Positions 1 through 64,000 of a stretch of 64,000 nucleotides of DNA are shown piece by piece. Numbering within the stretch: position 1 is the stretch's first letter; each line of letters opens with the position of its first letter. A program made the position numbers and the translations under genes. The notes beneath the pieces are model-generated. The model did no database searches. It was not told where the DNA came from and was given only the letters and a program-made list of their open reading frames with translations. Source of the stretch: an uncultured virus (IMG/VR IMGVR_UViG_3300027782_003691) (Duplodnaviria; Heunggongvirae; Uroviricota; Caudoviricetes); IMG/VR virus record IMGVR_UViG_3300027782_003691; one strand, written 5' to 3'.

Positions 1-448
1 GGTCAATAAAATCCTCTAATGTAGCTGAATGCACTACATGGTCATCATGCGGCATATCATTGCCTTGAAGTATAACTCTAGTTCCTCTAGGAATGTTATT
101 AAACCAATCCATAGAGTCAAAATGCTCAGTGCTGGTGTTAATTATTAGATCCGGGTTTCCAGGCAATGCTATATTACAATCTTTTGTATATGCTTTAAAC
201 TTCCATTCCTTAATAACCCAATTTTCATTTATCATATCAGCGACCGGTTCACACATGGGATCTAAGTCATAGCTTTCAATACGATCAACCATAAACTTTT
301 CTCTACTTAATAGTAAGAATCCAGTTATACCGTACCAGCCAGCGTATATATGTGTTAGTTTACTATCCCAGCCTAAATTCTCAAGCTCACGGCATAGCCA
401 TAACTTACTATCCACTTGTCCGTTTGAAAATGCGTCTTTGTTTATCAT
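1..448 (-). CDS. SAM-dependent methyltransferase-like protein, partial (runs off window start)
   Basis: Not in ORF track; manual translation from ATG 448: MINKDAFSNGQVDSKLWL...IYAGWYG...SYDLD...IINTSTEH, Gly-rich SAM-binding-like motif. Confidence 0.6.
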   Translation of the reverse strand, partial: MINKDAFSNGQVDSKLWLCRELENLGWDSKLTHIYAGWYGITGFLLLSREKFMVDRIESYDLDPMCEPVADMINENWVIKEWKFKAYTKDCNIALPGNPDLIINTSTEHFDSMDWFNNIPRGTRVILQGNDMPHDDHVVHSATLEDFID

Positions 449-1266
449 AGATTTGTTAAATTTTTGAGTATAAGATTAATATAATCTAAATAACCTTGAT
501 TAACATAATCTAAGTATTGTTCGGTAGAAGTTATTTTTTTAATTATGTTAGTTTTAAATTTATCCATTGTAAAATGTTCTATAGATTTTGTATTGATAGT
601 TTCGTATACTAACTCAGCCAATATTTTTAAATTAGGAACAGTTAAGTGATTGGCTCTAGGATCAAATTTAGTAAATTCTACAAAGTCTCGGTACTCGTAC
701 CCTCCGATAATTTCTCTTGATGTAATGTCGGTGAACAATACGGGAGGAATTAAAAAATTACTAGGATGAACAATATTAGGAATATGGTGATCCCAATTTA
801 TATGTCTTATCATTATAAACGTAGCATTTGGTTTTGACCTTGCTACATTGCTTATTAGATGCACATAACTTTCAAAGTTCATGGAAATTACTGCGTGAGA
901 TGCATTAACCATCCACCATTCTATATGTTCTTTACTCTTATAGTACCAGCTATTGTCAATATGTGGTCTTGTGTCAGGGCCGTGGCAATACCCCCCGGCT
1001 GTTTCTGGATGATTTGAAATTTGAAAATCAAAATGTAATCTTCCTTTAGTACTAGGTATATAAATGACAATATCATCATCACCGATAATATTATGTTGGG
1101 CATCATTGACAAATTGCAGGGCAGCATATTCGGTACTTCCTCCCCCAACAGCTTTATTGACTAGTGGTATTTGTAATTTTTCTTTGAGCATGACTGTCCA
1201 TGACTGTATACTCGGGTCACTATAGCTGGAACCAAAACTATCTCCGTATATTCTTAATGTTTTCAT
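445..1266 (-). CDS. SGNH/GDSL-like hydrolase-fold protein
   Basis: N-terminal YGDSF, NKAVGGGS block, late D-x3-NH motif. Confidence 0.55.
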   Translation of the reverse strand: MKTLRIYGDSFGSSYSDPSIQSWTVMLKEKLQIPLVNKAVGGGSTEYAALQFVNDAQHNIIGDDDIVIYIPSTKGRLHFDFQISNHPETAGGYCHGPDTRPHIDNSWYYKSKEHIEWWMVNASHAVISMNFESYVHLISNVARSKPNATFIMIRHINWDHHIPNIVHPSNFLIPPVLFTDITSREIIGGYEYRDFVEFTKFDPRANHLTVPNLKILAELVYETINTKSIEHFTMDKFKTNIIKKITSTEQYLDYVNQGYLDYINLILKNLTNL

Positions 1267-2630
1267 TGTCTATACTTCGCCGTATATTCTACCCAATCAC
1301 CTAATTGAGTACTGCCATTCGTGATAGCTGAGGGATATGCTGAAAAAATCGCATCTAAAAAGTCATTGTATTTTTTGGTTATTTCTTCTAGTGTAAAATT
1401 TATTATGGTATAGTCAGTGGCAAATATGTTACTGTAAAAAAAGAACGGAGTGTCTCCTACAGTCTTAGTCAACAAACTTTTAACTTCGTCAAGTTCAAAT
1501 AAATTACATTTTACATACTCAACATCACATGTCTTAAATCTATTCCATAGTTCCTTAAACTGTTCTTCACTACCGAAGTCTGAAAACAACAATCTTTGAT
1601 TTTCTTCAACGCTACCATTGATGTATTTGTAGTATTGCTTAAAGTCATCTGACTGTTTTTCTAGATACGCTGGAAAATCATTGCCATCCCAAGTTTCTTT
1701 AAGTTGTTTGATCCAATCAAGTGATTTCTCATGAAAGTCATAAAACACAAATTTCACATTATCATTTCCATTTAATATATCAAGATACTTAAATCCCGAT
1801 GCTGTGCCAAAGTAAGTATCACACTTTTTATTACCATGAAAGTAATAGCGTTCACTATTATATACCCAAATAGTAGGAGCAAGTTTGAATGTTTTTATCC
1901 ATTTTTTTTGATTAGAGTTTGACACTAACTTTGTATTTCGTTTTATAAATGCGTCATATAGATTATCTGTATCTGATTCAGGATATATAAACAATCTACA
2001 TTTACGCATTTCATCAGTAAAGTTGTCTATCTTGACACCATTGGCAAACGCAGCTTTAAGAAATCCATATCCTTGGCTAGTTCTGGTGCCTACTGTTGTT
2101 CCTTCAGCACCTTTCATCCAATATGGTGTATAGCGATCATGAAAGTTTTCTTCTGAGCGTATATAGTTAGGAAGTTCTTCTGTTACTGTGTCCCACCCGC
2201 CAAATTTAGGAGATCCTATTTCTTTCCATTTGTTGATATTAACAAACATCATTTGATGATGTATTTCAACCCACCCGGTGCCTTTCTCACTTTGCCAATC
2301 TAATGTAAATGCCAATGTAAAAAAATCTGGATTGTCTATGCTATACTTTTCAATTTGTTCTAGTAGTATATTGCTTTTAATTAGGTTGCCAACTGATTGA
2401 ATGAATATTAAATCAAAATCCAAACTATCATTCATTGCGTCATCAATGGTGTTATAAAACATAACTTTACCTTCAACAATAGGAGTTATCATTCTTGAGG
2501 TTAGTGAAAAAGTTAAGTCACGAACTTTGTTAAACAGTTCAGTATGCTTTTCAGCAACCTTTGCTTCATCAACAACAGCAAATTTTACTTTCTTACCTTC
2601 AAAAAATCGTCTTGTATATACTACATTCAT
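1263..2630 (-). CDS. hypothetical protein (455 aa)
   Basis: Long ORF with 4-nt overlaps to both neighbours; no confident family. Confidence 0.6.
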   Translation of the reverse strand: MNVVYTRRFFEGKKVKFAVVDEAKVAEKHTELFNKVRDLTFSLTSRMITPIVEGKVMFYNTIDDAMNDSLDFDLIFIQSVGNLIKSNILLEQIEKYSIDNPDFFTLAFTLDWQSEKGTGWVEIHHQMMFVNINKWKEIGSPKFGGWDTVTEELPNYIRSEENFHDRYTPYWMKGAEGTTVGTRTSQGYGFLKAAFANGVKIDNFTDEMRKCRLFIYPESDTDNLYDAFIKRNTKLVSNSNQKKWIKTFKLAPTIWVYNSERYYFHGNKKCDTYFGTASGFKYLDILNGNDNVKFVFYDFHEKSLDWIKQLKETWDGNDFPAYLEKQSDDFKQYYKYINGSVEENQRLLFSDFGSEEQFKELWNRFKTCDVEYVKCNLFELDEVKSLLTKTVGDTPFFFYSNIFATDYTIINFTLEEITKKYNDFLDAIFSAYPSAITNGSTQLGDWVEYTAKYRQ

Positions 2631-3289
2631 AAACTGTAAAACCCTTTATCGTAATTGCCATGTACAATCACATGGTATCTAACTTCATTGCTGTTATTAA
2701 TAACAATATGTTCTGTTCCAACATCTAACACTAATCCAGTGCCAGGCTCAAACGGTACTATACCTTTATTTTTAAAAACAAAATGACATCCCTCTGGATT
2801 ATTGATAGCAATATTTAATGGACTAAATGCTCTTTCAAATTTATTATCACTATGCGGCATAATATATCCACCTGGCGCAAGTCGCATAATACGTACACGA
2901 TCAAATTCTGTAAATGGTAAACTACTTAAAAATTTGTATAAGTTAGGTACACGCTCACACGCATCGGTCCAATGATATCCAGCGTCTGTTGCACTGGTAA
3001 ACCCATACTTAGTATAATGTTCTGTCTTGTGTTTGTCAATACCATGTAGCGTTAGACTTTGCCAACCTTCATGTCCATAGCCTTTTTTCTTGTCTTGTCC
3101 ACGATGATTGAAATATAAATCATCCACTGACTGGCACTCTGTTAATAATAGCGCAGTATCAAAGTCAAATTTGATAGGGTAATACGTACATTCTGGATCA
3201 TCATGTGATTCTTGAAAGTTAGTGTATGTTGGATTTGAGAAGTCTTTGTTTTGGTTGTAAAATGCGAGTAATTCTTCAGGGTAATTCAC
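2627..3289 (-). CDS. aspartyl/asparaginyl beta-hydroxylase-like 2OG-Fe(II) oxygenase
   Basis: RVRIMRLAPGGYIMPHSD ... HIVINNSNEVRYH (HxD...H...R). Confidence 0.85.
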   Translation of the reverse strand: MNYPEELLAFYNQNKDFSNPTYTNFQESHDDPECTYYPIKFDFDTALLLTECQSVDDLYFNHRGQDKKKGYGHEGWQSLTLHGIDKHKTEHYTKYGFTSATDAGYHWTDACERVPNLYKFLSSLPFTEFDRVRIMRLAPGGYIMPHSDNKFERAFSPLNIAINNPEGCHFVFKNKGIVPFEPGTGLVLDVGTEHIVINNSNEVRYHVIVHGNYDKGFYSL

Positions 3290-4424
3290 GTTTTATCTCC
3301 CAGAATTTTTTTGATACTGGGGAAAGTTTATCCATATCAAAAAACTCAACAATTTCTGGAAAAGTTTCTTTCCAATTTAATTTTCTATGTCTATCATGAA
3401 ATTGTGCATAGTTAATCATATGCAAGCATTTTTGTAAATCAAATTCTCCTATTATTTTAACAATTCTACTGTCTGCGCCGTACTTAGATTTGACGACATT
3501 CTGTAGCTTTGGCGGAATGCAAGTCATATCTATATGATCACCTACTACTGGTTGAGGATTACTGAACCAGCTTGTTAGTTTTGTACTATTAGAATTATAT
3601 TTTTTTGAAAATTGTGTTGCCCATTCAGAATATTTGTCTATATACCATATGTTAAATGGCGTTGCTGTAAAACTAGTATTCAGCGTAATATTTTTATAGT
3701 TTGCGTTAATATATTTTATCAAATTATTTTCAACTTGATGCCACTGTAACGGCCATCTTAGATAGTTAAATTGTTCTCCTACTCCATCTATACTAATTCC
3801 TATGTGAACATTTTTAAAATTTTTCCATAGTGCCCATGTTTCGGCACATGGAAATACACTGCCATTTGTTGTATACACAAGATTGACATTCTCAGGATAA
3901 TTTATCAACCGCAACATTTTCAGTTGTGTATCACTATTAAATGGTTCTCCGCCAAAAAAATGAACTTGCTTTGTTTTATCAAAGTCAATTATATTATTAA
4001 CAGCATTAATTCTTTCTTCGATAGTAGTTTTCCAACGATACGATGGCATTTTACTCTTAAGAGTTTTTGTTTCGTACTGTTGCCAAGTAGTGCTATTCCA
4101 AGTTCCGCACATTAGGCATGCGGCATTGCAATCATCATCTAATTGTAATTCAACTTTAATAGCATCTCCTAATACATCATCGTTATTGAATATTCCTTCT
4201 CGTTCTGCAGCATTTCTTGGAGATTTTGTACCTGCTAACTCTAAATCATGGCAGTAACTGCATTCTGGTATCCAATCATCTACTTGTCTTATAGTTTTTA
4301 GTTTTCCAGTAATATCTGAATCAAGAATATTAATTTGAGTTTCAGGAGTGTGTTTAATCCAACAGCATGGTTTTACATTGTCATAAGTAAAGTGATAAGT
4401 ATTGGATAAAAATTTACAAAACAT
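3276..4424 (-). CDS. radical SAM protein with N-terminal twitch/SPASM-like Cys domain
   Basis: CNAACLMC, GGEP, TTNG, SIDG; N-terminal PCC...CSYC; start moved to MFCKF. Confidence 0.85.
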   Translation of the reverse strand: MFCKFLSNTYHFTYDNVKPCCWIKHTPETQINILDSDITGKLKTIRQVDDWIPECSYCHDLELAGTKSPRNAAEREGIFNNDDVLGDAIKVELQLDDDCNAACLMCGTWNSTTWQQYETKTLKSKMPSYRWKTTIEERINAVNNIIDFDKTKQVHFFGGEPFNSDTQLKMLRLINYPENVNLVYTTNGSVFPCAETWALWKNFKNVHIGISIDGVGEQFNYLRWPLQWHQVENNLIKYINANYKNITLNTSFTATPFNIWYIDKYSEWATQFSKKYNSNSTKLTSWFSNPQPVVGDHIDMTCIPPKLQNVVKSKYGADSRIVKIIGEFDLQKCLHMINYAQFHDRHRKLNWKETFPEIVEFFDMDKLSPVSKKFWEIKRELP

Positions 4425-5370
4425 TACCAATCCTTTTATTGATAGAAACATCAGTGTCACAATGGCATAAATTTACAGTACATTTGATAGGCTGTGTTGC
4501 CCATGTTATGCTCTCTGGATCATTGATTGAGCCCAATGGACCTCCAACACAGCAATTGCCAGCAAATACTGTTCCATTGTAGTCAATATACAATGATTTT
4601 AACCCGATTTCACAGTCATAATCTTTAAAGTGTGTCAACCCACTGTTTATTAAATCAGTGGTGTTAGCATTTTCTACACTCGTGCCATCCTGAAAGAAAT
4701 ACTTAGCACCTAAACCTAATCCAGGAACATCTTTACGATTCAAATGCAGCATCTTATCTTTGTTAGACGGTCTGTTTTGCTCAAACCATATTTGTTGTGG
4801 AATATTATACACATGAGCACTTGTATCCATGCCTCTTTTATCTTGAATCATCACTGGTTCTGTTGTAAATTTATCTATTTTAGATAACTTATCGTATGCT
4901 GCCACACATTGATCCCATTGTCCAGGCAGCATTAATATACGAACATTAGTTGGTATTAGATCCGCAACAGCTAGTGTTTTTTCTAAGAAGTTTATATCAA
5001 CAAATTGCGAATGCCATGATATTGATGCGTAATTTAAATATGCTGCCAATTCTTTCCAGTATCTCACAGGTTTTGCTAGATTAGTTGTTACACCAATAGT
5101 ATGTCCACGCTCGTAAAATAGTTTACAAATTTCAGGAAAGAATGGACTAACACTTGGTTCACCGCCACTAACACTACAATGTATTCTAGGATATTTTTCA
5201 AACAACATTTCGAAAAATCTGAGTGCATTTGCCCATTCGTAATTATGATTTTTTCCCATGTGTAAGTTTGTAGCACAGTATGAGCAATGGTTTGTGCATA
5301 TATTATTAATGATCCATGTTAGATTCAGCGGAGCATTACTTGGTTGCTCTATTCTAATTATTTTGTTCAT
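4414..5370 (-). CDS. radical SAM protein with C-terminal Cys-rich (SPASM/twitch-like) domain
   Basis: CTNHCSYC, SGGEP, C-terminal C..C..CxxxxCxC. Confidence 0.88.
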   Translation of the reverse strand: MNKIIRIEQPSNAPLNLTWIINNICTNHCSYCATNLHMGKNHNYEWANALRFFEMLFEKYPRIHCSVSGGEPSVSPFFPEICKLFYERGHTIGVTTNLAKPVRYWKELAAYLNYASISWHSQFVDINFLEKTLAVADLIPTNVRILMLPGQWDQCVAAYDKLSKIDKFTTEPVMIQDKRGMDTSAHVYNIPQQIWFEQNRPSNKDKMLHLNRKDVPGLGLGAKYFFQDGTSVENANTTDLINSGLTHFKDYDCEIGLKSLYIDYNGTVFAGNCCVGGPLGSINDPESITWATQPIKCTVNLCHCDTDVSINKRIGNVL

Positions 5371-6311
5371 TCAATCCACTTGTTTATATTTACATCACTG
5401 GAACAACTACATATGTCAATGTTGCATTTAATATTATCAGTTGGCCACATAATTTTTTCAGGTTTGTTAATGTTACCAATCTTGCCTCCAACTAAGCAAT
5501 TACCTAGATATATTATTCCATTGGGTCGTACAAATAATGATTTTAATCCAATCTCACATTTGTATCCATTGAAGTTAGTAAATCCACGATTAACCCAATC
5601 GCTAGCGTTAGCATCATGTACTACAGTTCCATCATCAAAGTGATAGTTTGCCATTATATTCGCCGGCATAATTGGCATAAGATGTCTTAAGCTACGTTCT
5701 TTTTGATTCCCATGATTATCATTAAACCATGCTAACTGTTCTTCTGTATATACGGAAGCATTAGGGTCAGTATCGTTATATGGTATAATTTTTACTGGTT
5801 CGGTAATAAATTCCCAACGTGCAGATGCTTCATTGAACATAGCTATGCTTTCTTCCCACTTACTTGGCAACATCATTACACGAACTGTGACTAAAATTTG
5901 TCTAGCTGCCGCCACCACTTTTTCTAAAAAGTTTTTATCAGGAAATTCAGGATGCCATGAGAAACTAATATAATCCAAGTAAGGCGCAATGTCTCGCCAA
6001 TAGCTAGCTGGTTTAGCTGCATTTGATGTTAGACCTATAGTATGCCCTGCTTCGTAAAACAATTTACAGATATCTGGAAAGAATGGACTTAGACTGGGCT
6101 CTCCACCACTAACACTACAATGAATCCTTGGGTATCTTTCAAACAGCATTTTAAAAAAACGTTGAGCGTTCTCCCACTCATAATAGTGATTTTTACCTTC
6201 ATGTAAGTTTGGAGGGCAATAGCTGCAATGGTTAGTGCATATATTATTAATCATCCATGTAAGATGCATGGGTGCGGTATCGGGTTGTTGTATTCTAATT
6301 ATTTTGTTCAT
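5367..6311 (-). CDS. radical SAM protein, tandem paralog of 4414-5370
   Basis: CTNHCSYC, SGGEP; near-identical N-terminus MNKIIRI. Confidence 0.88.
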   Translation of the reverse strand: MNKIIRIQQPDTAPMHLTWMINNICTNHCSYCPPNLHEGKNHYYEWENAQRFFKMLFERYPRIHCSVSGGEPSLSPFFPDICKLFYEAGHTIGLTSNAAKPASYWRDIAPYLDYISFSWHPEFPDKNFLEKVVAAARQILVTVRVMMLPSKWEESIAMFNEASARWEFITEPVKIIPYNDTDPNASVYTEEQLAWFNDNHGNQKERSLRHLMPIMPANIMANYHFDDGTVVHDANASDWVNRGFTNFNGYKCEIGLKSLFVRPNGIIYLGNCLVGGKIGNINKPEKIMWPTDNIKCNIDICSCSSDVNINKWIE

Positions 6312-6423
6312 TGTTGTGTAAATTAATTTATGAATGCAAAATACAGTAGTATTCTGATTGACTGATAAAACTATTTAGCTATGCTATTTTATTAAAAATA
6401 ATTTATTTCTAATAAATAGTGAT

Positions 6424-7044
6424 ATGATTACTTCTCTGCCTAGTATTGCCATTCTAATAGATTGTTGGAAAAGTCCCAAACCAGGGGTCACGACTGACAA
6501 ATGTTTTAACGACATTACACGTTTCATAGATGCCACGGAGTCTATTACAACTGTAATATTGGCTACGTATAGCTGTAAAACAGAACGAGACGCTGATTCT
6601 ATTTGGTCTGATAATGCCAGATTGCTGTTTAACAATACAAAAAGAAAAAAAATTATTGATTTAAAATGGGCTTTTGATACGTTATATACCCACCATAATG
6701 ATTTTAAATTACAGCAGACAGATCCTATTATATGGAATTATAGAAACCCAACAAAATATCAAATATCTATGCATTGGTTGTGGCAGTTAGAATACTATTT
6801 GTCATTACATCCTGAGATAAAAAATATATATTTTTTTGGTGCTGCGTGGGAAGACTGTGTGCGATACCGTTCTTTGGGATATGAATCTATATCAAACGAA
6901 ATTCCCAATCTTAATATATTGACCAATAGTAAATGTCTTATATCTAAATTTAATATTGATTCTATTAATATGGAAAATGAGCCTGATTGGAAGTCGCTTG
7001 GTAATGACATATATCATTACCAGCCTATATCACACAGTATCTAG
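6424..7044 (+). CDS. hypothetical protein, possibly isochorismatase/cysteine-hydrolase-like fold
   Basis: ILIDCW near N-terminus and GAAWEDCV; TAAATA just upstream. Confidence 0.45.
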   Translation: MITSLPSIAILIDCWKSPKPGVTTDKCFNDITRFIDATESITTVILATYSCKTERDADSIWSDNARLLFNNTKRKKIIDLKWAFDTLYTHHNDFKLQQTDPIIWNYRNPTKYQISMHWLWQLEYYLSLHPEIKNIYFFGAAWEDCVRYRSLGYESISNEIPNLNILTNSKCLISKFNIDSINMENEPDWKSLGNDIYHYQPISHSI

Positions 7045-8049
7045 TATCTGTATATTAACTATTTTATTAAACTTACTCCATACATTAATATTCCATTCCT
7101 TGGCGTCTTTGTGAGAGTATGTAGCAGGCACCGTAATTGATTCACCATTGCCAATTTTATAATCTGATATTCTAGCCACTGGTATATAACCCAATGCTAA
7201 CTCAGATAGTTTCATATTGGGATTTTGTATTTCTGATAGTTTATTTTTCATCCACCAGTTATAGAACTTTACTCTGTTGACATAGGTAAGTGATGGACGA
7301 CCAAAGTGCATGTAGAACTCAGCCGCAAACCTTGCTTGTGGCCGAACAGCATGTCGTCTCACGACATCAATATCATTTTCATTTAGTACACTTGACCAAT
7401 GTTTACCTAATGTGTTGTATCCTAGATACATCCAGCCCCATTGTAAATCTGAACCAAACAAAAAGAAATCTTCTGGTTTAAGATCCTGATGTATACCTGC
7501 TGGCAAGTAATCAACTAAACAAGTACATAGACCTTGATCAGGAGTTTCCCAATTTCTAAAGATAGCTTCAAAGTTATGTATCTGCTCGTTCAACCTTAAA
7601 AATCTATCATGCAGCTCAAAGTTTTGCCGTTTACCTGGCCATATTGCGTTTGCTAACTCAGGCTTATTATCAGGATTATTAAAATATTTTGTATCCAATA
7701 ATTCCTGTAGTCTGTCACCGTATACTTCAAATTCTTCATGTAAATCGTTGAGTACATCTTGATTAGTGTGTAAGTGTTCCAGTGATATAATGTCATCTAA
7801 CACAACATCATACATAGAGTTAATTTTTAATATGTTGTCCCTAAACTCAGCAAAGTTTTCCTTACGATCTTCTGTACTTAAGATTCTTCTATAGTTGGCT
7901 TGTATAGTATGATTGGCTTCTTGATTCTGCTCGATCATTGCCAACCATCTATCGCCTATGTCAGTATCTAAAATTTTAAATTTAATATGTAACTGCTCAT
8001 TGTTTTTATTACTGGCCGTTACAACTAAACTTCGATCATTCTTCCACAT
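7030..8049 (-). CDS. hypothetical protein (339 aa)
   Basis: Long ORF overlapping the end of the upstream radical SAM gene. Confidence 0.6.
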   Translation of the reverse strand: MWKNDRSLVVTASNKNNEQLHIKFKILDTDIGDRWLAMIEQNQEANHTIQANYRRILSTEDRKENFAEFRDNILKINSMYDVVLDDIISLEHLHTNQDVLNDLHEEFEVYGDRLQELLDTKYFNNPDNKPELANAIWPGKRQNFELHDRFLRLNEQIHNFEAIFRNWETPDQGLCTCLVDYLPAGIHQDLKPEDFFLFGSDLQWGWMYLGYNTLGKHWSSVLNENDIDVVRRHAVRPQARFAAEFYMHFGRPSLTYVNRVKFYNWWMKNKLSEIQNPNMKLSELALGYIPVARISDYKIGNGESITVPATYSHKDAKEWNINVWSKFNKIVNIQILDTV

Positions 8050-9319
8050 TCAAAGCTACCTTCACGGAACGTAATTCTGGTATTACCTCATACGTGTTTT
8101 CTCCGCGCAAGTCATCTAATTTTTTAGTCTGTCTTACAAAGTGTTTTGCAGCAGCAACGTCAAAGGGTTTAGTTAATTCGAACAAAATGTGTTCAAATAA
8201 TTTACTGATGTTGGTGCTGTATTTTTCATTAAATTCTTCTACAAAGTTTTCCAGCTTAAGAATAATTTCATGTTTAAAGTCGTCCGGTAATATACATACA
8301 TGATAATACTTGGGGCTTTCCAACAGGTTAATAAAGAAGTTGTTATAGTTTAGGCTCCTACGTTTAGGATCACGCTTAACGACACCAATGTCCACCAAAT
8401 GTGTAATTATTTCCGGTAATCGGAATACATTAAATGCACCGATAGTGAGTCCGGGTCTAAGTATAATGTTATCCAACGTAGAAAGAGTCTTTAAGTTTTC
8501 TTCTACTTTGCGCCATACTGTTCCTGCACGGATTAGTTCAGCACGTTCACCAACCTCATCTATACTGGGCCATATTTCCAATTTACCAAACTGCCACTTG
8601 CTCCAATAATCTACAATATTTTTCTTACCGTACGATAGTGTGGAGCAATTAGTGTTGTAGCTTAGTTTTACGTCAAAACGTTCCTTGGCGACCAACATAT
8701 CCAATATTTGCCAGTGTTCGGGCATTAGTAATGGCTCGCCACCAGCAAAGTAGATCCTACGTACATTATCTATCTGTTCGATTAGAAAATCATAGTTAGT
8801 TTGCTCACCAACTGAGTCAATACTCCAAACTTTGTCCTGATCCGCGTACCCTAGTTTAGTGGCGTCGGGAACCCAGGCTGAACTATATGCTGGTCCGCAG
8901 CTACGGCATTTAAAATTACATAAGTTACTGAAACGAAAATCCCAATACTTCATGTCCATTGTAGTGCAAGTACCATCGGGTTCAGTAATATCGGGAATAG
9001 CATCTAGCACGTCTTGAAAATCTCTACGATGGTACGTTCTGGCACTCTCGCCAGTTACACGTTCACGGTCAAAACATTTGGAACATATCTTTGGCTCTCG
9101 ACCTTCGATCATATCCTTTCGAATGGATTTTTGTTGATCACTGTTCCATATTTCTTCTAGTGACATTGTTTTAAGATCACCTGAAAATACTTTATGTGAC
9201 GCAGTTAAGCAGCATGGCAGTACTTTACCACTAGGTTCAAATGCAAGATGCATCCAGGGTACAGCGCACAGCGTGGGACTTTCTGAAATAATAGGTATAA
9301 TTTTTTGTTCTTGTGTCAT
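8036..9319 (-). CDS. twitch/SPASM-domain radical SAM protein
   Basis: N-terminal CAVPW..PCC..CSKC; CNFKCRSC; FAGGEP. Confidence 0.9.
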   Translation of the reverse strand: MTQEQKIIPIISESPTLCAVPWMHLAFEPSGKVLPCCLTASHKVFSGDLKTMSLEEIWNSDQQKSIRKDMIEGREPKICSKCFDRERVTGESARTYHRRDFQDVLDAIPDITEPDGTCTTMDMKYWDFRFSNLCNFKCRSCGPAYSSAWVPDATKLGYADQDKVWSIDSVGEQTNYDFLIEQIDNVRRIYFAGGEPLLMPEHWQILDMLVAKERFDVKLSYNTNCSTLSYGKKNIVDYWSKWQFGKLEIWPSIDEVGERAELIRAGTVWRKVEENLKTLSTLDNIILRPGLTIGAFNVFRLPEIITHLVDIGVVKRDPKRRSLNYNNFFINLLESPKYYHVCILPDDFKHEIILKLENFVEEFNEKYSTNISKLFEHILFELTKPFDVAAAKHFVRQTKKLDDLRGENTYEVIPELRSVKVALNVEE

Positions 9320-9406
9320 GTGATATTTTAAGACGTTAATGTCGTGTAGGTATTATACACTAATGAGAATAGGAAAACAACCGTAATGGAATTTAATAGT
9401 AGAACG

Positions 9407-11224
9407 TCAACTATCAATTGTATTCACCATACTTTCACTAAATTTTGATTTAAGCCAGTCATAGTCATTTATCAATTGCAATGTTTCTTGATTAGATGCA
9501 TTATCCTCCCCAAATTTCCTTCCGGCTATGGCACCAGCAATAGCATAGTCACCAAAGGGGTTATCCGCTCCAAGAGTACACCAAATGTCCAATCGTTTTT
9601 CTGTTTCTCGAACTAATTGGCCTTTTACTACTTTACTGGCTAACTTAGCACATTCCCTAAAACCGCTACGCCAAGCACTGAACGCATCACTATTAAAAGC
9701 AGTAGTGTTGCTGATTTTGGGCATTAATTTAAATTTTTTGCTTAGACTGGTAGTCATGTCAGTATTATTAGGGTCAGCTGCTAATACTAACTGTGTGGGA
9801 AATAATTTTACTCCACCGTACCCGTATTTTAAATCGTTTATAGGATTAACACTGCGCCAAACGTGAACACAATCACGGTCAAACAAATTCGGTTGAAATT
9901 TAAAATCCCAATAATCAGCTATCTCAGCATCACCGTCTACTACATAGAACATATCAGTGGTAACTATGCTTGCTGCTTGTTTATGCGCGGCTACTATTCC
10001 TTTCACACCCGACACTCGTTTGGCATACGGTGCTTTTCTCAACACTCGTTGCCAATTGTCCTCGGCGTTGGGTTCATTATAACTGATAAAAACGACATCC
10101 AAGCGGTCTGGTAAGTTACAGTTAATTACACCTGCGACCTTGGATCCCTCAGGATTATGCGGAATAATTTTAGCAGCCCACACTTCATTAAAATTGTTAA
10201 CTAATCTTTCGTCAATTACCCACACTTGCTCATATACTAGATCATAGTATGGAATTTTCTCTGTAATAGTATATTTTAAATTAGGTAGTTCTGGATTGAA
10301 TACTATCTTGGGACTAACATATCCCATGTCTTTTATAGGTTTGGGTATTCCATTTGCTATTTTAAATTTAATAGCCCAAACTTTATCCTCTGTGGGATTG
10401 AATCGTTCATCTAGATACCATACATACTCATAATTTAGTTCATACCACGGTATTGATAAATTTAAATCAAAGTCTATTTTAGGTATATCTGGGTTGTATT
10501 TTAATCTATATCGTGGGGTAAGATATCCCATATCTTTAACAGGCTTAACTACGCCATTACGCAATTTTACTTTAACCGCCCAAACTTTATCCTCAGTGGG
10601 ATTGAATTGTTCATCTAGATACCATACATGTTCGTAATTTAACTCATACCAAGGTATCACTACATTGAAATCATACTTCACATCTTTAATATCAGGATTA
10701 TATTTTATTCTAACTTTGGGACTAATATATCCCATGTCCTTTGTCCCTGCGACAGGGCAATCTTTCAATGAACATTTCATCACCCAAACTTTATCGTTAG
10801 TTGGATTATATTGCGGATCTAAGTACCATATCATTTGGTAAGATAAATCAACTAAATCTTGTGTAGGTAGCTTTGATGGATCGTTTAAAAACGGTATTGA
10901 TTCTGGAATGTCTGGATTTCTTTCCCATACTATATCATTATGAATTACTGCTGGCCAATGTCCTTGTTCAGGAGTCCATGACTTATTAAAGTATTTTGCT
11001 ATCCACTTGCCATTACATTTCCACACTATGCATTTAATGCTTGGTGTAGGCGGAATACTTTCAATAGTTTTGTATAATTCAGTCTCCTCAAATTCAGGAT
11101 TTACCACTAAAAACTCTTCATGCCCATTGCCTAGCTTAGATAGTTGACGATCATATTCTAGAAAGTCGCCATTCCATTCAATCTTCTCAATTTCTTCTTT
11201 AGGTACTTGGTAGATGTTTAGCAT
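9407..11224 (-). CDS. repeat-containing protein with C-terminal GT-A glycosyltransferase-like domain
   Basis: C-terminal DVVFISYNEPNA...YVVDGD...GYGGVKL; about 4 internal ~67-aa repeats. Confidence 0.7.
   Translation of the reverse strand: MLNIYQVPKEEIEKIEWNGDFLEYDRQLSKLGNGHEEFLVVNPEFEETELYKTIESIPPTPSIKCIVWKCNGKWIAKYFNKSWTPEQGHWPAVIHNDIVWERNPDIPESIPFLNDPSKLPTQDLVDLSYQMIWYLDPQYNPTNDKVWVMKCSLKDCPVAGTKDMGYISPKVRIKYNPDIKDVKYDFNVVIPWYELNYEHVWYLDEQFNPTEDKVWAVKVKLRNGVVKPVKDMGYLTPRYRLKYNPDIPKIDFDLNLSIPWYELNYEYVWYLDERFNPTEDKVWAIKFKIANGIPKPIKDMGYVSPKIVFNPELPNLKYTITEKIPYYDLVYEQVWVIDERLVNNFNEVWAAKIIPHNPEGSKVAGVINCNLPDRLDVVFISYNEPNAEDNWQRVLRKAPYAKRVSGVKGIVAAHKQAASIVTTDMFYVVDGDAEIADYWDFKFQPNLFDRDCVHVWRSVNPINDLKYGYGGVKLFPTQLVLAADPNNTDMTTSLSKKFKLMPKISNTTAFNSDAFSAWRSGFRECAKLASKVVKGQLVRETEKRLDIWCTLGADNPFGDYAIAGAIAGRKFGEDNASNQETLQLINDYDWLKSKFSESMVNTIDS
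10150..10930 (-). repeat. intragenic ~200-bp (~67-aa) tandem repeats, about 4 degenerate copies
   Basis: Repeated NPDIP...IPWYELNYExVWYLDExFNPTEDKVWA...KDMGY; boundaries approximate. Confidence 0.8.
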
Positions 11225-11254
11225 AGTCTAGTATTTAACTGTATATATTATAGA

Positions 11255-12130
11255 TCAAAAATATTTTGCAGTATGTTGTTGCCATTCATGATGAGTAAGA
11301 TGATCTATGTTAATTCTGTAAAATTTTCTTAGTTCAGTATCACTATTGAATTTTAATTCAGTCCTACTGTGTACAAAAGGCCAATTATCATAAATTGATA
11401 TGTCATAAGTATCCCAGATGTGGGTGTAGGTCAACTCAGGTATCTTTTCTAAATAGGTTAACCATTCTCGTATCAAAGAACAATCTGGTTGGATTACGTC
11501 ATCAATTTTTACACCGCATACCCATGCTTCTACATTTTTTCCCCAGTTGTAATAGTTCAGGCGTAGTGATTGCTTTCCAGTTATAGGATGAGTCTTTAAC
11601 AAATCAAATTCTTTAATATCTGTGCCAGGAGTATACCAACTTTGTTGTATAATTTTTACACGGGGCAACAGACTTTTCATTTCTGGAGTAAGGTAATCTA
11701 TGGCATGTTCAAGATTTAGCCAAGATGTCTTGCCTGATTCTGTTGGGTTTGGATTTGCCACAATCCACAAACTTCTAAATGGAAATGGCTTATATGTTCT
11801 ATTTGGTATGTCAGCATGCCATGGCATTTCACTCATGCCTAATCGTTTTGCTGTATTAGTTATTGGACTTAATGTCATTTCACCGTGTTCAGTATCTACG
11901 GACTCTACGCTTTCTCTAGAGTAGGCATAATCATCAGGTTGCCACGGTGATCCAAAGTGTAAACTAAACTCTGCGTATTCAGTATTGGTAAATTTAACTT
12001 GTTTAAAGAATATTACTTTTCGTTTGTATATTAAATTACGCCAATAGTCAGCATCATATAAAAAGAATTCGGCTGGCGATTCTAATTGTATAATTGAACC
12101 CCAACTGCTATGTATATCAGTTATTTTCAT
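11255..12130 (-). CDS. TauD/TfdA family dioxygenase
   Basis: WHAD, HPITGK, HxWxxxDIxIYDN...HSR motifs. Confidence 0.85.
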   Translation of the reverse strand: MKITDIHSSWGSIIQLESPAEFFLYDADYWRNLIYKRKVIFFKQVKFTNTEYAEFSLHFGSPWQPDDYAYSRESVESVDTEHGEMTLSPITNTAKRLGMSEMPWHADIPNRTYKPFPFRSLWIVANPNPTESGKTSWLNLEHAIDYLTPEMKSLLPRVKIIQQSWYTPGTDIKEFDLLKTHPITGKQSLRLNYYNWGKNVEAWVCGVKIDDVIQPDCSLIREWLTYLEKIPELTYTHIWDTYDISIYDNWPFVHSRTELKFNSDTELRKFYRINIDHLTHHEWQQHTAKYF

Positions 12131-12735
12131 GATAACCTTGCATCTATGATAAAGTTTATTCTGTCCTCATTGCTGCGATTTTCTAACCAGTGCGGCACAT
12201 GATTATTAACCCAGAATAATGAATCGTTTTCTAAAGTACATTCTTCATTCCTAATTACAAAGATGTTTTCTTCAGCAGCAGTAACAGTAAAATGAAATCT
12301 GTCATAGTAACTAAAATATTTTCCGCTATCAGTATGCGTGTCAATAGTGGATTTAGCTGCTAATTTGCTGATAAAAATTCTACCAAATTCAACATGTTCT
12401 GCTCCGGTGGTTAATAGAATTTTTTCGAACCAAGTTATAGCTTTTTTAAAAACATCAATATCGGCTTGTTCCAGCGGTTGTATATCCATCCATTGATTAG
12501 CTTGTGTAGTATCTGAACCATCTGGGAGATCTTTTAACGCATATAAATGTATAGTTTCGGTAAATCGTAGTGCATGTGTTAATCTCTGTCTATTTGTAAC
12601 TAGTTTCCATAAGTCACTGTTGATAGTATCAGAAAAATAAGTTCTTAGTTCTTCACCTAATTCTTTGTTTTCTCCTATTCTGAAATAGTTTAGATCACCG
12701 ACAAATAGTTTGAACGGACTAACTAAGCTGTTCAT
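12127..12735 (-). CDS. aspartyl/asparaginyl beta-hydroxylase-like oxygenase
   Basis: GRIFISKL...IDTHTD...RFH...HWLENRSNEDRINFIID; GGAGG SD before chosen ATG. Confidence 0.8.
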   Translation of the reverse strand: MNSLVSPFKLFVGDLNYFRIGENKELGEELRTYFSDTINSDLWKLVTNRQRLTHALRFTETIHLYALKDLPDGSDTTQANQWMDIQPLEQADIDVFKKAITWFEKILLTTGAEHVEFGRIFISKLAAKSTIDTHTDSGKYFSYYDRFHFTVTAAEENIFVIRNEECTLENDSLFWVNNHVPHWLENRSNEDRINFIIDARLS

Positions 12736-13250
12736 ATATTGCCTCCAATTGGTAGTAATCTTCTGTGCTTTTGTTTTAGGAATGAACAACGCACTACTGT
12801 ATCTCTTTCTGGTAACATGCGATTGTATAGTATTTGCCAGTAATTATTGTACAAACATCTTGTTTTTGCCGGGACGACACATTCATCAACGTACTTGTAC
12901 CTTAAATTAAACAAAATATCCACGGACCCAATATCATCAGCATCAATAAGTGAGTAAAACTTCAGCCTACCCATTCCTTCATTATGCGCTATTGCTGCGC
13001 CTATTAATGTGCGAAGTTCGTCTTTGGTATCATTCGATTTTACATCGGTAATATACCAGCAAGCGTCATCACGGCTCATATAAAATGATATAAAAGAAGT
13101 TATGCTGCCATCTTCTTGTTCTATGCCCAATGCCTTATAACTAGTTAACCCTGATAGATAAGTATCAACAAATCGCTGATATAAAGCATCTACTGTAAAC
13201 AAAGGTTTAATAAGTTCTCTGTATAATAAATTTAATTCTACGATTTTCAT
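12732..13250 (-). CDS. hypothetical protein, GNAT-like fold possible
   Basis: 172 aa, translationally coupled; weak GNAT-like strand pattern. Confidence 0.45.
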   Translation of the reverse strand: MKIVELNLLYRELIKPLFTVDALYQRFVDTYLSGLTSYKALGIEQEDGSITSFISFYMSRDDACWYITDVKSNDTKDELRTLIGAAIAHNEGMGRLKFYSLIDADDIGSVDILFNLRYKYVDECVVPAKTRCLYNNYWQILYNRMLPERDTVVRCSFLKQKHRRLLPIGGNI

Positions 13251-14164
13251 GCCAATCCCTTTAATTGCTGTATTACTGTATCATAATGTATGCCATCTAC
13301 ATTGGCTTCTAGCCTTTTGATTTGAGTCCTTCCTAATTCTTTGTATACTTCTTGATTAAAGTCTAGTAGCTTTTCAAATCCATGTGTTTTTGATTTAGGT
13401 CTAGTTTTGTATAGTGTGGATAAAATTGAGTTCTTGCTGCTGGCAGAGTTTAGCTTGTAATTGTAACGATTAGACACAAGTTCTTTTACTAAAGGATTTT
13501 CTAACCAATATAATAGCAACTCAGGCGTATAGCTAAACCATTCATTCACCAATGGCACTCCAAATTTATTAGAGAACCGCATAGCACTAGCATCTTCATT
13601 TTCTCTAAGTGTATAATACCAATAACTATCATTAAGATTTACTTGTCTAGTAAGTAATGCTTCTCCGCCCATTACTGCCGGAGCACCTAGTTTTAATACA
13701 CTTCTGTAAACCATAATATAAGTTATCTGAGTACATTGTATTTGCTCGCCAAACTCTTTAGCTTCACCTGAATAGTAAAAATCCTCAATATCTATATCAA
13801 TAATATCTAGCTTAACGCCCAACTCATCGGCTATTGCTTGCGCTTCGACTAAATCACTGGCATTGTAGTCATTTTTGAATCTAAGAGTAACACAGCGTGG
13901 TTTGAATCCTGTTGCTACGAAATTTCTTAGTACTATTTCGCTGTCAGTGCCACCTGATAAAAATAATACAAGATCCTTGCCAAAATCACTTCTTACTAGC
14001 CGAGCAGTACGATGTAATTCTTCTGCATATGAGCTAGCAGCATATCGTTCTGGATCTATTGCACCAACTCTTACTGAATACTTTTCTATTGAATTTGTTC
14101 TATAGTCATAATCACGCCCGCCTATGCTGTATACAAGATGATTATTGTGAGTGAAGTTTATCAT
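13247..14164 (-). CDS. PP-loop (adenine nucleotide alpha hydrolase / asparagine synthase-like) protein
   Basis: LFLSGGTDSE motif. Confidence 0.7.
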   Translation of the reverse strand: MINFTHNNHLVYSIGGRDYDYRTNSIEKYSVRVGAIDPERYAASSYAEELHRTARLVRSDFGKDLVLFLSGGTDSEIVLRNFVATGFKPRCVTLRFKNDYNASDLVEAQAIADELGVKLDIIDIDIEDFYYSGEAKEFGEQIQCTQITYIMVYRSVLKLGAPAVMGGEALLTRQVNLNDSYWYYTLRENEDASAMRFSNKFGVPLVNEWFSYTPELLLYWLENPLVKELVSNRYNYKLNSASSKNSILSTLYKTRPKSKTHGFEKLLDFNQEVYKELGRTQIKRLEANVDGIHYDTVIQQLKGLA

Positions 14165-14975
14165 TACGCTCTCGCCAAATTTTCTGTCTGCTTTCTTTAG
14201 TTGCAATCAATGGTAAAAAGATTAAACTAAAATCCCACTCACTTGATTTGCCACTTACGCTGGAACCGAAATCATAGCTACTTGCTTTTTCATGATGATT
14301 GTTGTGCCATCCCTGACCCCATGTAATCCAAGCTAGTAATGATACATTACGACTTTGATCTTTTGTATCAAAATTTCTATAACCATAGCCTGGACTGTGG
14401 CAAAATATATTAATGTTACTTTCCATGTATAAGCTCAGTGCCGCTGGTACAATGAAACCAAATAGCAACAATTCCCAACTAATTAAACCTATTATAACAT
14501 ACGTTGCAAGAATAATATAGTTATAATGTTTTGCAATCCATACGTGCATGGGATCTCTAACCAAATCTATTGCGTACTTGGGATTAAAGTATTTGACCCA
14601 GTCATGTAACCATACGTGCCACGCATACCACCAGCCTTTGGCAGGGGTGTGGGCATCTTTTTCTGTGTCACTGTATCTATGATGACTACCTCTGTGTACT
14701 GCTGCCCAACCAAGCGGACTGCCCTGTAGTGACAAACAACTGATCCATAGTAAGATTGGTTTTAATCCTGGACGTAGCTCAACAGCTTTATGGCTAACAT
14801 ATCTATGCAGCACTACCGACACGCCAAGCCCCTCTATTATGATCCAACCAATTAGCAATTGCCAAAAGTTAGTCCATGTAAAATCAAAGAATGTAAGAAA
14901 TAATATTGTGCCTATCCATGCTATAGCATGTATTGGATAGAGTATGTAGTATAAGAATGAATTTATTTTAGGCAT
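14142..14975 (-). CDS. membrane fatty acid (delta-9-type) desaturase
   Basis: His boxes HRYVSH, HRGSHH, HNNHH plus transmembrane segments. Confidence 0.9.
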   Translation of the reverse strand: MPKINSFLYYILYPIHAIAWIGTILFLTFFDFTWTNFWQLLIGWIIIEGLGVSVVLHRYVSHKAVELRPGLKPILLWISCLSLQGSPLGWAAVHRGSHHRYSDTEKDAHTPAKGWWYAWHVWLHDWVKYFNPKYAIDLVRDPMHVWIAKHYNYIILATYVIIGLISWELLLFGFIVPAALSLYMESNINIFCHSPGYGYRNFDTKDQSRNVSLLAWITWGQGWHNNHHEKASSYDFGSSVSGKSSEWDFSLIFLPLIATKESRQKIWRERNDKLHSQ

Positions 14976-15000
14976 AAGGTATTTAATTAAATATAGTACG
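14976..15000. promoter_or_regulatory. back-to-back TAAATA late-promoter-like motifs for divergent genes
   Basis: tattta-at-taaata in a 25-bp gap, each a few nt from an ATG, no SD. Confidence 0.55.
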
Positions 15001-15576
15001 ATGAAAAAAATAGTTGATTTTGCTACAAATTTTGATACACATCTGTGGGAACAATATCAAGAATATCTCATTAACACAACCGACGAGCTTAAAGAAAATT
15101 ATGTAGGATTAAATCCTAAAGATTTTTTATCATTTCCGGTTGTTATTATAAATGATAAAATTGTATGTTTCAGTGCGTTACAAATTAGTGATGAACGTTG
15201 GGCAAAAGGTATTGGAAGATGTAGTACTAGGATGTGGATACATCCAGACTATAGACATGGACTATCTAAGTTTGGCGGCGGCGATAAGTTCCTTAATACA
15301 ACTTACTGCTTACCCATACAATTCAATGTAGCCAAACTAAACAACCTTGACTGTTTATTTATTAGCCGAGAACATAACTTAACTGCGTTCAAAAAATATG
15401 GCGGGCTCATAACTGTCAACTGTGGAGTTGATTTTGTTATGGAGCCCGCCAAATATAATGTGTGTGGATCACAAGATCCTGTTCCTGAAAGTTGTAAACA
15501 GTGGGTTATGCTACACCATTTGACCACTAAAGGTGCTGCGTTGTGGTATGACTCAATGAGTCAGTACATATTATAA
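15001..15576 (+). CDS. GNAT-like hypothetical protein
   Basis: IVCFSAL...GRCSTRMWIHPDYRHG resembles GNAT motif A. Confidence 0.5.
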   Translation: MKKIVDFATNFDTHLWEQYQEYLINTTDELKENYVGLNPKDFLSFPVVIINDKIVCFSALQISDERWAKGIGRCSTRMWIHPDYRHGLSKFGGGDKFLNTTYCLPIQFNVAKLNNLDCLFISREHNLTAFKKYGGLITVNCGVDFVMEPAKYNVCGSQDPVPESCKQWVMLHHLTTKGAALWYDSMSQYIL

Positions 15577-16512
15577 TTTTAATTGTTTAAGCCAATCATA
15601 ATATTCACGTAACCCTTGTGCCAGGTCAATTTCAGGATAATAACCGAAATCTGTTTTTGCCTTTTGTATGCTTAGTTGCCCGCGTGTTGGAAATGCTTCA
15701 TCACGTTTCCCCACTAGTACAGTACCTTTTCCCACGATTTCAGTTACCAATTCCGCCGCAGATAGTAAGGAATGCGATTTTCCACGTGATATATTATAAG
15801 TAGAATTCACAGAATTGTCACTTATTGCTGCCAGAGATATGCCGGTAGCAGTATCGTCAACATAGGTAAAATCTAATTGCTCATCCGCCCCATGTACTTG
15901 TAATTTTTCTCCACGCATCGCAGCAGCAAAAAACTTGCTGATAACTCTATCGGTCACGTCATAAGGGCCGTATACAGCCGAGGGACGAACAATAGTATAA
16001 TCTAATCCGTATTGTCTGCTATAGTCTTTCACCAGCCATTCTCCGGCCAATTTCATTATTCCATATTGACCTATAGGTGCGCACTCATCATTTTCATCGA
16101 CAGTATGATGGAAGTTACCATACACCATGCTTGAGCTAGCATACACAAATCTTTTAACTTTATGCTTAACCGATAGTTCAAGTAAGTTAAGTAATCCTTC
16201 GCTCATTACTCTACTACCCAGTACAGGGTTTTTGTTTACAACTTTTTGTCGTGGAAAACTGGCTAAGTGTATAACAACATCGACTCCATCGAATATTTTA
16301 TCATCTAATGGACCAGAGATATTGGCATATGTGATGTTGCGAGTATGTATTCTACAATACCTTTCCAACATTAGGTATTCTAACTCGGCTCTGGGAATGA
16401 CTCCATAATCAGTTTGGTTATCTATAATTCTAACTTTATGGTTAAAATTTTCCAGTACACGGACTACATTATGTCCTATGAAACCCAACCCACCTGTAAT
16501 TAGTATTTTCAT
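15571..16512 (-). CDS. NAD-dependent nucleotide-sugar epimerase/dehydratase
   Basis: TGGLGFIG, SSSMVYG, YGIMK (YxxxK). Confidence 0.92.
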   Translation of the reverse strand: MKILITGGLGFIGHNVVRVLENFNHKVRIIDNQTDYGVIPRAELEYLMLERYCRIHTRNITYANISGPLDDKIFDGVDVVIHLASFPRQKVVNKNPVLGSRVMSEGLLNLLELSVKHKVKRFVYASSSMVYGNFHHTVDENDECAPIGQYGIMKLAGEWLVKDYSRQYGLDYTIVRPSAVYGPYDVTDRVISKFFAAAMRGEKLQVHGADEQLDFTYVDDTATGISLAAISDNSVNSTYNISRGKSHSLLSAAELVTEIVGKGTVLVGKRDEAFPTRGQLSIQKAKTDFGYYPEIDLAQGLREYYDWLKQLKL

Positions 16513-16832
16513 TTAATGTCTTTCCACTTTAGTGTCCAAAAGGTCAAATCTTGTTCTTTAAGACGAGCTAGAATATAAAACTTGTGCCCGTATGTTATGG
16601 GTTCTTGAACTCGGTACCATTCTGGAGTTATTACAGAATTTTTCATGACCCATTTACCCATATCACTTGTTTGCCACTCCCACAGTGGATTTGCTGCATA
16701 TATATCAGGGTCGTCTACGTCTCCCATGGTAAACGAATGAACAACTACCGGTGTAATTTTGACAGATTCACCGTTAATTATTTTCCACTCTGTTCCTTTA
16801 GATGTACCCTCTTGATGCTTGGGTAACATCAT
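16509..16832 (-). CDS. hypothetical protein (F-x-L-K-W C-terminal family)
   Basis: Ends TFWTLKWKDIK. Confidence 0.6.
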   Translation of the reverse strand: MMLPKHQEGTSKGTEWKIINGESVKITPVVVHSFTMGDVDDPDIYAANPLWEWQTSDMGKWVMKNSVITPEWYRVQEPITYGHKFYILARLKEQDLTFWTLKWKDIK

Positions 16833-16833
16833 A

Positions 16834-17511
16834 TTAAACTACCAGGAATTCGGTTATCATGGGGAATACAGGTTCTATCGCTGCTGCACAGGCTTGGGCT
16901 ACTAGTCTATGCTCTTTTTGTGTTTCAGGCCCGCTACGAAGCTCTATGTAGTGCAACCAGCTACGTAATGTACCTTGCATATACAATCTGCTAAGGGTAA
17001 GTCCCTCTGGTAATACAGCACGAGCTTGTTCCTTGGCAATACCATTTGTAATAGCCCAATTATAAGAATGTTCCACAGCAGAAATAACTTCCTCCTGTTT
17101 CCATTTCCATTGTTCCATTAGGTTTTGTTCTGTAAGTGATGCTCCGGATAATGCAATACTATTCTGACGGTTTTTGGTATCTTGTAAACGTGTTTCTTTA
17201 AATTCCCAGCCTAGGTCAGCTACAGCGTATCGTTGACTAAATTCCTGAAAACTAAAACTACGATGACGCAATATTTGACGAGCAATATCACGAGTTACTT
17301 CAATTTCTAAACAAGCACTGACCATCTCAAGAGGTGACCAGTGATTGTGTTTAATAAGGTAGCGAATAAGTTTTTCGCTGGTGTCTGTGTTATTTTGATT
17401 AGCAGGATTGCTAACTCTGGCACAGTAAGCAACTAGTTCTTGGGCGTTAAAGATACCCTGGTTAACTAGTTCCTGACTGGGCTGGCTTGATGATACCAAT
17501 GTTACTTTCAC
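16834..17511 (-). CDS. thyX: FAD-dependent thymidylate synthase
   Basis: HWSPLE and RQILRHRSFSFQEFSQRY (RHRx7-8S) signature. Confidence 0.96.
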   Translation of the reverse strand: MKVTLVSSSQPSQELVNQGIFNAQELVAYCARVSNPANQNNTDTSEKLIRYLIKHNHWSPLEMVSACLEIEVTRDIARQILRHRSFSFQEFSQRYAVADLGWEFKETRLQDTKNRQNSIALSGASLTEQNLMEQWKWKQEEVISAVEHSYNWAITNGIAKEQARAVLPEGLTLSRLYMQGTLRSWLHYIELRSGPETQKEHRLVAQACAAAIEPVFPMITEFLVV

Positions 17512-17813
17512 AGTTTTCCTAATAGTTTATCTGTTTCGGGTTGTACTAACGCTGCTACACTTTTGATGTCGACTATAAACTCGACGTCCTTGATTTCTGT
17601 ATCCAATTCACCAAATGTTCTATTGACCACTTGTTCAAGGTCTTCGAGGTTTAATCCCTGTTTGATGAGTGTATGTATATTGATTGTACGTTGTCGACCA
17701 CTGGTCAACTTGAATACAATTTTTTTAATACACTCCAGTGGGACGTCTGTTTTGTTTACTTCCGCAACAATACTTTCCCACTGTTCCATCAACCGATCAG
17801 TTGGTTGCATCAC
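17508..17813 (-). CDS. hypothetical protein
   Basis: Coupled 101-aa ORF. Confidence 0.6.
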   Translation of the reverse strand: MMQPTDRLMEQWESIVAEVNKTDVPLECIKKIVFKLTSGRQRTINIHTLIKQGLNLEDLEQVVNRTFGELDTEIKDVEFIVDIKSVAALVQPETDKLLGKL

Positions 17814-18555
17814 TCACCGCAGATTCTGCCTTAGGTGGACGACCGCGACGTTTTGGTGCTTCGGCTACTGGAGGAGTCCAGGTAGCTTCTGCTGGGTTAA
17901 CGCCAGGCACCATACGTTCAGCATCCTTTTTCATACGCGAAGCTTCGGCGATCATAGAGTTTGCTTCTTGTTCCATGCGTTTGGCCTGAGCCACCATATT
18001 AGCTGCTATAGCGCGATCACTTAACACACCGTCTGCTGGTGCAACGAAGGTTTCAACTGGATCAATATAACGATTTTGTGCCGCTGTTTGTTTGGCCAGT
18101 TGTTCATCTTTATAGCGAGCTTCGGCTGCACGTTTAACTGATGGATCAACCATTCCACGTGATGCTTCGTTCTCTTCCATTTTTTTGCGAGCTTCTTCGC
18201 CTTTGTTCATTTCATTGACCATCTTGTTCATTTCATCTAGACGAACAGAAGCAGTACCGCCCGGAGTAATTAAAACATCAGCGCAGCGAATTTTCTTAAT
18301 CATACGCTCGCTGTGTAATGTTTCAAGAATAGGACGACCATCTGGAAGTAATGAACGATGCAAAGCATTGGCTAAACTATTTTCATTTTGACCTACTGGA
18401 CTTTCCACTACTCGTTGAATAGCATCTTGCCATGTTGCGTTTAGCACTTCTGGATAGATTACTAAACACATGTGTTCTTCATTTGGTACTTCACGATATA
18501 GTACCAATACTTTACGATCTCCGTGCTTTCCTACATGTTTAATCATTTGTGCCAT
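17797..18555 (-). CDS. hypothetical coiled-coil protein with C-terminal AT-hook-like motif
   Basis: KRRGRPPK near C-terminus; AGGAG SD before MAQMIK. Confidence 0.65.
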   Translation of the reverse strand: MAQMIKHVGKHGDRKVLVLYREVPNEEHMCLVIYPEVLNATWQDAIQRVVESPVGQNENSLANALHRSLLPDGRPILETLHSERMIKKIRCADVLITPGGTASVRLDEMNKMVNEMNKGEEARKKMEENEASRGMVDPSVKRAAEARYKDEQLAKQTAAQNRYIDPVETFVAPADGVLSDRAIAANMVAQAKRMEQEANSMIAEASRMKKDAERMVPGVNPAEATWTPPVAEAPKRRGRPPKAESAVSDATN

Positions 18556-18556
18556 G

Positions 18557-18796
18557 TTATACTCCTTGTGTTGTATCGCCAGTTGGCTCGGCGATATTTT
18601 TTTCACTTACGTCAGCAGCAGACTGTGCTTCTGCCAATGCTGCGATAAGAAAAGCTGTGAGCTTGTCATAGACTGCTCCAACTTGTGATAATTCTGCTCC
18701 CTGAAATGCACCACGGGTAGCTGCAAGATTAACGATAGCTCTAAGTGCATCAAGATCTGCTACGGTAATTGGTTGAGGTTGAGTTGTGTTTTCCAT
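18557..18796 (-). CDS. hypothetical protein
   Basis: 79 aa, TAAATA upstream. Confidence 0.65.
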   Translation of the reverse strand: MENTTQPQPITVADLDALRAIVNLAATRGAFQGAELSQVGAVYDKLTAFLIAALAEAQSAADVSEKNIAEPTGDTTQGV

Positions 18797-18833
18797 GTTG
18801 ATATTTAATAAAGAAATTACCTAACCAAAAATA

Positions 18834-18859
18834 AAAATGCCCCAGTTAAGGGGCATTTT
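18834..18859. terminator. intrinsic terminator (bidirectional-type)
   Basis: AAAATGCCCC-agttaa-GGGGCATTTT. Confidence 0.75.
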
Positions 18860-18895
18860 GGTAACATTGGCCCAGTAATTTACTTATTCAACACA

Positions 18896-19078
18896 CTAAA
18901 TTGCGTCAGTATCTAAATCACTAGGGTCTAAATTATCTACAGGTTTTTGGGTAACCGGAGTTACGGTAATTACATAGTGTTCGGATATGCTAACTGCAAG
19001 AAATCGAATCATATGTGCTATGTGGTCAGCGGTTACTGTGAGCGTAGGATATCCGTCCTGATCTTGTCCAAAACTCAA
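18896..19078 (-). CDS. hypothetical protein, paralog of C-terminal half of 19075-19389
   Basis: Shared FGQD...MI..LAV.IS...TVTPV. Confidence 0.55.
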   Translation of the reverse strand: MSFGQDQDGYPTLTVTADHIAHMIRFLAVSISEHYVITVTPVTQKPVDNLDPSDLDTDAI

Positions 19079-19389
19079 TCTACTTCTCCTGTCGTTTCTT
19101 CTGATTGGTTATCCTGTACTACCGGAGTTACTGTAACTACAAAGTTGTCAGAGATATTAACAGCCAACAGTTGAATCATACGTGCCACAGCACCATCACC
19201 CATTATTAGTGTGTTTTTCATGGTGCTATCTTGCCCAAAAGTGACTTGGGTACGACCATCGGATGTTATTCCAATAGTGTAGTGCGCTGACTCATCTTTC
19301 CTTGGCGCCTTAACAACCTCCACAGTTGGAATAACCTCCGCAGTTGGAGTGGGCGAGAGATAAGGTGTTTTGTTGAAAAATCCAAACAT
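19075..19389 (-). CDS. hypothetical protein
   Basis: GGAGG SD before MFGFF. Confidence 0.6.
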   Translation of the reverse strand: MFGFFNKTPYLSPTPTAEVIPTVEVVKAPRKDESAHYTIGITSDGRTQVTFGQDSTMKNTLIMGDGAVARMIQLLAVNISDNFVVTVTPVVQDNQSEETTGEVD

Positions 19390-20657
19390 TATGCATCCTC
19401 CTCGTAATATGCCCATTGCCCAAATGGGGGCTCAATGCTGTCGTTACCATGAATAATAAACACAGTATCACAGTACAATTCATCACCCCAACTACCACAG
19501 GGGTATCCATCTGTAAACATAATATGACGCTTGGGTTCAATTTCTTCACGTTTGAAATAATTAAATACGCAATCAAAATCTGTACCACCTCCGCCTTTAA
19601 TCTCATAGTCACAAATAGTATCCAGGTTATCGCTGTTGTACTGTTGTGGATTGTAAGTTTCAGTGTCAAAGGTTACAATATGAATTCTAAATGCGGGGAA
19701 CGAATCCATAATGCCCTGTACTTCACCCAAGAAGTCTTTAAGCATTTTATGACTGATTGATCCAGATGCGTCAATGCTAATAGCAATATCAATCATAGGA
19801 TCTAGTTTCATACCCGGCATTACTGCATCCATATCCCAACCTTTACGGCTAGTGCGCATCCAAGTAAAATCCGATTTAATAGTAGACTCAAGTTGCATAC
19901 GGATTAGCTCACGCCAATTCATCTTGGGTTCAGTTAAATCCTGGATCATCCGTCGAATACCTGCTGGAATATTACCTGCATCGTTTGTGGCTGCGGCCGC
20001 AGATAACACAGCTTCCTTGATTTCATCGCGGATAGCGTCTTTCTCAGCTTGGGTCAGTTTCTTCGGACCCTTACCATCTTCACCAGAACCGTCACCGGAA
20101 CCTTCGCCATCTAAGTGATCGTCCAGTAATTGATCAATTAGGTCTTGCAGATTAATCTTCTTAACGTTCTTGTATAAGATATCATATACTTCTTCGGCAC
20201 ACATACCATCGTACTTGGGATCGTATAAGCAGGGTACTGTGGTGATCTTTTCGCCTACACGGTGTTTGATCAAGTCAGAGTTTACACAATAGTCATCTGC
20301 AATGTTCCATAATTGTGGATCACGGTCAGCTCGCCGACCCATGTGATCGTATACACAATGCAACACTTCGTGCCCAAATAAGAATTCAATTTCCTTGGGA
20401 CGCAACATATCAATGAAGCGGCTATTGTAGTAAAAGTTACGCCCATCTGTAGCAGCAGTCGTAAGCCATTCATCTGCGTTCACCAGTTTAAGGCGAGTAG
20501 CTAGGTTGCCAAAAAAGCTGGCACGTAATAGTAGTCCAACCCGTGCTGTAATAAGTTTTTCACGGACTAGTGAATCCAATTTGGGATCCATAGGTCCCAA
20601 TAGGTCTTTAAATTTGTCACTTTCTTGTTTATTTGTGGTAGTTCCTGACGTAGCCAT
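19389..20657 (-). CDS. DUF2201-type metallopeptidase plus VWA domain protein
   Basis: HEVLH zinc motif; DASGS MIDAS, GGGGTDF, FTDG. Confidence 0.88.
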   Translation of the reverse strand: MATSGTTTNKQESDKFKDLLGPMDPKLDSLVREKLITARVGLLLRASFFGNLATRLKLVNADEWLTTAATDGRNFYYNSRFIDMLRPKEIEFLFGHEVLHCVYDHMGRRADRDPQLWNIADDYCVNSDLIKHRVGEKITTVPCLYDPKYDGMCAEEVYDILYKNVKKINLQDLIDQLLDDHLDGEGSGDGSGEDGKGPKKLTQAEKDAIRDEIKEAVLSAAAATNDAGNIPAGIRRMIQDLTEPKMNWRELIRMQLESTIKSDFTWMRTSRKGWDMDAVMPGMKLDPMIDIAISIDASGSISHKMLKDFLGEVQGIMDSFPAFRIHIVTFDTETYNPQQYNSDNLDTICDYEIKGGGGTDFDCVFNYFKREEIEPKRHIMFTDGYPCGSWGDELYCDTVFIIHGNDSIEPPFGQWAYYEEDA

Positions 20658-20686
20658 ATGCTATCCTTTAGCGTTAGTATACATGT

Positions 20687-20715
20687 ATTATATTATTTTG
20701 CGATTTAATTGTCAA
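20687..20715 (-). promoter_or_regulatory. sigma70-type promoter
   Basis: TTGACA-17-TATAAT. Confidence 0.8.
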
Positions 20716-20999
20716 CTGACAAATTTTAAACGGAACAACATTAATTCTTCGTCACCACGTAGGTAAATTCGACGCCGATTATTTTCCGAATCCCACACCC
20801 AATGTGGATTATTGTATTCAGATAGGTACATTTCGAGAGATGGCCCCCAAGTTGCCCAACACCATGATCTAAGAGTAATAAAACTTCTATCATATGTTAC
20901 CTGCATGGGACTTGGTGGCTCCCATACGGGGTCAATAGCGTATTTAAAATCGTTGTACCCTTTAAATCTTCGATCCAACTTTGTAACTTCATATGACAT
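20712..20999 (-). CDS. hypothetical protein (F-x-L-K family)
   Basis: WCWATWG...LMLFRLKF. Confidence 0.6.
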   Translation of the reverse strand: MSYEVTKLDRRFKGYNDFKYAIDPVWEPPSPMQVTYDRSFITLRSWCWATWGPSLEMYLSEYNNPHWVWDSENNRRRIYLRGDEELMLFRLKFVS

Positions 21000-21002
21000 A
21001 AT

Positions 21003-21278
21003 TTAATCTTCTATATTGATATATTTGAGCATAAACCAGGATTGGTTTGCTTCGTTAAAAAAATCAAGATGAACTTGTGTTTGATAATGACATATATCAC
21101 TGTTATGGTACTGTTTGAGTTCTTTGTGATACCTAACAGTAAATCCAAGCTCACGTTTAAGTCTCCAGGAGATAGCAAATATAGTTTGCCCGTAATTTTG
21201 TTTGATCTTCTCTCGAACATATGCCCAATCTCCAACACTTTCGAAGATAATAAGATTCGATTTAACTTTAATTTTCAT
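21003..21278 (-). CDS. hypothetical protein (F-x-L-K family)
   Basis: Ends SWFMLKY. Confidence 0.6.
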   Translation of the reverse strand: MKIKVKSNLIIFESVGDWAYVREKIKQNYGQTIFAISWRLKRELGFTVRYHKELKQYHNSDICHYQTQVHLDFFNEANQSWFMLKYINIED

Positions 21279-21550
21279 TATTTGCTATGTTTTAGTAAAA
21301 AAATAAGATGCTTTTGTTCATCTACAATAGTGTATGTTGGTAAAGTAAAGCCTTGCGCATCTGCTTCCATTTCAACTCCATATACATCACGCATGTATTG
21401 TTTGAAGCTAGGCAAAGTGGGATCATATGGGTTATGTGCTAGCATATTGTGGTATTCAACCTTGGCAGATTTTAACCGTAGCCAATAAGCATTTCTACCC
21501 ATTACAGTATCTAATCTTGCCGCCGCGGAGTTATAGAAATCGTCTTTCAT
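21278..21550 (-). CDS. hypothetical protein (F-x-L-K family)
   Basis: Ends LIFLLKH. Confidence 0.6.
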   Translation of the reverse strand: MKDDFYNSAAARLDTVMGRNAYWLRLKSAKVEYHNMLAHNPYDPTLPSFKQYMRDVYGVEMEADAQGFTLPTYTIVDEQKHLIFLLKHSK

Positions 21551-21945
21551 AAAAGCAATACGCCAGTCTTATCCCTTGGATAAGGCGATGGCCGCCATCC
21601 TAGCCGAGCAAGATCCGCTAGGATTTCATCAGTGACCTCACCCTCCGGGACATATTTGTGCGCTCTGTGATCGGCTGGTAGATCGTCTCCAACAATTCCG
21701 CTACAATACCAGTCCATATAACCCTCTCCGCAATCACGCAGATCGGCGACAATTCCACCGGCACTACGCCAGCTACATGACCAGTATTCATCTTTGAGTA
21801 CACTCCACACTTCGTGTGGTTGCCAGCGCATGTTACACATGGCGGCGTATAAATTCTGTGCGTATACCTCGTCCTGTACCTTAGCCATTATCGCAGGATC
21901 ATTCTTTATATCTTCTTCTAAATCTCGAATCATCACGGCCCCCAT
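21547..21945 (-). CDS. hypothetical protein
   Basis: Coupled ORF, YAQNLYAAMCN...WSCSWRSAGG...YMDWYCSG. Confidence 0.65.
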   Translation of the reverse strand: MGAVMIRDLEEDIKNDPAIMAKVQDEVYAQNLYAAMCNMRWQPHEVWSVLKDEYWSCSWRSAGGIVADLRDCGEGYMDWYCSGIVGDDLPADHRAHKYVPEGEVTDEILADLARLGWRPSPYPRDKTGVLLL

Positions 21946-22178
21946 TTCATTAAAAAGTTTAAACGATCAAAATCATTTTCAAATACCAGCACCATACCTT
22001 CCAGATGTTCAATACCCCGCGGTAATCGTTCCTGCATCCAGTTCATTATTTCTCTTTCGTTATCTGCCCACCACATGTAATCAACCACCAGCAGACATTT
22101 ATCTGAGTCCATGGGGTTATTCATAAGTTGAAACCTATTGGTGCTTAACCGAGCTGATGGATCCAGTCTTTGTATCAT
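21933..22178 (-). CDS. hypothetical protein (F-x-L-K family)
   Basis: Ends LNFLMKW. Confidence 0.6.
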   Translation of the reverse strand: MIQRLDPSARLSTNRFQLMNNPMDSDKCLLVVDYMWWADNEREIMNWMQERLPRGIEHLEGMVLVFENDFDRLNFLMKWGP

Positions 22179-22435
22179 TCTTGAAACTTTAACCTAAACC
22201 AAGCAAACTCTTCATCATTTCGTAAGTAAAACATATACGTTAGGTATCTAAGAACATACCCCCATCGTATTTCTTTATCGACACCGTCCAGAGATTCTAA
22301 TTTGTCAATATCAACTCCGTACCCATAACTTTCTACCAACCATTTCCGTGTATTATGGAAATCTATCATGGTGAGAACTTGTATACCATATTTAAAGTGT
22401 CTATGGTCTTTTGTACGGTGAAACGTGTATTTCAT
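22175..22435 (-). CDS. hypothetical protein (F-x-L-K family)
   Basis: Ends AWFRLKF. Confidence 0.6.
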   Translation of the reverse strand: MKYTFHRTKDHRHFKYGIQVLTMIDFHNTRKWLVESYGYGVDIDKLESLDGVDKEIRWGYVLRYLTYMFYLRNDEEFAWFRLKFQE

Positions 22436-23190
22436 TACAGATCAATTTTGTTAGCGTTGTTTATGGCAACATTGGTTTCTGATGGAAGGAATATCCAGTT
22501 ATCATGCGTATGCGTGTATGCTACATATTTCATATTCTTAAAGATTTGTTTTACTCTATCAGTATCAGTCTTATACATTTCTAAAAAGCAAATAGGACGA
22601 TGTTTTGTCAGTGTTTCAATGCCTCCAACTAACGCCATGTGCTCCATTCCTTCAATATCCATTTTGATAAAGTCAACAGCTTCATCAAAGCTATCTATTG
22701 TAACGCAATTAACTGTTTCACTGCCAGTTTTGGTCATGTATTGATTGTCTGAGATACGGGGCGCCATCAACTCCAATCCACCAAAGTTATTGGGCAGATG
22801 ATAGTCAGGCAAGTCAATTTTGATAGTATTATCGCTATCATCACAAACCGCAGCATGTACGCACTCAACATTTGTAAGTCCATTAATGGCTACATTGCCA
22901 CATAACATATAATAAACCTGTCGTTGTGCTTCAAATGATCTAATGGAGATCTTATCTCCAAAAAGTTTTGACATTGCCACAGTATGCGTACCGATATTTG
23001 CGCCAATGTCATAAAATTTAATACAGGACTTTTCCAAAAGTAGTACATCTATAATTGACTTGATTAGGTCAATTTCATCTTGCCCCCAAAAACCAGATTG
23101 CTCAATACTACGTCCAATATATTGATCATTAGCATTAATAATCATAGGGCCGTATGTGGAATTAACTACTTTAGTGGGTATTAAGTTCAT
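22435..23190 (-). CDS. FkbM family methyltransferase
   Basis: YDIGANIG, SFEAQ, FIKMDIEGME. Confidence 0.9.
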   Translation of the reverse strand: MNLIPTKVVNSTYGPMIINANDQYIGRSIEQSGFWGQDEIDLIKSIIDVLLLEKSCIKFYDIGANIGTHTVAMSKLFGDKISIRSFEAQRQVYYMLCGNVAINGLTNVECVHAAVCDDSDNTIKIDLPDYHLPNNFGGLELMAPRISDNQYMTKTGSETVNCVTIDSFDEAVDFIKMDIEGMEHMALVGGIETLTKHRPICFLEMYKTDTDRVKQIFKNMKYVAYTHTHDNWIFLPSETNVAINNANKIDL

Positions 23191-23256
23191 GTTTTCTTTA
23201 TAATAAGTTGGTGGGCTGTGAGAACACAGCCCTGTACTACCGCACAGCCGTTACGC

Positions 23257-24342
23257 CTAAGCTGAAGCGTTAAGAATGTACCTTCCGTATTTCTTATGGA
23301 ACTCGTCGAAATTCTTCAACTTAGTTGGTTGGAATGGTAAGTCATATACGGTAAGAGCTATACGAGCACCCATAATAACCAGTTCTTGTTCAAAGTTCTT
23401 CATCATGTAGGCAAAGAAGTGATCGGACATTGTGTGAAACTCTTTGTCACTTACTTTCTTCTCCATTGCATCTTTCAACTCGTAACACATAGAAATAACC
23501 AATGAGTACATAGCTGAAATTTCCTTAACATCAAGGGTTGTAACTTTACCTGACAAGATATCTTCAGGCTTGGGCATACGACCAGAAATCTTACGGTGAG
23601 CGTTAAACTTAATAGCAAGTCCTTCCCCAACTGTACCTGAAATCAGGTTAAGCAATGTTTCTTCATCACCATCTTCATCTGACAATAGTTCACTTACAAA
23701 GAACCAGCTACGTGGAGTAGGGAAAGCACGGCTAGCTGATTTAATATCACGCTCATGCAGATCCTGTTTGTTGGAACCTAGGAAACCAATAACATCTTTA
23801 TGGATGTTATGCATAACTGCCCAATCTTGCCAGGAATCGAAATCCACCTTTAATTCTTGATGCAGGAAACGATTTGACAACGGAGTAGGCATGCGGTAAG
23901 TAACACCTTTGTCACTTTCGCGGTTACCAGCAGCTACCATAACAACATTCTTTGGCAGTTTATATTTGCCCACACGTCGATTAAGAATCAACTGATATGC
24001 AGCTGATTGTACGCTAGGCGGAGCAGAGTTCATCTCGTCCAAGAACAATACGATGATAGGATATTGTTCTGCTAATTCCTCGTCGGGCAAATCAATTGGC
24101 GGAGCCCAATCCATTTTACCATTGTCGCGATTATAAAACGGGATACCACGAATATCTGTTGGTTCCATTTGACCTAAGCGTAGGTCAATCATATACCCGC
24201 CCAATTCTGCGGTGATATCGGCTACCAATTCTGATTTACCGATACCAGGAGGTCCCCACAAGAACAGTGGGCGTTGATGTTTAAAAGCCTTGAGCAATGA
24301 GCGGCGGGCTTGGACTGTTGTTACTTGTCGAGATTCTGACAT
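23257..24342 (-). CDS. MoxR/AAA_5-type AAA+ ATPase
   Basis: GPPGIGKS Walker A, LFLDE Walker B, AAGN sensor, PTPRSW. Confidence 0.9.
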   Translation of the reverse strand: MSESRQVTTVQARRSLLKAFKHQRPLFLWGPPGIGKSELVADITAELGGYMIDLRLGQMEPTDIRGIPFYNRDNGKMDWAPPIDLPDEELAEQYPIIVLFLDEMNSAPPSVQSAAYQLILNRRVGKYKLPKNVVMVAAGNRESDKGVTYRMPTPLSNRFLHQELKVDFDSWQDWAVMHNIHKDVIGFLGSNKQDLHERDIKSASRAFPTPRSWFFVSELLSDEDGDEETLLNLISGTVGEGLAIKFNAHRKISGRMPKPEDILSGKVTTLDVKEISAMYSLVISMCYELKDAMEKKVSDKEFHTMSDHFFAYMMKNFEQELVIMGARIALTVYDLPFQPTKLKNFDEFHKKYGRYILNASA

Positions 24343-24403
24343 TGGCTGTATTTCCTTAAAAAGTTTAGACTACAAAAATTAACTAATTTACTAGTGTAAA
24401 GCT

Positions 24404-24432
24404 ATTATAATTTACGACTTTTTAATTGTCAA
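24404..24432 (-). promoter_or_regulatory. sigma70-type promoter
   Basis: TTGACA-17-TATAAT. Confidence 0.8.
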
Positions 24433-24446
24433 CAACAAAATGTCAG

Positions 24447-24611
24447 TTATCTACCACGTCCGGCGGATCTAGTGGGAGGTTTTTTGCCCGGAGTCATCGC
24501 GGGTGCCTTTTTGGCTTTCTTTTCCACTACGGGGGTACCATCGGGTTCCATGTGATGGATGCCACGTTTCTTGTCCAATGCTTGTTTAAGTAAGTCTGAT
24601 GTTTTGCTCAT
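24447..24611 (-). CDS. small basic hypothetical protein (54 aa)
   Basis: Below track cutoff; MSKTSDLLKQALDKK...PPTRSAGRGR, start overlaps upstream stop. Confidence 0.6.
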   Translation of the reverse strand: MSKTSDLLKQALDKKRGIHHMEPDGTPVVEKKAKKAPAMTPGKKPPTRSAGRGR

Positions 24612-25513
24612 TTTTGTTCCTTTACTTTTTGTTTGGTATGATAAGCCACGGCTCCGATACTACTACTTGGATCACCTGGATTAGGTAGTGTCCACACTTT
24701 TGCGTAGTCAATCATTTTTCTAGCACCCCGATTCATAGCACATCCACCCATGAATACTAAGTTATCGGAATTGATAAACCATCGGGCCATGCCGACTATC
24801 CCACTTATCTCTTCCTCAAATACTCTCTGTACCGCAGCCGCTATATCTTTGATATCTTGTTCGTCTTCGATTTCATATGGCCAATCTCTAACACCACGAT
24901 GTAAATTTCGGGTAAGTATAAGATCGCTTCCTATGTAATCTTTCACTGTGTCATAGTATTGCGCAGGGTCACCTTCGGCGCTTAACTTTTCTAATTTGCC
25001 TTCGTCTTGTACAGGCGTGAATCCGCATAGGTGGGTAAAGGCACTATAGAACAGTCCTAGACTATTTGGGTAACTGCGACTCCATACTTTCTTTAGTTGA
25101 TTGTCACTACCATGCCAGATCGTTGCTGACTCAAACTCACCTATTGCATCCAATACTATCACCGCGCATTCGTCATATGGGCTTGTGTAGTATCCAGCAG
25201 CAGCATGACTAGCATGATGCGGAGTGTATGTAACTGGAATATGTCCTAAATCCCACTTAGCAAGTTGAAATCTTGGAATTGTTGATGTATCAAATGCCGT
25301 TTTATATTGCCCAGCATAAAGTTGTCTAGCTTTCTTTATCCAAGGCCGTTCATACCAAAAAATATGATCTGGTTCGCCGTGTTTACGAAACAAATCATGT
25401 ATTTCTCCGATACTTAGTGTATCACTATTATATGTGTATTGTGTATATGTATTGTCGTTAAAAACGGCAATACTACTACCATGATTAAGAGCGTTGATTC
25501 CCCAGTATTTCAT
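24608..25513 (-). CDS. carbamoyltransferase (NodU/CmcH) N-terminal Kae1-like domain only
   Basis: HHASHAA, LDAIGE, SLGLFYS, GGCAMN, PGD..SSIGA. Confidence 0.85.
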   Translation of the reverse strand: MKYWGINALNHGSSIAVFNDNTYTQYTYNSDTLSIGEIHDLFRKHGEPDHIFWYERPWIKKARQLYAGQYKTAFDTSTIPRFQLAKWDLGHIPVTYTPHHASHAAAGYYTSPYDECAVIVLDAIGEFESATIWHGSDNQLKKVWSRSYPNSLGLFYSAFTHLCGFTPVQDEGKLEKLSAEGDPAQYYDTVKDYIGSDLILTRNLHRGVRDWPYEIEDEQDIKDIAAAVQRVFEEEISGIVGMARWFINSDNLVFMGGCAMNRGARKMIDYAKVWTLPNPGDPSSSIGAVAYHTKQKVKEQK

Positions 25514-25623
25514 TTGTAAATAAACGGATCTTGGTCTCGTAATTCTTTAAGCCGTTTCTTAAATGCTTGTTTTTCTTTGTATCTATGATATGGCGTTAAC
25601 AGCCAATTGATAAGTTTTCTCAT
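25510..25623 (-). CDS. small hypothetical protein (37 aa)
   Basis: MRKLINWLLTPY...ELRDQDPFIYK, coupled to carbamoyltransferase start. Confidence 0.55.
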   Translation of the reverse strand: MRKLINWLLTPYHRYKEKQAFKKRLKELRDQDPFIYK

Positions 25624-25640
25624 ATACTACCTTTTTTTAA

Positions 25641-25716
25641 TGGCTGGCCAGGGTGGGCACGATCCACCGACCCACAGATTAACAGTCTGTTGCTCTACCA
25701 ACTGAGCTACTGGCCA
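25641..25716 (-). tRNA. tRNA-Asn(GTT)
   Basis: Cloverleaf, loop CT-GTT-AA, encoded CCA; T-loop ATCGTGC. Confidence 0.92.
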
Positions 25717-25733
25717 ATTGTACTACTAAAACT

Positions 25734-25808
25734 TGGTGCCCAGTGAGAGAATCGAACTCCCGATATCCTCATTACAAGTGAGGCGCATTACCACTCTGCT
25801 AACTGGGC
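25734..25808 (-). tRNA. tRNA-Thr(TGT)
   Basis: Cloverleaf, CT-TGT-AA, CCA. Confidence 0.95.
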
Positions 25809-25824
25809 ATTAACTACTTTAACT

Positions 25825-25853
25825 ATTATACTATAAAATAAAAACAGAGTCAA
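25825..25853 (-). promoter_or_regulatory. sigma70-type promoter for tRNA-Thr/Asn
   Basis: TTGACT-17-TATAAT. Confidence 0.75.
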
Positions 25854-25870
25854 CCGTTAGATTGACTCTG
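25837..25870 (-). terminator. intrinsic terminator overlapping the tRNA promoter -35
   Basis: CAGAGTCAA-loop-TTGACTCTG followed by TTTTTATTTT. Confidence 0.7.
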
Positions 25871-25886
25871 CCGGCTCCACCACCTC

Positions 25887-26102
25887 TTACGAGGACACTA
25901 CGGGTACTGCTTCGACGAACCCTTTACGTGATTTAACCATACGAATATGATTTTTAATTTTAGCTTTGTCTTTGGGACGACTTGACTTGCTTAATAATTC
26001 TTCCAACTGATGTATACCCAATGGACCTAACCGAGTTTTACCTGTTTTGGTTTTCATTGGATCTGCTATTTGATTTCTTTGATTGCCGCCTTTCGCTGCC
26101 AT
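25887..26102 (-). CDS. small basic hypothetical protein
   Basis: 71 aa, AAGGA SD. Confidence 0.65.
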   Translation of the reverse strand: MAAKGGNQRNQIADPMKTKTGKTRLGPLGIHQLEELLSKSSRPKDKAKIKNHIRMVKSRKGFVEAVPVVSS

Positions 26103-26146
26103 GTTATTTCCTTGTTGTAATTATTTATATTGCAAAGTTACGATGA

Positions 26147-27103
26147 TTAAATTTCTTTTGGCAACAACATATCTAATAAATTATCTATCGTAATGACCAT
26201 ATATGATTTATCATCATTATAAAAATCATTGTTGCACAATTCATTATAACCTGGTAAATTTTCAAATCCCATGAATTTTGGTCTAATTTCCATATCAGGC
26301 CAAATTTTATATAGTATAAATGATTTAATTGAATGTATGTTCATCCATCCATGTGGCCCCATTAGCGCCTTTTCATATTTGATCCAATGTTGTATATCAG
26401 CATCTAATAACCAAGCTAGTAACAATTCCGGGGTATAGCAAAAGAATCTGGTAAGGTTAATTGATTCCCTAGCTGATAATTCATATGCCGATAATGCCGA
26501 ACCTGAGAAAGATTTTCCTGCGTATACTCCGTATTGAATTGGGCCTGGCTGATTGTACTTTCTATATGCATCGATAACCAGGTCTCCATTGCCAGTAACA
26601 CAATAATAATCGTCACAAAATTGTTCGATCATCATAATTATATTGAGAAACACCATGGAAACTTTATAGTATGGCTCAGCGGGATTATTTGTCAACCGTA
26701 TCTCTTTTAATCTAGTTATCAAATCAATAAAATTAATGTCTATAGTGTGTACTGTAAGGTTATATTTTTTAATAAATGACATCGCATATACGGTGTCATG
26801 TTCATTTATAATTTTACCATCATGTGTGATATTTGTGGTAGCTACTTCAAATGGTACCCCGGCTTCCAAGAATGATCTTGCCGTTACTTCCGAGTCTACC
26901 CCACCAGATAAGAATAATAGAATTGGTTTGTCAGCAGCCTCACCGATCAATCTAGCCGACCTAATGCACTCAGTTTTGAAAGATGTTGGAATGTAATCTG
27001 CTTGCCCAAATTCTACCCATAGTTGTTTGTCTTTATCGTTAAAATTATAAACACCATCGCCCCATCCAAATTTTAGATGATTGTTGTGTGAAAATATCGG
27101 CAT
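26147..27103 (-). CDS. PP-loop protein, paralog of 13247-14164
   Basis: HNNHL N-terminus, LFLSGGVDSE, YTPELL. Confidence 0.7.
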   Translation of the reverse strand: MPIFSHNNHLKFGWGDGVYNFNDKDKQLWVEFGQADYIPTSFKTECIRSARLIGEAADKPILLFLSGGVDSEVTARSFLEAGVPFEVATTNITHDGKIINEHDTVYAMSFIKKYNLTVHTIDINFIDLITRLKEIRLTNNPAEPYYKVSMVFLNIIMMIEQFCDDYYCVTGNGDLVIDAYRKYNQPGPIQYGVYAGKSFSGSALSAYELSARESINLTRFFCYTPELLLAWLLDADIQHWIKYEKALMGPHGWMNIHSIKSFILYKIWPDMEIRPKFMGFENLPGYNELCNNDFYNDDKSYMVITIDNLLDMLLPKEI

Positions 27104-27129
27104 ACTATAATTTCCTTTTTGTTTTCTAT

Positions 27130-27765
27130 TTATAATGCTGTTATTTCGTCTAATGTTTTATCTAACGCCACTGTAACTATTAATCTAGGTTGTCCACTTG
27201 TATAGATTGTGTGAGCGCAGTCGGTGCGCACAAACGCACTAGGAGTTAGCAGATTTGTAACTTCTTCTGAGGGTTTACCTAAAAATTCCCATCGTTCATC
27301 AGGTGTAGTTCCAGGTATGGCTTTACTTACATAAGACTTTCCTGTGATAGTGGTAAAAGGATGATTAATTAATCGCTCATCTCCCCATCGCATTGTATCC
27401 CACCATACCATGTTATCCTCTGGGTTTCCTAAGACCATTACATTGAACCTAGATTTAATTTTAAAAATATTACCATTGTTAAATTTCGCATCAATGTGTG
27501 GATTACCCTTGACTACTTCTCTTGTGTTGCTGAGAAATACATTTATGCCATAGTAGCTAGTATCACAATTATATCCTAATAAAAAAGACCTTAATTCTCT
27601 ACCGGGTAAACTTGCTTGCCATTCTGCTTGACTTTTGGGATCACTTTGTGTGATATCTAGATCATGAAAAAAGATATCATTATACCTATGCTGATATCTA
27701 TGTAATATCCAAGTTATTGCTGCGTTGCTGAACTTAAATTCTGTTTTGTGATAAAAATTACTCAT
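27130..27765 (-). CDS. 2OG-Fe(II) oxygenase/cupin-like protein
   Basis: PHID...RFN...AHTI...PRL. Confidence 0.55.
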   Translation of the reverse strand: MSNFYHKTEFKFSNAAITWILHRYQHRYNDIFFHDLDITQSDPKSQAEWQASLPGRELRSFLLGYNCDTSYYGINVFLSNTREVVKGNPHIDAKFNNGNIFKIKSRFNVMVLGNPEDNMVWWDTMRWGDERLINHPFTTITGKSYVSKAIPGTTPDERWEFLGKPSEEVTNLLTPSAFVRTDCAHTIYTSGQPRLIVTVALDKTLDEITAL

Positions 27766-28373
27766 TTTTTCCAATAGGCGCTGAGGTCTTCTGGCATGGT
27801 ATGAATAGACCGATCCATTAGTAAATTGATATTATCATAACTATCATTGCCAGTCCACGGCGCACCTAATGCTAATGTAACTTTGACTTCGTTGGAAGTG
27901 TTAATCATGCCATGCGGCCAACCACCATCCATAATAAATGATCCTTCAATATTAGGAGCATGGACATTTCCTTTATCTGTTATGAAGTAAAGAGTGTCGG
28001 TTCTGCCTTGTAATACAATTCTAAATTTATGTTGTCTAGTGTTTAATTCATGTGGATCACAATCTATGTGTTCATAGTTTGAAAAATTTGATTGTGTAAT
28101 CAAAGCCATAACTCTAGCCTTAGTGCCCAACCAGGGAAACACACAGTCATCAAACCAATCCATAATAATCTTAGGAGCATGATCATTCCATTTGAATTCT
28201 CCAGGAATGCTGTTAGATGCTATCATGCCGCCTTTGCTCATAAGTGGAATCATTAGGGTATTACGGTAGTCATCCCAAAAGCTAAATTTTTTAGGAATAG
28301 CTAGAATTTCCGCGGCAGCAGTAATTTTATCCAATACTGGAAAATTTACTTCAGCAAACATTATGTTATCCAC
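27762..28373 (-). CDS. aspartyl/asparaginyl beta-hydroxylase-like oxygenase
   Basis: EHID...PHGMINTSNEVK. Confidence 0.65.
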   Translation of the reverse strand: MDNIMFAEVNFPVLDKITAAAEILAIPKKFSFWDDYRNTLMIPLMSKGGMIASNSIPGEFKWNDHAPKIIMDWFDDCVFPWLGTKARVMALITQSNFSNYEHIDCDPHELNTRQHKFRIVLQGRTDTLYFITDKGNVHAPNIEGSFIMDGGWPHGMINTSNEVKVTLALGAPWTGNDSYDNINLLMDRSIHTMPEDLSAYWKK

Positions 28374-28960
28374 TAGTCTTTTCCACTGGTTAATAATAAA
28401 TGAACTCGATACTTGGATGAATCGTTATAAAATGCGTGCTCAATGGCATTTGGATTTAAATACCAAACCTTTTCATCAGCCGCCATATGTAATTTGTATT
28501 TCTCTTCACCCTTGTTTAGTATCCAATAACACTCTTCATTGGTAATCAGTGGAATATGGTATCTTGATGTAGTATGAGTATCACGATGTGGAGCCAATGC
28601 TCTTCCTGCCCCGATACAATTTATCTGGCAACGCCCTTGGAATGTTCCCTCGTGTTGTGTATAAATGTCCTTGATCACTTGCCCTATGTACAAATCTTCT
28701 GTTTCGGATAATAGTTCAATGAAATCAGTTTCATCAATTCCTATTTGTTTAAGTGCGTGGTGTGAAGCCGAATAATTTTCCCATCTAGCTGTACCCGTTA
28801 GCCCAGGTAAATGTGTGAGATTAATGGCAAAGTGCGACGTATCATTGTAGACTATACTTAATCTATGCAATAGTACATCAAAGCTATTATCTAATTTTTC
28901 CCGGTCTATAGTATAATTTATGGGATAACAATACGGTGCTAGTGAGTCAACGGTATTCAT
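28373..28960 (-). CDS. aspartyl/asparaginyl beta-hydroxylase-like oxygenase
   Basis: PHRD...RYHIPLITN...HAFYN...RVHL. Confidence 0.8.
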   Translation of the reverse strand: MNTVDSLAPYCYPINYTIDREKLDNSFDVLLHRLSIVYNDTSHFAINLTHLPGLTGTARWENYSASHHALKQIGIDETDFIELLSETEDLYIGQVIKDIYTQHEGTFQGRCQINCIGAGRALAPHRDTHTTSRYHIPLITNEECYWILNKGEEKYKLHMAADEKVWYLNPNAIEHAFYNDSSKYRVHLLLTSGKD

Positions 28961-29003
28961 GTTGATATTTATATTTAATATTTTGACATATAATAAATAC
29001 CAT

Positions 29004-29570
29004 ATGAGACATTATAAGCCAATAACTGGGCTCAATATTCCTGTAGCACAAATTTTAGATATTATTACACTGGGTAATCCAGAGCTTGAACGAGTCGAGC
29101 CGTTAGATAAGCCCACTCAAGAAATAATAGCTAAAATGCTAAACATTGACCCAACCAGATGCGAGGGTTATAAGATAATGCTGGTATATATTCCGGCCGG
29201 CAAAAAATTATGGATACATTCAGATAAACCAACTGAAACTATGGATCGTAACAAATTGGCACAAGCTGTATTTTTGCCATTAACCAGTTGCAAAAATTTA
29301 TATTGGTCTTGGTTTGAGTGTATAGATCCTTCGAAAATATTTTATCATGGGCAAGGCAACAAGTGGCAAACCGTACCAATGCTACCATATGATGCCGCTA
29401 AAGAAATAGAAACAGTTGCCGCAGATAACGCTATGGTAACCGACATTGCAACATGGCATTCTTTAAGAAATGAAAGTGATACTCCGGCAATTGCTTTGAG
29501 TTTCAGGTTAGTGCCCTGGAGTTGGGAAGAATTTTCTACTTGTGTAGACTTACCTCCTATTAATTTATGA
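29004..29570 (+). CDS. 2OG-Fe(II) oxygenase/cupin-like protein
   Basis: IHSD...WHSLRN...LSFR. Confidence 0.65.
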   Translation: MRHYKPITGLNIPVAQILDIITLGNPELERVEPLDKPTQEIIAKMLNIDPTRCEGYKIMLVYIPAGKKLWIHSDKPTETMDRNKLAQAVFLPLTSCKNLYWSWFECIDPSKIFYHGQGNKWQTVPMLPYDAAKEIETVAADNAMVTDIATWHSLRNESDTPAIALSFRLVPWSWEEFSTCVDLPPINL

Positions 29571-30103
29571 AATATTACAAATATCTAGATATAGATTGTT
29601 CCAAAGTCAGTCCTAAGTTAGCACAATATATTCTCGACAATTCTGAATCAATATTAGCATCGCATCAAAATTCTGCATGGAAATCCGTAGATACACAAGA
29701 TGTGTTGTATAAGGTGCCCGAACTCGACGAAATGGTTGCTCCTTTGGATATTACTATAAAATATCTTGCATTTTTTGTCACCAACACACAGTATGGTACA
29801 ATACATATTGATCACGATATGCAATCTAACTGTAGAATAAATATTCCAGTAATGAATTGCGAAAATAGTGAGACTAGGTTTTTTACAGTAAGTGAAGAAC
29901 CGGTTAAGGTATTACAAAAAAACGGAATACCATTATTAAAATTGAATCCGTTAGCCTGCTTACAAGTTGATAAATTCGAGCTTACTAGACCTGTCGTGTT
30001 TAGAAATGATCAACCGCATCAAGTTGTTAGTTATAATGAAATACAACCACGTGTATCGTGTACAATTGGGTTTCATGAAAATCTAGAATTTTTATTTGAA
30101 TAA
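29567..30103 (+). CDS. 2OG-Fe(II) oxygenase/cupin-like protein
   Basis: IHID...RINIP...PHQV...PR. Confidence 0.65.
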   Translation: MKYYKYLDIDCSKVSPKLAQYILDNSESILASHQNSAWKSVDTQDVLYKVPELDEMVAPLDITIKYLAFFVTNTQYGTIHIDHDMQSNCRINIPVMNCENSETRFFTVSEEPVKVLQKNGIPLLKLNPLACLQVDKFELTRPVVFRNDQPHQVVSYNEIQPRVSCTIGFHENLEFLFE

Positions 30104-30104
30104 T

Positions 30105-30671
30105 ATGACAAAATATTGTGTTGATCTTGATTTACCTATACCATTGTTTAAATCTACATTGGCTCCGTTTGAATTTTTAAAAGAAAACAATAAAAATTTA
30201 TCTAGACATTACCAACTTGACAGAGATCTGTTAAGTGATGATATCATTGCATTTTTTGCGGACCATGGATTTATAGTTACGTTTGTTGATATTTTTTACC
30301 GACCTGCAGGAGTAGGTAGTCGCATACACAGTGATACAGAAAAACGTGGTGATTATGCCAAGTTAAATTGGGTGTATGGCGGAGAAGGAAGTATCATGAA
30401 TTGGTATACGCCCAACCAAAATGAAATGGGTATTACCGATGAAACAGTTGTTTCAACTTATGCTGTGTATTATAAGCCAGAAGAGGTTACATTAGCGCAC
30501 AGTCAAATAATAGGAACTCCCACTCTTGTGCAGGTAGGTGTACCACATAGTGTTGACAATAATGTCATTGCTGACAGGTATTGTGTCAGCATAGCTTATA
30601 ACTATACGGAACCTAGAAATCGTCCTACTTTTAATGAATCATATGAAATTTTTAAAAATTACGTTAGATAA
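30105..30671 (+). CDS. 2OG-Fe(II) oxygenase/cupin-like protein
   Basis: IHSD...KLNW...PHSVDN...RYCVS. Confidence 0.65.
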   Translation: MTKYCVDLDLPIPLFKSTLAPFEFLKENNKNLSRHYQLDRDLLSDDIIAFFADHGFIVTFVDIFYRPAGVGSRIHSDTEKRGDYAKLNWVYGGEGSIMNWYTPNQNEMGITDETVVSTYAVYYKPEEVTLAHSQIIGTPTLVQVGVPHSVDNNVIADRYCVSIAYNYTEPRNRPTFNESYEIFKNYVR

Positions 30672-30686
30672 TCAGGGAAATACTTT

Positions 30687-31463
30687 ATGTTTACTAAACT
30701 TGTGATAGTAGGTGATAGTTATTGTGCTGAGAGATATCAAGACACCGATTGGCCTTTATTTTTAGCAAATAAATTAAAAGTACCGTTGTATGGATCGGGA
30801 TATGGAGGAAGACCATGGTGGACTACTCGACGTTGGTTGATTGAAAACTCCTCGTTGCTTGATAAACAAACATTAGTTATCGTATGCCATACAAATTATA
30901 GTAGACTGCCTTCTATTTTGGATTTTCCTATTAATCCAGGATTGTTACGGTCAGAAATTAATTCTGACAAATCAGATATAAAGCACCTTGAGCCAACAGG
31001 AAAATTACACAGGCTGGTTAAAGATTTTTATGAATCTGATTTATATGTAGTTGACTTTTATAAATGGGCAAAAGCACAATGGTTGACAGAATTAAACGTC
31101 ATGTCAGAAAATTTTTATCGGTTAATTCATATAAATTGCTTTGATGATTACGATCATGTGCCCGACCGTAATTCATGTGCTATACAGATTTCTGAAGAGT
31201 TGACTTCATTATATAAAGCATCGCAGAAAGAACTTATCCCACATACCGGCGACCCATCTAATGGCAATTACGGTCCAGATATGAGACGGAATCACTTTAG
31301 AGAACACAATAATATAAAACTAGGTGAAGGCATTGCTGATATAATCAGCAAGTCAAATTATGAAGTTATAAACTATCTTAATAATGTAGACGAATGGGAT
31401 TTCACTCCTGTGGAATTTATTCCATCTGTACCGCCTACTAAATGGAAGATGCCATGGCAATAA
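30687..31463 (+). CDS. SGNH/GDSL-like protein
   Basis: VGDSY...GYGG...DMRRNH; same pattern as 445-1266. Confidence 0.55.
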   Translation: MFTKLVIVGDSYCAERYQDTDWPLFLANKLKVPLYGSGYGGRPWWTTRRWLIENSSLLDKQTLVIVCHTNYSRLPSILDFPINPGLLRSEINSDKSDIKHLEPTGKLHRLVKDFYESDLYVVDFYKWAKAQWLTELNVMSENFYRLIHINCFDDYDHVPDRNSCAIQISEELTSLYKASQKELIPHTGDPSNGNYGPDMRRNHFREHNNIKLGEGIADIISKSNYEVINYLNNVDEWDFTPVEFIPSVPPTKWKMPWQ

Positions 31464-31475
31464 GTACAGCCGTTT

Positions 31476-32096
31476 TTATATAGTACCAGGATCAGTTAAT
31501 CCTAACTGTGAAAATCCCCAGGCTCGCTCGTTGCACCCGTTGCATTTATGGCAACGACCTACTTTAAACTTGTTACAAGTATGTGTAATGTAAAATAGGT
31601 CTTCTTGTTTGCATTGTATGACTAGATCTATTATATGTGTTTTGTTTAGATCTTTAAGTGGTGTTTTAAATCTTTTAGTTTCTTTAGCTTCGGGAGGAGT
31701 CCATCCTACCATATGTGCAGGCTGTTGTTCAATTACGCCACAATACGTTAGGTCAAACCCAAGATCATATGCGTGTAATACACCTGACTTGACTTGCCGA
31801 TCATCTGGTAGTGAAGGATTTCCAACTATAATAGCATCCTGCTTGATTAAGTTAAATTTCTCATTCATGTTTGCCACTACTAGCTTACTAAAGTATTCAG
31901 ATCCTTCTGAACGCATAATAGATATAGGCCGTATGTCATGCCTATAACCTGTGTCTTTATTTTCCTGCAACATTAAGTAATACAGTATAGCACTATCTAT
32001 GCCGCCACTGATAAGGACTGCTATCTTAGTTCTTTCTTCTGGAAGTTTTAATTTAAGGGTACGTTGGTTACCAACGGGGCCGCACGTTATAATCAT
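31476..32096 (-). CDS. QueC-like PP-loop ATPase (7-cyano-7-deazaguanine synthase-like)
   Basis: ISGGIDS and C-terminal THTC...CHKCNGCNER zinc motif; divergent. Confidence 0.7.
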   Translation of the reverse strand: MIITCGPVGNQRTLKLKLPEERTKIAVLISGGIDSAILYYLMLQENKDTGYRHDIRPISIMRSEGSEYFSKLVVANMNEKFNLIKQDAIIVGNPSLPDDRQVKSGVLHAYDLGFDLTYCGVIEQQPAHMVGWTPPEAKETKRFKTPLKDLNKTHIIDLVIQCKQEDLFYITHTCNKFKVGRCHKCNGCNERAWGFSQLGLTDPGTI

Positions 32097-32110
32097 AATT
32101 TTATTTATAA

Positions 32111-32716
32111 CTATGCCGTGGGCCCGTTACCATTTTTAAAACCAACTGCACCACCTTCTTCTTCAATTCGTTTGACAACATCTTCAAACAAGATTGGGGC
32201 AAAGTCTGTCTGCTCAACACAAACACAGTGGTACCTGGTATCAATCTCTGATTCACTGTAAACAATCTCACCAGTGGGGTAATTAATACCCTTCGCCCGC
32301 ATAACACGATTGGAATGAAGATGACCGTGGATGTTAACACCAAAACGACCAAGGCTTGATTCATGTAGGGGAATATGACTAAGAATCATTCCGTTAAGTA
32401 CATGGTACGCCCGAAGCTCACGAAAGTGTTCACGGTATTCGTCATCACGGAAGATATCGTGATTGCCACGAATAAGAACCTTGTCACCATTGAGACGCCG
32501 CATAATACCAAGTGCCTTTCGGTTAATAACCACATCACCAAGATGATATACTTTGTCATTTGGACGAACAGTATCGTTCCAACGCTTAACCATTTCTTCA
32601 TCCATTTCCTCTGCGGTATCCCATGGACGAAGCTTGGTCTCACCGTCACTACGCATGAAACGGCATACACCTGCGTGTCCAAAGTGCGTGTCGCTTACCA
32701 GAAATACTCCAGGCAT
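32111..32716 (-). CDS. calcineurin-like metallophosphoesterase
   Basis: SDTHFGH, HLGD, GNHD, SHIP, HGHLH. Confidence 0.9.
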   Translation of the reverse strand: MPGVFLVSDTHFGHAGVCRFMRSDGETKLRPWDTAEEMDEEMVKRWNDTVRPNDKVYHLGDVVINRKALGIMRRLNGDKVLIRGNHDIFRDDEYREHFRELRAYHVLNGMILSHIPLHESSLGRFGVNIHGHLHSNRVMRAKGINYPTGEIVYSESEIDTRYHCVCVEQTDFAPILFEDVVKRIEEEGGAVGFKNGNGPTA

Positions 32717-32791
32717 ATCGTTCTCCTATCTAAAAATATATTATAACATAAGTCAAATAAAATAGCAATCAAAGTTTGTTGAACTAGTGAA

Positions 32792-33742
32792 TTATTGTGG
32801 GTTTTTTGTACTATTTTTGCGATTAAGATAATCATCAACTGCTTTGTACACCAATGTACCATAGCGTTTTAAAAGTGTACGCTCTTGATAGTTATTTCTA
32901 TCTCTGAAATAATCACCAAGATAGTTTTGTAAATTTGCCATTGTAGCTGTATCAGCTTTGGCATCTGGCATATTTAATTTATTATCTTTGATAAATTTTG
33001 CTGCGGCTTGGTTAGCAAACGCCGTCATTTCTTGTGGACTAGCTCGAAATATTCTATAGTTTTCGGGATTATCAAGTGCTCCTGGTGTGTCTACCATTTT
33101 CGTAAATTCTTTCTTATTGGGTACTTCTTTTGTCTTTATATAACTGCCGTAATCGGTACCACTATCAGGTACGCCCTTGGATATTTGTGGCATATGCTGT
33201 CGAGCATGAACTAGTTCATGTATAAAGGTACTAGCGCAATTGTCAAGCACCGGAATAGGGGTATCAAACAAAGTTTTTTTAAAAGTGTTTATAATCTTTT
33301 TTGCAGTTTTTGTATAATCAAACGGGTCGCCGACTCTATTGGCCACCACTGCTTTTGTCCATCTAGCCCAAATCGGGTTTGCTATTCCATTAATATACGC
33401 AATGTTTAATCTGACTTCCAACAAGTAACATTCACCGTTGGCATCGGCTAACGGTTCAAAAATAACGTCAGATACCGGCACTTTCATTTTATTGACAGCT
33501 AGCTTTTTTAATTCTTTCTCGCACTGATCTTTTATCAATCCTGCCAGTTCAACTGCTTGTCTTACCGAACCAAATGTTTTTGTCTGTGCTATATCTGCTT
33601 TCATCGCCGGGGTAATAGCCACTGTGGCCAGGGCAGTACATGCAGTCAAAATACCTTTTTTCATGGCATTTTCGGCATCATCAATATATCTAGTGTAGTT
33701 GATAGCCTCATCAACAGTTTGTTCTATCTCATATAATCTCAT
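32792..33742 (-). CDS. hypothetical protein with HExxH motif, possible virion protein
   Basis: MRLYEI start; FIHELVH. Confidence 0.6.
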   Translation of the reverse strand: MRLYEIEQTVDEAINYTRYIDDAENAMKKGILTACTALATVAITPAMKADIAQTKTFGSVRQAVELAGLIKDQCEKELKKLAVNKMKVPVSDVIFEPLADANGECYLLEVRLNIAYINGIANPIWARWTKAVVANRVGDPFDYTKTAKKIINTFKKTLFDTPIPVLDNCASTFIHELVHARQHMPQISKGVPDSGTDYGSYIKTKEVPNKKEFTKMVDTPGALDNPENYRIFRASPQEMTAFANQAAAKFIKDNKLNMPDAKADTATMANLQNYLGDYFRDRNNYQERTLLKRYGTLVYKAVDDYLNRKNSTKNPQ

Positions 33743-34437
33743 GATGGTTTATATTCACCTAAGTCAATAATTTGTTGTCCTGGCCTAGGGTAATGTTTAG
33801 CGATAATAGTCTGCGGATTTAGTTGTCTATATTCTTCTATATTGTCAATCACATATTTCATTACTGGCCACGCTTTTTCACCCCCAGTAACTTTGTATTG
33901 TGGCAATGTCTTGTCATCTATGTTGTTCACATACCACACATTTTTGAATGTGCCATGTTTTGGTTTTTGTTCAGGCTGTCTATGCTCTGGTGCAGTACCT
34001 TTTTCCATGGCAAATAAGTATCCACCACGAGCCATGGCATCTTGGTACTTGGGATCTTTTATTATATCATCATGCGGAACTACATGCCACCCTAAATCTG
34101 GAGTTATTCGTTTAATTAATGTGTCATAGGCTCTAGCACGGCTTTTTTCGTTTGCTGTTAATGTAATAGTATGTAATTTGGGATTATTGAATACAAACTC
34201 TGTTATTCCTTGTATAACTGTGGCAAATATTTGATCTGCGTTTCCGAGCCCAGTTATTCTAAATTCACGATCCACATTAAAAGCTATGTCAACATATCCA
34301 GTGGCTTCAGGCGTAAAATGTATTTCTATCTCACGCCCAGACGGTAATTTAGACCTAGCAATACTAGGATTAACCCAAGTTATAGGTTGGGCAAGTTTTT
34401 TGTCAATTAGCTCTGATAGGAATTCTGTTGCTCTCAT
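33739..34437 (-). CDS. hypothetical protein, possible virion protein
   Basis: Start reassigned to MRATEF after TAAATA (track start lies in a tRNA). Confidence 0.6.
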   Translation of the reverse strand: MRATEFLSELIDKKLAQPITWVNPSIARSKLPSGREIEIHFTPEATGYVDIAFNVDREFRITGLGNADQIFATVIQGITEFVFNNPKLHTITLTANEKSRARAYDTLIKRITPDLGWHVVPHDDIIKDPKYQDAMARGGYLFAMEKGTAPEHRQPEQKPKHGTFKNVWYVNNIDDKTLPQYKVTGGEKAWPVMKYVIDNIEEYRQLNPQTIIAKHYPRPGQQIIDLGEYKPS

Positions 34438-34462
34438 AGCTTTATTTATGTGCTGCATTGTT

Positions 34463-34539
34463 TGGTAGCGAAGAGTGGATTCGAACCACCGACCTTGTGA
34501 ATATGAGTCACCTGCTCTAACCAACTGAGCTACATCGCC
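34463..34539 (-). tRNA. tRNA-Met(CAT), probably elongator
   Basis: CT-CAT-AT loop, CCA; one acceptor mismatch; Met vs Ile2 identity inferred. Confidence 0.8.
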
Positions 34540-34540
34540 A

Positions 34541-34615
34541 TGGTCCGGCCAGCAGGAATCGAACCCACAATAAGGGAGTAGAAATCCCTAGTTATATCCA
34601 TTTAACTATGGCCGG
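34541..34615 (-). tRNA. tRNA-Arg(TCT)
   Basis: AGGGA-TT TCT AC-TCCCT, GGATA D-loop, CCA. Confidence 0.9.
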
Positions 34616-34699
34616 ATTATTATATTGAAACACACTCTGGCTACGTCCGATAAGACCTAGCGTTGGCATGCCTACTTAAATGTGCTTCAATATAATAAT
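34616..34699 (-). ncRNA. conserved-stem hairpin element H1
   Basis: ATTATTATATTGAAGCACAT.../...GTGTGTTTCAATATAATAAT; G-U pairs only on minus strand. Confidence 0.65.
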
Positions 34700-34700
34700 A

Positions 34701-34775
34701 TGGTGTGACCGGAGAATTTCGAAATCTCGACCTTGGCGTTAAAAGCACCCTGCTCTTCCTCTGAGCTACGATCAC
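34701..34775 (-). tRNA. tRNA-Lys(TTT)
   Basis: CT-TTT-AA, CCA. Confidence 0.92.
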
Positions 34776-34783
34776 ATTAAACT

Positions 34784-34812
34784 ATTATAGTTGAACTTCA
34801 ATTAATTGTCAA
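34784..34812 (-). promoter_or_regulatory. sigma70-type promoter
   Basis: TTGACA-17-TATAAT. Confidence 0.8.
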
Positions 34813-34813
34813 C

Positions 34814-34890
34814 TGGGGTGTAGGACGGAATTTGAATCCGCATAGGCAAGATCCACAATCTTGGGCTTTACCGATTAAGCTACCTACACC
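34814..34890 (-). tRNA. tRNA-His(GTG)
   Basis: TT-GTG-GA, G-1/C73, CCA. Confidence 0.93.
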
Positions 34891-34896
34891 ATTGAT

Positions 34897-34972
34897 TGGT
34901 CCACCCTCCTGGTTACGCTCCAGACTATCCAGTTCTTCAAACTGGCGCTTTCACTAGATTAGCTTAGGGTGG
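34897..34972 (-). tRNA. tRNA-Phe(GAA), atypical D/T loops
   Basis: CCAGT-TT GAA GA-ACTGG; T-loop AGCGTAA; D-loop lacks GG. Confidence 0.85.
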
Positions 34973-35014
34973 TAATTTAAAAACTTAATGACATTATAAC
35001 ATATAAGTAGTAGC

Positions 35015-36550
35015 ATGGCTAATATTATAATTTTTGCTGATACCACAGCCGATGATATAGTTTTTCAACCAAGTCATCCAAAACTGGGGAGACGTTCTCC
35101 AAGTAAATCTATCGGTGCATATCGAGTAGCAACTGAAATAAGAAAAGTAGGATTTACTTGTCAAGTAATACAATTAGTTACAGCATTTACTTCGGAAGAA
35201 CTATCACAGGCATGCAACAAATTTATTGGCTCGGATACTGTGGCAATTGCTTTTAGCACATCGTTTTGGCTTAGGGTTCGTTTTAAGGTTATAGGAAATC
35301 TTGTTTCACATATTATTAGTCAAGCCAAACATATAAACAACAATATTCAAATACTATTTGGTGGGCCAAACGGTGTAGATTTATTGGAGAGTGTTAAAAA
35401 TGTAGACGCTGTATTTTTAGGATATAGTGAAAAACAATTTACCGACTACATAGTATCTATACGTGATAAAACTACAATACCTGTACCCACAAGAAAACAA
35501 GATAACACGTTAATATATGATGTAACTGCATCAGATAAAACATTTAACTTTTGTCGTTGCCAAATTATATACCAACCAGAAGATTGCGTTGATCCTGGCG
35601 AATCAATTACGCTAGAAGTGAGTAGGGGTTGTATTTTTAAATGCAAGTTTTGTGCCTATCCATTGAATGGTAAGAAAAAATTAGATTTTATTAAAGATTA
35701 TGATGTACTGACCGAAGAGTTAATATACAATTATGAAAATTTTGGAATTTATAAATATCTGATAAGTGATGATACGTTCAATGATAGTAATGAAAAATTA
35801 GCACATCTACATAAAATTTTTACTTCGTTGCCATTTAAAATTTATTTTGCATGTTATCTCAGACTTGATCTATTACATGCACATAGAGATCAAGTTAGGT
35901 TGTTAAAAGAAATGGGGCTGCGTGGTTGTCATTTTGGAGTAGAATCATTTCATGATCGGGCTGCAAGTTCGATAGGTAAAGGACTTGGTGGGGTTAAATC
36001 TAAAAAATTTTTGCAAGAATTAAAAAATGAATTATGGGGCGATGACGTCAAGATTAGCATTAGCGTAATAACTGGGTTACCGCACGAAACCTATGAATCA
36101 TATATGGAAACTAAGCAATGGATTTTGGATCCCAACAATCTAGTGGATGGGGTTCGCATCTTTCCATTATTGTTGGTTAATCCGATACATGATAATTTAC
36201 CATATAAGAGTGAGTTTCAACTAAATGCCTCAAAATACGGATATTATTGGCCTGATCCAAAACAACCACGAATATGGAAAAATTTATCTAGTCCAATCAA
36301 ACATTACAGTGAAGCAGAATCTCTAGCTCACGAATTAACGGAAGCAGCGCGGTCCGTGAACAGAGGAGAATTTGGCGGGTTTGATTTTCTCTTGACAGAT
36401 TCCATGGTAAAATATTTCGATGATCCTCAGCCATTAGAAGAACAATTTAAAATGAATAGATCTGAATATATGATGTGGGTAGATAGAAATTACAAAAAAG
36501 CCACAGTTGATTATGTGCAAAATTATATCAATTCAATATTAAATTTATAA
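35015..36550 (+). CDS. B12-binding-domain-like (class B-type) radical SAM protein
   Basis: FGGPN, EVSRGCIFKCKFC, DDTFND, GVES, GLPHET. Confidence 0.88.
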   Translation: MANIIIFADTTADDIVFQPSHPKLGRRSPSKSIGAYRVATEIRKVGFTCQVIQLVTAFTSEELSQACNKFIGSDTVAIAFSTSFWLRVRFKVIGNLVSHIISQAKHINNNIQILFGGPNGVDLLESVKNVDAVFLGYSEKQFTDYIVSIRDKTTIPVPTRKQDNTLIYDVTASDKTFNFCRCQIIYQPEDCVDPGESITLEVSRGCIFKCKFCAYPLNGKKKLDFIKDYDVLTEELIYNYENFGIYKYLISDDTFNDSNEKLAHLHKIFTSLPFKIYFACYLRLDLLHAHRDQVRLLKEMGLRGCHFGVESFHDRAASSIGKGLGGVKSKKFLQELKNELWGDDVKISISVITGLPHETYESYMETKQWILDPNNLVDGVRIFPLLLVNPIHDNLPYKSEFQLNASKYGYYWPDPKQPRIWKNLSSPIKHYSEAESLAHELTEAARSVNRGEFGGFDFLLTDSMVKYFDDPQPLEEQFKMNRSEYMMWVDRNYKKATVDYVQNYINSILNL

Positions 36551-36626
36551 TGGTAGGGGGTACCGGGTTCGAACCGATGACATTCTGCGTGTAAGGCAGA
36601 CGCTCTACCAACTGAGCTAACCCCCT
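36551..36626 (-). tRNA. tRNA-Val(TAC)
   Basis: CT-TAC-AC, CCA. Confidence 0.95.
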
Positions 36627-36632
36627 AATATG

Positions 36633-36708
36633 TGGCAGGAGATACAGGGTTCGAACCTGTGTATGACGGAATCAAAATCCGTTGCCTTACCAGCTTGGCT
36701 AATCTCCA
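36633..36708 (-). tRNA. tRNA-Gln(TTG)
   Basis: TT-TTG-AT, CCA. Confidence 0.93.
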
Positions 36709-36714
36709 ACTGAA

Positions 36715-36969
36715 CTATCTATATTTTTTACTTTGTTTTTTTGCCTGTACTGATTCGATCTTCATCAAATACTCTTTGGCATCAACACGCCCTTCTTGGA
36801 TATCCAGCAGAACTTCTGACAACCGTGTAATTTTATCTGTGCCCAATCTATGGAATCGTAACTCCCGCATTTTGGCCGCAGCGATCAACACCAAGTCATA
36901 ACGCTTATTGCCGACTTGTTCACAGCAAAGGTTGACATCGATAAGACTGGCTACTGTTTTGACTGACAT
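36715..36969 (-). CDS. rpoZ: RNA polymerase omega subunit-like protein
   Basis: CCEQVGNKRYDLVLIAAAKMREL...VLLDIQEGRV resembles omega conserved regions. Confidence 0.7.
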   Translation of the reverse strand: MSVKTVASLIDVNLCCEQVGNKRYDLVLIAAAKMRELRFHRLGTDKITRLSEVLLDIQEGRVDAKEYLMKIESVQAKKQSKKYR

Positions 36970-36997
36970 ATATTTCCTAAAGTTGAACTAAGTTAAT

Positions 36998-37074
36998 TGG
37001 TCGGAGATGTAGGATTCGAACCTACGGTTTTCTGCTCCCAAAGCAGACGGATTACCAGACTTTCCCAATCTCCG
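36998..37074 (-). tRNA. tRNA-Pro(TGG)
   Basis: TT-TGG-GA, C1-G72, CCA. Confidence 0.93.
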
Positions 37075-37095
37075 ATAGAGTTGTAAAACTATTTC

Positions 37096-37293
37096 CTACC
37101 TACAAACACGAACATTATAATACTGTCTGGTGTATCCATTCCACTGCGTTACATAAGAACAACGAACAGGTGGTGCCACATATACAGGCCTAGGTTGAAC
37201 ATACACCGGCCTTGTCTGAACATAATATGGATCAGCAACAATACAACCAGTAAGTACTAATGACGCCACACCAATTGCTAAAACTGCTTTCAT
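37096..37293 (-). CDS. small lipoprotein with Pro/Val/Tyr repeats
   Basis: Signal peptide with lipobox LTGC; RPVYV x2; AGGAG SD. Confidence 0.75.
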   Translation of the reverse strand: MKAVLAIGVASLVLTGCIVADPYYVQTRPVYVQPRPVYVAPPVRCSYVTQWNGYTRQYYNVRVCR

Positions 37294-37313
37294 GTCAACT
37301 CCTTGTTATAAAA

Positions 37314-37392
37314 TGGTAGCGGAGGAAGGATTTGAACCAACGATCTCTAGCTTATGAGACTAGCGGGGACGACCAGACTCCCCTACTCCGCA
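37314..37392 (-). tRNA. initiator-like tRNA-fMet(CAT), atypical
   Basis: U1xU72 mismatch, CT-CAT-AA; lacks three G-C anticodon pairs, two T-stem mismatches. Confidence 0.8.
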
Positions 37393-37411
37393 ACAGGCTT
37401 ACTATACAAAC

Positions 37412-37440
37412 ATTATATATTGTATTGTATTTAATGTCAA
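37412..37440 (-). promoter_or_regulatory. sigma70-type promoter
   Basis: TTGACA-17-TATAAT. Confidence 0.8.
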
Positions 37441-37445
37441 TTAAT

Positions 37446-37521
37446 TGGTGGAGGATAACGGGATCGAACCGTTGACCTACTGGTTGCAAACCAGTCGCTC
37501 TCCCAGCTGAGCTAATCCCCC
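37446..37521 (-). tRNA. tRNA-Ala(TGC)
   Basis: TT-TGC-AA, G3-U70, CCA. Confidence 0.95.
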
Positions 37522-37535
37522 ATTGGTCCATCAAC

Positions 37536-37682
37536 ATTATTTGGTGAACAAGCTGTTATCACTGCCACGCCCAGTTCATTCGGCAGGGGTACGTCATGAT
37601 GACGATTGTACGTTCACTGACGGTTAGGAAAGGTAACCCGTGTGCATTTAACACTGCTCAAACAACTTGTTCACTTAATAAT
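37536..37682 (-). ncRNA. unclassified structured RNA (~147 nt)
   Basis: ~22-bp closing stem ATTATTAAGTGAACAAGTTGTT/AACAGCTTGTTCACCAAATAAT between two tRNAs. Confidence 0.55.
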
Positions 37683-37684
37683 AC

Positions 37685-37760
37685 TGGAGCGGGTGATCGG
37701 GTTCGAACCGACGACAATCACGTTGGCAACGTGGCGCTCTACCAGCTGAGCTACACCCGC
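37685..37760 (-). tRNA. tRNA-Gly(GCC)
   Basis: TT-GCC-AA, U73, CCA. Confidence 0.95.
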
Positions 37761-37769
37761 ATAACTTGT

Positions 37770-37892
37770 TTAATGAAACAGGTAAAGTATAAAACTCAAT
37801 ACGATCAATCCACTTAAAAACTTAATTGATGTATGATGAAATTCTCTAACTGCTTCTGGTTCTGTTTGGTATTCAATTATATATTCTTTCAT
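37770..37892 (-). CDS. small membrane peptide (40 aa)
   Basis: MKEYIIEYQ...SGLIVLSFILYLFH; track start lies within a tRNA. Confidence 0.45.
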   Translation of the reverse strand: MKEYIIEYQTEPEAVREFHHTSIKFLSGLIVLSFILYLFH

Positions 37893-37913
37893 AATGGTTG
37901 CACTCTTATAAAA

Positions 37914-37987
37914 TGGAGCAGGGTAGGAGAATCGAACTCCTTTGACCAGCTTGGAAGGCTGGGACACAACCAATATGCCAACCCTGC
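37914..37987 (-). tRNA. tRNA-Gly(TCC)
   Basis: CT-TCC-AA, CCA. Confidence 0.93.
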
Positions 37988-37989
37988 TT

Positions 37990-38074
37990 TGGTGCGAAAG
38001 GAGGGACTTGAACCCTCAATCCATAAGGCGCAAGATTTTAAGTCTTGTGTGTATACCAATTCCACCACTCTCGC
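37990..38074 (-). tRNA. tRNA-Leu(TAA)
   Basis: CT-TAA-AA, long variable arm, CCA. Confidence 0.93.
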
Positions 38075-38082
38075 ATGTTACT

Positions 38083-38111
38083 ATTATATAGTGCTTTACT
38101 ATTACTGTCAA
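38083..38111 (-). promoter_or_regulatory. sigma70-type promoter
   Basis: TTGACA-17-TATAAT. Confidence 0.8.
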
Positions 38112-39056
38112 CTATTTTGACACTATCTTGGGATTATATTTGTTAAGAAAAATATCCCCGGGACACACACAACTAGGTCTAGGACAAGTCAAATACTCAT
38201 CAAGCAAATTAAAATTTGAAATAGTCCCTAATAGTCTAGCATTACAAATTCCTGCTCTAACTTCACCGTTGGCGTATACACATATACCTTCACTACCCGC
38301 AGCACACCGCCAGTTATGAAAATAATGTAAACCTTCTGCCATAATTGTATTGGGAACAGCACGATTAATATCGCCATTCGAATAAACTGCCTTAACGTCC
38401 CATGCTATATTTGAATCTAGTTTGGTGGGGTAGCTTTTAATAAAATCTAATTGCTCGGATGTATATGAATACATATCTCTGTTAAACGTGTCTTGATCCT
38501 GTATAACTTTTGGAATGATAAATGGTTTGAATCTAACATCAACGTCATTAACTATTTCCATTACCGTATCCCACATACCCGGATGGCACATAAGATTAAA
38601 CTGTATATCCACTCCATTGTCTTTTAAAAATTCGCATAGTTGATTGATTTTTAATTTTTTGGAGTCATAGTATTCTGGATGCAATGACAAAATTACTAGT
38701 TGTGGTTGTTTGGACAATGATTGCCACCAGCTGACGCTTCTAGCACCATTTGTTGTAACGGTAATAGTAGCGTAATCATGTAGGCGTTCAATTATGTCTG
38801 CGAATTTATTATGTAAGGTAGGTTCACCACCTGATATATTAACCACCAATCTCTTTTTAGTCTGTTGTTGTATAGCGATTAGCTTATCGAGAAACAAATC
38901 AATGTCACTATCACTCGGAAATAGAGGGCTATTTGCATATGCTCCAAGATTTAATGATGAGGGACAGTATGTACAATGCTGATTACAAAAATCAGTCAAT
39001 ATCCAATAGACAAATATCTCATTGTTTAAATTTTTAATCTCTATTAATTCTTTCAT
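38112..39056 (-). CDS. radical SAM protein with C-terminal Cys-rich domain (paralog of 4414/5367 pair)
   Basis: CNQHCTYC, SGGEP, C-terminal CPRPSCVC. Confidence 0.88.
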   Translation of the reverse strand: MKELIEIKNLNNEIFVYWILTDFCNQHCTYCPSSLNLGAYANSPLFPSDSDIDLFLDKLIAIQQQTKKRLVVNISGGEPTLHNKFADIIERLHDYATITVTTNGARSVSWWQSLSKQPQLVILSLHPEYYDSKKLKINQLCEFLKDNGVDIQFNLMCHPGMWDTVMEIVNDVDVRFKPFIIPKVIQDQDTFNRDMYSYTSEQLDFIKSYPTKLDSNIAWDVKAVYSNGDINRAVPNTIMAEGLHYFHNWRCAAGSEGICVYANGEVRAGICNARLLGTISNFNLLDEYLTCPRPSCVCPGDIFLNKYNPKIVSK

Positions 39057-39069
39057 ACTATCCTGTGTT

Positions 39070-39153
39070 TGGTGGGCTAGGAGAGACTCGAACTCTCACG
39101 CCTTTCGGCAATGGCTTCTAAGACCATCATGGCTACCGTTACATCACCAGCCC
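39070..39153 (-). tRNA. tRNA-Leu(TAG)
   Basis: CT-TAG-AA, variable arm GCC-GAAA-GGC, CCA. Confidence 0.92.
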
Positions 39154-39154
39154 A

Positions 39155-39616
39155 TTACTCATTTACTTCCATCCAAGAGTGATCTCCTAGATAACGAACC
39201 TGTATCAAATATTCATAATTTTCTGGAACGCCACTAGTCCAATCGGTTGGTGACATGGCGGTTAGTATAGTTACATCATTGCGTGTATCTTTAACTACCC
39301 AATATACATGACCCATGCTTAATTGAAACTCATATTTACAACTGTGTACTAAGTCAGTCATGTCTAATCGACGCTTAATATCTCCTGCTTGTCTTTCTAA
39401 TACTGCTACTAGTTCCATTATTCTATCATATTCTTGTTGGGCAAACAAGCGGGCATTATTAATCATAATGTCTTTTTGTTGCGTAACTGGAACTAGATCA
39501 AACTTAGTACCACCAGCCTCAGTGGGGTAAGGCGTCACATTACGATTAAAGAACGGCACTACGGTGTTACCCATAGTACTGTCATAACTCTTACGACCTT
39601 TTGTGATGTTACTCAT
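39155..39616 (-). CDS. hypothetical protein (DUF2452-like)
   Basis: PYPTEAG.KF...GHVYW...SPTDW...DHSW pattern. Confidence 0.6.
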   Translation of the reverse strand: MSNITKGRKSYDSTMGNTVVPFFNRNVTPYPTEAGGTKFDLVPVTQQKDIMINNARLFAQQEYDRIMELVAVLERQAGDIKRRLDMTDLVHSCKYEFQLSMGHVYWVVKDTRNDVTILTAMSPTDWTSGVPENYEYLIQVRYLGDHSWMEVNE

Positions 39617-39854
39617 TGGCTGCCTTTAAACAATATATTAGATATTCTTGTTCGGTTATCCATATCCATTTTGAGTACTGAGTATCACCATATCCAACCC
39701 ACTGCTGATATCTACGCCCCCACCGTAACCATATTACGCAGTTACTTTGAGTACACCGATGTGGTAACCAAGCAAAACACTTATCATAAACTGGAAATCG
39801 GGGCATCCACACATCTTCTTGCATGGTGGGATACATACTACGATCTAATGGCAT
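39609..39854 (-). CDS. hypothetical protein
   Basis: FAWLPHRC...IWL...EYLIYCLK. Confidence 0.55.
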   Translation of the reverse strand: MPLDRSMYPTMQEDVWMPRFPVYDKCFAWLPHRCTQSNCVIWLRWGRRYQQWVGYGDTQYSKWIWITEQEYLIYCLKAANE

Positions 39855-40324
39855 TATTCGTTAACCACTTTCAAACTTTTAAATCTGTCAGCAGCATAAC
39901 TAGCAGCAAAACCATGCGGTTTAACACGAGGTTCTACATTACAAGTACCACGAATGTATCCAATCGCTTGCGCTACTACATTACTACTTTTGAATTCGTC
40001 ATCAGGATTAATATCAAGGTGCACCTCCACCACACGATTTTCCAGAACTTCTGCTAGTTTAAGATACAGTTCACTTACCTTAAACACTTCAGTCATTAGC
40101 CTAGTGTTAGGTTTGTCAACACGATCATAATCTCTTTCACGAGTTACCTCGCCAAACAGCTTACACCCATGTTTTCCATCTAAGTGAACAACGATAGCCG
40201 CCGTATAGTCAGCATACCACTGCGTACCTTTTTTAACTCGTTCTGAGTCAACACCAATATAAATTTTAGTGTCGGGACCTTGTTTATCTATGAACTCTTT
40301 GATTTGTGGTATGTTGAACTTCAT
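39854..40324 (-). CDS. RNase H-like YkuK (DUF458) family protein
   Basis: IYIGVDS, RLMTEV, EVHLDIN, KP..FAASYAAD. Confidence 0.82.
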   Translation of the reverse strand: MKFNIPQIKEFIDKQGPDTKIYIGVDSERVKKGTQWYADYTAAIVVHLDGKHGCKLFGEVTRERDYDRVDKPNTRLMTEVFKVSELYLKLAEVLENRVVEVHLDINPDDEFKSSNVVAQAIGYIRGTCNVEPRVKPHGFAASYAADRFKSLKVVNE

Positions 40325-40344
40325 TACGACCTCTTTGGTTATTT

Positions 40345-40419
40345 TGGCATCCCCCGAAGGATTTGAACCCTCACCAGCTGATTTGGAGTCAGATGTGCTG
40401 CCGTTGACACTAGGGAGAT
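40345..40419 (-). tRNA. tRNA-Trp(CCA)
   Basis: CT-CCA-AA, G73, CCA. Confidence 0.92.
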
Positions 40420-40439
40420 ATATTACTACTATTTACTGT

Positions 40440-40516
40440 TGGTGCCTCGACCAAGATTTGAACTTGGGACTTCCACCTTATCAAGATGGCACTCTGACCA
40501 ACTGAGTTATCGAGGC
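40440..40516 (-). tRNA. tRNA-Ile(GAT)
   Basis: TT-GAT-AA, CCA. Confidence 0.93.
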
Positions 40517-40523
40517 ATTTCAT

Positions 40524-40600
40524 TGGTGCGTCCGGAGAGATTTGAACTCCCAACCTCAAGTTTCGAAGACTTGCTTTCTATCCAGTTGAATTACGGACAC
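40524..40600 (-). tRNA. tRNA-Arg(TCG)
   Basis: CT-TCG-AA, GGATA D-loop, CCA. Confidence 0.92.
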
Positions 40601-40606
40601 AATATT

Positions 40607-40701
40607 TGGTACTCCTGGGTGGATTCGAACCACCGACGCTCCCTAATCTGGGGACATATGCCGGGTATAAGCCGGGTGTTTTACCGCTAAACTACAGGAG
40701 C
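40607..40701 (-). tRNA. tRNA with TAT anticodon (Ile-type) and long variable region
   Basis: CCGG-CT TAT AC-CCGG; ~25-nt variable region; canonical T arm; CCA. Confidence 0.8.
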
Positions 40702-40708
40702 AAATCTT

Positions 40709-40803
40709 TGGCAGTGAGTGTGGGATTTGAACCCACGGACCCTGGGGTTACCAGAGTCAACACCTTAGCAGGGTGCCGATTTAAGCCACTCATCCAACTC
40801 ACT
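40709..40803 (-). tRNA. tRNA-Ser(GCT)
   Basis: CT-GCT-AA, long variable arm, G73. Confidence 0.93.
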
Positions 40804-40812
40804 TTAAAACTT

Positions 40813-40905
40813 TGGCGAGTAGCAGAGGAGTCGAACCCCATCCCCATTACAGAGAACCCAGTTTTCAAGGCTGGTCGCAGGACCAACCCCGCTGCATTAC
40901 TACTC
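40813..40905 (-). tRNA. tRNA-Ser(TGA), 8/4 cloverleaf
   Basis: 8-bp acceptor GAGTAGTA/TGCTACTC, 4-bp T stem GGGG/CCTC, CT-TGA-AA. Confidence 0.88.
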
Positions 40906-40913
40906 TTTAAAAC

Positions 40914-40988
40914 TGGTACTGCATACGGGTTACGATCCCGTCTGGTCACCTTGAAAGGGTGATGACCTCACCAGAAGTCGAATGCAGC
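40914..40988 (-). tRNA. tRNA-Glu(TTC)
   Basis: CT-TTC-AA; T-loop ATCGTAA; CCA. Confidence 0.9.
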
Positions 40989-40994
40989 ATTACT

Positions 40995-41078
40995 TGGTGG
41001 AGGTGGTAGGGATCGAACCTACCTGCACAAGTGCCAGAGATTTACAGTCTCCTGTCCCACCGTTGGAACATCACCTCC
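40995..41078 (-). tRNA. tRNA-Tyr(GTA)
   Basis: CT-GTA-AA, variable arm, CCA. Confidence 0.92.
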
Positions 41079-41089
41079 GTTGATTTTTA

Positions 41090-42565
41090 CTAAGTGTACT
41101 TCTTAACTGTAAGTATAGCACGGTCTCGGGCTACTTGTCTACCGCGACCATCTAATTTTAATTGATCTCGTGTTTTATGTTCAATATCGAAATCCGATTC
41201 TCCATTGTGCCACGCTGAGCCAATTAGCCAGCCACCACACCGAACAACTCCGGCCGAGTCTTTGAGTAATTTGAATGCTGCATCAAATGCCTGCTCAGAT
41301 GTCATAAATTCATTCTTCCATGCACTATTTTCGCCTGGCTTTCGATCAACAGTATAACCATATTTTTCTGGATCACGTTCCAGGGCACTCATTAATGTTG
41401 TTTCTTTTTCAATGTCATTATAAGTATAGATTCCAAGGGCACTAAACTGCCAGGTTCTAAATAAGTTTGGATTATTTTTACAAAACTCGGCTGTTTTAAA
41501 TGAATCATCTATTGTGTCGCCCGGCAGTCCTACAATAAAGCCTGCACTTAATTTAACTTGATTACTACCGCTAGTTAACATATTAAGTGCATGTAGAACC
41601 TTCTCAATGTTCATTCCTTTATTCATAACTTTTCTAGCATGGTTGTTCATGCTTTCTATTCCAACAAATCCACCTACTAGCCCCATTCGCAACAACTGCG
41701 GAATCATTTCGGGTTTGGTTACTAGTAACTCTGGTTTAAGATAACATTGAAATTCAAAGTTGGGTATCTTTGCTAATTCTATGGCTCGCTCAAGTCTATT
41801 TAACTTCTCCACACTATCATTGAATGTATCATCCATCAATGAATATCTGGTAGTACCAAACAATTCATAATTGCGACGAAGTTCGTTGCTTATGCTTTCA
41901 GGAGTTCTCATGTAAGATTCGTAATCTTTTGCTCCTTGAAACGGATGAGTACAGTACGCACATCTAAAAATACACCCCCTGCTGGCTTCCAATGGTATTG
42001 GTTGATGACTAAGAAAGTTATCTTCTGGTTTTAATACAGTTTCTATATCATCTGGATTTGCGATATGATGGAATTTATTACTATCCACCGTTTTTTTGCC
42101 ATTGCTGTCAATAAAATACTTTAACTGATGTCCTGTCTTGCCTTCTAATAACATTAGAAATCTAGGAAAACTGTCATCGCTAAATCCACCAATATGCCAA
42201 TCTGCTGCGTCATAAAGACCACGAGCACCTGGCATTCGTAATATACCATTACCACCTGCGACAATTTTTAATTTTGGATGTTTGGCACGAATTCTATTAA
42301 AAAAATCTTCGTTAATCCATTCAATGTCGGCATGTCCATTATGTGGACGATCTAGCCAAACTGTGCTGACGCCCAAAAATAATGTTTTATCTGTAATAAC
42401 GTTGCTGAGTACTAGTTCTAGTTCTGCTTCCGTCATTGCAGTAGCACAATCAATAACTAAGTTATTGTATCCGAATTTTTCAGCAGCGGTACGTAATCTA
42501 TATCCAGCAATATTTCTACCGGAAAGGTCGTTTCTACTGCCACATAAAATTATTCCATGATACAT
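41090..42565 (-). CDS. B12-binding-domain-like radical SAM protein (paralog of 35015-36550)
   Basis: EASRGCIFRCAYC, DDTFND, GIES, GLPGDT. Confidence 0.88.
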   Translation of the reverse strand: MYHGIILCGSRNDLSGRNIAGYRLRTAAEKFGYNNLVIDCATAMTEAELELVLSNVITDKTLFLGVSTVWLDRPHNGHADIEWINEDFFNRIRAKHPKLKIVAGGNGILRMPGARGLYDAADWHIGGFSDDSFPRFLMLLEGKTGHQLKYFIDSNGKKTVDSNKFHHIANPDDIETVLKPEDNFLSHQPIPLEASRGCIFRCAYCTHPFQGAKDYESYMRTPESISNELRRNYELFGTTRYSLMDDTFNDSVEKLNRLERAIELAKIPNFEFQCYLKPELLVTKPEMIPQLLRMGLVGGFVGIESMNNHARKVMNKGMNIEKVLHALNMLTSGSNQVKLSAGFIVGLPGDTIDDSFKTAEFCKNNPNLFRTWQFSALGIYTYNDIEKETTLMSALERDPEKYGYTVDRKPGENSAWKNEFMTSEQAFDAAFKLLKDSAGVVRCGGWLIGSAWHNGESDFDIEHKTRDQLKLDGRGRQVARDRAILTVKKYT

Positions 42566-42586
42566 AATAGTTTTATTTATGACAGT

Positions 42587-43036
42587 TTAAATCCATTCAA
42601 TTGTTCTGTAATAATCTAAACTTATGCCTTTTTTAATAGTGGCTTTGATCATTTGGTGATTCTTTGTGGAGACTATACTTCCGATTGAAAGCCCACCACG
42701 TTTTTTAATTGTTTTAATTAAGTAGTTGTGACAGATTTGATAAAATCCTTTCCCGCGAAATTCTGGCGCAGTAAATCCCAACATAATCCAACCTTCTTTC
42801 CTATCGTCGATATATTCATATACCTGTCCGGTTACGACTTCGGAGTGTGAATTCTCAATCCAAATTACACCACTGCCATTTCTAAATGGCATTCCAGGTA
42901 AGGCCATACCACTTTGCAAAATTTCAAGATAACATTCAAACATTAACTCAAGTGGTGGCACAGCGACTAATGTATCGCTGTGCCATACTGTTAACTCGTC
43001 GTCATCTTTTACAATCGTGTCTATTATTTGTTTCAT
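42587..43036 (-). CDS. GNAT family acetyltransferase
   Basis: TAPEFRGKGF acetyl-CoA-binding motif. Confidence 0.75.
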   Translation of the reverse strand: MKQIIDTIVKDDDELTVWHSDTLVAVPPLELMFECYLEILQSGMALPGMPFRNGSGVIWIENSHSEVVTGQVYEYIDDRKEGWIMLGFTAPEFRGKGFYQICHNYLIKTIKKRGGLSIGSIVSTKNHQMIKATIKKGISLDYYRTIEWI

Positions 43037-43055
43037 ATATTACCTTATGTAAACT

Positions 43056-43133
43056 TGGCCCTCGTCCTGTGGATTCTAACCACAGCTTAAAGTGTAGTCA
43101 AACACCCGACCATAACACTGGATCTCAACGAGG
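43056..43133 (-). tRNA. tRNA-like RNA, anticodon indeterminate
   Basis: CCTCGTT/GACGAGG acceptor + GCCA, 6-bp T stem with TTAGAAT loop, irregular anticodon loop (TTGACT). Confidence 0.6.
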
Positions 43134-43140
43134 ATAACTT

Positions 43141-43218
43141 TGGCGACCAATATGGGTAACGATCCCATCGATATCCCGCGTGACAGGCGGGCGACCACAC
43201 CATGCAGTCCCATTGGCC
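43141..43218 (-). tRNA. tRNA-Asp(GTC)
   Basis: CCCGC-CT GTC AC-GCGGG; T-loop ATCGTTA; G73. Confidence 0.9.
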
Positions 43219-43228
43219 TAATTCTTTA

Positions 43229-43337
43229 TTACCATATTGAAATATATTAAATCTCTTGCACCGTCAAACGCAACTTCGCCCAGTTGACGCTGGACCGCCT
43301 TCTTCTTGTTGGCGTTTAATACACTTCAATATGGTAA
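43229..43337 (-). ncRNA. conserved-stem hairpin element H2
   Basis: TTACCATATTGAAGTGTATTAAA/TTTAATATATTTCAATATGGTAA. Confidence 0.65.
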
Positions 43338-43384
43338 CAGTCCATCCAAGCAAGGGCGTGTGACCATTGCACTTGGACAGGGTT

Positions 43385-43457
43385 ACCATATTGAAATACA
43401 CTCCGCTCGTTTCCTGGTTTATCAAATTTATACCACCAGAATGTACTTCAATATGGT
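43385..43457 (-). ncRNA. conserved-stem hairpin element H3
   Basis: ACCATATTGAAGTACATTCTG/CGGAGTGTATTTCAATATGGT. Confidence 0.65.
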
Positions 43458-43668
43458 GTAGGCTACCGAATCCCTTCGGCCCCTACCGGAGTTGTCTACC
43501 CTGTCCGTCTGATTATTCTCTATGAGTATGGGCATGTTCAGCAACACCCTACGATTTTTTCAGGCTCCCGACAGAGGGACTCTAAGGTAGATCGTAAGCA
43601 CCCTTAACTTTATCGTGGAGTTAATTCACGCCCTGTTAATAACGGCTAGGGACGCCGGGATTCCTATA
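43454..43668 (-). ncRNA. unclassified structured RNA ending in ACCA (~215 nt)
   Basis: GC-rich, ORF-free, several nested stems, TAGG/CCTA closing stem then CACCA. Confidence 0.5.
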
Positions 43669-43703
43669 AGTGAATGCTATCTGCTATTATACTATAGCCA
43701 CCA

Positions 43704-43916
43704 TTGTCATTAGTTGTATTGTCTCGTTATGGACAACAATAACCCTATTGTCGTTTGCTTTTATCGCTGAACTCTTATACAAGGGCATTGGCCAATGCTG
43801 ATCTTGCTTTCGTTTCAGGCAACAGTTTAGATCGCGCTAGCTAGACGGAGGATCCATCGCCTGTGCATTTTCCAAGTGAACACTGGAATTTTCCAAAACA
43901 ATACAACTAATAACAA
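43704..43916 (-). ncRNA. unclassified structured RNA (~213 nt)
   Basis: ~23-bp closing stem TTGTTATTAGTTGTATTGTTTTG/CGAGACAATACAACTAATGACAA. Confidence 0.55.
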
Positions 43917-43917
43917 C

Positions 43918-44170
43918 TAAGTGCTTTCTCCCTGCGGCGGTAACTATAGCATAGAGAAGTTGACTAACTATGCCTTCCATCCGCTTCACCGACCAAGGAG
44001 AACTCTCGTGTGCAAACGCCGGTTAGGTTAGACCGCAGCTTTCGCTGGAGCAGATTCTTCATCTCCGTTACCAGAGGTAGACCCTTGCTCGAACCACCCG
44101 TAGCCATCACAGCTACTTCATCGTCTGGGCTCAGACTAGGCACTGATTAGGTTGCCGTGGACTTTTTGCT
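43918..44170 (-). ncRNA. unclassified structured RNA (~250 nt) with GNRA-capped hairpins
   Basis: CTCTG-GTAA-CGGAG, CAGC-GAAA-GCTG, GTAGC/GCTAC, GTCTG/CAGAC, GCATAG/CTATGC. Confidence 0.55.
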
Positions 44171-44171
44171 T

Positions 44172-44261
44172 ACGCAATATTGAAGTGTATTACACGATAT
44201 GACCTCTGCAATGCTATTGCTAATTCGGGACTAGTTCGTGTAATACACTTCAATATTGCGT
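44172..44261 (-). ncRNA. conserved-stem hairpin element H4
   Basis: Perfect 26-bp inverted repeat ACGCAATATTGAAGTGTATTACACGA. Confidence 0.7.
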
Positions 44262-44265
44262 CTGT

Positions 44266-44278
44266 TTTTTAAAGAACG
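44266..44278 (-). promoter_or_regulatory. boxA-like antitermination site
   Basis: CGTTCTTTAAAAA just downstream of a promoter; compare rrn boxA TGCTCTTTAACA. Confidence 0.55.
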
Positions 44279-44304
44279 TTTACTGCATTTCTTACTATAC
44301 AAAC

Positions 44305-44333
44305 ATTATAGCTGTAGTTGAATTAACTGTCAA
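44305..44333 (-). promoter_or_regulatory. sigma70-type promoter
   Basis: TTGACA-17-TATAAT. Confidence 0.8.
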
Positions 44334-44356
44334 CTACTGTGCTAAAATACAACAAT

Positions 44357-44434
44357 TGGAGGTGAGGGTCGGAGTCGAACCGACGGTTTTCCGGATTTGC
44401 AATCCAGTGCAATGGACCACTCTGCCACCTCACC
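44357..44434 (-). tRNA. tRNA-Cys(GCA)
   Basis: TT-GCA-AA, U73, CCA. Confidence 0.93.
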
Positions 44435-44439
44435 TTATA

Positions 44440-44557
44440 TTATACCATTTTACACATTCCCGTTATCGCCAGGAACTTATCATCCGGTATTCCGCCCACA
44501 TTAATAGTAGCATGTTTAAAGTGCGCTACAGGCTCGCGTTACCCATCACACTCACTA
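44440..44557 (-). ncRNA. possible structured RNA directly after the attenuator terminator
   Basis: GC-richer spacer with GTAGC/GCTAC and TTCCTG/CGGGAA stems. Confidence 0.35.
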
Positions 44558-44558
44558 C

Positions 44559-44597
44559 AAAAACAAAAAACCCTGGAGTATTTCTAGTCCAGGGTCC
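44559..44597 (-). terminator. intrinsic terminator (putative attenuator)
   Basis: ACCCTGGA-loop-TCCAGGGT then TTTTTGTTTTT. Confidence 0.85.
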
Positions 44598-44650
44598 TTA
44601 AAGTTTACGATGTTAGCTATTGCTTAACCATCACATCCTTCTCGAACCCC
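44591..44650 (-). promoter_or_regulatory. putative antiterminator hairpin overlapping the terminator 5' arm
   Basis: GGGGUUC/GGACCCU, GAAG/CUUU, GAUGU/ACAUC, UGGUUA/UAGCUA nested pairings. Confidence 0.65.
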
Positions 44651-44782
44651 ACTATACTCCTTGCCTGTTTCAATCATATTAAATACTGAATCATTTCCTG
44701 AGCGTAAGGCCACCACTGGACTCCAGCATAATGCTAGTGTCTGGGGCAACTGATACGATATGGAATGGCTTGTGTTTTTCAT
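44624..44782 (-). CDS. putative attenuator leader peptide (52 aa, all 20 amino acids)
   Basis: MKNTSHSISYQLPQTLALCWSPVVALRSGNDSVFNMIETGKEYSGVREGCDG; ATG 8 nt after the -10 box. Confidence 0.65.
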   Translation of the reverse strand: MKNTSHSISYQLPQTLALCWSPVVALRSGNDSVFNMIETGKEYSGVREGCDG

Positions 44783-44790
44783 GTTAAGTT

Positions 44791-44819
44791 ATTTTAATGC
44801 TAAGTGATTTAATTGTCAA
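44791..44819 (-). promoter_or_regulatory. sigma70-type promoter for leaderless leader-peptide mRNA
   Basis: TTGACA-17-TAAAAT. Confidence 0.75.
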
Positions 44820-44924
44820 CTTCTTTTTAGGAAGTTTGTAAAGTTATTTAGTCAATGTATAAATTATACGCAAATAACCGTATAAAAGCAAGCATTTTGA
44901 TAAAAATAGTTGCGTTATTACAAC

Positions 44925-44943
44925 AAAAAGCCCCGAAGGGCTT
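44925..44943 (-). terminator. intrinsic terminator after AAA ATPase
   Basis: AAGCCC-TTCG-GGGCTTTTT. Confidence 0.85.
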
Positions 44944-44947
44944 ATTA

Positions 44948-46003
44948 TTAAAACGCATATGGGTTATAAGTTTTTGCCTTAATGCGAGTTAGCATCAACC
45001 GAATGCCGTTGTTCTCAAAAACAAATCTGGCACCGTTGTTATCCACCTTGACTAAATCTTGTGGGCTAAAGCGATTGCGTGTCCATGTGCTATCACCATC
45101 CTCGTCCTTCTCCCCATCATACTCAATCTGAACAGTATTGGCAAGTGGGTTACCTTCAAAAACTTCAGGATAAGTTGTAACATCAAGTACTTTACCTTCA
45201 ACAATCAATGAAATATCATACCGGCATCCTGAATCAAATTCAGGCTTGGTGTTTAGAATTTTCATTGCGTCCTGCGGAGCTTCGTTGTAGCGATTCATTT
45301 CTTCAACAAGTGCTTTAAGCATGTCAAAGTTAAACTCAGCGAACAAGTTAGTCAATGAACAAATACGTTCAATGTGTTCCTTGTGTTTAAGATTATCTTC
45401 GCAGTATTCAACGATAAATTCTTGTGACAACCCAGTAAAGTCAATCATGTAAAAAATACGACCAGGACGATTACGCATATGTTGATCAACACGCCACTTG
45501 TCATTACAAGTTAGAATAAACAATTTCTTACCTGAGTACACTCCATCCAGTAGGGTAAGAATAGCTTCTTGCTCGTCTTTGTCATAGACCTTTTCAAACT
45601 CGTCAAACAAGATAACACAAGGTTGACTAATAGTTTGTAATAGTGTGTTAAACTTCTCGCCTGTAAACGCATCGTTAATAACAATGGTTGGTACCTCTTG
45701 CTTAGCCAGCTCAATGCTGATCTTTTTGCTTAGTAATGTCTTCCCCGACCCTTTCTCTCCTGTCAGCATTACGCCAGTAGAACTAGGACGTTCCCAGAAT
45801 GTGTTGATAATACGATCTGTATTCTTAAGTGTATCACCGTAAATCTTACCTGATACCGTAAAGCTATCAATGTGTTCAAGGTACAAGTTTTCAAACATGT
45901 CAATCTTGATTACATAGTTGCCAGCTGGCAATGTAGAATGAATATCCATTGCTTCTTCTGAAGCGACTTTGTATGTATTACCTGATTTTAAAAAGTGTGC
46001 CAT
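44948..46003 (-). CDS. AAA family ATPase
   Basis: GEKGSGKT, ILFDEFEK, LTCN, RPGR. Confidence 0.9.
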   Translation of the reverse strand: MAHFLKSGNTYKVASEEAMDIHSTLPAGNYVIKIDMFENLYLEHIDSFTVSGKIYGDTLKNTDRIINTFWERPSSTGVMLTGEKGSGKTLLSKKISIELAKQEVPTIVINDAFTGEKFNTLLQTISQPCVILFDEFEKVYDKDEQEAILTLLDGVYSGKKLFILTCNDKWRVDQHMRNRPGRIFYMIDFTGLSQEFIVEYCEDNLKHKEHIERICSLTNLFAEFNFDMLKALVEEMNRYNEAPQDAMKILNTKPEFDSGCRYDISLIVEGKVLDVTTYPEVFEGNPLANTVQIEYDGEKDEDGDSTWTRNRFSPQDLVKVDNNGARFVFENNGIRLMLTRIKAKTYNPYAF

Positions 46004-46031
46004 GATTTTCTTTAAATGGTTGTGTGTAACT

Positions 46032-46060
46032 ATTATAAGCTATACAAGGAATAATGTCAA
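46032..46060 (-). promoter_or_regulatory. sigma70-type promoter
   Basis: TTGACA-17-TATAAT. Confidence 0.8.
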
Positions 46061-46072
46061 TGATTTTGGTAT

Positions 46073-46097
46073 AAAAATAGGGACCGAAGTCCCTATT
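46073..46097 (-). terminator. intrinsic terminator after tmRNA
   Basis: AATAGGGAC-TTCG-GTCCCTATTTTT. Confidence 0.88.
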
Positions 46098-46490
46098 GCT
46101 ATTTTCTGTTACTAGGTATAACTACCCTACGCCAGTGATTAAACTGCGAAAGTTTCGGCTTTCACTGAACCACGAGCAGAGAAACGAATTCCTTTGCCAG
46201 CTGATACAGTTACTTCGCCTTTAGATGCGTTTGCGTCTAGGTTTTTTGCTTGATTTGCGGTCATCGCCTACCGTGTAGATCTCCTTGATACTAATCACCC
46301 CGTCGAATCTAAGTCGGGCCCATTAGGAAGAACTCTCTTGTCGTTCATAACATACACCTAGCTGTTTATGTATATTACTAATTCCACTAGCTTACAGATC
46401 ACTAGGGAGAGTTCTTTCTGGTGGACCCGGGGAGGCTCTGCCCCTCCCGTCCGAAGCACCTTTCTCTTAAAGCATTAAACTACAATTCTA
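46098..46490 (-). ncRNA. ssrA: circularly permuted two-piece tmRNA (acceptor piece ~46490-46419, intervening segment, coding piece 46321-~46098)
   Basis: GGGCCCG...GATTCGAC 5' end; upstream GGAC-T arm-CGGGTCC-ACCA; G3-U70; tag frame 46234-46139 ANASKGEVTVSAGKGIRFSARGSVKAETFAV*. Confidence 0.9.
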
Positions 46491-47233
46491 TTTTGTGGCA
46501 TACTCTTCCTTAGTCTACCACTACTAAACCCATTATTTAAGTATTCCTGCTTTTTACTTAAATCTATAAAATGTTCTTTGATACCATTATTTACCCAACA
46601 TTCCTTGGCAAGGTGTCCTTTTTTACCTCTAACCCAACCTTCTGGAATAATATCACTTATTCTAATACGTTTCACTTCCTTTGTCAATATATTAGATATC
46701 CATATTCTCCCAAACTGCGAATTTTTTTCACCTTGACTATGTCCTATTTTTAAAAATGTAGTTTTTCGTTTAGCTTTTGCTTCTGGCGTAGTTGCTTTTT
46801 GTCCTATCGTTTTCATTCTATCAGGAGCCCTTGACCATTCTACTGTTTTTTGAAACTCAGGATCTTTAAATGGATTATTAGATCTACTAGCACTTTTCTT
46901 TCCACCTAATCTAGATTTTTCAAGATGTTCATCACTACCATTCCAGTGATCCCATCCTCCGAGGCCACCTTTGTGCATATTGTAAGTATCGTGTCTTTTC
47001 ACAAAATCTTCTGTAACGATTTCTGCTTCTTTGACGGCCATTTCTTCCAATGAAGAGCAATAGTATAAGACTTCTTTATTAAAGTTTTCTATGCCATATT
47101 TTTGTATGGCAGACATTATCTGTTTGCCGGATCCATAATATCCGTTTATAGATGGATGTAGTGATGATTTATGTTTTCCGACATAAATCTTACCATTCGT
47201 TAAATTAGTGATTTGGTAGATATAATAATACAT
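46475..47233 (-). mobile_element. free-standing GIY-YIG (Seg-like) homing endonuclease gene
   Basis: YIYQITN..NGKIYVGKH...YYGSG...E...YN; C-terminal NUMOD-like repeats (GEKNSQFG, W.NNG, G...GR). Confidence 0.88.
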
Positions 47234-47339
47234 AATTGTATTTATGTAGGACGAGAGTTCGGCTCTGTCTTTTCAGGCAAAGCCGGAACACTTTTTACTT
47301 TACTTCATACAACAATTCTTCAATACTATTTATTAATCT

Positions 47340-47415
47340 TGGTGCCCCCGGAGGGATTTGAACCCCCGACCAAGCGATTATGAGTCGCCTGCTCTCACCA
47401 CTGAGCTACAGGGGC
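47340..47415 (-). tRNA. tRNA-Ile2(CAT), lysidine type
   Basis: Core GAGCAGGCGACTCATAATCGCTTGGTCG matches enterobacterial ileX as recalled. Confidence 0.85.
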
Positions 47416-47427
47416 AACTTAAACACT

Positions 47428-47456
47428 ATTATAACTACATTAACTATAATTGTCAA
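47428..47456 (-). promoter_or_regulatory. sigma70-type promoter
   Basis: TTGACA-17-TATAAT. Confidence 0.8.
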
Positions 47457-47823
47457 GGAATTTTTGTATATTCCCGTACAATATAGCCAACATAGCTTCC
47501 TTACTATCAAAAAACATCATGGTAATAACTGTAGGGTTTACTGTGAAATTTATGTTGTCAATATAATATGGATACTTTAATTTGCGATCCAGTGTCAGTA
47601 AAATCTTTGACTCATAAAAATCTATTGCATCAAGTTTGACCTTGTGATTCTCCAACTCCAAATAGTTAGACAGTAAACTATAACCCTCGGTAGTTAACCG
47701 AAACCCACCCTCTTTTCTTGTATTTTCCCAAATAATCTGATACAGATCTTTAGCTGTAGTCATATCCGAAAATCCTTCAAAGTGCTTGTATAGCTCTGCT
47801 GTAAATTTTCGCTTATCTCGCAT
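47440..47823 (-). CDS. hypothetical protein
   Basis: 127 aa, in operon. Confidence 0.65.
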   Translation of the reverse strand: MRDKRKFTAELYKHFEGFSDMTTAKDLYQIIWENTRKEGGFRLTTEGYSLLSNYLELENHKVKLDAIDFYESKILLTLDRKLKYPYYIDNINFTVNPTVITMMFFDSKEAMLAILYGNIQKFLDNYS

Positions 47824-47831
47824 ACCAATCC

Positions 47832-48116
47832 CTAGGGATAAACTTGCTGGCCTTCTTTCAACAATATTACTGAAAATTTATCAGTCTTGAATTGTATATT
47901 GAGTTTTTTGGCAAGATTAATAGCGTGCCCGGGATTGGAGAACGATACCTTCTTATACTTGGGTCCGGGATACTGAACCAGTATATTGGCCGTTTTAATA
48001 TTGATAGGTTTGCTATCAAAATAAACAGCCCAGATTCCGGCGGATGCTAGAATCTGTTCTGATTTGTATTGCTTATTAGTAAGTTCAGCAAGAACTTGAG
48101 GTTTAGGTCTAGACAT
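47832..48116 (-). CDS. hypothetical protein
   Basis: MSRPKP...GPKYKKVSFSNPGHA; TAAATA upstream. Confidence 0.7.
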   Translation of the reverse strand: MSRPKPQVLAELTNKQYKSEQILASAGIWAVYFDSKPINIKTANILVQYPGPKYKKVSFSNPGHAINLAKKLNIQFKTDKFSVILLKEGQQVYP

Positions 48117-48146
48117 AGTCTATTATTTAGCAATAATATACTGCTA

Positions 48147-48356
48147 TTAAAACTTACCGCCCGACAGTTTAATCTCAATAACCTCTTCTTTTTGGGGCTG
48201 CAATGCTGATTCCTTTAGAGTCCTAAGCTCTAACAGTAATTCAGTCAAATCAGCCGCCATTCCCTTGGCATCTTTCATGGGCATGACAAAATCTTTGCCT
48301 CCCCTTGCATCGTTCCCACGTACCCGTTCAATGAACTTTTGTAAGTGTATACTCAA
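48147..48356 (-). CDS. hypothetical protein
   Basis: Coupled 69-aa ORF. Confidence 0.6.
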   Translation of the reverse strand: MSIHLQKFIERVRGNDARGGKDFVMPMKDAKGMAADLTELLLELRTLKESALQPQKEEVIEIKLSGGKF

Positions 48357-48727
48357 TGTTCTCTCTTTAGGAAGTTTTTCAGATTAGGTGGAGTCCAACC
48401 TTCTGGCTTGAGAATTTTTCCATCCTCCCTGCGGCGAACCTTACCCAACTGACGATCAATTTTAGAAAGATTTGACGCCATCACTTCACGCCATGCGCCT
48501 TCACCATCGGCACCCATACTATTGATAGCACCAATGGTAACTACTAAAATATCTACTAGTGCATCAAGCGTTTCTACTGGATCACCAGCAGCGATAGCTT
48601 CTGATAGTTCGGTATATTCTTCTGTAATTAAATTACAATACATCTTAAACTGCTCATCATTCATGCCTGTGATGGTTTGCTCACATGCTGTCATGAATTT
48701 GTCTTGATCGTGAAATGGATTGGTCAT
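48353..48727 (-). CDS. MazG-like/PRA-PH nucleotide pyrophosphohydrolase
   Basis: LITEEYTEL...LDALVD...SNLSK...DGKILKP. Confidence 0.85.
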   Translation of the reverse strand: MTNPFHDQDKFMTACEQTITGMNDEQFKMYCNLITEEYTELSEAIAAGDPVETLDALVDILVVTIGAINSMGADGEGAWREVMASNLSKIDRQLGKVRRREDGKILKPEGWTPPNLKNFLKREH

Positions 48728-48728
48728 T

Positions 48729-48956
48729 TTAATTTTCCTGTGGTAATTTGTAAGTAACTCGTTGTGTGTTAGTGGCACCAGTCATTGGAGATGTCAATTC
48801 AGGTAATGTTCCGCCTAACTCTAATACTTGTTTTCTTAATTCTGTAATTTCTTGTAAGGCTGCTATGTACAATGTTTCCCATGGTGGTCCATAGTTGACA
48901 GCATTTTCTAGTACAGCAACTATGTCTTGATCTCGTATGTTCTTTACTGTATTCAT
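48729..48956 (-). CDS. hypothetical protein
   Basis: Coupled 75-aa ORF. Confidence 0.55.
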   Translation of the reverse strand: MNTVKNIRDQDIVAVLENAVNYGPPWETLYIAALQEITELRKQVLELGGTLPELTSPMTGATNTQRVTYKLPQEN

Positions 48957-49399
48957 TTAGGTTCTGCCTCTTGTTTAGTATGATATGGTCCCTGATAAGG
49001 GTATCGTTTGAGAACGATTAGTTTAGGATCTTGTTCAGCTGTCCAATGGCGACCTTTCTTAACGGTATACCAACCGGCAGCATACCAGCTTTTACTTTTC
49101 TTTTGTTTGTTGTACACGGGTAACTTATGCTGTACGTCCCACATGGGATTATGTACTCGACCTGCTGCTTGATAACCATGTACTATGTTTGAAGTTTTCT
49201 TTTCTGGCTTGGGTATGGTTTCAAAAGTAACATTGATATTGCGTTCAACTAATTTGATAGTTTTATATTGCGCTACTACTTGATTATTAATTTTAACCTG
49301 ATATCCGCCATCACATGCTTCGATATTGCCGATCTTGTTGTTATCTTGTTGCAAGATCCAAAATTGTTTGTCTATTACAGGTTTGGCAATTAAACTCAT
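48953..49399 (-). CDS. hypothetical protein
   Basis: Coupled 148-aa ORF. Confidence 0.65.
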   Translation of the reverse strand: MSLIAKPVIDKQFWILQQDNNKIGNIEACDGGYQVKINNQVVAQYKTIKLVERNINVTFETIPKPEKKTSNIVHGYQAAGRVHNPMWDVQHKLPVYNKQKKSKSWYAAGWYTVKKGRHWTAEQDPKLIVLKRYPYQGPYHTKQEAEPK

Positions 49400-49605
49400 T
49401 CTCCATCTCCGTCTTTATATAGAGATAATTCTGATTCAAACCAAAGTCCAAAATCTTCGGCATTTGCGGCTACATACATATGGGTATCTGGTGAGTGCTT
49501 TGTAAGATCATACACTACCTCTGTTATTGTAAAAGTTTCAGTAACCCATGGTACTCTTACTACATCTCCTACTTTATATTTTGATTCTCTAATATTATCT
49601 TTCAT
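49396..49605 (-). CDS. hypothetical protein (SH3/YorP-like)
   Basis: SKYKVGDVVRV...WFESEL. Confidence 0.55.
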   Translation of the reverse strand: MKDNIRESKYKVGDVVRVPWVTETFTITEVVYDLTKHSPDTHMYVAANAEDFGLWFESELSLYKDGDGE

Positions 49606-49793
49606 TACTTTATCCTCTTTTTACATTCTTCCATTACTGCTATTGGAAAATCTGGATGCCAGTTTCCCTGCAACATACGGCAATCATATGTTATCGTAAC
49701 ACGATCTTTATCTTGTTTTGCTAGTATAAAAGTTAACGATATTACAAATAACGCTATAATAAGTGTCCCTATACCAAACAAAAAATTAAGCAT
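49605..49793 (-). CDS. small membrane protein
   Basis: N-terminal hydrophobic helix; YDC...HPDFP...C. Confidence 0.6.
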   Translation of the reverse strand: MLNFLFGIGTLIIALFVISLTFILAKQDKDRVTITYDCRMLQGNWHPDFPIAVMEECKKRIK

Positions 49794-50787
49794 TTAATAT
49801 TCCACTATAAGTTTTATTCATCCAACTGCCAAATGCTTCGGCATTTTCACTACATTTAACTAATTCGTATTTCCCACAAAACTGTAAGAAACGTACTCCT
49901 ACTTGACCCACATCCTTGTGACTAACCTGTTCCTTGATACTGGTATCAATAGTCAGCTTAACATCTTCGGGTTGTGCAGTCAAGTCAACTAATGTTACAT
50001 TACGATTGTAGTCATCCAGCACACGATGTTCTGCACCATCTGGATCAGTCCAACGTTGTAACATCATGTTGTTCCAAGCGTATCCTTTTTTGCCACGGTC
50101 CTCGAATGCTTCCGTAAGTCCAATCTTCTTCTTAGTACCATTAACTCGTACTCCCGGGTATGCTGAGAAGATGTTATCCGTTGAATCGCCGCGCATACAC
50201 TTTTCGAAGAGTAGCCACTGCGGTTTAGCTGGCGGCTTAGGTTCTTTAGTTTTCTTATCGATAACAATTTTTCCTTTATCATTAAAGGTTCCTTCAAGGG
50301 TGATTAGTTCGTCGGTTATACCGTTATATTGTTTGACATTGGGTGCTACTAACTGAACGAAGTCGGTATCACTACTGATAATGACATGTTCATCTTCAGG
50401 GTGTAATGCTATCCAGCGAGCTATAATATCATCGCCTTCTGCGGTGGGACATCGTATAACACTACAATTGGTCTTCTCGCCCAAGTATTTAGTTAATGCA
50501 TCATACGTTTCCCAGAACATTTTATCCTCGTCGGATTCCTGCTCTGTGAGTGCTTGTTTAGCCACTGCACGGTTAGCTTTATAGGGCTTATAAAAGTCCT
50601 TGCGCCAGCTACGCCCCTCTAGGGCAAAAACTACATGGTCAGCTTCAAAGCGGCGTGCCATTTTATTAGCAGCCATTAGTGTGACGTGTAGGGCGAATCC
50701 TACCTTTTCCCAAGTGTCGCCCGCACGGAAAGCACCATGCCTAGCACGAAAGAAAAGGTTAGCTGTGTCGATAAGAATATATTTCAT
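49786..50787 (-). CDS. rnh: T4 RNase H-like 5'-3' exonuclease (FEN family)
   Basis: ILIDTAN, SWRKDFY..YK.NR, EGDDII, SSDTDF.QL, GDSTDNI. Confidence 0.9.
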   Translation of the reverse strand: MKYILIDTANLFFRARHGAFRAGDTWEKVGFALHVTLMAANKMARRFEADHVVFALEGRSWRKDFYKPYKANRAVAKQALTEQESDEDKMFWETYDALTKYLGEKTNCSVIRCPTAEGDDIIARWIALHPEDEHVIISSDTDFVQLVAPNVKQYNGITDELITLEGTFNDKGKIVIDKKTKEPKPPAKPQWLLFEKCMRGDSTDNIFSAYPGVRVNGTKKKIGLTEAFEDRGKKGYAWNNMMLQRWTDPDGAEHRVLDDYNRNVTLVDLTAQPEDVKLTIDTSIKEQVSHKDVGQVGVRFLQFCGKYELVKCSENAEAFGSWMNKTYSGILNA

Positions 50788-50792
50788 ATGTT

Positions 50793-50821
50793 AGTATAGC
50801 AGTCCAAGTATTAAAAGTCAA
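50793..50821 (-). promoter_or_regulatory. sigma70-type promoter, leaderless
   Basis: TTGACT-17-TATACT, ATG 5 nt downstream. Confidence 0.65.
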
Positions 50822-50844
50822 ACTACATTTAGAATTAGTTGATA

Positions 50845-51228
50845 CTATCCAACCTCACTCATACCACCACCAACATCTTTAGACTTAACCACACGATTAT
50901 TCATGGCTTCGTACTGTTCATATGTTTCCAATACTACATTGCGGCATACATTAGTAAACCAACGATCTACAATGTCAGCATCAGTATCATTTTGATCCAT
51001 CATGTAACCATGTCTAACTAGATCAGCAATAAACTTTTCGTTCCAATCTAGTTCGAACGACCCCATGCCCATGCCATTTGGATCAATATCCATGCTGACG
51101 ATATTGACATATGACTCACCTCGTTCAGTGGCAATATCCTTAGCCGTCTTAACTGGTGTTGACGGTGCTTCTGGTGCTGCTTGTTCTACTGGCTTCTTTT
51201 TAAACCAATTTTTAATCATGTTGTACAT
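50845..51228 (-). CDS. hypothetical protein
   Basis: GSFELDWN...IVDRWF; start uncertain. Confidence 0.65.
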   Translation of the reverse strand: MYNMIKNWFKKKPVEQAAPEAPSTPVKTAKDIATERGESYVNIVSMDIDPNGMGMGSFELDWNEKFIADLVRHGYMMDQNDTDADIVDRWFTNVCRNVVLETYEQYEAMNNRVVKSKDVGGGMSEVG

Positions 51229-51271
51229 ATCTATTATTCCTAATGCTGCGTCTGGCGTTAATAAAAACACC

Positions 51272-52114
51272 TTAAGTTCCCCACTCATTTTTAAAGAGTG
51301 GAACTTGTAAACGATCACTGTAACGTAATCCGTTCGCCATGGCTAGTTCTGCTACACGACGATTGTTAAGTGCATATACACTTTCAACCCCGCCGACTGG
51401 CATCAAATAAACTGGACCTTTAAATCCTGCTGTTTGATAAATCTGTGTAACTGCCAGGGCTTCCTCGACATCTTCTTCAGTAGCCACTACAAACTTTAGG
51501 TAAGCATAGCCTGTGTCTTGATATTCCAGTACAACTTCAGGTTTAATAGCATCTTCACGTAACTCGCCTGAATTACTAAGTTTAGCACTGATCGAGAATG
51601 TAACTTCTCTATGCCAATGTTCAGCAGTCCATTCACCTAGAAAATGTTTGAACTCTGGCGTTAACGGCTGAGTGCCATTAGTTTCAAAAGTAATTTCACG
51701 CAAGTCTTTCATCTTATCATGGTTAAGCAAGTTTGGATAAGCACGTTGCCAACCTAACAATGGCTCGCCACCTGTAATGACTAGATGTTCCATTGCCCAT
51801 TGTTTATACGGTAAGATCTCCATAATGCGATCTACGATGCCATCAGTTTCCATTAATGGACTTAGATTCTTAAATTCCGGCATCCAGGAGGCATATGAGT
51901 CACAGCCAGAACTCACTAATGGCAGCTCATTATATGTTTGGTAATTAGCTACTACAATATTATGTCTTTCTTGACTTTTCTCTCCGCGTGGCATACCAAA
52001 GCCATCGCAGGTAAAATTACAGCCGAATGTACGTAGGAAGATTGAGGGTACTCCCATATATCTGCCTTCACCTTGAATACTATAAAACAACTCTGCTACT
52101 TTTAATTTACTCAT
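51272..52114 (-). CDS. queE: 7-carboxy-7-deazaguanine synthase (radical SAM)
   Basis: ELFYSIQGEG, FLRTFGC, CDS, TGGEP, ETNGT, RL terminal motif. Confidence 0.9.
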   Translation of the reverse strand: MSKLKVAELFYSIQGEGRYMGVPSIFLRTFGCNFTCDGFGMPRGEKSQERHNIVVANYQTYNELPLVSSGCDSYASWMPEFKNLSPLMETDGIVDRIMEILPYKQWAMEHLVITGGEPLLGWQRAYPNLLNHDKMKDLREITFETNGTQPLTPEFKHFLGEWTAEHWHREVTFSISAKLSNSGELREDAIKPEVVLEYQDTGYAYLKFVVATEEDVEEALAVTQIYQTAGFKGPVYLMPVGGVESVYALNNRRVAELAMANGLRYSDRLQVPLFKNEWGT

Positions 52115-52307
52115 TTTTAAATTCCATATGTGGTAATATATCGTTATCAAATATCTGCGCCATTTGACGCCATAGTGATTCGCGCTCTGCCTGTGTGGTG
52201 CCTGATGATAACTTACTAGCAAAGTTATCTCCAGTAGGTTTTTCGAGCCCATAGTCATGTCTATAAGTATAACACATACTAGTTATGATTTGTTCTCTGG
52301 TTTTCAT
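52107..52307 (-). CDS. hypothetical protein
   Basis: Coupled 66-aa ORF. Confidence 0.55.
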   Translation of the reverse strand: MKTREQIITSMCYTYRHDYGLEKPTGDNFASKLSSGTTQAERESLWRQMAQIFDNDILPHMEFKNE

Positions 52308-52641
52308 ATTTTCTTTCCCATTCTAAGTGGTTATGCATCGCTGCACCGGAGAAGAACTTATTACCTACTTCAAATTTAATCCCATTTAAAGTAAATGATT
52401 TTAGTACACGGTCGCCGTTCCACCAGCCACGCTCACAATTGATATAACCTTCCGATTCCAGTTGGGTTCGTAGTGCTTTAAACTCAGGACTGTCATCATT
52501 TCTGACACTGGTCATAGGTTGGTAACCTTTTAAAATTCTAACTAAGTCATCAGCAGTAGGATTCTCTGGATTTTCCAAACTACTGATGACTTCACGTATA
52601 GTTACATCAAAGGGTTTTGATTCGTCAATTGTAAAATTCAT
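52279..52641 (-). CDS. hypothetical protein
   Basis: ~120-aa ORF in operon. Confidence 0.6.
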   Translation of the reverse strand: MNFTIDESKPFDVTIREVISSLENPENPTADDLVRILKGYQPMTSVRNDDSPEFKALRTQLESEGYINCERGWWNGDRVLKSFTLNGIKFEVGNKFFSGAAMHNHLEWERKYENQRTNHN

Positions 52642-52642
52642 G

Positions 52643-53347
52643 TTAGTCGTTTTTATTGCCAAACAAGTTTAACAAATTGAGGAAAATGTTAATAAAGTCC
52701 AGGTATAATGTCAACGCACCGGTTACTTCAACTACTGAACTAGAGTCAACACTGACCATTTCACGGATTTGTTGTGTATCATACGCAGTTAATCCAAGAA
52801 AGATAATGATAGCTAACGCACTAATAACCATTTGCATTACAGTACTACCAATAAAGATATTAACGATACTGGCAATAACAATGGCGATTAATCCAATAAA
52901 CATAAACTTACCAAGACTATCTAGACTCTGTTTAGTAAAATAACCATAAAAACTCATAGTGCCAAATAATACAGCAGCACCCATAAATGCACTGACAATA
53001 CTTCCCATGGTGAACACAGCAAAGATTGTAGCAAAGCTCAGGCCCATTAGTGCCGCAAAACCATACAGGCATAGTAGAGCAGTACTTTTGCCCGGGCTAC
53101 GTGCCAATATCATAGCAATACCAAATACTGCTGCTAGTGGAGCAAAGATTACGATCCACTTTGTAATACCCGTGAAAAAGAATTTTAGTAACTCCGGGCT
53201 AGTTCCCACAAAGTAACTTACCAACATTGATACAATTACTGCTAACCCCATATATCCATAGACGCGACTCATTGCGTTATTGACTTCTTCTGCTGACCGA
53301 AAACTTAATTCTACTGTATTAGTATCTATCTGATTTGTATTAAACAT
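52643..53347 (-). CDS. Bax inhibitor-1/YccA family membrane protein
   Basis: 7 hydrophobic segments; LTAYDTQ.I, ALTLYLDFINIF. Confidence 0.92.
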   Translation of the reverse strand: MFNTNQIDTNTVELSFRSAEEVNNAMSRVYGYMGLAVIVSMLVSYFVGTSPELLKFFFTGITKWIVIFAPLAAVFGIAMILARSPGKSTALLCLYGFAALMGLSFATIFAVFTMGSIVSAFMGAAVLFGTMSFYGYFTKQSLDSLGKFMFIGLIAIVIASIVNIFIGSTVMQMVISALAIIIFLGLTAYDTQQIREMVSVDSSSVVEVTGALTLYLDFINIFLNLLNLFGNKND

Positions 53348-53399
53348 AATAATCTCCTATTTTAAAAATCAATTACTCACCAGTTTCCTGGAAAGTGCT

Positions 53400-53576
53400 T
53401 TATAACCATTTCAATCTAAAAAACATCGCATCACACGAGTTCTTAAAATGAAATTTACCCGGGCCCATATAGACCCATTCGTTATTACGCCCCCACGTAC
53501 TCAGACACCATTTATAACAGTCGCTCCACAGACACAGGTTGTGTGAGCAGGTAATGGTGATCCAATCTGTTTTCAT
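53400..53576 (-). CDS. hypothetical protein (F-x-L-K family)
   Basis: WCLSTWG...AMFFRLKW. Confidence 0.55.
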   Translation of the reverse strand: MKTDWITITCSHNLCLWSDCYKWCLSTWGRNNEWVYMGPGKFHFKNSCDAMFFRLKWL

Positions 53577-54127
53577 ACCCACCAATTTTCCCAGGGGAAT
53601 ACACACCAAACATCTTCTTCGGCTTTATTGATCTCAGTGCCCGTGTAGTCAACATCATGAAATTTACTGTCCAAATTGTCCACCAGCACAGCAAAGCGAA
53701 CATTCTGTCCCCAAATCTCATTCCACGCAGGATCATCGGGCAAACAACTACCGGGCCAATCTTTCTTGATCCAATTAAGTGTAGCACCAGTATCATTGAT
53801 GTCATCTACAATAAGAATTTTTTTGCGACGGCTGGGATCTGTAGTAATGGACTCTTCTGGCCTGGGGATAACAGCAGTATCCACGTACCCAAAAGCATCT
53901 TCCGACATCCAGCAATTAGTTTCGGATTGTGTGCTGCTGTCACGTAAACTGACCTTTAAACATTCCATGGGGATTTCTAAATATTGACTCAGCATGTTAG
54001 CTGGTGTAAGACCGCCGCGAGTGAGTCCTACGATGTAATCAGGTTGCCAATTATCACGACGCATATCACGGATAATTTTATGAACAAAACTGCGAATATC
54101 TTGATCTGTGTAATGAACTTTTTTCAT
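53573..54127 (-). CDS. type I phosphoribosyltransferase (Gpt-like)
   Basis: GLTRGG, ILIVDDINDTGAT, FPWE. Confidence 0.9.
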   Translation of the reverse strand: MKKVHYTDQDIRSFVHKIIRDMRRDNWQPDYIVGLTRGGLTPANMLSQYLEIPMECLKVSLRDSSTQSETNCWMSEDAFGYVDTAVIPRPEESITTDPSRRKKILIVDDINDTGATLNWIKKDWPGSCLPDDPAWNEIWGQNVRFAVLVDNLDSKFHDVDYTGTEINKAEEDVWCVFPWENWWV

Positions 54128-54182
54128 TAGAGCTCCTATGGGATAATGTATTTAGAAATTATACATTACCCATAGATTTTTG

Positions 54183-55082
54183 TCAACTTAAAATTTGCCG
54201 AATACCTTCTTCAAAACTCATGGGCGAATAATCGGGCATAATTTCACGTAGTTTGGTAATGTCAGGACGCCGATTAGCAACCGATCCCGACATGCTGGGC
54301 AATTCTTCGAATACAGCATCAGGATGCCCAAGTTCGGTTGCTATAACACGAACCGCATCACCAATTGATATTTCACGATCATTACCAATGTTTACCAGTA
54401 CACGATTGGCATTTTCAGCAACATAGATACTGGCACGAATAGCATCGCTCACATGACAGAACGAACGTGTTTCATGTGAACCTATAACCGAAAAGACACC
54501 ATTTTTAATCTTGTCAATTTGGTCACCGAGAAAATGCCCCTGCTTTGAATTTGCACCATACACATTAAAATAACGTATCATAACATATGGTAGATCAGAA
54601 TTAGCCAAAAAGTTTTCACTGGTAATTTTGGCCAGACGATAACTCCAACGTGCGTTATGTATATCCTTGATGAATACATCTGAGTTTTCTGGTACGGGAC
54701 TAACTGGATCATCTGCTACCACTTCCGAACTTGAGGCGTATACCAATCGTTTAAGATTAGTACACTTCTTGGCAAAGTTGAAAATATTGATATCACTGAC
54801 AAAGTTGTTTTCCAATACCTTGTTGGGCATCTTATAAAAGTTAGTAGTGCCGTTGATTGCACCATAGTGATAAATGTAGTCAAAGTCACGGGGCAATGAT
54901 GCTAGTCCAATAAATCTATCATTTGCCAATAGATCCATCTTATGCCATTCGTCACATGGAGGGATAGTCGAACTACGGCTATGATTATCTACTGCCCATA
55001 CTTCATGTCCAGCTGCCTTAAGTTGGTGACAAAATTCCGTCCCTAACAGTCCACTAGCACCTGTGATTAAGATTTTACTCAT
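54183..55082 (-). CDS. NAD-dependent epimerase/dehydratase (UDP-glucuronate decarboxylase-like)
   Basis: TGASGLLG, SSSEV, RWSYRLAK, RYFNVYG. Confidence 0.88.
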   Translation of the reverse strand: MSKILITGASGLLGTEFCHQLKAAGHEVWAVDNHSRSSTIPPCDEWHKMDLLANDRFIGLASLPRDFDYIYHYGAINGTTNFYKMPNKVLENNFVSDINIFNFAKKCTNLKRLVYASSSEVVADDPVSPVPENSDVFIKDIHNARWSYRLAKITSENFLANSDLPYVMIRYFNVYGANSKQGHFLGDQIDKIKNGVFSVIGSHETRSFCHVSDAIRASIYVAENANRVLVNIGNDREISIGDAVRVIATELGHPDAVFEELPSMSGSVANRRPDITKLREIMPDYSPMSFEEGIRQILS

Positions 55083-55851
55083 TGTTCACCTTTGCGTTGT
55101 CATCAATTAGGGCTTGGATCATTGAAAACTCTAGCCCTAAACTTTTAACTAAATTGTTCCAAGCACTGGTATCCTTGGGCAAACAATGACCGCCAAATCC
55201 ACGCAGATTCTCATTACACATTAGGTAAGCTGGATTAATACTATCACGCTGAATGATAGCGTTATATACATTGTCATAGTCAACACCCAGCTTCTTACAT
55301 ACAGCATAGGCAATATTGGCAAATATAATTTGTGTAGCGTGATTAACGTTGTTAAAGTATTTTACAACTTCTGCTTCTGCTGGCCTAACACAAGCCACAT
55401 TCTTAGGCAAGTTGCCATGTATTTTTCTCATCATGACATAATCTTCATCACGAGTGCTGCCGATAATTAGTAAATCATGGTTATACATAAAGTCAGCTAA
55501 TGCTGTCTTGGCACGGAGAAATTCTGGTACTGAACAAATACGTAGTTTAGGATATGCTGCTGATAAACGATCACAAGTGCCGGGAACTACTGTACTTTTG
55601 ATACTGACTAGTCCTGTATATTCGGCTGCGTGTAATGCTGAAATAACACTTTCCACGATACTGGTATCACAATCTCCATTTGCTGCTTGGTTAGTTGGTA
55701 CACTGATAAACACACAATCTGTACCCAACACATCACCGAGTGTTGACCCATCATACGCAGGATCAAAGAAACTCATTTCATGTCCCAAGTGATTAAGCCC
55801 TTCGTATACTGCCTTGCCTACCGTTCCCTTGCCTATAATTCCAATTTTCAT
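55075..55851 (-). CDS. UDP-glucose/GDP-mannose dehydrogenase family, lacking C-terminal domain
   Basis: GKGTVG, SVPT, KSTVVPG, PEFLR, GFGGHCLPKD. Confidence 0.88.
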   Translation of the reverse strand: MKIGIIGKGTVGKAVYEGLNHLGHEMSFFDPAYDGSTLGDVLGTDCVFISVPTNQAANGDCDTSIVESVISALHAAEYTGLVSIKSTVVPGTCDRLSAAYPKLRICSVPEFLRAKTALADFMYNHDLLIIGSTRDEDYVMMRKIHGNLPKNVACVRPAEAEVVKYFNNVNHATQIIFANIAYAVCKKLGVDYDNVYNAIIQRDSINPAYLMCNENLRGFGGHCLPKDTSAWNNLVKSLGLEFSMIQALIDDNAKVNNE

Positions 55852-56444
55852 TTTGTTTCCTCTGGATACTTCATATCAACCAGTTCGTTACCACTGACTG
55901 ATGTCATATTTAAAATTGCTTGTGCTACATCCATTGGCTCTAGACAAATATCTTTAGTTGACATATCTATCATCGGTGTACGAGTTCTTACTGGGTTAAT
56001 CAAACCTAATGACACATTTGACCCCGTAAAATGCTCGCAAGCGCCTTGCCACATATTATATAGTGCTGCCTTACTAGCAGCGTACAAAATATAGGCCTTT
56101 CGACCGGCCTTGTAAGCACTGGAACCCACCATGATAATTTTAACTGGCTTGGTACTAACGTTTTCTATGTAATGTTTAATGATACTCCAGTTAGAGCCTA
56201 CGTTAATGTTCATTGTTTTAAAATGAGGCTCTTTGTTGGCGTCATCAAAATGCCCAACGCAGTTGACCACCACGTCGGGCAAAATTTGTTTCAACAAGTT
56301 ATCTACTTGAAATTGACTTTGTTCCCATAAAAAGTCAATTTGTTTACTACTAACAGGGTGTACTGTATACCCAGCCGCGGCAAAGACTTCACATGTGGCT
56401 TTACCTATCCCACCACTTCCTCCAAATATAACTACTGTTTTCAT
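55848..56444 (-). CDS. short-chain dehydrogenase/reductase
   Basis: GGSGGIG, GSS, YAASK. Confidence 0.88.
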   Translation of the reverse strand: MKTVVIFGGSGGIGKATCEVFAAAGYTVHPVSSKQIDFLWEQSQFQVDNLLKQILPDVVVNCVGHFDDANKEPHFKTMNINVGSNWSIIKHYIENVSTKPVKIIMVGSSAYKAGRKAYILYAASKAALYNMWQGACEHFTGSNVSLGLINPVRTRTPMIDMSTKDICLEPMDVAQAILNMTSVSGNELVDMKYPEETK

Positions 56445-56848
56445 TCAGGAATAATAGAATCAACTCTTACTGTATCTGTTTCGTAATCTTCGCCACCACG
56501 TGGGCCTTCGGCAAAGGCTATAAAAACACATCCAAACTCACCAGCTTTCATAGCATGAATTTCTTTGGGATCACTGATAATGACGTCTCCAGTAACTGCC
56601 ACGTAAGTGGATACTGGTTCGGATTTGTCTGCTGGTTGTGAGTAATAAGTTAGGTCACCTGCAATAACATAGGTATACTGTACAGTATGATTATGATAGT
56701 GATTACCACGAACGGCACCGGGATTATTACTAATGATACATCCGTGATTGATGGCCTTTTTATAAAAGATATCTACGATAGATCCACGATCGTCTTGGAA
56801 TGAGCCTAGTCCGGGCTCGGTGTTAATTGCGACATTATAATATTTCAT
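56441..56848 (-). CDS. cupin, NDP-sugar isomerase/epimerase-like (FdtA/RmlC-like)
   Basis: DDRG, GAVRGNHYH, IHAM. Confidence 0.8.
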   Translation of the reverse strand: MKYYNVAINTEPGLGSFQDDRGSIVDIFYKKAINHGCIISNNPGAVRGNHYHNHTVQYTYVIAGDLTYYSQPADKSEPVSTYVAVTGDVIISDPKEIHAMKAGEFGCVFIAFAEGPRGGEDYETDTVRVDSIIPE

Positions 56849-58074
56849 TGTGATATGAACCTTGTGTTGGGATTAATTTTTAATAATGCTTGTTTAAGTG
56901 GTTCTCCAATGTTCCAGCTTAACACCAATGCATATGGTTTTTCGTGTAGCGCAAACTCATCATCACTTTTAATTGGGATACGTGATAGTGGGGTGTACTT
57001 ACCCTGTTTGAATTCACTAGCATCAGTAATACAATGCAGTAATGTTTTATCTAATTTATGCCAGGTAAGCCAGGTATTGGCCTTGGCTGCGGCACCGACT
57101 CCGATAATGACAGCATCAGGTTCATCAGCCAATATTTGATAAAAGTTACGGAGCCAGGTATTACGTTGTTGTACAAATTTAGCCTGCAACTTCTTGTAGA
57201 ACTTATGATTGAATAACCCCATGGCCGTTTCTCGTTCAATAGCCGACTGCACAAGAATAGGTGTTCCATCACCAGTATCCATTTTGGCTATCACACGTAG
57301 GCTACCACCATGATAATCGACTACATCGTAGTCCGCGATAGTTAAGCCAACTTGTTGCAATAAATTCCAAACACTTTTAATGGTAAAGTAAGAAATGTGT
57401 TCGTGGTATACCATATCCACAAAGCGGCCGCTTTCTACCATACTGGCCCAGTAAGGGACTTCAAAAACAAATATACCATCTTTGTCCAATAGGTGTGTTA
57501 TGCCAATAGCAAAGTTAATGGGATCGTTAGCGTGATTAAACACGTTGTTGGCCATGATCACCTTGGCAAGGCCATGTTTTTCTTTCAATTTATCAGCTAG
57601 CGATATGTCAAACAGACCTTTGACTGTTTTAACACCTGCAGCTTTGGCAATGTCACACATGGCTTTGGATGAGTCAACACCTAATGCGGTTACCCCGTCA
57701 TCTTGAAATTGTTTAATTAGGTATCCATCATTACTGCCGATCTCCACCACCAAGCCCTGGGGCTTGAATCGACCTTTGATTGTTGCAGCATACTCGTCCC
57801 AATGATTCCTGGCGGTGGTGGAGTTTGAACTGGTGTAGCTATAGCTGTATAAGTTATATCTATCCTTAGCATCGCTCACGTAGCCCAGTTGCAATCCGCC
57901 TGATTCGGTATTTAGATGTACTTCTAATGGGAATACAGGTTCAGCTAATTTTAACTGATCCTCGGCGATAAAGGTATCGGCGTAGGCATGCTGCCCAAAA
58001 TCCAATACCCTTGTCACCGGCGCCCCAGTAATTAGGCATTGCCACATATGGTTACTTTCTGTAATTTTACTCAT
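56845..58074 (-). CDS. NDP-hexose C-methyltransferase
   Basis: EIGSNDG, NNVFNH, YHEHISYF, HGGSLR, GAAAKA, KQGKYTP, LSWN. Confidence 0.9.
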   Translation of the reverse strand: MSKITESNHMWQCLITGAPVTRVLDFGQHAYADTFIAEDQLKLAEPVFPLEVHLNTESGGLQLGYVSDAKDRYNLYSYSYTSSNSTTARNHWDEYAATIKGRFKPQGLVVEIGSNDGYLIKQFQDDGVTALGVDSSKAMCDIAKAAGVKTVKGLFDISLADKLKEKHGLAKVIMANNVFNHANDPINFAIGITHLLDKDGIFVFEVPYWASMVESGRFVDMVYHEHISYFTIKSVWNLLQQVGLTIADYDVVDYHGGSLRVIAKMDTGDGTPILVQSAIERETAMGLFNHKFYKKLQAKFVQQRNTWLRNFYQILADEPDAVIIGVGAAAKANTWLTWHKLDKTLLHCITDASEFKQGKYTPLSRIPIKSDDEFALHEKPYALVLSWNIGEPLKQALLKINPNTRFISQ

Positions 58075-58901
58075 TATCTCTTTACCGGTGTTTGTGTCAT
58101 TTGTTTGTTGATATCATTGGCCCTAAGTTTTTCCCAGGGATCTTGTTTTCCCAGTTTAACATTGTGCCAAAAAGTAAGATCTACACCTTTTGCGGCTAAA
58201 TGCGTAGAGATATGTTCAGCGTCCATTAGTCTGCCATTTCCATATGATTTATGATGAAAGTCCAGTGGATTATTAGGATTACCTTCCAGCATATCACGTT
58301 TTTGATATGTAGTGTCGTTATTATTGCCAGTTAAATCATGTCTATCATGTGTGGCATAAATTTCCACAATTTCCATAATGTCCAGCATATATGCAATTTG
58401 ACTAAGTTCGGCATCGGTCATTTGGTGACGTGACACGAATCCAAATAAGTCATACCATTCCTTGGGATAGATGGGGAAGATGGAATACGGATGTTCACGA
58501 TGTACGTGAATTTTAAGTAGTTTGAACTCGCCAGTATGGCTGGTTACAACTTTGTCCCAGCCTGTTGTCTCCATGAGTGCATCATCATTCCATACAAATA
58601 GCCAATCGGCGGTTGCCTGCGCCGCCAGCCCATTGTAGTAACGATTTAGACCGTTATATCCCATGGGTTCAAAAACCATTACCGTATAGTTGATTCCTTT
58701 TTCTTCCATCCAGGGTTGAATATCTGTGGAGAAATAACCTAACCCAACTTCGTCATCATTATCGAATCCCAGTAATAGTTGGACTCCATCTAGGTCAAGT
58801 ACACGGTTAAAAATACTAATAATACTGAGCTTTAGTGCTGTAGTTCTACCTCTGGTGGGTAATAATACTGCTATTTTATATTCATTTGTGGACTTGGCCA
58901 T
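58074..58901 (-). CDS. GT2/GT-A glycosyltransferase
   Basis: LLPTRGR, DNDD, WNDD. Confidence 0.8.
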   Translation of the reverse strand: MAKSTNEYKIAVLLPTRGRTTALKLSIISIFNRVLDLDGVQLLLGFDNDDEVGLGYFSTDIQPWMEEKGINYTVMVFEPMGYNGLNRYYNGLAAQATADWLFVWNDDALMETTGWDKVVTSHTGEFKLLKIHVHREHPYSIFPIYPKEWYDLFGFVSRHQMTDAELSQIAYMLDIMEIVEIYATHDRHDLTGNNNDTTYQKRDMLEGNPNNPLDFHHKSYGNGRLMDAEHISTHLAAKGVDLTFWHNVKLGKQDPWEKLRANDINKQMTQTPVKR

Positions 58902-58958
58902 TGATATCCTTTCTGTAATTGAACTATTTACTGTTTAATATATGCACTTAACAATTTT

Positions 58959-59267
58959 CTAATCTTCAAAGATCTTGGACCATCGTTTAAGTTTTTCTCT
59001 TTTACGTTCCCTGGCCAGAATCAGTTCAGCTCTATCAATTACACCCTGCTCAACCAATATATCCACCATGCACATTACATCGCCGATCTCCTGTGCTAGC
59101 ATATCTTTGTGCAGTTCTTTGGTAGTATAATGTTCACTGTCGATTCCAAATCTCCGACATTTACTAACTTCAACTATAACCTCAGCACACTCCTCTTGCA
59201 GTATGCCCAGAGCTTCCATTACCCTACGATCGAGTTGTAGGGTTTCGTCATATTCTTTGGAACTCAT
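58959..59267 (-). CDS. MazG-like nucleotide pyrophosphohydrolase
   Basis: QEECAEVI...QEIGDV. Confidence 0.8.
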   Translation of the reverse strand: MSSKEYDETLQLDRRVMEALGILQEECAEVIVEVSKCRRFGIDSEHYTTKELHKDMLAQEIGDVMCMVDILVEQGVIDRAELILARERKREKLKRWSKIFED

Positions 59268-59908
59268 ATTAATAAATCCTCATGCCATTCTCTATGTCCT
59301 TCTCTGTAAGCCATATTGCTTTGTGTTTCGCGTACTTCTACACGATAGCACCAAAGTCTATCTGCTTCTGCCGTTCCCCACATGTCAGGAATATAAACGC
59401 CATTAACATACCGGTACAGCATGTCAGCTAATCCTTCACAACCTAAACGTGGCAAAATAGTCAGCTTGGCCATGTTCTTAGATTGCAGCAGTTTAAATGT
59501 CTCCAGTTCTGGATCATCTTCTGCTACTAGCAATGTATGATCAAACTGATCTTCTAGTGTGTCTTTTAGCTCTTTGAGTCCACCGTAGTCTGCTGCCCAG
59601 TTGCGTACATCCAGGTCGTTGGTGCCAAAGTAAAACTTCATACTAAAGCTGTAGCCATGTATTAAATTACAGTGGCTATCTGCTCGCCACTGTCTGTAGG
59701 CGCAGGGAAAAGCGTCGTGATATTCTTTTGTACTGGTGTACTTGTATTGCACAGTTGATGGCACGCTACTCAATGCCTGCTCTACGTTATCTGCTAGACT
59801 TTTTTGCAAGACTGGCCCTACTGTGTTACCAGATTTTGTGTGATGATAATGATTGATGCGAGCATCGAAGTAATCACTTAGTGCTTGCTGGTGGGGGTTA
59901 TTTGCCAT
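59264..59908 (-). CDS. queD: 6-carboxytetrahydropterin synthase / PTPS family
   Basis: CNLIHGY, DYGGLK, FDHT, GCEGLA, VEVRET. Confidence 0.88.
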   Translation of the reverse strand: MANNPHQQALSDYFDARINHYHHTKSGNTVGPVLQKSLADNVEQALSSVPSTVQYKYTSTKEYHDAFPCAYRQWRADSHCNLIHGYSFSMKFYFGTNDLDVRNWAADYGGLKELKDTLEDQFDHTLLVAEDDPELETFKLLQSKNMAKLTILPRLGCEGLADMLYRYVNGVYIPDMWGTAEADRLWCYRVEVRETQSNMAYREGHREWHEDLLI

Positions 59909-59996
59909 TATTGATCTCCTATGATATATTATAGCATAGGCAGCAGAGTTTGTATAGCGGGGGTGATGCCAAAAGGCCGCTTTGCTGCATTATTTA
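59909..59996 (-). promoter_or_regulatory. structured 5' region of queD (candidate cis-regulatory RNA and/or promoter)
   Basis: AGCGG/CCGCT stem, GGCA/TGCC possible pseudoknot, CCTATG/CATAGG hairpin over AGGAG SD; also TATACA-17-TATAAT. Confidence 0.45.
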
Positions 59997-60328
59997 CTTT
60001 TACCTGCAATTGCAATGATAACTTTAAACTTATCACATGCTTCCAACCATGTCGCCAATGCGTCATTAATAGTCACATTACCTGCGTGTTCGTTATTGAT
60101 ATGTTCTGTAACGCTTGTCTTAGCTTGTTCAAGGAAATCCTCAATTGCGGTTGCGGTAGCTAACGCAGGTTGCCAATAAGTACCATCATACAGTTCAAAT
60201 GAGCTAATGGTAGTATTGTATCGTATTTGACCCAACGCTGGACTGACGGGACCAACATTGATAGTAGTATTATTTGTATACCCACTACCACTATTTGTCA
60301 GTACAGGATTAACGGCGTACAAAGTCAT
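59990..60328 (-). CDS. hypothetical protein (paralog of 60776-61132)
   Basis: GQIRYN...FELYDGTYW...DAL. Confidence 0.6.
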   Translation of the reverse strand: MTLYAVNPVLTNSGSGYTNNTTINVGPVSPALGQIRYNTTISSFELYDGTYWQPALATATAIEDFLEQAKTSVTEHINNEHAGNVTINDALATWLEACDKFKVIIAIAGKSK

Positions 60329-60633
60329 CGACGTAAAAATTCCATAGATACCAATTGGCCAACACGATGAGCGATATCTTCACCTTCAGGAATAATATGT
60401 GCTACAATATCCCATTCGTGGTCTTTTTGGTTCCAGGATTTAATTTCGATTACACATCCACCTCTTGCGGGTAGCACGGAAAATCTAACTGATTTACCCA
60501 TGTCAATTTTATGCCCGCTGTCATCCTCAACAGAATCCATGTCGACCAAGCGAGAATTTAACGGTTCATCATTTAACTGTTCCATTTGCGCTTCCTGCAA
60601 CCATTGTAGTATCTTTCGTTTAAACCATTTCAT
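60325..60633 (-). CDS. hypothetical protein
   Basis: Coupled 102-aa ORF. Confidence 0.62.
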   Translation of the reverse strand: MKWFKRKILQWLQEAQMEQLNDEPLNSRLVDMDSVEDDSGHKIDMGKSVRFSVLPARGGCVIEIKSWNQKDHEWDIVAHIIPEGEDIAHRVGQLVSMEFLRR

Positions 60634-60779
60634 TCTTCATCTCCCCAATCAATATCTTCATTTTTCTGCAGTTCTGCATATTCCTCTTCTGATAGTGCGT
60701 GGCTACTATCGCAATAGCCTTCTAGGTCTCTGGTACGACCACATCCGCACTTGGCAAAGTTTTTAACCATTGGTGTCAT
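60630..60779 (-). CDS. minimal CDGSH-type iron-sulfur protein (49 aa)
   Basis: Below track cutoff; MTPMVKNFAKCGCGRTRDLEGYCDSSHALSEEEY...; coupled both sides, GAGG SD. Confidence 0.75.
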   Translation of the reverse strand: MTPMVKNFAKCGCGRTRDLEGYCDSSHALSEEEYAELQKNEDIDWGDEE

Positions 60780-61132
60780 TTATTTTCCTCTGTTAATAGT
60801 AATATAATATTAAGTTGCTCTTGTGCGTGTTTAGCCGCAGCAAGGGCATCTGCTACTGCAGGTTTAGTTTTGGCCAATTCTTCTGCCCTATGTTCTTGTG
60901 TCATTTTCTTGTCGGCCCATGCCATTATTGCTTCTGCATGTTTAGTTAAATTAATTGTTGCACTATTACCGTACATGGCCATCCAAGTGGTGCCATTCCA
61001 AACTTCTTGTTGTCCATTTATAACTCTAACTGCACCCTGCATGGGGTTAGGGCCGGATGGAACATATGGTATAGTACCGCCAGAAGTTGTAATTTCTATC
61101 CACGGGCCGCCTACTTTAACATGATCAATCAT
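60776..61132 (-). CDS. hypothetical protein
   Basis: GAVRV...EVWNGTTW...PAVADAL; start reassigned to MIDHV. Confidence 0.62.
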   Translation of the reverse strand: MIDHVKVGGPWIEITTSGGTIPYVPSGPNPMQGAVRVINGQQEVWNGTTWMAMYGNSATINLTKHAEAIMAWADKKMTQEHRAEELAKTKPAVADALAAAKHAQEQLNIILLLTEENK

Positions 61133-61352
61133 CTTTTTCCATATCAGCAGCTTGCTGTACCAAGGATACCAATTGATCCATATTTTGACAAAGAATTTTA
61201 ACAGTTTTATAATCGCCAGCACGGTTTCGTCCTGCAATTTCAAACATAAATCCGTTGTCATACATGTAGACAGTAAAGTTTTCGTTTACTTTTTCTAGTT
61301 TGTGTTTGATTTCGCTGATTTCAGTTGTTGGTAAAAACGTTTTAGTTGCCAT
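61125..61352 (-). CDS. hypothetical protein
   Basis: 75 aa, AGGAG SD. Confidence 0.62.
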   Translation of the reverse strand: MATKTFLPTTEISEIKHKLEKVNENFTVYMYDNGFMFEIAGRNRAGDYKTVKILCQNMDQLVSLVQQAADMEKDD

Positions 61353-61361
61353 TATGATCTC

Positions 61362-62054
61362 CTATCGTGGGGCAAAGTCTTGTTGTAGTTTAATATTATC
61401 AAAGAATTCCTTCTTTGTATCCATGTGTTCCTTGAACGCACCTTTCAATACTGTAGTCTGTGTTAAACTACTGTGTGCCATAATTCCGCGATTTTCGCAG
61501 CAGCCGTGTATGGCTTGAATATAAACACCCACATCCTCACTGTCGGTTGCTCGCATTATTTCTCGGGCGATGTCGTTACAGAGCTCTTCCTGCAGAGTAC
61601 CACGGCGAGCACACCACTGAGCAATCCTAGTATACTTAGATAGCCCGATAAGTTTATTTGCGGCAAGGATTCCAATGTAGGCAACACCAGTAACAGGCTG
61701 ATGGTGGTGACTGCACATACTACGCAACTCACTGCGCACGACCAACATACCTTCATATCTATTCTCCGAATCATTTGGAAACGCTGTACAATCTGGGGCA
61801 GGCTCATATCTGCCTGCCATAATTTCGTTAAAATACATTTTGGCCAATCTATGCGCTGTGCCTTGACTATTGGGATCAGCGTCAATGTCGATCAATAGAC
61901 TTTCTAGTACAGTTTCGAACGCCTCTGTGGCTTCGTTAATTAGAATCCTTTTATCTTCTTCAGTAACGTAGTCACTGATGTTGTCGCCGGCCCAAAATCT
62001 CTTACCATCTGCTTGCATTCTGCGACGAATGCTGTCACCTAAGTATCCCGCCAT
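61362..62054 (-). CDS. folE: GTP cyclohydrolase I
   Basis: SMCSHH, IGLSK..R, QEE, HGC...RG. Confidence 0.95.
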   Translation of the reverse strand: MAGYLGDSIRRRMQADGKRFWAGDNISDYVTEEDKRILINEATEAFETVLESLLIDIDADPNSQGTAHRLAKMYFNEIMAGRYEPAPDCTAFPNDSENRYEGMLVVRSELRSMCSHHHQPVTGVAYIGILAANKLIGLSKYTRIAQWCARRGTLQEELCNDIAREIMRATDSEDVGVYIQAIHGCCENRGIMAHSSLTQTTVLKGAFKEHMDTKKEFFDNIKLQQDFAPR

Positions 62055-62453
62055 TTATTCATCTTCCTGTTTAAGTATATCTACCATCTCTTGCTTCTCT
62101 TTTTCTTTGAGATCATTGATATCGTATTTCTCAAATCTATAGCCATACTTCATGGAAGGCATAAGTGCTACCTTTTCAAATAGATCCATTTGCTCTTTGC
62201 TGACACTGAAGATATGTCCCTGTACCGGACCGTCAGTAGTATCATTTTGAAGTTTAGATTTACTTTTTGCCTCACCCACTAATGACTGTCGCCAAGTGTA
62301 ACTCTCGGGATCTATGGCGTCGGCAAATACCGCTATTTTTTTATCTTCTCTTGAGTTGGCCCAAGCAACATATAGGTTGTCAGATTCATAGAGTCGATCA
62401 TACTCTTCGGGAGTAGATGATCTTTGCGTAAACATTTCATTTAAAAATGGCAT
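62055..62453 (-). CDS. hypothetical protein
   Basis: 132 aa, AAGGA SD. Confidence 0.6.
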   Translation of the reverse strand: MPFLNEMFTQRSSTPEEYDRLYESDNLYVAWANSREDKKIAVFADAIDPESYTWRQSLVGEAKSKSKLQNDTTDGPVQGHIFSVSKEQMDLFEKVALMPSMKYGYRFEKYDINDLKEKEKQEMVDILKQEDE

Positions 62454-62586
62454 ATTGCTTCCTTGTTGTTATATTATATAGACTATTTAGGCCTGAGTCA
62501 AAGTTTATGGTAATTTCATTTGTCATTCACTATTATAACTTAACCATAAATTGATACGCTACCATTATGGCTATATAAATATCTGC

Positions 62587-63666
62587 ATGAAACGTGCCGT
62601 CTTATGTGTGGACAATCCACAAGATTTTATTCCCCAGTTAAAAGATCATTCGATAATGATCATAAATCCTAATGCCCCTGAGGCTAGGAACCGATACCTA
62701 TTGGAAAATTCCGACTGGAGTTTATACATCACTCGAGATCAAGAAAAAGTTAGAAATGGTAATGACTATCCTAACGAAAGAGTACTTTGGTATACATCAG
62801 GCACCACAGGAGATAGTAAGTTTTGTAGCTTTACACAAGCACATCTAAACAACATGGCTGCTACTATTGTTAGATCATACAACTTGACAGCTAACGATAG
62901 ATATACCAGCATCATGAGCTTATGGCATGCGCATGGGCAGGGTTTTTACTGGGCGGCGCAATTAGCAGGATGCGAAACTACCTACGTTACTATGAAAGAC
63001 ATTAAAACCTTTCCCTCTACTAAGCCAACTTTTATAACTGCCATTCCTGATGTACTAAGAGTTATTGCTGAATTAAATTTTGACAATTTAAGATTTATAC
63101 GTTCTGCCAGTGCTCCTATGTCACACGATTTATATCACAAATTAAGCGCAAAGTTTAATGTTCCTATAGTAGAAGCGTTTGGTATGACAGAAGCAATGAG
63201 TCACTGTTTCACTAATCCACTTGCCGGCCCACAACGAGTTGGCACAGTAGGATTGCCTGATGGCATAGAAGCTAAAATTGAAAATGGTCATTTGATGATC
63301 AAGGGTTTTAATATTTGTCATGGTGATTGGTACGATACAGGAGACCTAGCTGACCAAGATGAAATGGGTTACTATCGTATACTGGGTCGTAGTCGTGATC
63401 AAATTAACGTCAAGGGTTCTAAAATTAATCCTGTGAGTATCGAACGACAGTTACTACAGAACATTCCGGGTATGCAGGAATGTGTGGTATTTGGTACAGA
63501 TCATGTTAAGTGTCTATATGTAGGTACATGCGATGAAGATACTATCAAGAACTTTTTGATCAGCCTTGGTAAACATTGCAAACCAGCAGTACTCAAGTGT
63601 GTTGATAGTATTCCACTTAGCCCAGCAGGAAAAATATCTAGGGCTTTATTAGATTCCTGTCATTAA
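62587..63666 (+). CDS. short AMP-binding (ANL/acyl-CoA synthetase-like) enzyme
   Basis: YTSGTTG..K, FGMTE, YDTGD, GRSRDQINVKG, P....GK. Confidence 0.88.
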   Translation: MKRAVLCVDNPQDFIPQLKDHSIMIINPNAPEARNRYLLENSDWSLYITRDQEKVRNGNDYPNERVLWYTSGTTGDSKFCSFTQAHLNNMAATIVRSYNLTANDRYTSIMSLWHAHGQGFYWAAQLAGCETTYVTMKDIKTFPSTKPTFITAIPDVLRVIAELNFDNLRFIRSASAPMSHDLYHKLSAKFNVPIVEAFGMTEAMSHCFTNPLAGPQRVGTVGLPDGIEAKIENGHLMIKGFNICHGDWYDTGDLADQDEMGYYRILGRSRDQINVKGSKINPVSIERQLLQNIPGMQECVVFGTDHVKCLYVGTCDEDTIKNFLISLGKHCKPAVLKCVDSIPLSPAGKISRALLDSCH

Positions 63667-64000
63667 GGAACTTGTACATCTCATCGGCATACCATCTATA
63701 CGCTTCATCAGTAGGATGTAGAGATTTGTCATCCCACATCTTCTTGTTTTTGGCCTGTCTAAAAAGACTATCAGGATGCACGAAATTCCAGTCAATTTTA
63801 TTGTAATAATTTTTAAACTGTTTGAGCCGTAACAGCGTTCGGTACCAGACAAAGGTATATGGTATACCGTAGGATTTAAGTGTAGACTGAAGTGACAATG
63901 CTTGGGTTAACATTATCTGATGATTGATTTCATAGGTTGGAATAGTGAGAAATCGACGTCGGAATAATTCATTTTTATTTTCCGCCGCTTCTTCAGAAGG
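63638..64000 (-). CDS. SGNH-like protein, C-terminal part (runs off window end)
   Basis: Frame open to 64000; DDKSLHPT resembles SGNH block V. Confidence 0.5.
   Translation of the reverse strand, partial: PSEEAAENKNELFRRRFLTIPTYEINHQIMLTQALSLQSTLKSYGIPYTFVWYRTLLRLKQFKNYYNKIDWNFVHPDSLFRQAKNKKMWDDKSLHPTDEAYRWYADEMYKFLNDRNLIKP

Follow-up and report, generated by a model that had tools for sequence, protein, structure and literature searches.

Four hairpins in a phage tRNA array share a stem but not a loop

What kind of element sets one conserved stem around four different loops among the tRNA genes of an uncultured virus? The window, i.e., the whole 64-kb stretch of DNA analyzed, holds 25 tRNA genes, all on the minus strand, and an earlier note had marked four hairpins in this array. 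A repeat search of the window recovered all of them in place as minus-strand inverted repeats: H1 at 34616..34699 (arms 34616-34634 and 34681-34699, 19 nt, 95% complementary), H2 at 43229..43337 (43229-43251 and 43315-43337, 23 nt, 91%), H3 at 43385..43457 (43385-43410 and 43432-43457, 26 nt, 81%), and H4 at 44172..44261 (44172-44197 and 44236-44261, 26 nt, 100%), which has a perfect 26-bp stem. The exact core ATATTGAARYRYA occurs eight times in the 64-kb window, and these copies are the eight arms of H1-H4; with up to one mismatch allowed, there were 11 matches compared to 3.5 ± 2.0 in shuffled sequence, and none of 100 shuffles reached 11.

RNA folds of the minus strand gave -34.3, -42.6, -31.4, and -42.4 kcal/mol for H1 to H4, respectively (z -7.0 to -9.7). 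The plus-strand folds of H1-H3 were weaker (-23.2, -31.7, and -17.6 kcal/mol), while the perfect-stem H4 folds similarly on either strand. The arms contain four mismatches, two of them in H2 and one each in H1 and H3; every one reads as A.C on the plus strand but as a G.U pair on the minus strand. The enclosed cargos, all read on the minus strand, span 34637-34678 in H1 (a conserved type with two inner hairpins), 43249-43317 in H2 (69 nt), 43403-43439 in H3 (37 nt), and 44192-44241 in H4 (50 nt). As the earlier note had observed, these inserts differ from one another and are richer in GC: the loops show no mutual similarity and have a G+C content of 0.43-0.52, compared to 0.38 for the window. 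No tRNA-like module was found in any of the four cargos.

H1 occupies precisely the space between tRNA-Lys(UUU) (34701..34775, minus), directly 5' of it, and tRNA-Arg(UCU) (34541..34615, minus), directly 3' of it; tRNA-Asp(GUC) (43141..43218, minus) lies 10 nt 3' of H2. A perfect sigma-70-type promoter, TTGACA-17-TATAAT (44305..44333, minus; 12/12 matches), is located 43 nt upstream of H4, which is the first element downstream of it. A second perfect promoter (34784..34812, minus; 12/12 matches) precedes tRNA-Lys, H1, tRNA-Arg, and tRNA-Met. In the window, the family hairpins lie in tRNA operons, downstream of consensus promoters.

The hairpins belong to a large family with an almost invariant stem

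A pattern scan found the stem 5'-ACC-AUAUUGAA-RYRY-AUU...AGU-RYRY-UUCAAUAU-GGU-3' in at least 127 IMG/VR phage loci, with 155 distinct hairpins among those listed. The carriers are uncultured freshwater phages, the hairpins lie among tRNA genes, and tRNAs are present in 110 of the 127 loci listed. The same scan of 185,579 cellular species genomes (596 billion bases) matched only 11 loci. Five of these are family members, on metagenome-assembled contigs that carry tRNA arrays; the other six are chance matches. H1-H4 are members of a large family in which one almost invariant 18-bp stem holds many unrelated inserts. This family of small RNA genes is apparently new to description. No Rfam 15 family reached its gathering score on the window hairpins or in 20 loci; at E-value thresholds of 1-10, the hairpins matched only miRNA and snoRNA models at chance level (20-31 bits, compared to gathering scores of 65-86), and a permissive search of five loci gave nothing on the hairpins. 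Our literature search found no description of the family.

Selection on the minus-strand RNA, proposed earlier from the window alone, is supported across the family. Arm mismatches are G.U in 247 cases versus A.C in six, and wherever a hairpin could be oriented and its locus held a tRNA (122 cases), the hairpin lay on the tRNA strand. Several stem positions outside the constraint of the search pattern are conserved as well: among the hairpins listed, the U14.G wobble is present in 124/148 and the U15-A pair in 143/148, and the flanking pairs are C-G (126/148), C-G (109/148), and A-U or G.U (86 and 24 of 148). At position 9, G.U is frequent. A looser finder still returned arms that are mostly RYRYAUU and, where the 8-bp core varies, the partner arm changes to match. 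The conserved helix measures ~18-20 bp, up to 26 bp in H4, and the stems are perfect or wobble-only and free of bulges. The consensus ACC/GGU flanks are complementary and lengthen the helix; direct target duplications were not seen.

The stems do not resemble intrinsic terminators: a U-tract (at least four consecutive T within 12 nt after the stem) follows only 17/150 hairpins and 8/106 cargo groups, and none of H1-H4 is terminator-like. A promoter adjoins 9/140 hairpins.

A conserved linker and a candidate structured RNA accompany the hairpins

The linker between H2 and H3 (43338..43384, minus) aligns as a conserved short segment that, in relatives L010 and L038, directly precedes tRNA-Asp with H2 absent. 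It had been noted that this linker also folds. The pairing exists but says little, because any 3' arm in the family can pair with any 5' arm, with the ACC/GGU flanks extending the match; in the predicted fold of the whole 1082-nt transcript, the three local hairpins form and the linker pairing does not.

Immediately 3' of H4 lies a candidate conserved structured RNA of ~190 nt (43960..44168, minus) with the invariant core ACGGGTGGTTCGAGCAAG. It has 15 relatives among 17 loci and compensatory changes in 18 of 42 predicted pairs, and no Rfam match was obtained. In other phages, the 3' end of a tRNA precedes it in place of a hairpin, and in five loci a hairpin comes after it (L158, L159, L166, L170, and L171). 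H4 and H3 are separated by 714 nt of non-coding sequence, whose remainder (43458..43959, minus) is variable among relatives and is partly replaced by a small ORF in L177 and L180.

The stem may serve as a handle for exchangeable small RNAs

Our leading explanation, to which we give about an even chance, is that the stem serves as a standard double-stranded handle through which the RNA is processed, stabilized, and recognized by protein, and which displays exchangeable small-RNA modules co-transcribed with tRNAs. H1-H4 would then be small RNA genes transcribed together with the tRNAs from the sigma-70-type promoters. RNase P cleavage of the next tRNA would free the hairpin RNA on its 3' side, and the long perfect helix would shield the RNA ends. 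The helix may also be where a double-strand-specific factor recognizes or cuts the RNA, either host RNase III or some sequence-specific protein. The working part would be the cargo, supplied as a stable small RNA that the stem closes. Some cargos are conserved structured modules, and the tRNA-like tenth, in which a T-arm would stack on the handle, suggests decoys or mimics.

The RNase III-like or protein-binding role first suggested for the stem is plausible on sequence grounds, given a perfect helix of ~18-20 bp that is almost invariant. In bacteria, the flanks of 16S and 23S rRNA pair into RNase III processing stalks, and T7 early RNAs carry RNase III sites; cleavage of a stalk releases the enclosed stable RNA. 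The family resembles such stalks in that a helix of ~20 bp or longer arises from the flanks of an enclosed RNA within a polycistronic precursor that holds tRNAs; ~18-20 bp are conserved here and H4 reaches 26 bp. It differs in that the helix is almost invariant across divergent phages, has a fixed U.G wobble, and holds over 100 small cargos that have no relation to one another. RNase III requires no particular sequence, so the near-invariant stem is not explained by this enzyme alone. Five hairpin-bearing phage genomes yielded no RNase III gene, and a search for a partner protein by ORF enrichment around 80 arrays gave spurious or lineage-linked matches only.

Cargos are diverse, and some are conserved

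The 150 hairpins listed fall into 106 mutually unrelated cargo groups, with lengths from 3 to ~130 nt. Some types are retained: an 81-nt cargo occurs in 13 contigs, and in the alignment of the H1-type cargo, 96% of cells are paired and 16 pairs show compensatory changes, compared to 7.3 ± 1.6 in shuffled alignments (0/500 shuffles reached 16). The T-arm motif of tRNAs occurs in sense direction in 11 of the 150 hairpins and in antisense in none; in these 11, 0-9 nt separate it from the 3' arm that follows, and cloverleaf-like multi-branch loops are predicted for several. By group, 13/106 have a sense-direction T-arm in common with tRNAs (~10% tRNA-like). A proposed function as antisense guides found no support, since cargo matches elsewhere in the window are no longer than 11 nt and weak antisense to phage tRNAs appears in only 2/106 groups.

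These data bear on a rather unlikely alternative, namely that the stem acts purely in cis, marking the tRNA operon for processing or insulation, and the cargo is drifting, shuffled filler. On this account the stem would substitute for a tRNA, parting neighboring RNAs or preventing their misfolding. Consistent with this, and also with the leading explanation, the next tRNA begins no more than 25 nt downstream of 49/150 hairpins, involving 16 anticodons; on the upstream side, a tRNA end lies that close in just 11/150. What comes just before the ~190-nt RNA is a hairpin in one clade but a tRNA end in others, and in the five loci named above a hairpin comes after it. Hairpins with loops of merely 3-10 nt occur in tRNA arrays L152, L153, and L154, so a stem need not carry cargo. 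Cargos folded alone are scarcely more structured than shuffled sequence (mean z -0.44; 10% below -2; strands alike), and on these predictions many could be unstructured loops or neutral filler. However, only 2/25 window tRNAs have a hairpin directly upstream, so tRNAs can mature without one. Very short loops are also rare, with loops of ≤30 nt in eight loci versus 40-70 nt in at least 127. Several cargo types kept across divergent phages with compensatory changes, and 11 cargos whose sense T-arm abuts the stem, likewise speak against filler.

Cargos are exchanged between slots and between phages

Cargo swapping between slots and between phages is directly visible among near-identical genomes, where one slot holds unrelated inserts and one insert occupies differing slots. 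The H2 slot carries an H4-like cargo in relative L179 and the H2 cargo in L180, and the H3 arms in L010 enclose a different, tRNA-like cargo. In L178 and L179, the flanks of the H4 slot are 94-100% identical while the cargos are unrelated (48-60% identity); one cargo (92% identity) was found in two different slots. Between tRNA-Cys and tRNA-Asp, close relatives have 0 to 6 hairpins. The view of the hairpins as a constant stem with variable, cassette-like cargo, put forward from four copies, therefore holds for the family (106 unrelated groups in 150 hairpins, with cargos swapped between slots). The shared arms may provide portable homology for this exchange.

Such precise exchange inside the arms, the same cargo in two slots, and the changing hairpin number would also suit an element acting as DNA, i.e., folded single-stranded DNA or a cruciform that serves recombination or mobility in the manner of attC sites, MITE ends, or hairpin transposases, with the cargo being moved. 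It is difficult to tell from sequence alone whether a motif belongs to RNA or to single-stranded DNA (PMC5737381). Folded single-stranded DNA tolerates G.T pairs, so the wobble signature alone is compatible with a DNA-level role. We nevertheless consider this improbable: the family is almost confined to tRNA neighborhoods and always on the tRNA strand, its ACC/GGU flanks lengthen the helix rather than forming direct duplications, and the sense-direction T-arms and covarying inner helices point to RNA function. Integrase and transposase domains were not found among the 74 window ORFs, the proteins most often encoded nearby in the 127 loci listed are a phosphoesterase, a deaminase, and an RNase H-like protein, and copy number is low. 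A known MITE or REP element had been named in the earlier note as the outcome to look for against its own reading, and the hairpins do not match one. Five phage records of 214-400 kb, four of them ≥92% complete, carry 1, 1, 1, 1, and 3 copies; the 106 interiors are unrelated; and the flanks are complementary and extend the helix.

Two known recombining systems invite comparison. Like integron attC sites, the family consists of imperfect inverted repeats that are strand-specific, have conserved ends around a variable center of similar length, and are associated with cassette exchange. Unlike attC sites, it lacks an integrase, RYYYAAC/GTTRRRY boxes, and extrahelical bases, its exchanged unit lies inside the hairpin, and there are 1-6 copies per genome, among tRNAs; identity with attC was rejected, given no recombinase domain in the 74 window ORFs and bulge-free stems that are perfect or wobble-only. 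In T4-type phages, promoter-early stem-loop (PeSL) cassettes are short conserved stem-loop repeats in variable regions, and recombination at them shuffles the flanked modules among closely related phages (PMC2839356). PeSLs share with the family conserved stem-loop repeats and module shuffling between close phages, but they place a promoter and terminator around protein genes, whereas the family places helix arms around non-coding cargo. The family further differs in its RNA wobble signature, its position among tRNAs, and its general lack of a U-tract (17/150 with one) or adjacent promoter (9/140 with one).

Comparison with other structured RNAs

In bacterial Y RNAs such as YrlA, which are found in phages too, an end-to-end stem acts as the protein handle for Ro/Rsr, with a tRNA-like module attached. 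The family shares with YrlA (Rfam RF02553) a stem formed from the 5' and 3' ends; the tRNA-like module could have its counterpart in the 11/150 cargos with a T-arm next to the stem. The handle could accordingly bind a Ro/Rsr-like or other tRNA-interacting protein, with the tRNA-like cargo recruiting or distracting tRNA enzymes or anticodon nucleases. As an account of the whole family, this is quite improbable: tRNA-like cargos make up only about a tenth, the stem differs in sequence from that of YrlA and has no bulge, and matches to the Rfam YrlA model were weak and located on true tRNAs. No Rsr gene (TROVE, PF05731) was detected in the five hairpin-bearing phage records (four ≥90% complete), whereas Deinococcus and Bacteroides controls were positive.

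The proposal that the arms mimic crRNA, imitating CRISPR repeat ends so as to titrate Cas6 or Cascade as an RNA anti-CRISPR, is hardly credible: its sole basis is a short apparent likeness to the repeat ends ATTGAAG/A, and the arms are inverted, mutually paired, and covarying as a helix, are linked to tRNAs rather than direct-repeat arrays, match no Rfam CRISPR repeat (CRISPR-DR) family at permissive thresholds, and are accompanied by no Cas domain in the 74 window ORFs.

As exchangeable small RNAs on a common handle, the hairpins would have a partial counterpart in the TMERs of murine gammaherpesvirus 68, in which pre-miRNA hairpins fused to tRNA-like units are freed by a tRNA-processing enzyme. 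Both are viral hairpin RNAs linked to tRNA units, but TMERs are Pol III transcripts of a eukaryotic virus, with hairpins downstream of the tRNA that enter the miRNA pathway; we know of no miRNA-type pathway for the phage hairpin family. The T4 tRNA cluster yields the stable 'species 1 and 2' RNAs. These, like GOLLD and ROOL, are non-tRNA structured RNAs in phage tRNA clusters, probably co-transcribed, as the family would be; they are single conserved folds, whereas the family combines a constant stem with interchangeable interiors. GOLLD RNA itself adjoins family hairpins in two related arrays (L235 and L219).

A hairpin family within phage tRNA arrays

Phage tRNA arrays are commonly read as sets of codon-supply or counter-defence tRNAs. 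The array examined here comprises 25 tRNA genes (ARAGORN), all on the minus strand, and lies in a piece of a large uncultured phage genome; a viral contig of 59.7 kb, estimated to be 17% complete, is its nearest record. DNA runs containing at least half of the window are freshwater metagenomes, possibly including the source sample. Using an inverted-repeat search, we recovered the four hairpins claimed in an earlier note to the nucleotide, i.e., H1 (34616-34699), H2 (43229-43337), H3 (43385-43457), and H4 (44172-44261). H1 occupies the whole gap between tRNA-Lys and tRNA-Arg, the 3' end of H2 lies 10 nt ahead of tRNA-Asp, and H4 begins 43 nt downstream of a promoter. Their paired stem core is AUAUUGAA, and the 13-nt core ATATTGAARYRYA occurs eight times in the 64 kb, these occurrences being the eight arms. 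All four arm mismatches of H1-H4 are G.U pairs on the minus strand, as the note had described, and folding z-scores of the minus-strand RNAs range from -7.0 to -9.7, the plus-strand folds of H1-H3 being clearly weaker. Transcript folding and covariation within the hairpins disfavoured a long-range stem around the inter-hairpin stretches. The interval between tRNA-Asp and tRNA-Cys of the window holds no noteworthy ORF. Four promoters matching the sigma-70 consensus at 12 of 12 positions (TTGACA-17-TATAAT; 44305-44333, 38083-38111, 37412-37440, and 34784-34812, minus strand) span less than 10 kb at the array, two of them within a 46-nt repeat; they suggest that the host uses a standard sigma-70 rather than Bacteroidota-type promoters.

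We searched IMG/VR contigs with the pattern ATATTGAARYRYA-N(40-70)-TRYRYTTCAATAT. At least 127 contig stretches matched, containing 155 distinct hairpins. Run against a single genome per species for 185,579 species of bacteria and archaea, the same pattern gave 11 loci: five are true members, all located on metagenome-assembled contigs that are crowded with tRNA genes and very probably represent mis-binned phage DNA, and six resemble the family by chance, having neither tRNAs nor the flanking consensus. The rate of chance matches is therefore tiny and the family appears restricted to phages. Copy numbers of 1, 1, 1, 1, and 3 were counted in five phage records (214-400 kb), of which four are 92% complete or better. 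Neither the hairpins nor a ~190-nt RNA candidate next to H4 matched any Rfam family at gathering or permissive thresholds. When the H2-H4 region, an 81-nt member of the family, and the ~190-nt RNA were compared by BLAST with 50,697 deposited phage records, only tRNA and chance matches appeared, which is no proof of the family's absence from cultured phages since BLAST is blind to a lone arm of 15-18 nt. No published description of the family was found; the motif letters matched only primers in the literature.

Conservation of the stem and strand of the RNA

Among the matches listed (155 hairpins), non-Watson-Crick pairs within the outer 15 pairs were strongly skewed, with 247 G.U pairs on one strand versus six A.C. 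When hairpins were oriented by this G.U-strand rule, all 122 of the oriented hairpins with a tRNA in the locus, among those listed, shared the strand of their nearest tRNA; the remaining 33 comprised 13 that were not orientable and 20 whose locus has no tRNA. A second, independent marker, the tRNA T-arm motif within the cargos (the variable inserts enclosed by the arms), was found 11 times in sense and never in antisense among the same matches, in agreement with an RNA read from the tRNA strand.

For counts of stem anatomy, five of the 155 hairpins were left out as unorientable, leaving 150, of which 148 have full flanks. Stem positions 14 and 15 and the flanking pairs lay outside the constraint of the search pattern. 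Among the matches listed, position 14 is nonetheless U.G in 124 of 148 and position 15 U-A in 143; the first and second flanking pairs are C-G in 126 and 109, respectively, and the third is A-U in 86 or G.U in 24. Position 9 varies between G.U (74), A-U (51), G-C (21), and A.C (2), and positions 10-12 covary with three, zero, and zero mismatches, again among those listed. A looser finder, allowing one mismatch in the 8-bp core and leaving positions 9-15 free, was applied to another 80 loci and still yielded mainly RYRYAUU arms. Variants of the 8-bp core were compensated in the partner arm, e.g., ATATTAAA with TTTAATAT four times, in a finder that demands 14 of 15 pairs and is thus biased towards compensated forms. 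The conservation of unconstrained positions, together with paired changes in the arms, indicates by comparison of sequences that the conserved element is a helix of ~18-20 bp with a fixed wobble, rather than two separate motifs.

Genomic position and neighbouring RNAs

A tRNA starts within 25 nt downstream of the hairpin in 49 of 150 cases among the matches listed, with 16 anticodons represented, and one ends within 25 nt upstream in 11 of 150, eight of these being tRNA-Lys(UUU) ahead of an H1-type cargo. Consensus-like promoters occurred within 120 nt upstream (9/140) about as often as downstream (7/140) and a U-tract follows the stem in 17/150, among the same matches, so that neither feature is enriched at the hairpins. 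The scarcity of U-tracts rules out a terminator role.

Directly 3' of H4 lies the ~190-nt structured RNA candidate (43960-44168, minus strand), whose invariant core is ACGGGTGGTTCGAGCAAG. Viral contigs supply 15 relatives of it, with compensatory changes in 18 of 42 predicted pairs and two covarying hairpins with GNRA caps. In other phages it is preceded by a tRNA 3' end, not a hairpin. Five loci have a family hairpin after it, and in 12 of the 15 true loci a family hairpin lies within 600 nt on either side. Since either a hairpin or a tRNA end precedes this RNA, the hairpin sits in a tRNA-type slot (the genomic place of a hairpin), which fits a role in processing or punctuation. That the hairpins are a pure punctuation signal, standing where a tRNA stands, is nevertheless a reading we consider rather unlikely.

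RNA-library contigs from four runs cover pieces of 43500-44372, although as contigs they prove neither transcription nor ends. Those of two runs cover 43940-44151, over the ~190-nt RNA, and stop near 44150, about 20 nt short of H4, which hints weakly at best at an RNA end. The contigs miss H2 and H3, which has no bearing on expression either way. GOLLD RNA (RF02032) was detected in two related tRNA arrays, at viral loci L235 (9765-10226, 207 bits) and L219 (12140-12599, 191 bits). It adjoins family hairpins in both, the order in L235 being GOLLD, two tRNAs, and four family hairpins.

Diversity, exchange, and selection of the cargos

The 150 cargos among the matches listed range from 27 to 130 nt in length (median 51 nt) and form 106 groups between which no similarity was detected, the biggest having 13, 6, 5, and 4 members. 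We compared relatives whose RNase H-like array protein is 73-100% identical to that of the window. Between tRNA-Cys and tRNA-Asp, these carry zero to six family hairpins. In the slot after the promoter, the window and two other viral loci (L178 and L179) have flanks that are 94-100% identical around cargos of 50, 78, and 81 nt, respectively, which are unrelated (48-60% identity). The H4 cargo recurs in L179 at 92% identity in the slot ahead of tRNA-Asp, with flanks unrelated to those of H4 (56-62%); the same slot of the window carries the H2 cargo. Matching flanks around unrelated cargos, and one cargo in two slots, place the exchange boundaries within the conserved arms, a pattern that could arise either from general recombination between homologous stretches of ~15 bp or from a site-specific mechanism. 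The earlier proposal of a cassette-like constant stem with variable cargo therefore holds, given the 106 unrelated groups and the swapping of cargos between slots of relatives. In this respect, the hairpins resemble the PeSL repeats of T4-type phages, between which modules are shuffled (PMC2839356). In two loci (L180, ~4850-4975; L177, ~6828-6950), an ORF of ~40 codons with a hydrophobic tail was seen by eye to replace some of the non-coding sequence that separates H4 from H3.

Some cargo types are clearly under selection, judging from their alignments. The H1-type cargo (11 sequences in divergent contexts) keeps two inner hairpins, with 96% of cells paired. Compensatory changes occur in 16 of its pairs, compared to 7.3 ± 1.6 in shuffles (0 of 500 reaching 16) and 1-5 in slid controls. 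An 81-nt cargo type is retained in 13 contigs and includes the sole copy of three jumbo-phage records. Around one tenth of cargos are tRNA-like, with a sense T-arm in common with phage tRNAs in 13 of 106 groups among the matches listed. Several are predicted to adopt a cloverleaf-like multi-branch fold in which the T-arm abuts the 3' arm, such that the constant stem would stand in for an extended acceptor stem.

The stability of isolated cargos is little above that of shuffles (mean z -0.44; z below -2 in 10%), the two strands being alike. Eight loci have loops of at most 30 nt; plain stems with 3-10-nt loops occur in tRNA arrays (L152, L153, and L154), and similar short-loop stems at L147 and L150 have no tRNA in 400 nt per side. 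Weak folding and the existence of short-loop forms count against a general structural role of the cargo. The suggestion that cargos are antisense guides was not borne out: matches elsewhere in the window reach at most 11 nt, and cargos are antisense to phage tRNAs in two of 106 groups.

Candidate partner proteins

No RNase III gene was found in the five hairpin-bearing phage genomes. The array contains a PF04308 RNase H-like (YkuK-type) protein (39854-40324, minus strand). This protein is present in four of the five genomes, 3-6 kb from a hairpin, and lacking from one complete hairpin-bearing genome. Its relatives occur at 588 or more viral loci. Of 80 that were examined, 73 have five or more tRNAs within 8 kb and 34 have a family hairpin. 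This partial overlap, with one hairpin-bearing genome lacking the protein, leaves a specific link between protein and hairpin unsupported. PF04308 proteins may be RNA-processing enzymes of tRNA arrays, and the array protein is a candidate among readers of the hairpin. Comparing 34 hairpin-positive with 46 hairpin-negative arrays, the only enriched ORFs were frames over non-coding RNA and small ORFs of close relatives.

Proposed function

The best-supported model, to which we give an even chance, is that the family comprises small RNAs, of predicted expression, co-transcribed with tRNAs. The constant helix would act as a handle for processing, stability, and recognition, and the variable interior as payload, with the common arms also allowing payloads to be exchanged. 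A more elaborate version is doubtful: a recombination-shuffled library of decoys, mimics, and regulators acting against hosts or rival phages, sharing one dsRNA handle for processing, loading, or delivery by a putative dedicated reader protein. Such a library would follow the logic of CRISPR arrays and integrons, i.e., a constant adaptor with exchangeable payload, here inside tRNA operons.

A DNA-level element is improbable. Folded DNA also tolerates G.T pairs, so the wobble signature alone would be compatible with it; the sense T-arms and covarying inner helices argue for RNA. A MITE is ruled out by the one to three copies per phage record, the stem-flank pairs, and the unrelated interiors, and an attC site by the stem folds and a domain search of window ORFs. 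It is slightly less probable still that the hairpins serve mainly as Y-RNA-like or tRNA-mimic decoys; they are not YrlA acting with Rsr, given no Rfam match and no TROVE/Rsr gene in the five hairpin-bearing genomes. CRISPR RNA mimicry, proposed earlier from the likeness of the arms to repeat ends, is very hard to sustain, as the hairpins are not CRISPR repeats and match no Rfam family.

If the model of co-transcribed small RNAs is correct, tRNA arrays of many uncultured freshwater phages, including jumbo phages, would also be platforms for diverse, rapidly exchanged non-tRNA small RNAs. The invariant 18-bp helix with its fixed wobble calls for a putative sequence-specific reader, findable by pull-down, and cargo exchange among near-identical phages is what an arms race would be expected to produce. 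With the stem as a simple search key, hundreds of phage RNAs that lack annotation can be found and annotated, and the stem may serve as a natural scaffold for stable small-RNA expression.

Other features of the window

A permuted (two-piece) tmRNA lies at 46193-46484 on the minus strand (Rfam RF04321, 91 bits), and its end overlaps the start of a GIY-YIG homing-endonuclease-like ORF (46475-47233) by ~10 nt. The space separating tRNA-Gly(GCC) from tRNA-Ala(UGC) is filled by a stem-closed multi-branch RNA candidate (37522-37684, minus strand). The stem that closes it (22 nt, 86% complementary) is unlike that of the hairpin family, and the candidate has a folding energy of -47 kcal/mol (z -2.6). 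The tRNA called as tRNA-Ile with anticodon UAU (40607-40701, minus strand) has the same length, 95 nt, as the adjacent tRNA-Ser, and is possibly a long-variable-arm tRNA bearing an isoleucine anticodon. A UAU-anticodon tRNA is present again in relatives, at 92-95 nt where a span is listed. The flanks (445-32716 and 48353-63666) encode many radical SAM enzymes (eight window ORFs), 2-oxoglutarate oxygenase-like proteins, 7-deazaguanine pathway genes (QueC-like, PTPS, and GTP cyclohydrolase I), ThyX, and sugar-modifying enzymes. Among cultured phages, the jumbo phage PA5oct and its kin come closest for one ATPase (50% identity).

Follow-up and report, generated by a model that had tools for sequence, protein, structure and literature searches.

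A conserved small phage gene ending in mutually exclusive hairpins, and its possible role as a ribosome-coupled attenuator ahead of tRNA-Cys

Does a short open reading frame (ORF) that runs into two overlapping hairpins ahead of a phage tRNA-Cys gene govern that gene through the position of a ribosome, or is it simply a small gene with its own terminator? We addressed this question at a locus in a 64,000-nt stretch of DNA from an uncultured freshwater phage (IMG/VR record IMGVR_UViG_3300027782_003691; hereafter the window), whose kin are freshwater phage contigs. A sequence-only reading of this DNA had proposed a 'pan-codon' attenuator, in which a leader peptide containing all 20 amino acids gates a downstream array of tRNA and noncoding RNA genes. 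The sequence features that it described were all found on the minus strand where it had placed them, and the conserved architecture of an attenuator withstood our analysis, whereas selection for pan-codon content, a peptide free to vary and gating of the entire array did not.

The module consists of two tandem promoters, an ATG located 8-9 nt past the -10 box, an ORF of 52-55 codons, and an overlapping hairpin and terminator. It is bounded upstream by an intrinsic terminator on the minus strand (44928..44943; AAGCCC-TTCG-GGGCTT followed by a T tract), which terminates an AAA-ATPase gene (44948-46003) and, as had been proposed, would shield the module from upstream transcription. The proximal promoter, P2 (44791..44819, minus strand), is the sigma70 promoter recognized earlier: TTGACA (44819-44814) and TAAAAT (44796-44791) are separated by 17 nt and give 11/12 consensus matches, and the ATG at 44782 begins 8 nt beyond the -10 box. 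In relatives this box reads TACAAT or TATAAT, with the ATG 8-9 nt beyond it in all lineages. The distal promoter, P1 (44863..44891, minus strand; TTGCTT-17-TATAAT), has a -35 box with only 3/6 matches in the window, while the aligned relatives carry TTGATT or TTGACT, and P1 scores 10/12 in relative L009 and 11/12 in L203. P1 had been absent from the sequence-only reading, as had an extended -10 motif ahead of tRNA-Cys that is described below.

No Shine-Dalgarno sequence precedes the 52-codon ORF; such motifs, or similar ones, occur at 27 of the 67 long ORFs of the window. Because the -10 box ends 8 nt ahead of the ATG, we predict a P2 mRNA that is leaderless or has a leader of 0-3 nt. Transcripts from P1 would instead carry a leader of ~75 nt, and one RNA-library contig begins upstream of the P2 start site (at 44825). 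Among window ORFs of at least 45 aa with a promoter of at least 9/12 matches, the 52-codon ORF is the only one that has an 11/12 promoter at leaderless spacing. The idea that leaderless genes are a phage-wide habit was not supported, as a strong promoter and the right spacing coincide only at this ORF.

The ORF (44624..44782, minus strand; MKNTSHSISYQLPQTLALCWSPVVALRSGNDSVFNMIETGKEYSGVREGCDG) was compared with 18 homologous peptides of 52-55 aa, whose identity falls to roughly 45-55%, and with 12 distinct DNA sequences that contain the module. The conservation of ORF length anticipated by the sequence-only reading is present, with 52-55 codons across relatives. All 12 DNA sequences keep the ORF open and in frame despite up to 45 differences; the ORF shows just one 3-nt indel among them, and the flanks have indels of 1-3 nt. 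In 18/18 peptides the frame is also retained even though the segments separating the conserved blocks differ in length by 1-3 codons; this count applies to homologues found by protein search, which frame-shifted forms would escape. Values of dN/dS range from 0.18 to 0.83 and stay below 1 in 15/15 pairs, and the synonymous excess has P=0.001-0.42 over pairs (P=0.001 for the window versus L203). Two conserved blocks are recognizable in the peptide, and 17 columns are invariant among 16 of the 18 sequences; together with the synonymous excess, these blocks contradict the poor peptide conservation that had been predicted. By frame, synonymous excess and conserved protein sequence, the ORF behaves as a coding gene under purifying selection, which makes it probable that the peptide itself serves some function, either in trans or within the ribosome.

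Database searches placed neither the peptide nor the element in a known family. Pfam-A profiles gave no meaningful match to the peptide family, and the ESM Atlas contained no usable match to the peptide. The best PHROGs hit, phrog_28091 (unknown function; E=0.0014, matched by 2/16 members), offered no usable lead. The element was found in no cultured relative among 50,697 phage records, where a DNA search returned only a tRNA-like stretch in seven Cellulophaga phage records. A scan of viral contigs with an exact pattern produced 110 stretches, mostly due to chance, with only close relatives confirmed by blastn, and a metagenome scan yielded no further deep lineage with DNA. The nearest record, G001, merely repeats the window. 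More distant relatives of the ATPase (69 loci, ≤63% identity) have no homologue or tRNA-Cys in the nearby DNA available, which is informative neither way.

Could the ORF be fortuitous, the conserved entity being a structured RNA that is not translated? The 230-nt RNA does fold better than shuffled sequences (z=-2.99), and several synonymous changes are also compatible with predicted stems or loops; the missing Shine-Dalgarno sequence and a low-confidence AlphaFold2 model of the peptide (pLDDT 55, pTM 0.15) point in the same direction. However, the intact ORF in every DNA sequence and, within the reach of a protein search, the frame kept by every peptide are hard to reconcile with an RNA that is never read. 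The helices predicted in the first two thirds of the ORF show almost no covariation, and Rfam 15 has no match at 44555-44830 with E≤1 (15.5 kb scanned) and only chance-level matches with E≤10 (1.7 kb scanned). In addition, ATGAAAAA right behind a -10 box makes a good leaderless start. We therefore regard an untranslated RNA as highly improbable.

The end of the ORF coincides with the structures that suggest regulation. Hairpin A, a candidate antiterminator (44585..44654, minus strand), has a basal helix of GGGGTTC (44650-44644) and GGACCCT (44597-44591), plus TAGT/ACTA. The 5' arm of the basal helix is formed by codons 45-47, and codons 45-52 with the stop codon make up the 5' half of A in every one of the 12 DNA sequences; the TAA (44626-44624) is enclosed by the inner stems, and its site within A is identical in 12/12 DNA sequences. 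Terminator T (44559..44595, minus strand) follows as an 8-bp G+C-rich stem, ACCCTGGA (44595-44588) and TCCAGGGT (44577-44570) around a 10-nt loop, with a T tract. Its 5' arm has ACCC(T) in common with the 3' arm of A. Arms, inner stems and T tract are all as the sequence-only reading had written them. A consensus terminator scan called T in L009 and L003 and missed it in the window because of the 10-nt loop.

Compensatory changes maintain pairing in both structures, an outcome that the sequence-only reading had named as a check on its proposal. Across 11 distinct rows, a set that does not include peptides P0012-P0018, 92.6% of the cells of hairpin A are paired, compared with 36-47% when the pattern is slid; three pairs have changed on both sides, and most changes in A are one-sided. 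For T, 97.6% of cells are paired and two pairs are compensatory. In 9/9 sequences, the energy difference between the fold forced into A and the fold forced into T lies between -3.2 and +2.6 kcal/mol. As predicted folds, A and T are thus mutually exclusive, conserved and nearly isoenergetic. The consensus fold contains no helix competing for the 5' arm of A that could serve as a third (pause or anti-antiterminator) hairpin.

We interpret the locus, tentatively and with slightly less than even confidence, as a ribosome-coupled attenuator whose target is a single cistron behind it and whose core is a small protein gene with selection of its own. The module would be a self-contained early transcription unit in which two tandem host-type promoters drive an RNA of roughly 220 nt that begins at the AUG, or within ~3 nt of it if the start is leaderless as the promoter spacing suggests, and that encodes the conserved peptide of 52-55 residues. 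A ribosome keeping pace with RNA polymerase would hold open the 5' arm of A on arriving at the end of the ORF, T would then form, and the transcript would end. With a lagging or absent ribosome, A would persist and the polymerase would read into a promoter-less stretch, which in the window lineage comprises the spacer and tRNA-Cys, and in the L203 lineage a small gene led by a Shine-Dalgarno sequence. That a ribosome makes the choice between A and T, and that any physiological signal acts through it, we infer from this arrangement. The locus has several hallmarks of an attenuator, namely a co-transcribed short ORF, an intervening terminator, an exclusive alternative fold and an overlap of the ORF with the switch; a regulatory codon run and a third hairpin, two further hallmarks, are absent from it.

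Peptide conservation would be just as natural in an ordinary small gene, and the same locus may be read as a stand-alone gene or dual-function small RNA whose short, abundant mRNA encodes a 52-residue early protein, with A as a stabilizing or processing structure, T as a terminator that leaks somewhat, and read-through of no regulatory consequence. Its conserved blocks and synonymous excess, the strong tandem promoters and a terminator of its own fit this reading well. The window's own sequence slightly favours T (-1.9 kcal/mol), the inner stems of A can co-exist with T, and 4 nt of T (UGGA) are free to act as a toehold; owing to this toehold and the slight preference, T could form without help from a ribosome. 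What a simple gene would leave unaccounted for is the overlap of A and T with its energy balance, kept in all nine folded sequences through changes that preserve the basal helix; a peptide with neither a confident fold nor a known family likewise sits poorly with it.

The DNA past T bears on this choice as well. The spacer (44435..44558, minus strand) is noncoding and more conserved than the ORF, although it would be transcribable solely by read-through. Its folding (44435-44562) is no better than that of shuffles (z=-1.2). The promoter scan found no consensus promoter in the interval that separates T from the following gene, whether in the window or in L009, L003 or L203. In L203, the one exception to the usual gene order, a small ORF led by a Shine-Dalgarno sequence starts ~15 nt past the T tract, right behind T and with no promoter of its own, which also argues against read-through as mere leakage. 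On the other side, an extended -10 motif (TGGTATAAT at 44447-44439) lies directly ahead of tRNA-Cys, and this motif, as TGGTATAAT or TGGTATAGT, occupies that position in four lineages (window, L011, L004 and L003); it could make tRNA-Cys independent of read-through.

RNA-library contigs were consistent with both outcomes at T, with the limit that they may contain DNA and that neither transcript ends nor expression rank can be read from them. Contigs from two of four runs bridge T (X5, 44303-44825; X17, 44493-44759), and a further contig (X16) starts within T and extends to the 5' end of the tRNA, so that the spacer is covered. Another (X18) stops at 44553, just beyond the T tract, as the simple-gene reading would have it. 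Weighing these points, we consider an ordinary small gene possible but rather doubtful.

How far would control by the proposed attenuator extend? The first gene past T is tRNA-Cys (GCA; 44357..44434, minus strand) in 11/12 distinct sequences. It is followed by a promoter matching the consensus at 12/12 positions (44305..44333, minus strand) that opens the next independent transcription unit, a layout shared by L009 and L003. Internal sigma70 promoters had been noted as a caveat to array-wide control, and 12/12 promoters indeed end at 44305, 38083, 37412 and 34784. Because the next consensus promoter opens a new unit, control would reach one cistron, not the whole array: a 12/12 promoter stands right behind tRNA-Cys, at least three more lie further on, and the next cistron in L203 is a protein gene. 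The array itself was described only partly correctly, as tRNA-Cys is present but the following 10 kb also contains protein genes (for example, 41090-42565 and 38112-39056).

These limits weigh on the original proposal that a stall at any codon, through starvation or through cleavage of a host tRNA by an anticodon nuclease, turns on replacement tRNAs of the phage. In its favour, all 20 residues are present before codon 44, upstream of hairpin A, and in a kinetic race a single long stall should suffice for RNA polymerase to outrun the ribosome; the antiterminator would then stay folded after depletion or cleavage of any one host tRNA, and more transcripts from the two strong early promoters would run on into RNA genes of the phage. 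The underlying counts were reproduced for the 52-codon ORF, with 39 different sense codons and a full set of 20 residues by codon 38. No 52-codon segment of 55 long ORFs reaches 39 distinct codons (0/12,598; mean 30.8, sd 2.7), and a full set of 20 residues is seen in 6.1% of the 52-residue and 0.87% of the 38-residue segments of long ORFs. Relative to random sequence matched in base composition, the codon count has P=0.03. With the amino-acid sequence held fixed, however, P=0.08, and the number in relatives is 34-40; the supposed excess of codon diversity is explained by the peptide sequence and drifts down to 34. Nor is codon use clearly atypical for this phage, as had been claimed (CAI 0.68 versus 0.73 +/- 0.06 in long ORFs).

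Retention of the complete amino-acid set deserves separate treatment. All 20 residues occur in 17/18 homologous peptides, down to the lowest identities, with Gln missing from the remaining one, and His and Phe shift position between lineages yet are never lost. A column-shuffle test (P=0.0035) was set aside because it is blind to relatedness, and a tree-based simulation was used instead. This phylogeny-aware simulation gave P=0.0007-0.009 for at least 17 of 18 tips staying complete, but the signal comes mostly from Phe, in an indel-rich linker whose alignment is ambiguous; without Phe, P=0.04 under a general null and 0.13 under a column-profile null. With this alignment artefact removed, retention of all 20 residues is marginal, barely exceeding phylogenetic inertia. 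The peptide is conserved against the model's own prediction, only tRNA-Cys or one small gene would come under control while other tRNAs lie behind their own 12/12 promoters, and tRNA-Met and the tmRNA of this phage are located upstream of the element. We judge a sensor of any codon to be unlikely.

A narrower proposal is feedback by cysteine, in which the UGC at codon 19 reports charged tRNA-Cys and stalling at this codon promotes read-through into the phage tRNA-Cys. Cys19 (TGC) is invariant in 18/18 peptides, and a same-strand tRNA-Cys (GCA) lies downstream in 12/12 DNA sequences. But a run of Cys codons is lacking, and Cys19 lies in an invariant LCWSPV block that resembles protein constraint. 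In L203, T is set apart from tRNA-Cys by a promoter as well as a protein gene, and the synteny may be mere inheritance. More generally, the ORF has no codon run for any sensed amino acid, its tandem repeats being limited to pairs such as VV and its composition even. Leaderless short ORFs that sense cysteine do exist in mycobacteria (10.1101/834739), a precedent that lends this proposal some weight; even so, we think it very unlikely.

If the favoured reading of a ribosome-coupled attenuator is right, phages possess a conserved attenuator that is leaderless, has no codon run or third hairpin and precedes a phage tRNA gene, with read-through as the default when translation is absent. Leader-peptide attenuation is a textbook mechanism, but to our knowledge its examples come almost exclusively from bacterial amino-acid operons whose leaders repeat a single codon, and such an element would extend it to viral control of translation components. 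The unit is compact (~260 nt) and directly testable. Should the peptide also act in trans, the element would be a viral attenuator with two functions; should the all-20 composition be selected, it would represent a new sensing logic, and a true pan-codon reading would add an 'any codon' attenuator and its use by a phage against defences that target tRNAs. If neither the trans role nor the selection for composition holds, the locus would still define a family of small early proteins, strongly expressed and so far without annotation, in abundant freshwater phages.

The closest known systems are the leader-peptide attenuators of amino-acid operons (trpL, hisL, pheL, thrL and leuL). In common with the trpL and hisL type, the phage element has a short ORF at the 5' end, a terminator before the next gene and an excluding hairpin, and ribosome position would be decisive. 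It differs in having no run of codons for a single amino acid, an ORF of 52-55 codons rather than the 14-30 of classical leaders, an apparently leaderless start and a conserved peptide, and in preceding a tRNA or small phage gene instead of a biosynthetic operon. The trpL and hisL type also employs three structures, whereas the phage element has two that compete, and for this reason an untranslated phage leader should give read-through and not termination. TnaC, a regulatory nascent peptide that senses tryptophan and blocks access of Rho near its stop codon, offers a second comparison: both have a conserved peptide sequence and an ORF whose end falls within the regulatory part of the RNA, but the phage element has no identified arrest motif, ligand or Rho site.

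Other parallels concern the start of the ORF, its setting and its products. In mycobacteria, ribosomes stalled on leaderless polycysteine short ORFs are reported to unmask a ribosome-binding site and so to exert translational control (10.1101/834739). The phage ORF would similarly be a leaderless first cistron serving as a ribosome-based sensor, yet its switch is an intrinsic terminator and it has a single invariant Cys codon in place of Cys runs. Phage tRNA arrays are described as counter-defence against tRNA-cleaving systems (PMC10264068, PMC11555353, PMC11464382), and the element lies within a comparable phage region of 25 tRNA genes and one tmRNA. The papers found in our literature search appear to treat the function of these tRNAs, and control of phage tRNA transcription by a leader ORF was not found among them. 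Finally, work on Sinorhizobium meliloti trpL reports that the small RNA rnTrpL and the peptide peTrpL act in trans (PMC6614838, PMC7298713). The S. meliloti leader has 14 residues with consecutive Trp codons, unlike the phage ORF, and a trans role for the phage peptide is hypothetical; as a precedent for a released short RNA and a leader peptide that have functions of their own, it would reconcile a conserved peptide with an attenuator.

In this uncultured phage the element lies on the minus strand, as do all features named here unless marked otherwise, between an AAA-ATPase gene (44948-46003; closest phage match 55.6% identity) that ends in a clean terminator (44943-44928) and a tRNA-Cys gene (44434-44357). 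It starts with two promoters, P1 (TTGCTT-17-TATAAT, 44891-44863), read from the sequence, and P2 (TTGACA-17-TAAAAT, 44819-44791), with 11/12 consensus matches. The 52-codon ORF begins at an ATG (44782) located 8 nt downstream of the P2 -10 box, with no Shine-Dalgarno sequence before it, and ends at 44624. Hairpin A, a candidate antiterminator, takes its 5′ half from codons 45-52 plus the stop codon, and its 3′ arm (GGACCCT, 44597-44591) shares bases with the 5′ arm of the intrinsic terminator T (ACCCTGGA/TCCAGGGT plus a T tract, 44595-44559). A 124-nt spacer (44435-44558) separates T from tRNA-Cys, which is followed by a perfect 12/12 promoter (44333-44305). Each sequence element listed by the sequence-only reading was found in its place, and the 230-nt RNA of the element folds better than shuffled sequences (z = -2.99; 2 of 200 shuffles equally good).

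The element was absent from every record of the phage collection searched, and the nearest record is a 59.7-kb viral contig that is identical across it. Using the neighbouring ATPase as bait, we collected 80 viral loci, seven of which carry the element, all with an ATPase identity of at least 87%. Pattern, peptide-profile and metagenome scans provided further relatives, for a total of 12 distinct DNA sequences including a deeper lineage (L203-L210). Protein searches yielded 18 peptides of full length (52-55 residues) and a single chimera of 119 residues. The first 37 residues of this last protein (P0016) match the peptide and are followed by unrelated sequence, pointing to a contig in which a copy of the ORF has been interrupted or rearranged. 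The L203 lineage repeats the entire layout of P1 (11/12), P2 (12/12), ORF, hairpin and terminator, with 9 nt between the P2 -10 box and the ATG, and each of the 12 DNA sequences has a same-strand tRNA-Cys downstream. The upstream neighbour is variable: the gene differs in L203, and insertions of 0.7-2.2 kb separate the ATPase gene from the element in the related lineages L004, L007/L008, L009 and L011.

Because of these insertions and a GIY-YIG-like ORF of 252 residues (46475-47233) between tRNA-Met and a tmRNA gene, the comparison suggests mobile endonuclease genes moving within the tRNA region. The tmRNA gene (46193-46484; Rfam RF04321, 91 bits, threshold 47) is of the permuted, two-piece type. 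For its L009 counterpart, ARAGORN calls an unusually long 31-residue tag, ANASKGEVTVSAGKGIRFSARSSVKAETFAV, that is also readable in the window ORF 46139-46264. ARAGORN reported no tRNA-Phe among the window's 25 tRNA genes, and a gap in the array (40818-40901) holds a weak tRNA-Sec-like match of 30.5 bits, below threshold.

The ATG, frame and stop of the ORF are kept in all 12 DNA sequences, and the sole indel within it measures 3 nt; the flanks carry indels of 1-3 nt. Variable columns at codon positions 1, 2 and 3 number 11, 15 and 20, and dN/dS is 0.18-0.83 in all 15 pairs. When a permutation reassigned the observed differences to randomly chosen sites carrying the same base, the synonymous excess between the window and L203 had P = 0.001, and P was at most 0.05 in seven of 10 pairs (the remaining three gave 0.096, 0.20 and 0.42). 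The peptides have two blocks in common, ALCWSPVA.LRS and NMIEAGKDYSRV.EG.D, flanking a variable linker whose length varies by whole codons, evidence that is only partly independent because protein searches cannot detect frame-shifted forms. We conclude from these comparisons that the ORF is probably translated and its peptide under selection, with conserved blocks and a synonymous excess in place of the poor peptide conservation expected at the outset. Searches of Pfam, PHROG and Atlas gave no relative of the peptide, and AlphaFold2 produced no confident fold (pLDDT 55). The lack of a confident fold would suit an untranslated RNA, a reading that the kept frame and the synonymous excess make very unlikely.

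The sequence-only reading proposed the ORF as a candidate ‘pan-codon’ leader, containing all 20 amino acids, that gates the tRNA/ncRNA array. All 20 residues have appeared in the ORF by codon 38, and its 39 distinct codons compare with 30.8 ± 2.7 in 52-codon windows of the window's 55 ORFs of at least 150 aa, where 0 of 12,598 reach 39. If the peptide is kept constant and synonymous codons are sampled according to phage usage, 35.4 ± 2.2 distinct codons are expected (P = 0.08); random sequence with the base composition of the ORF gives 34.0 ± 2.4 (P = 0.03). An even amino-acid composition, rather than the choice of codons, accounts for the codon excess, and the CAI of the ORF is 0.68 versus 0.73 ± 0.06 in long ORFs. 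Among windows cut from the long ORFs, 6.1% of those with 52 residues and 0.87% of those with 38 contain all 20 amino acids, as do five of the window's 202 small ORFs; the composition on its own is uncommon, not extraordinary. Relatives of the ORF have 34-40 distinct codons, and codon diversity is not a trait maintained among them.

Across the family, all 20 residues occur in 17 of the 18 peptides, the exception being the database protein P0018, which lacks Gln. In simulations on a maximum-likelihood tree with an all-20 ancestor and per-column parsimony counts, at least 17 of 18 tips stayed complete with P = 0.0007-0.009. His occurs at four or five positions and Phe at three, and neither is missing from any peptide. 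The retention signal is mostly that of Phe (P = 0.03 for no tip without it). This residue falls within the indel-rich linker, and there the alignment may spread a single Phe across several columns. Retention of His has P = 0.22 under a column-profile null and 0.09 under a general null, and leaving Phe out gives an overall P of 0.04 under the general substitution null and 0.13 under the column-profile null. Since the signal comes mostly from Phe, weakens without it and is not accompanied by maintained codon diversity, the pan-amino-acid idea draws only marginal support from the family, and we regard a general sensor for all amino acids as quite unlikely.

In the 12-row alignment, 92.6% of cells are paired in hairpin A as originally drawn; sliding the partner by 1-3 columns lowers this to 36-47%. 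Three pairs have changes on both sides. RNAalifold also recovers hairpin A, although the inner register differs slightly and the helix runs 4 bp further, into the loop of the terminator; the program's consensus minimum-energy fold does not contain the terminator. T is paired in 97.6% of cells, with compensatory changes at two pairs: five rows replace G-C by A-U, and L203 replaces U-A by G-C. The enforced basal helix of A and the enforced core of T differ in energy by -3.2 to +2.6 kcal/mol in 9/9 sequences; competition is limited to this 7-bp basal helix, and the inner stems are compatible with T. Judged from the alignment, such conserved, balanced and exclusive folds, with a 5′ arm under the last ORF codons, are the anatomy of a ribosome-dependent attenuator. 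The features of this anatomy are well defined and conserved. The function we infer for it is, most likely and with a little under an even chance, attenuation coupled to translation and built on a genuine small gene: a ribosome at the ORF end would favour T, and a missing or lagging ribosome would leave A in place, so that polymerase could proceed into tRNA-Cys or, in L203, enter a small gene.

That small gene is a 55-codon, Shine-Dalgarno-led ORF (L203 2740-2907, +) which begins about 15 nt past the T tract without a promoter of its own, the next promoter coming only beyond it. In the L204 variant it stays in frame across a 3-nt indel, and a tblastn search of the window gave no relative (best E = 3.3). 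A promoter scan of the window, L009 and L003 found no consensus promoter in the interval from T to the following gene, and the next one (12/12) stands directly after tRNA-Cys. The spacer is ~95% conserved in four lineages, compared with 81-85% for the ORF, and folds no better than shuffles (z = -1.2). Because of the missing promoter, the L203/L204 ORF and the spacer conservation, we argue that read-through of T is probably real and consequential; its reach appears limited to one cistron. An extended -10 motif, with a predicted start site at the first bases of the tRNA, immediately precedes tRNA-Cys in the window, L011, L004 and L003 and is absent there from L009 and L007. Perfect promoters at 44305, 38083, 37412 and 34784 serve the rest of the array, and tRNA-Met and the permuted tmRNA are upstream of the element, so in the window control would reach tRNA-Cys and not the array as a whole. 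A Cys-specific loop would fit this constant neighbour; with a different gene directly behind T in L203, it is very unlikely.

Six lake metatranscriptome runs contain part of the stretch, and contigs from four were compared. A 523-nt contig from run X5 (44303-44825) bridges T and tRNA-Cys, and its start, upstream of the expected P2 start site, fits P1. The X17 contig (44493-44759) spans T, the X18 contig (44553-44764) ends just beyond the T tract, and X16 has 151-nt pieces at 44624-44774 and 44434-44584, the latter ending at the first base of the tRNA. These contigs, which show neither ends nor strand and may include DNA carry-over, fit a mixture of terminated and read-through RNA. The main rival is that the unit is an ordinary small gene expressed early, or a dual-function RNA, and that its terminator is leaky. 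A selected peptide would fit this rival too, and the conserved exclusive folds speak for the translation-coupled attenuator; we consider the rival possible, if on the unlikely side.

Behind the promoter at 44333-44305 lies ~1.1 kb without a long ORF (43219-44304), with three long hairpins (44172-44261, 43385-43457 and 43229-43337) that have one ~20-nt arm motif in common. An arm pair (43440-43463/44168-44191) could enclose a ~700-nt core. The region has no Rfam match, contains RNA-library contigs at 43972-44154 and 43500-43650, and may be a large processed non-coding RNA.

The biological setting is that of phage tRNAs and tRNA-cleaving defences, as described in PMC10264068, PMC11555353 and PMC11464382. 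A limited full-text literature search surfaced no report of a leader-ORF attenuator before phage tRNA genes. The trp, his, phe and thr leaders are the textbook attenuators. In contrast to these, the element has no codon run and no third hairpin, its start is apparently leaderless and its peptide is conserved; lacking a third hairpin, its untranslated default would be read-through. Mycobacterial leaderless polycysteine short ORFs control translation of the next gene, not termination, according to 10.1101/834739. For the Sinorhizobium meliloti trpL attenuator, trans functions are reported both for the leader peptide and for the attenuator RNA that is released (PMC6614838, PMC7298713).
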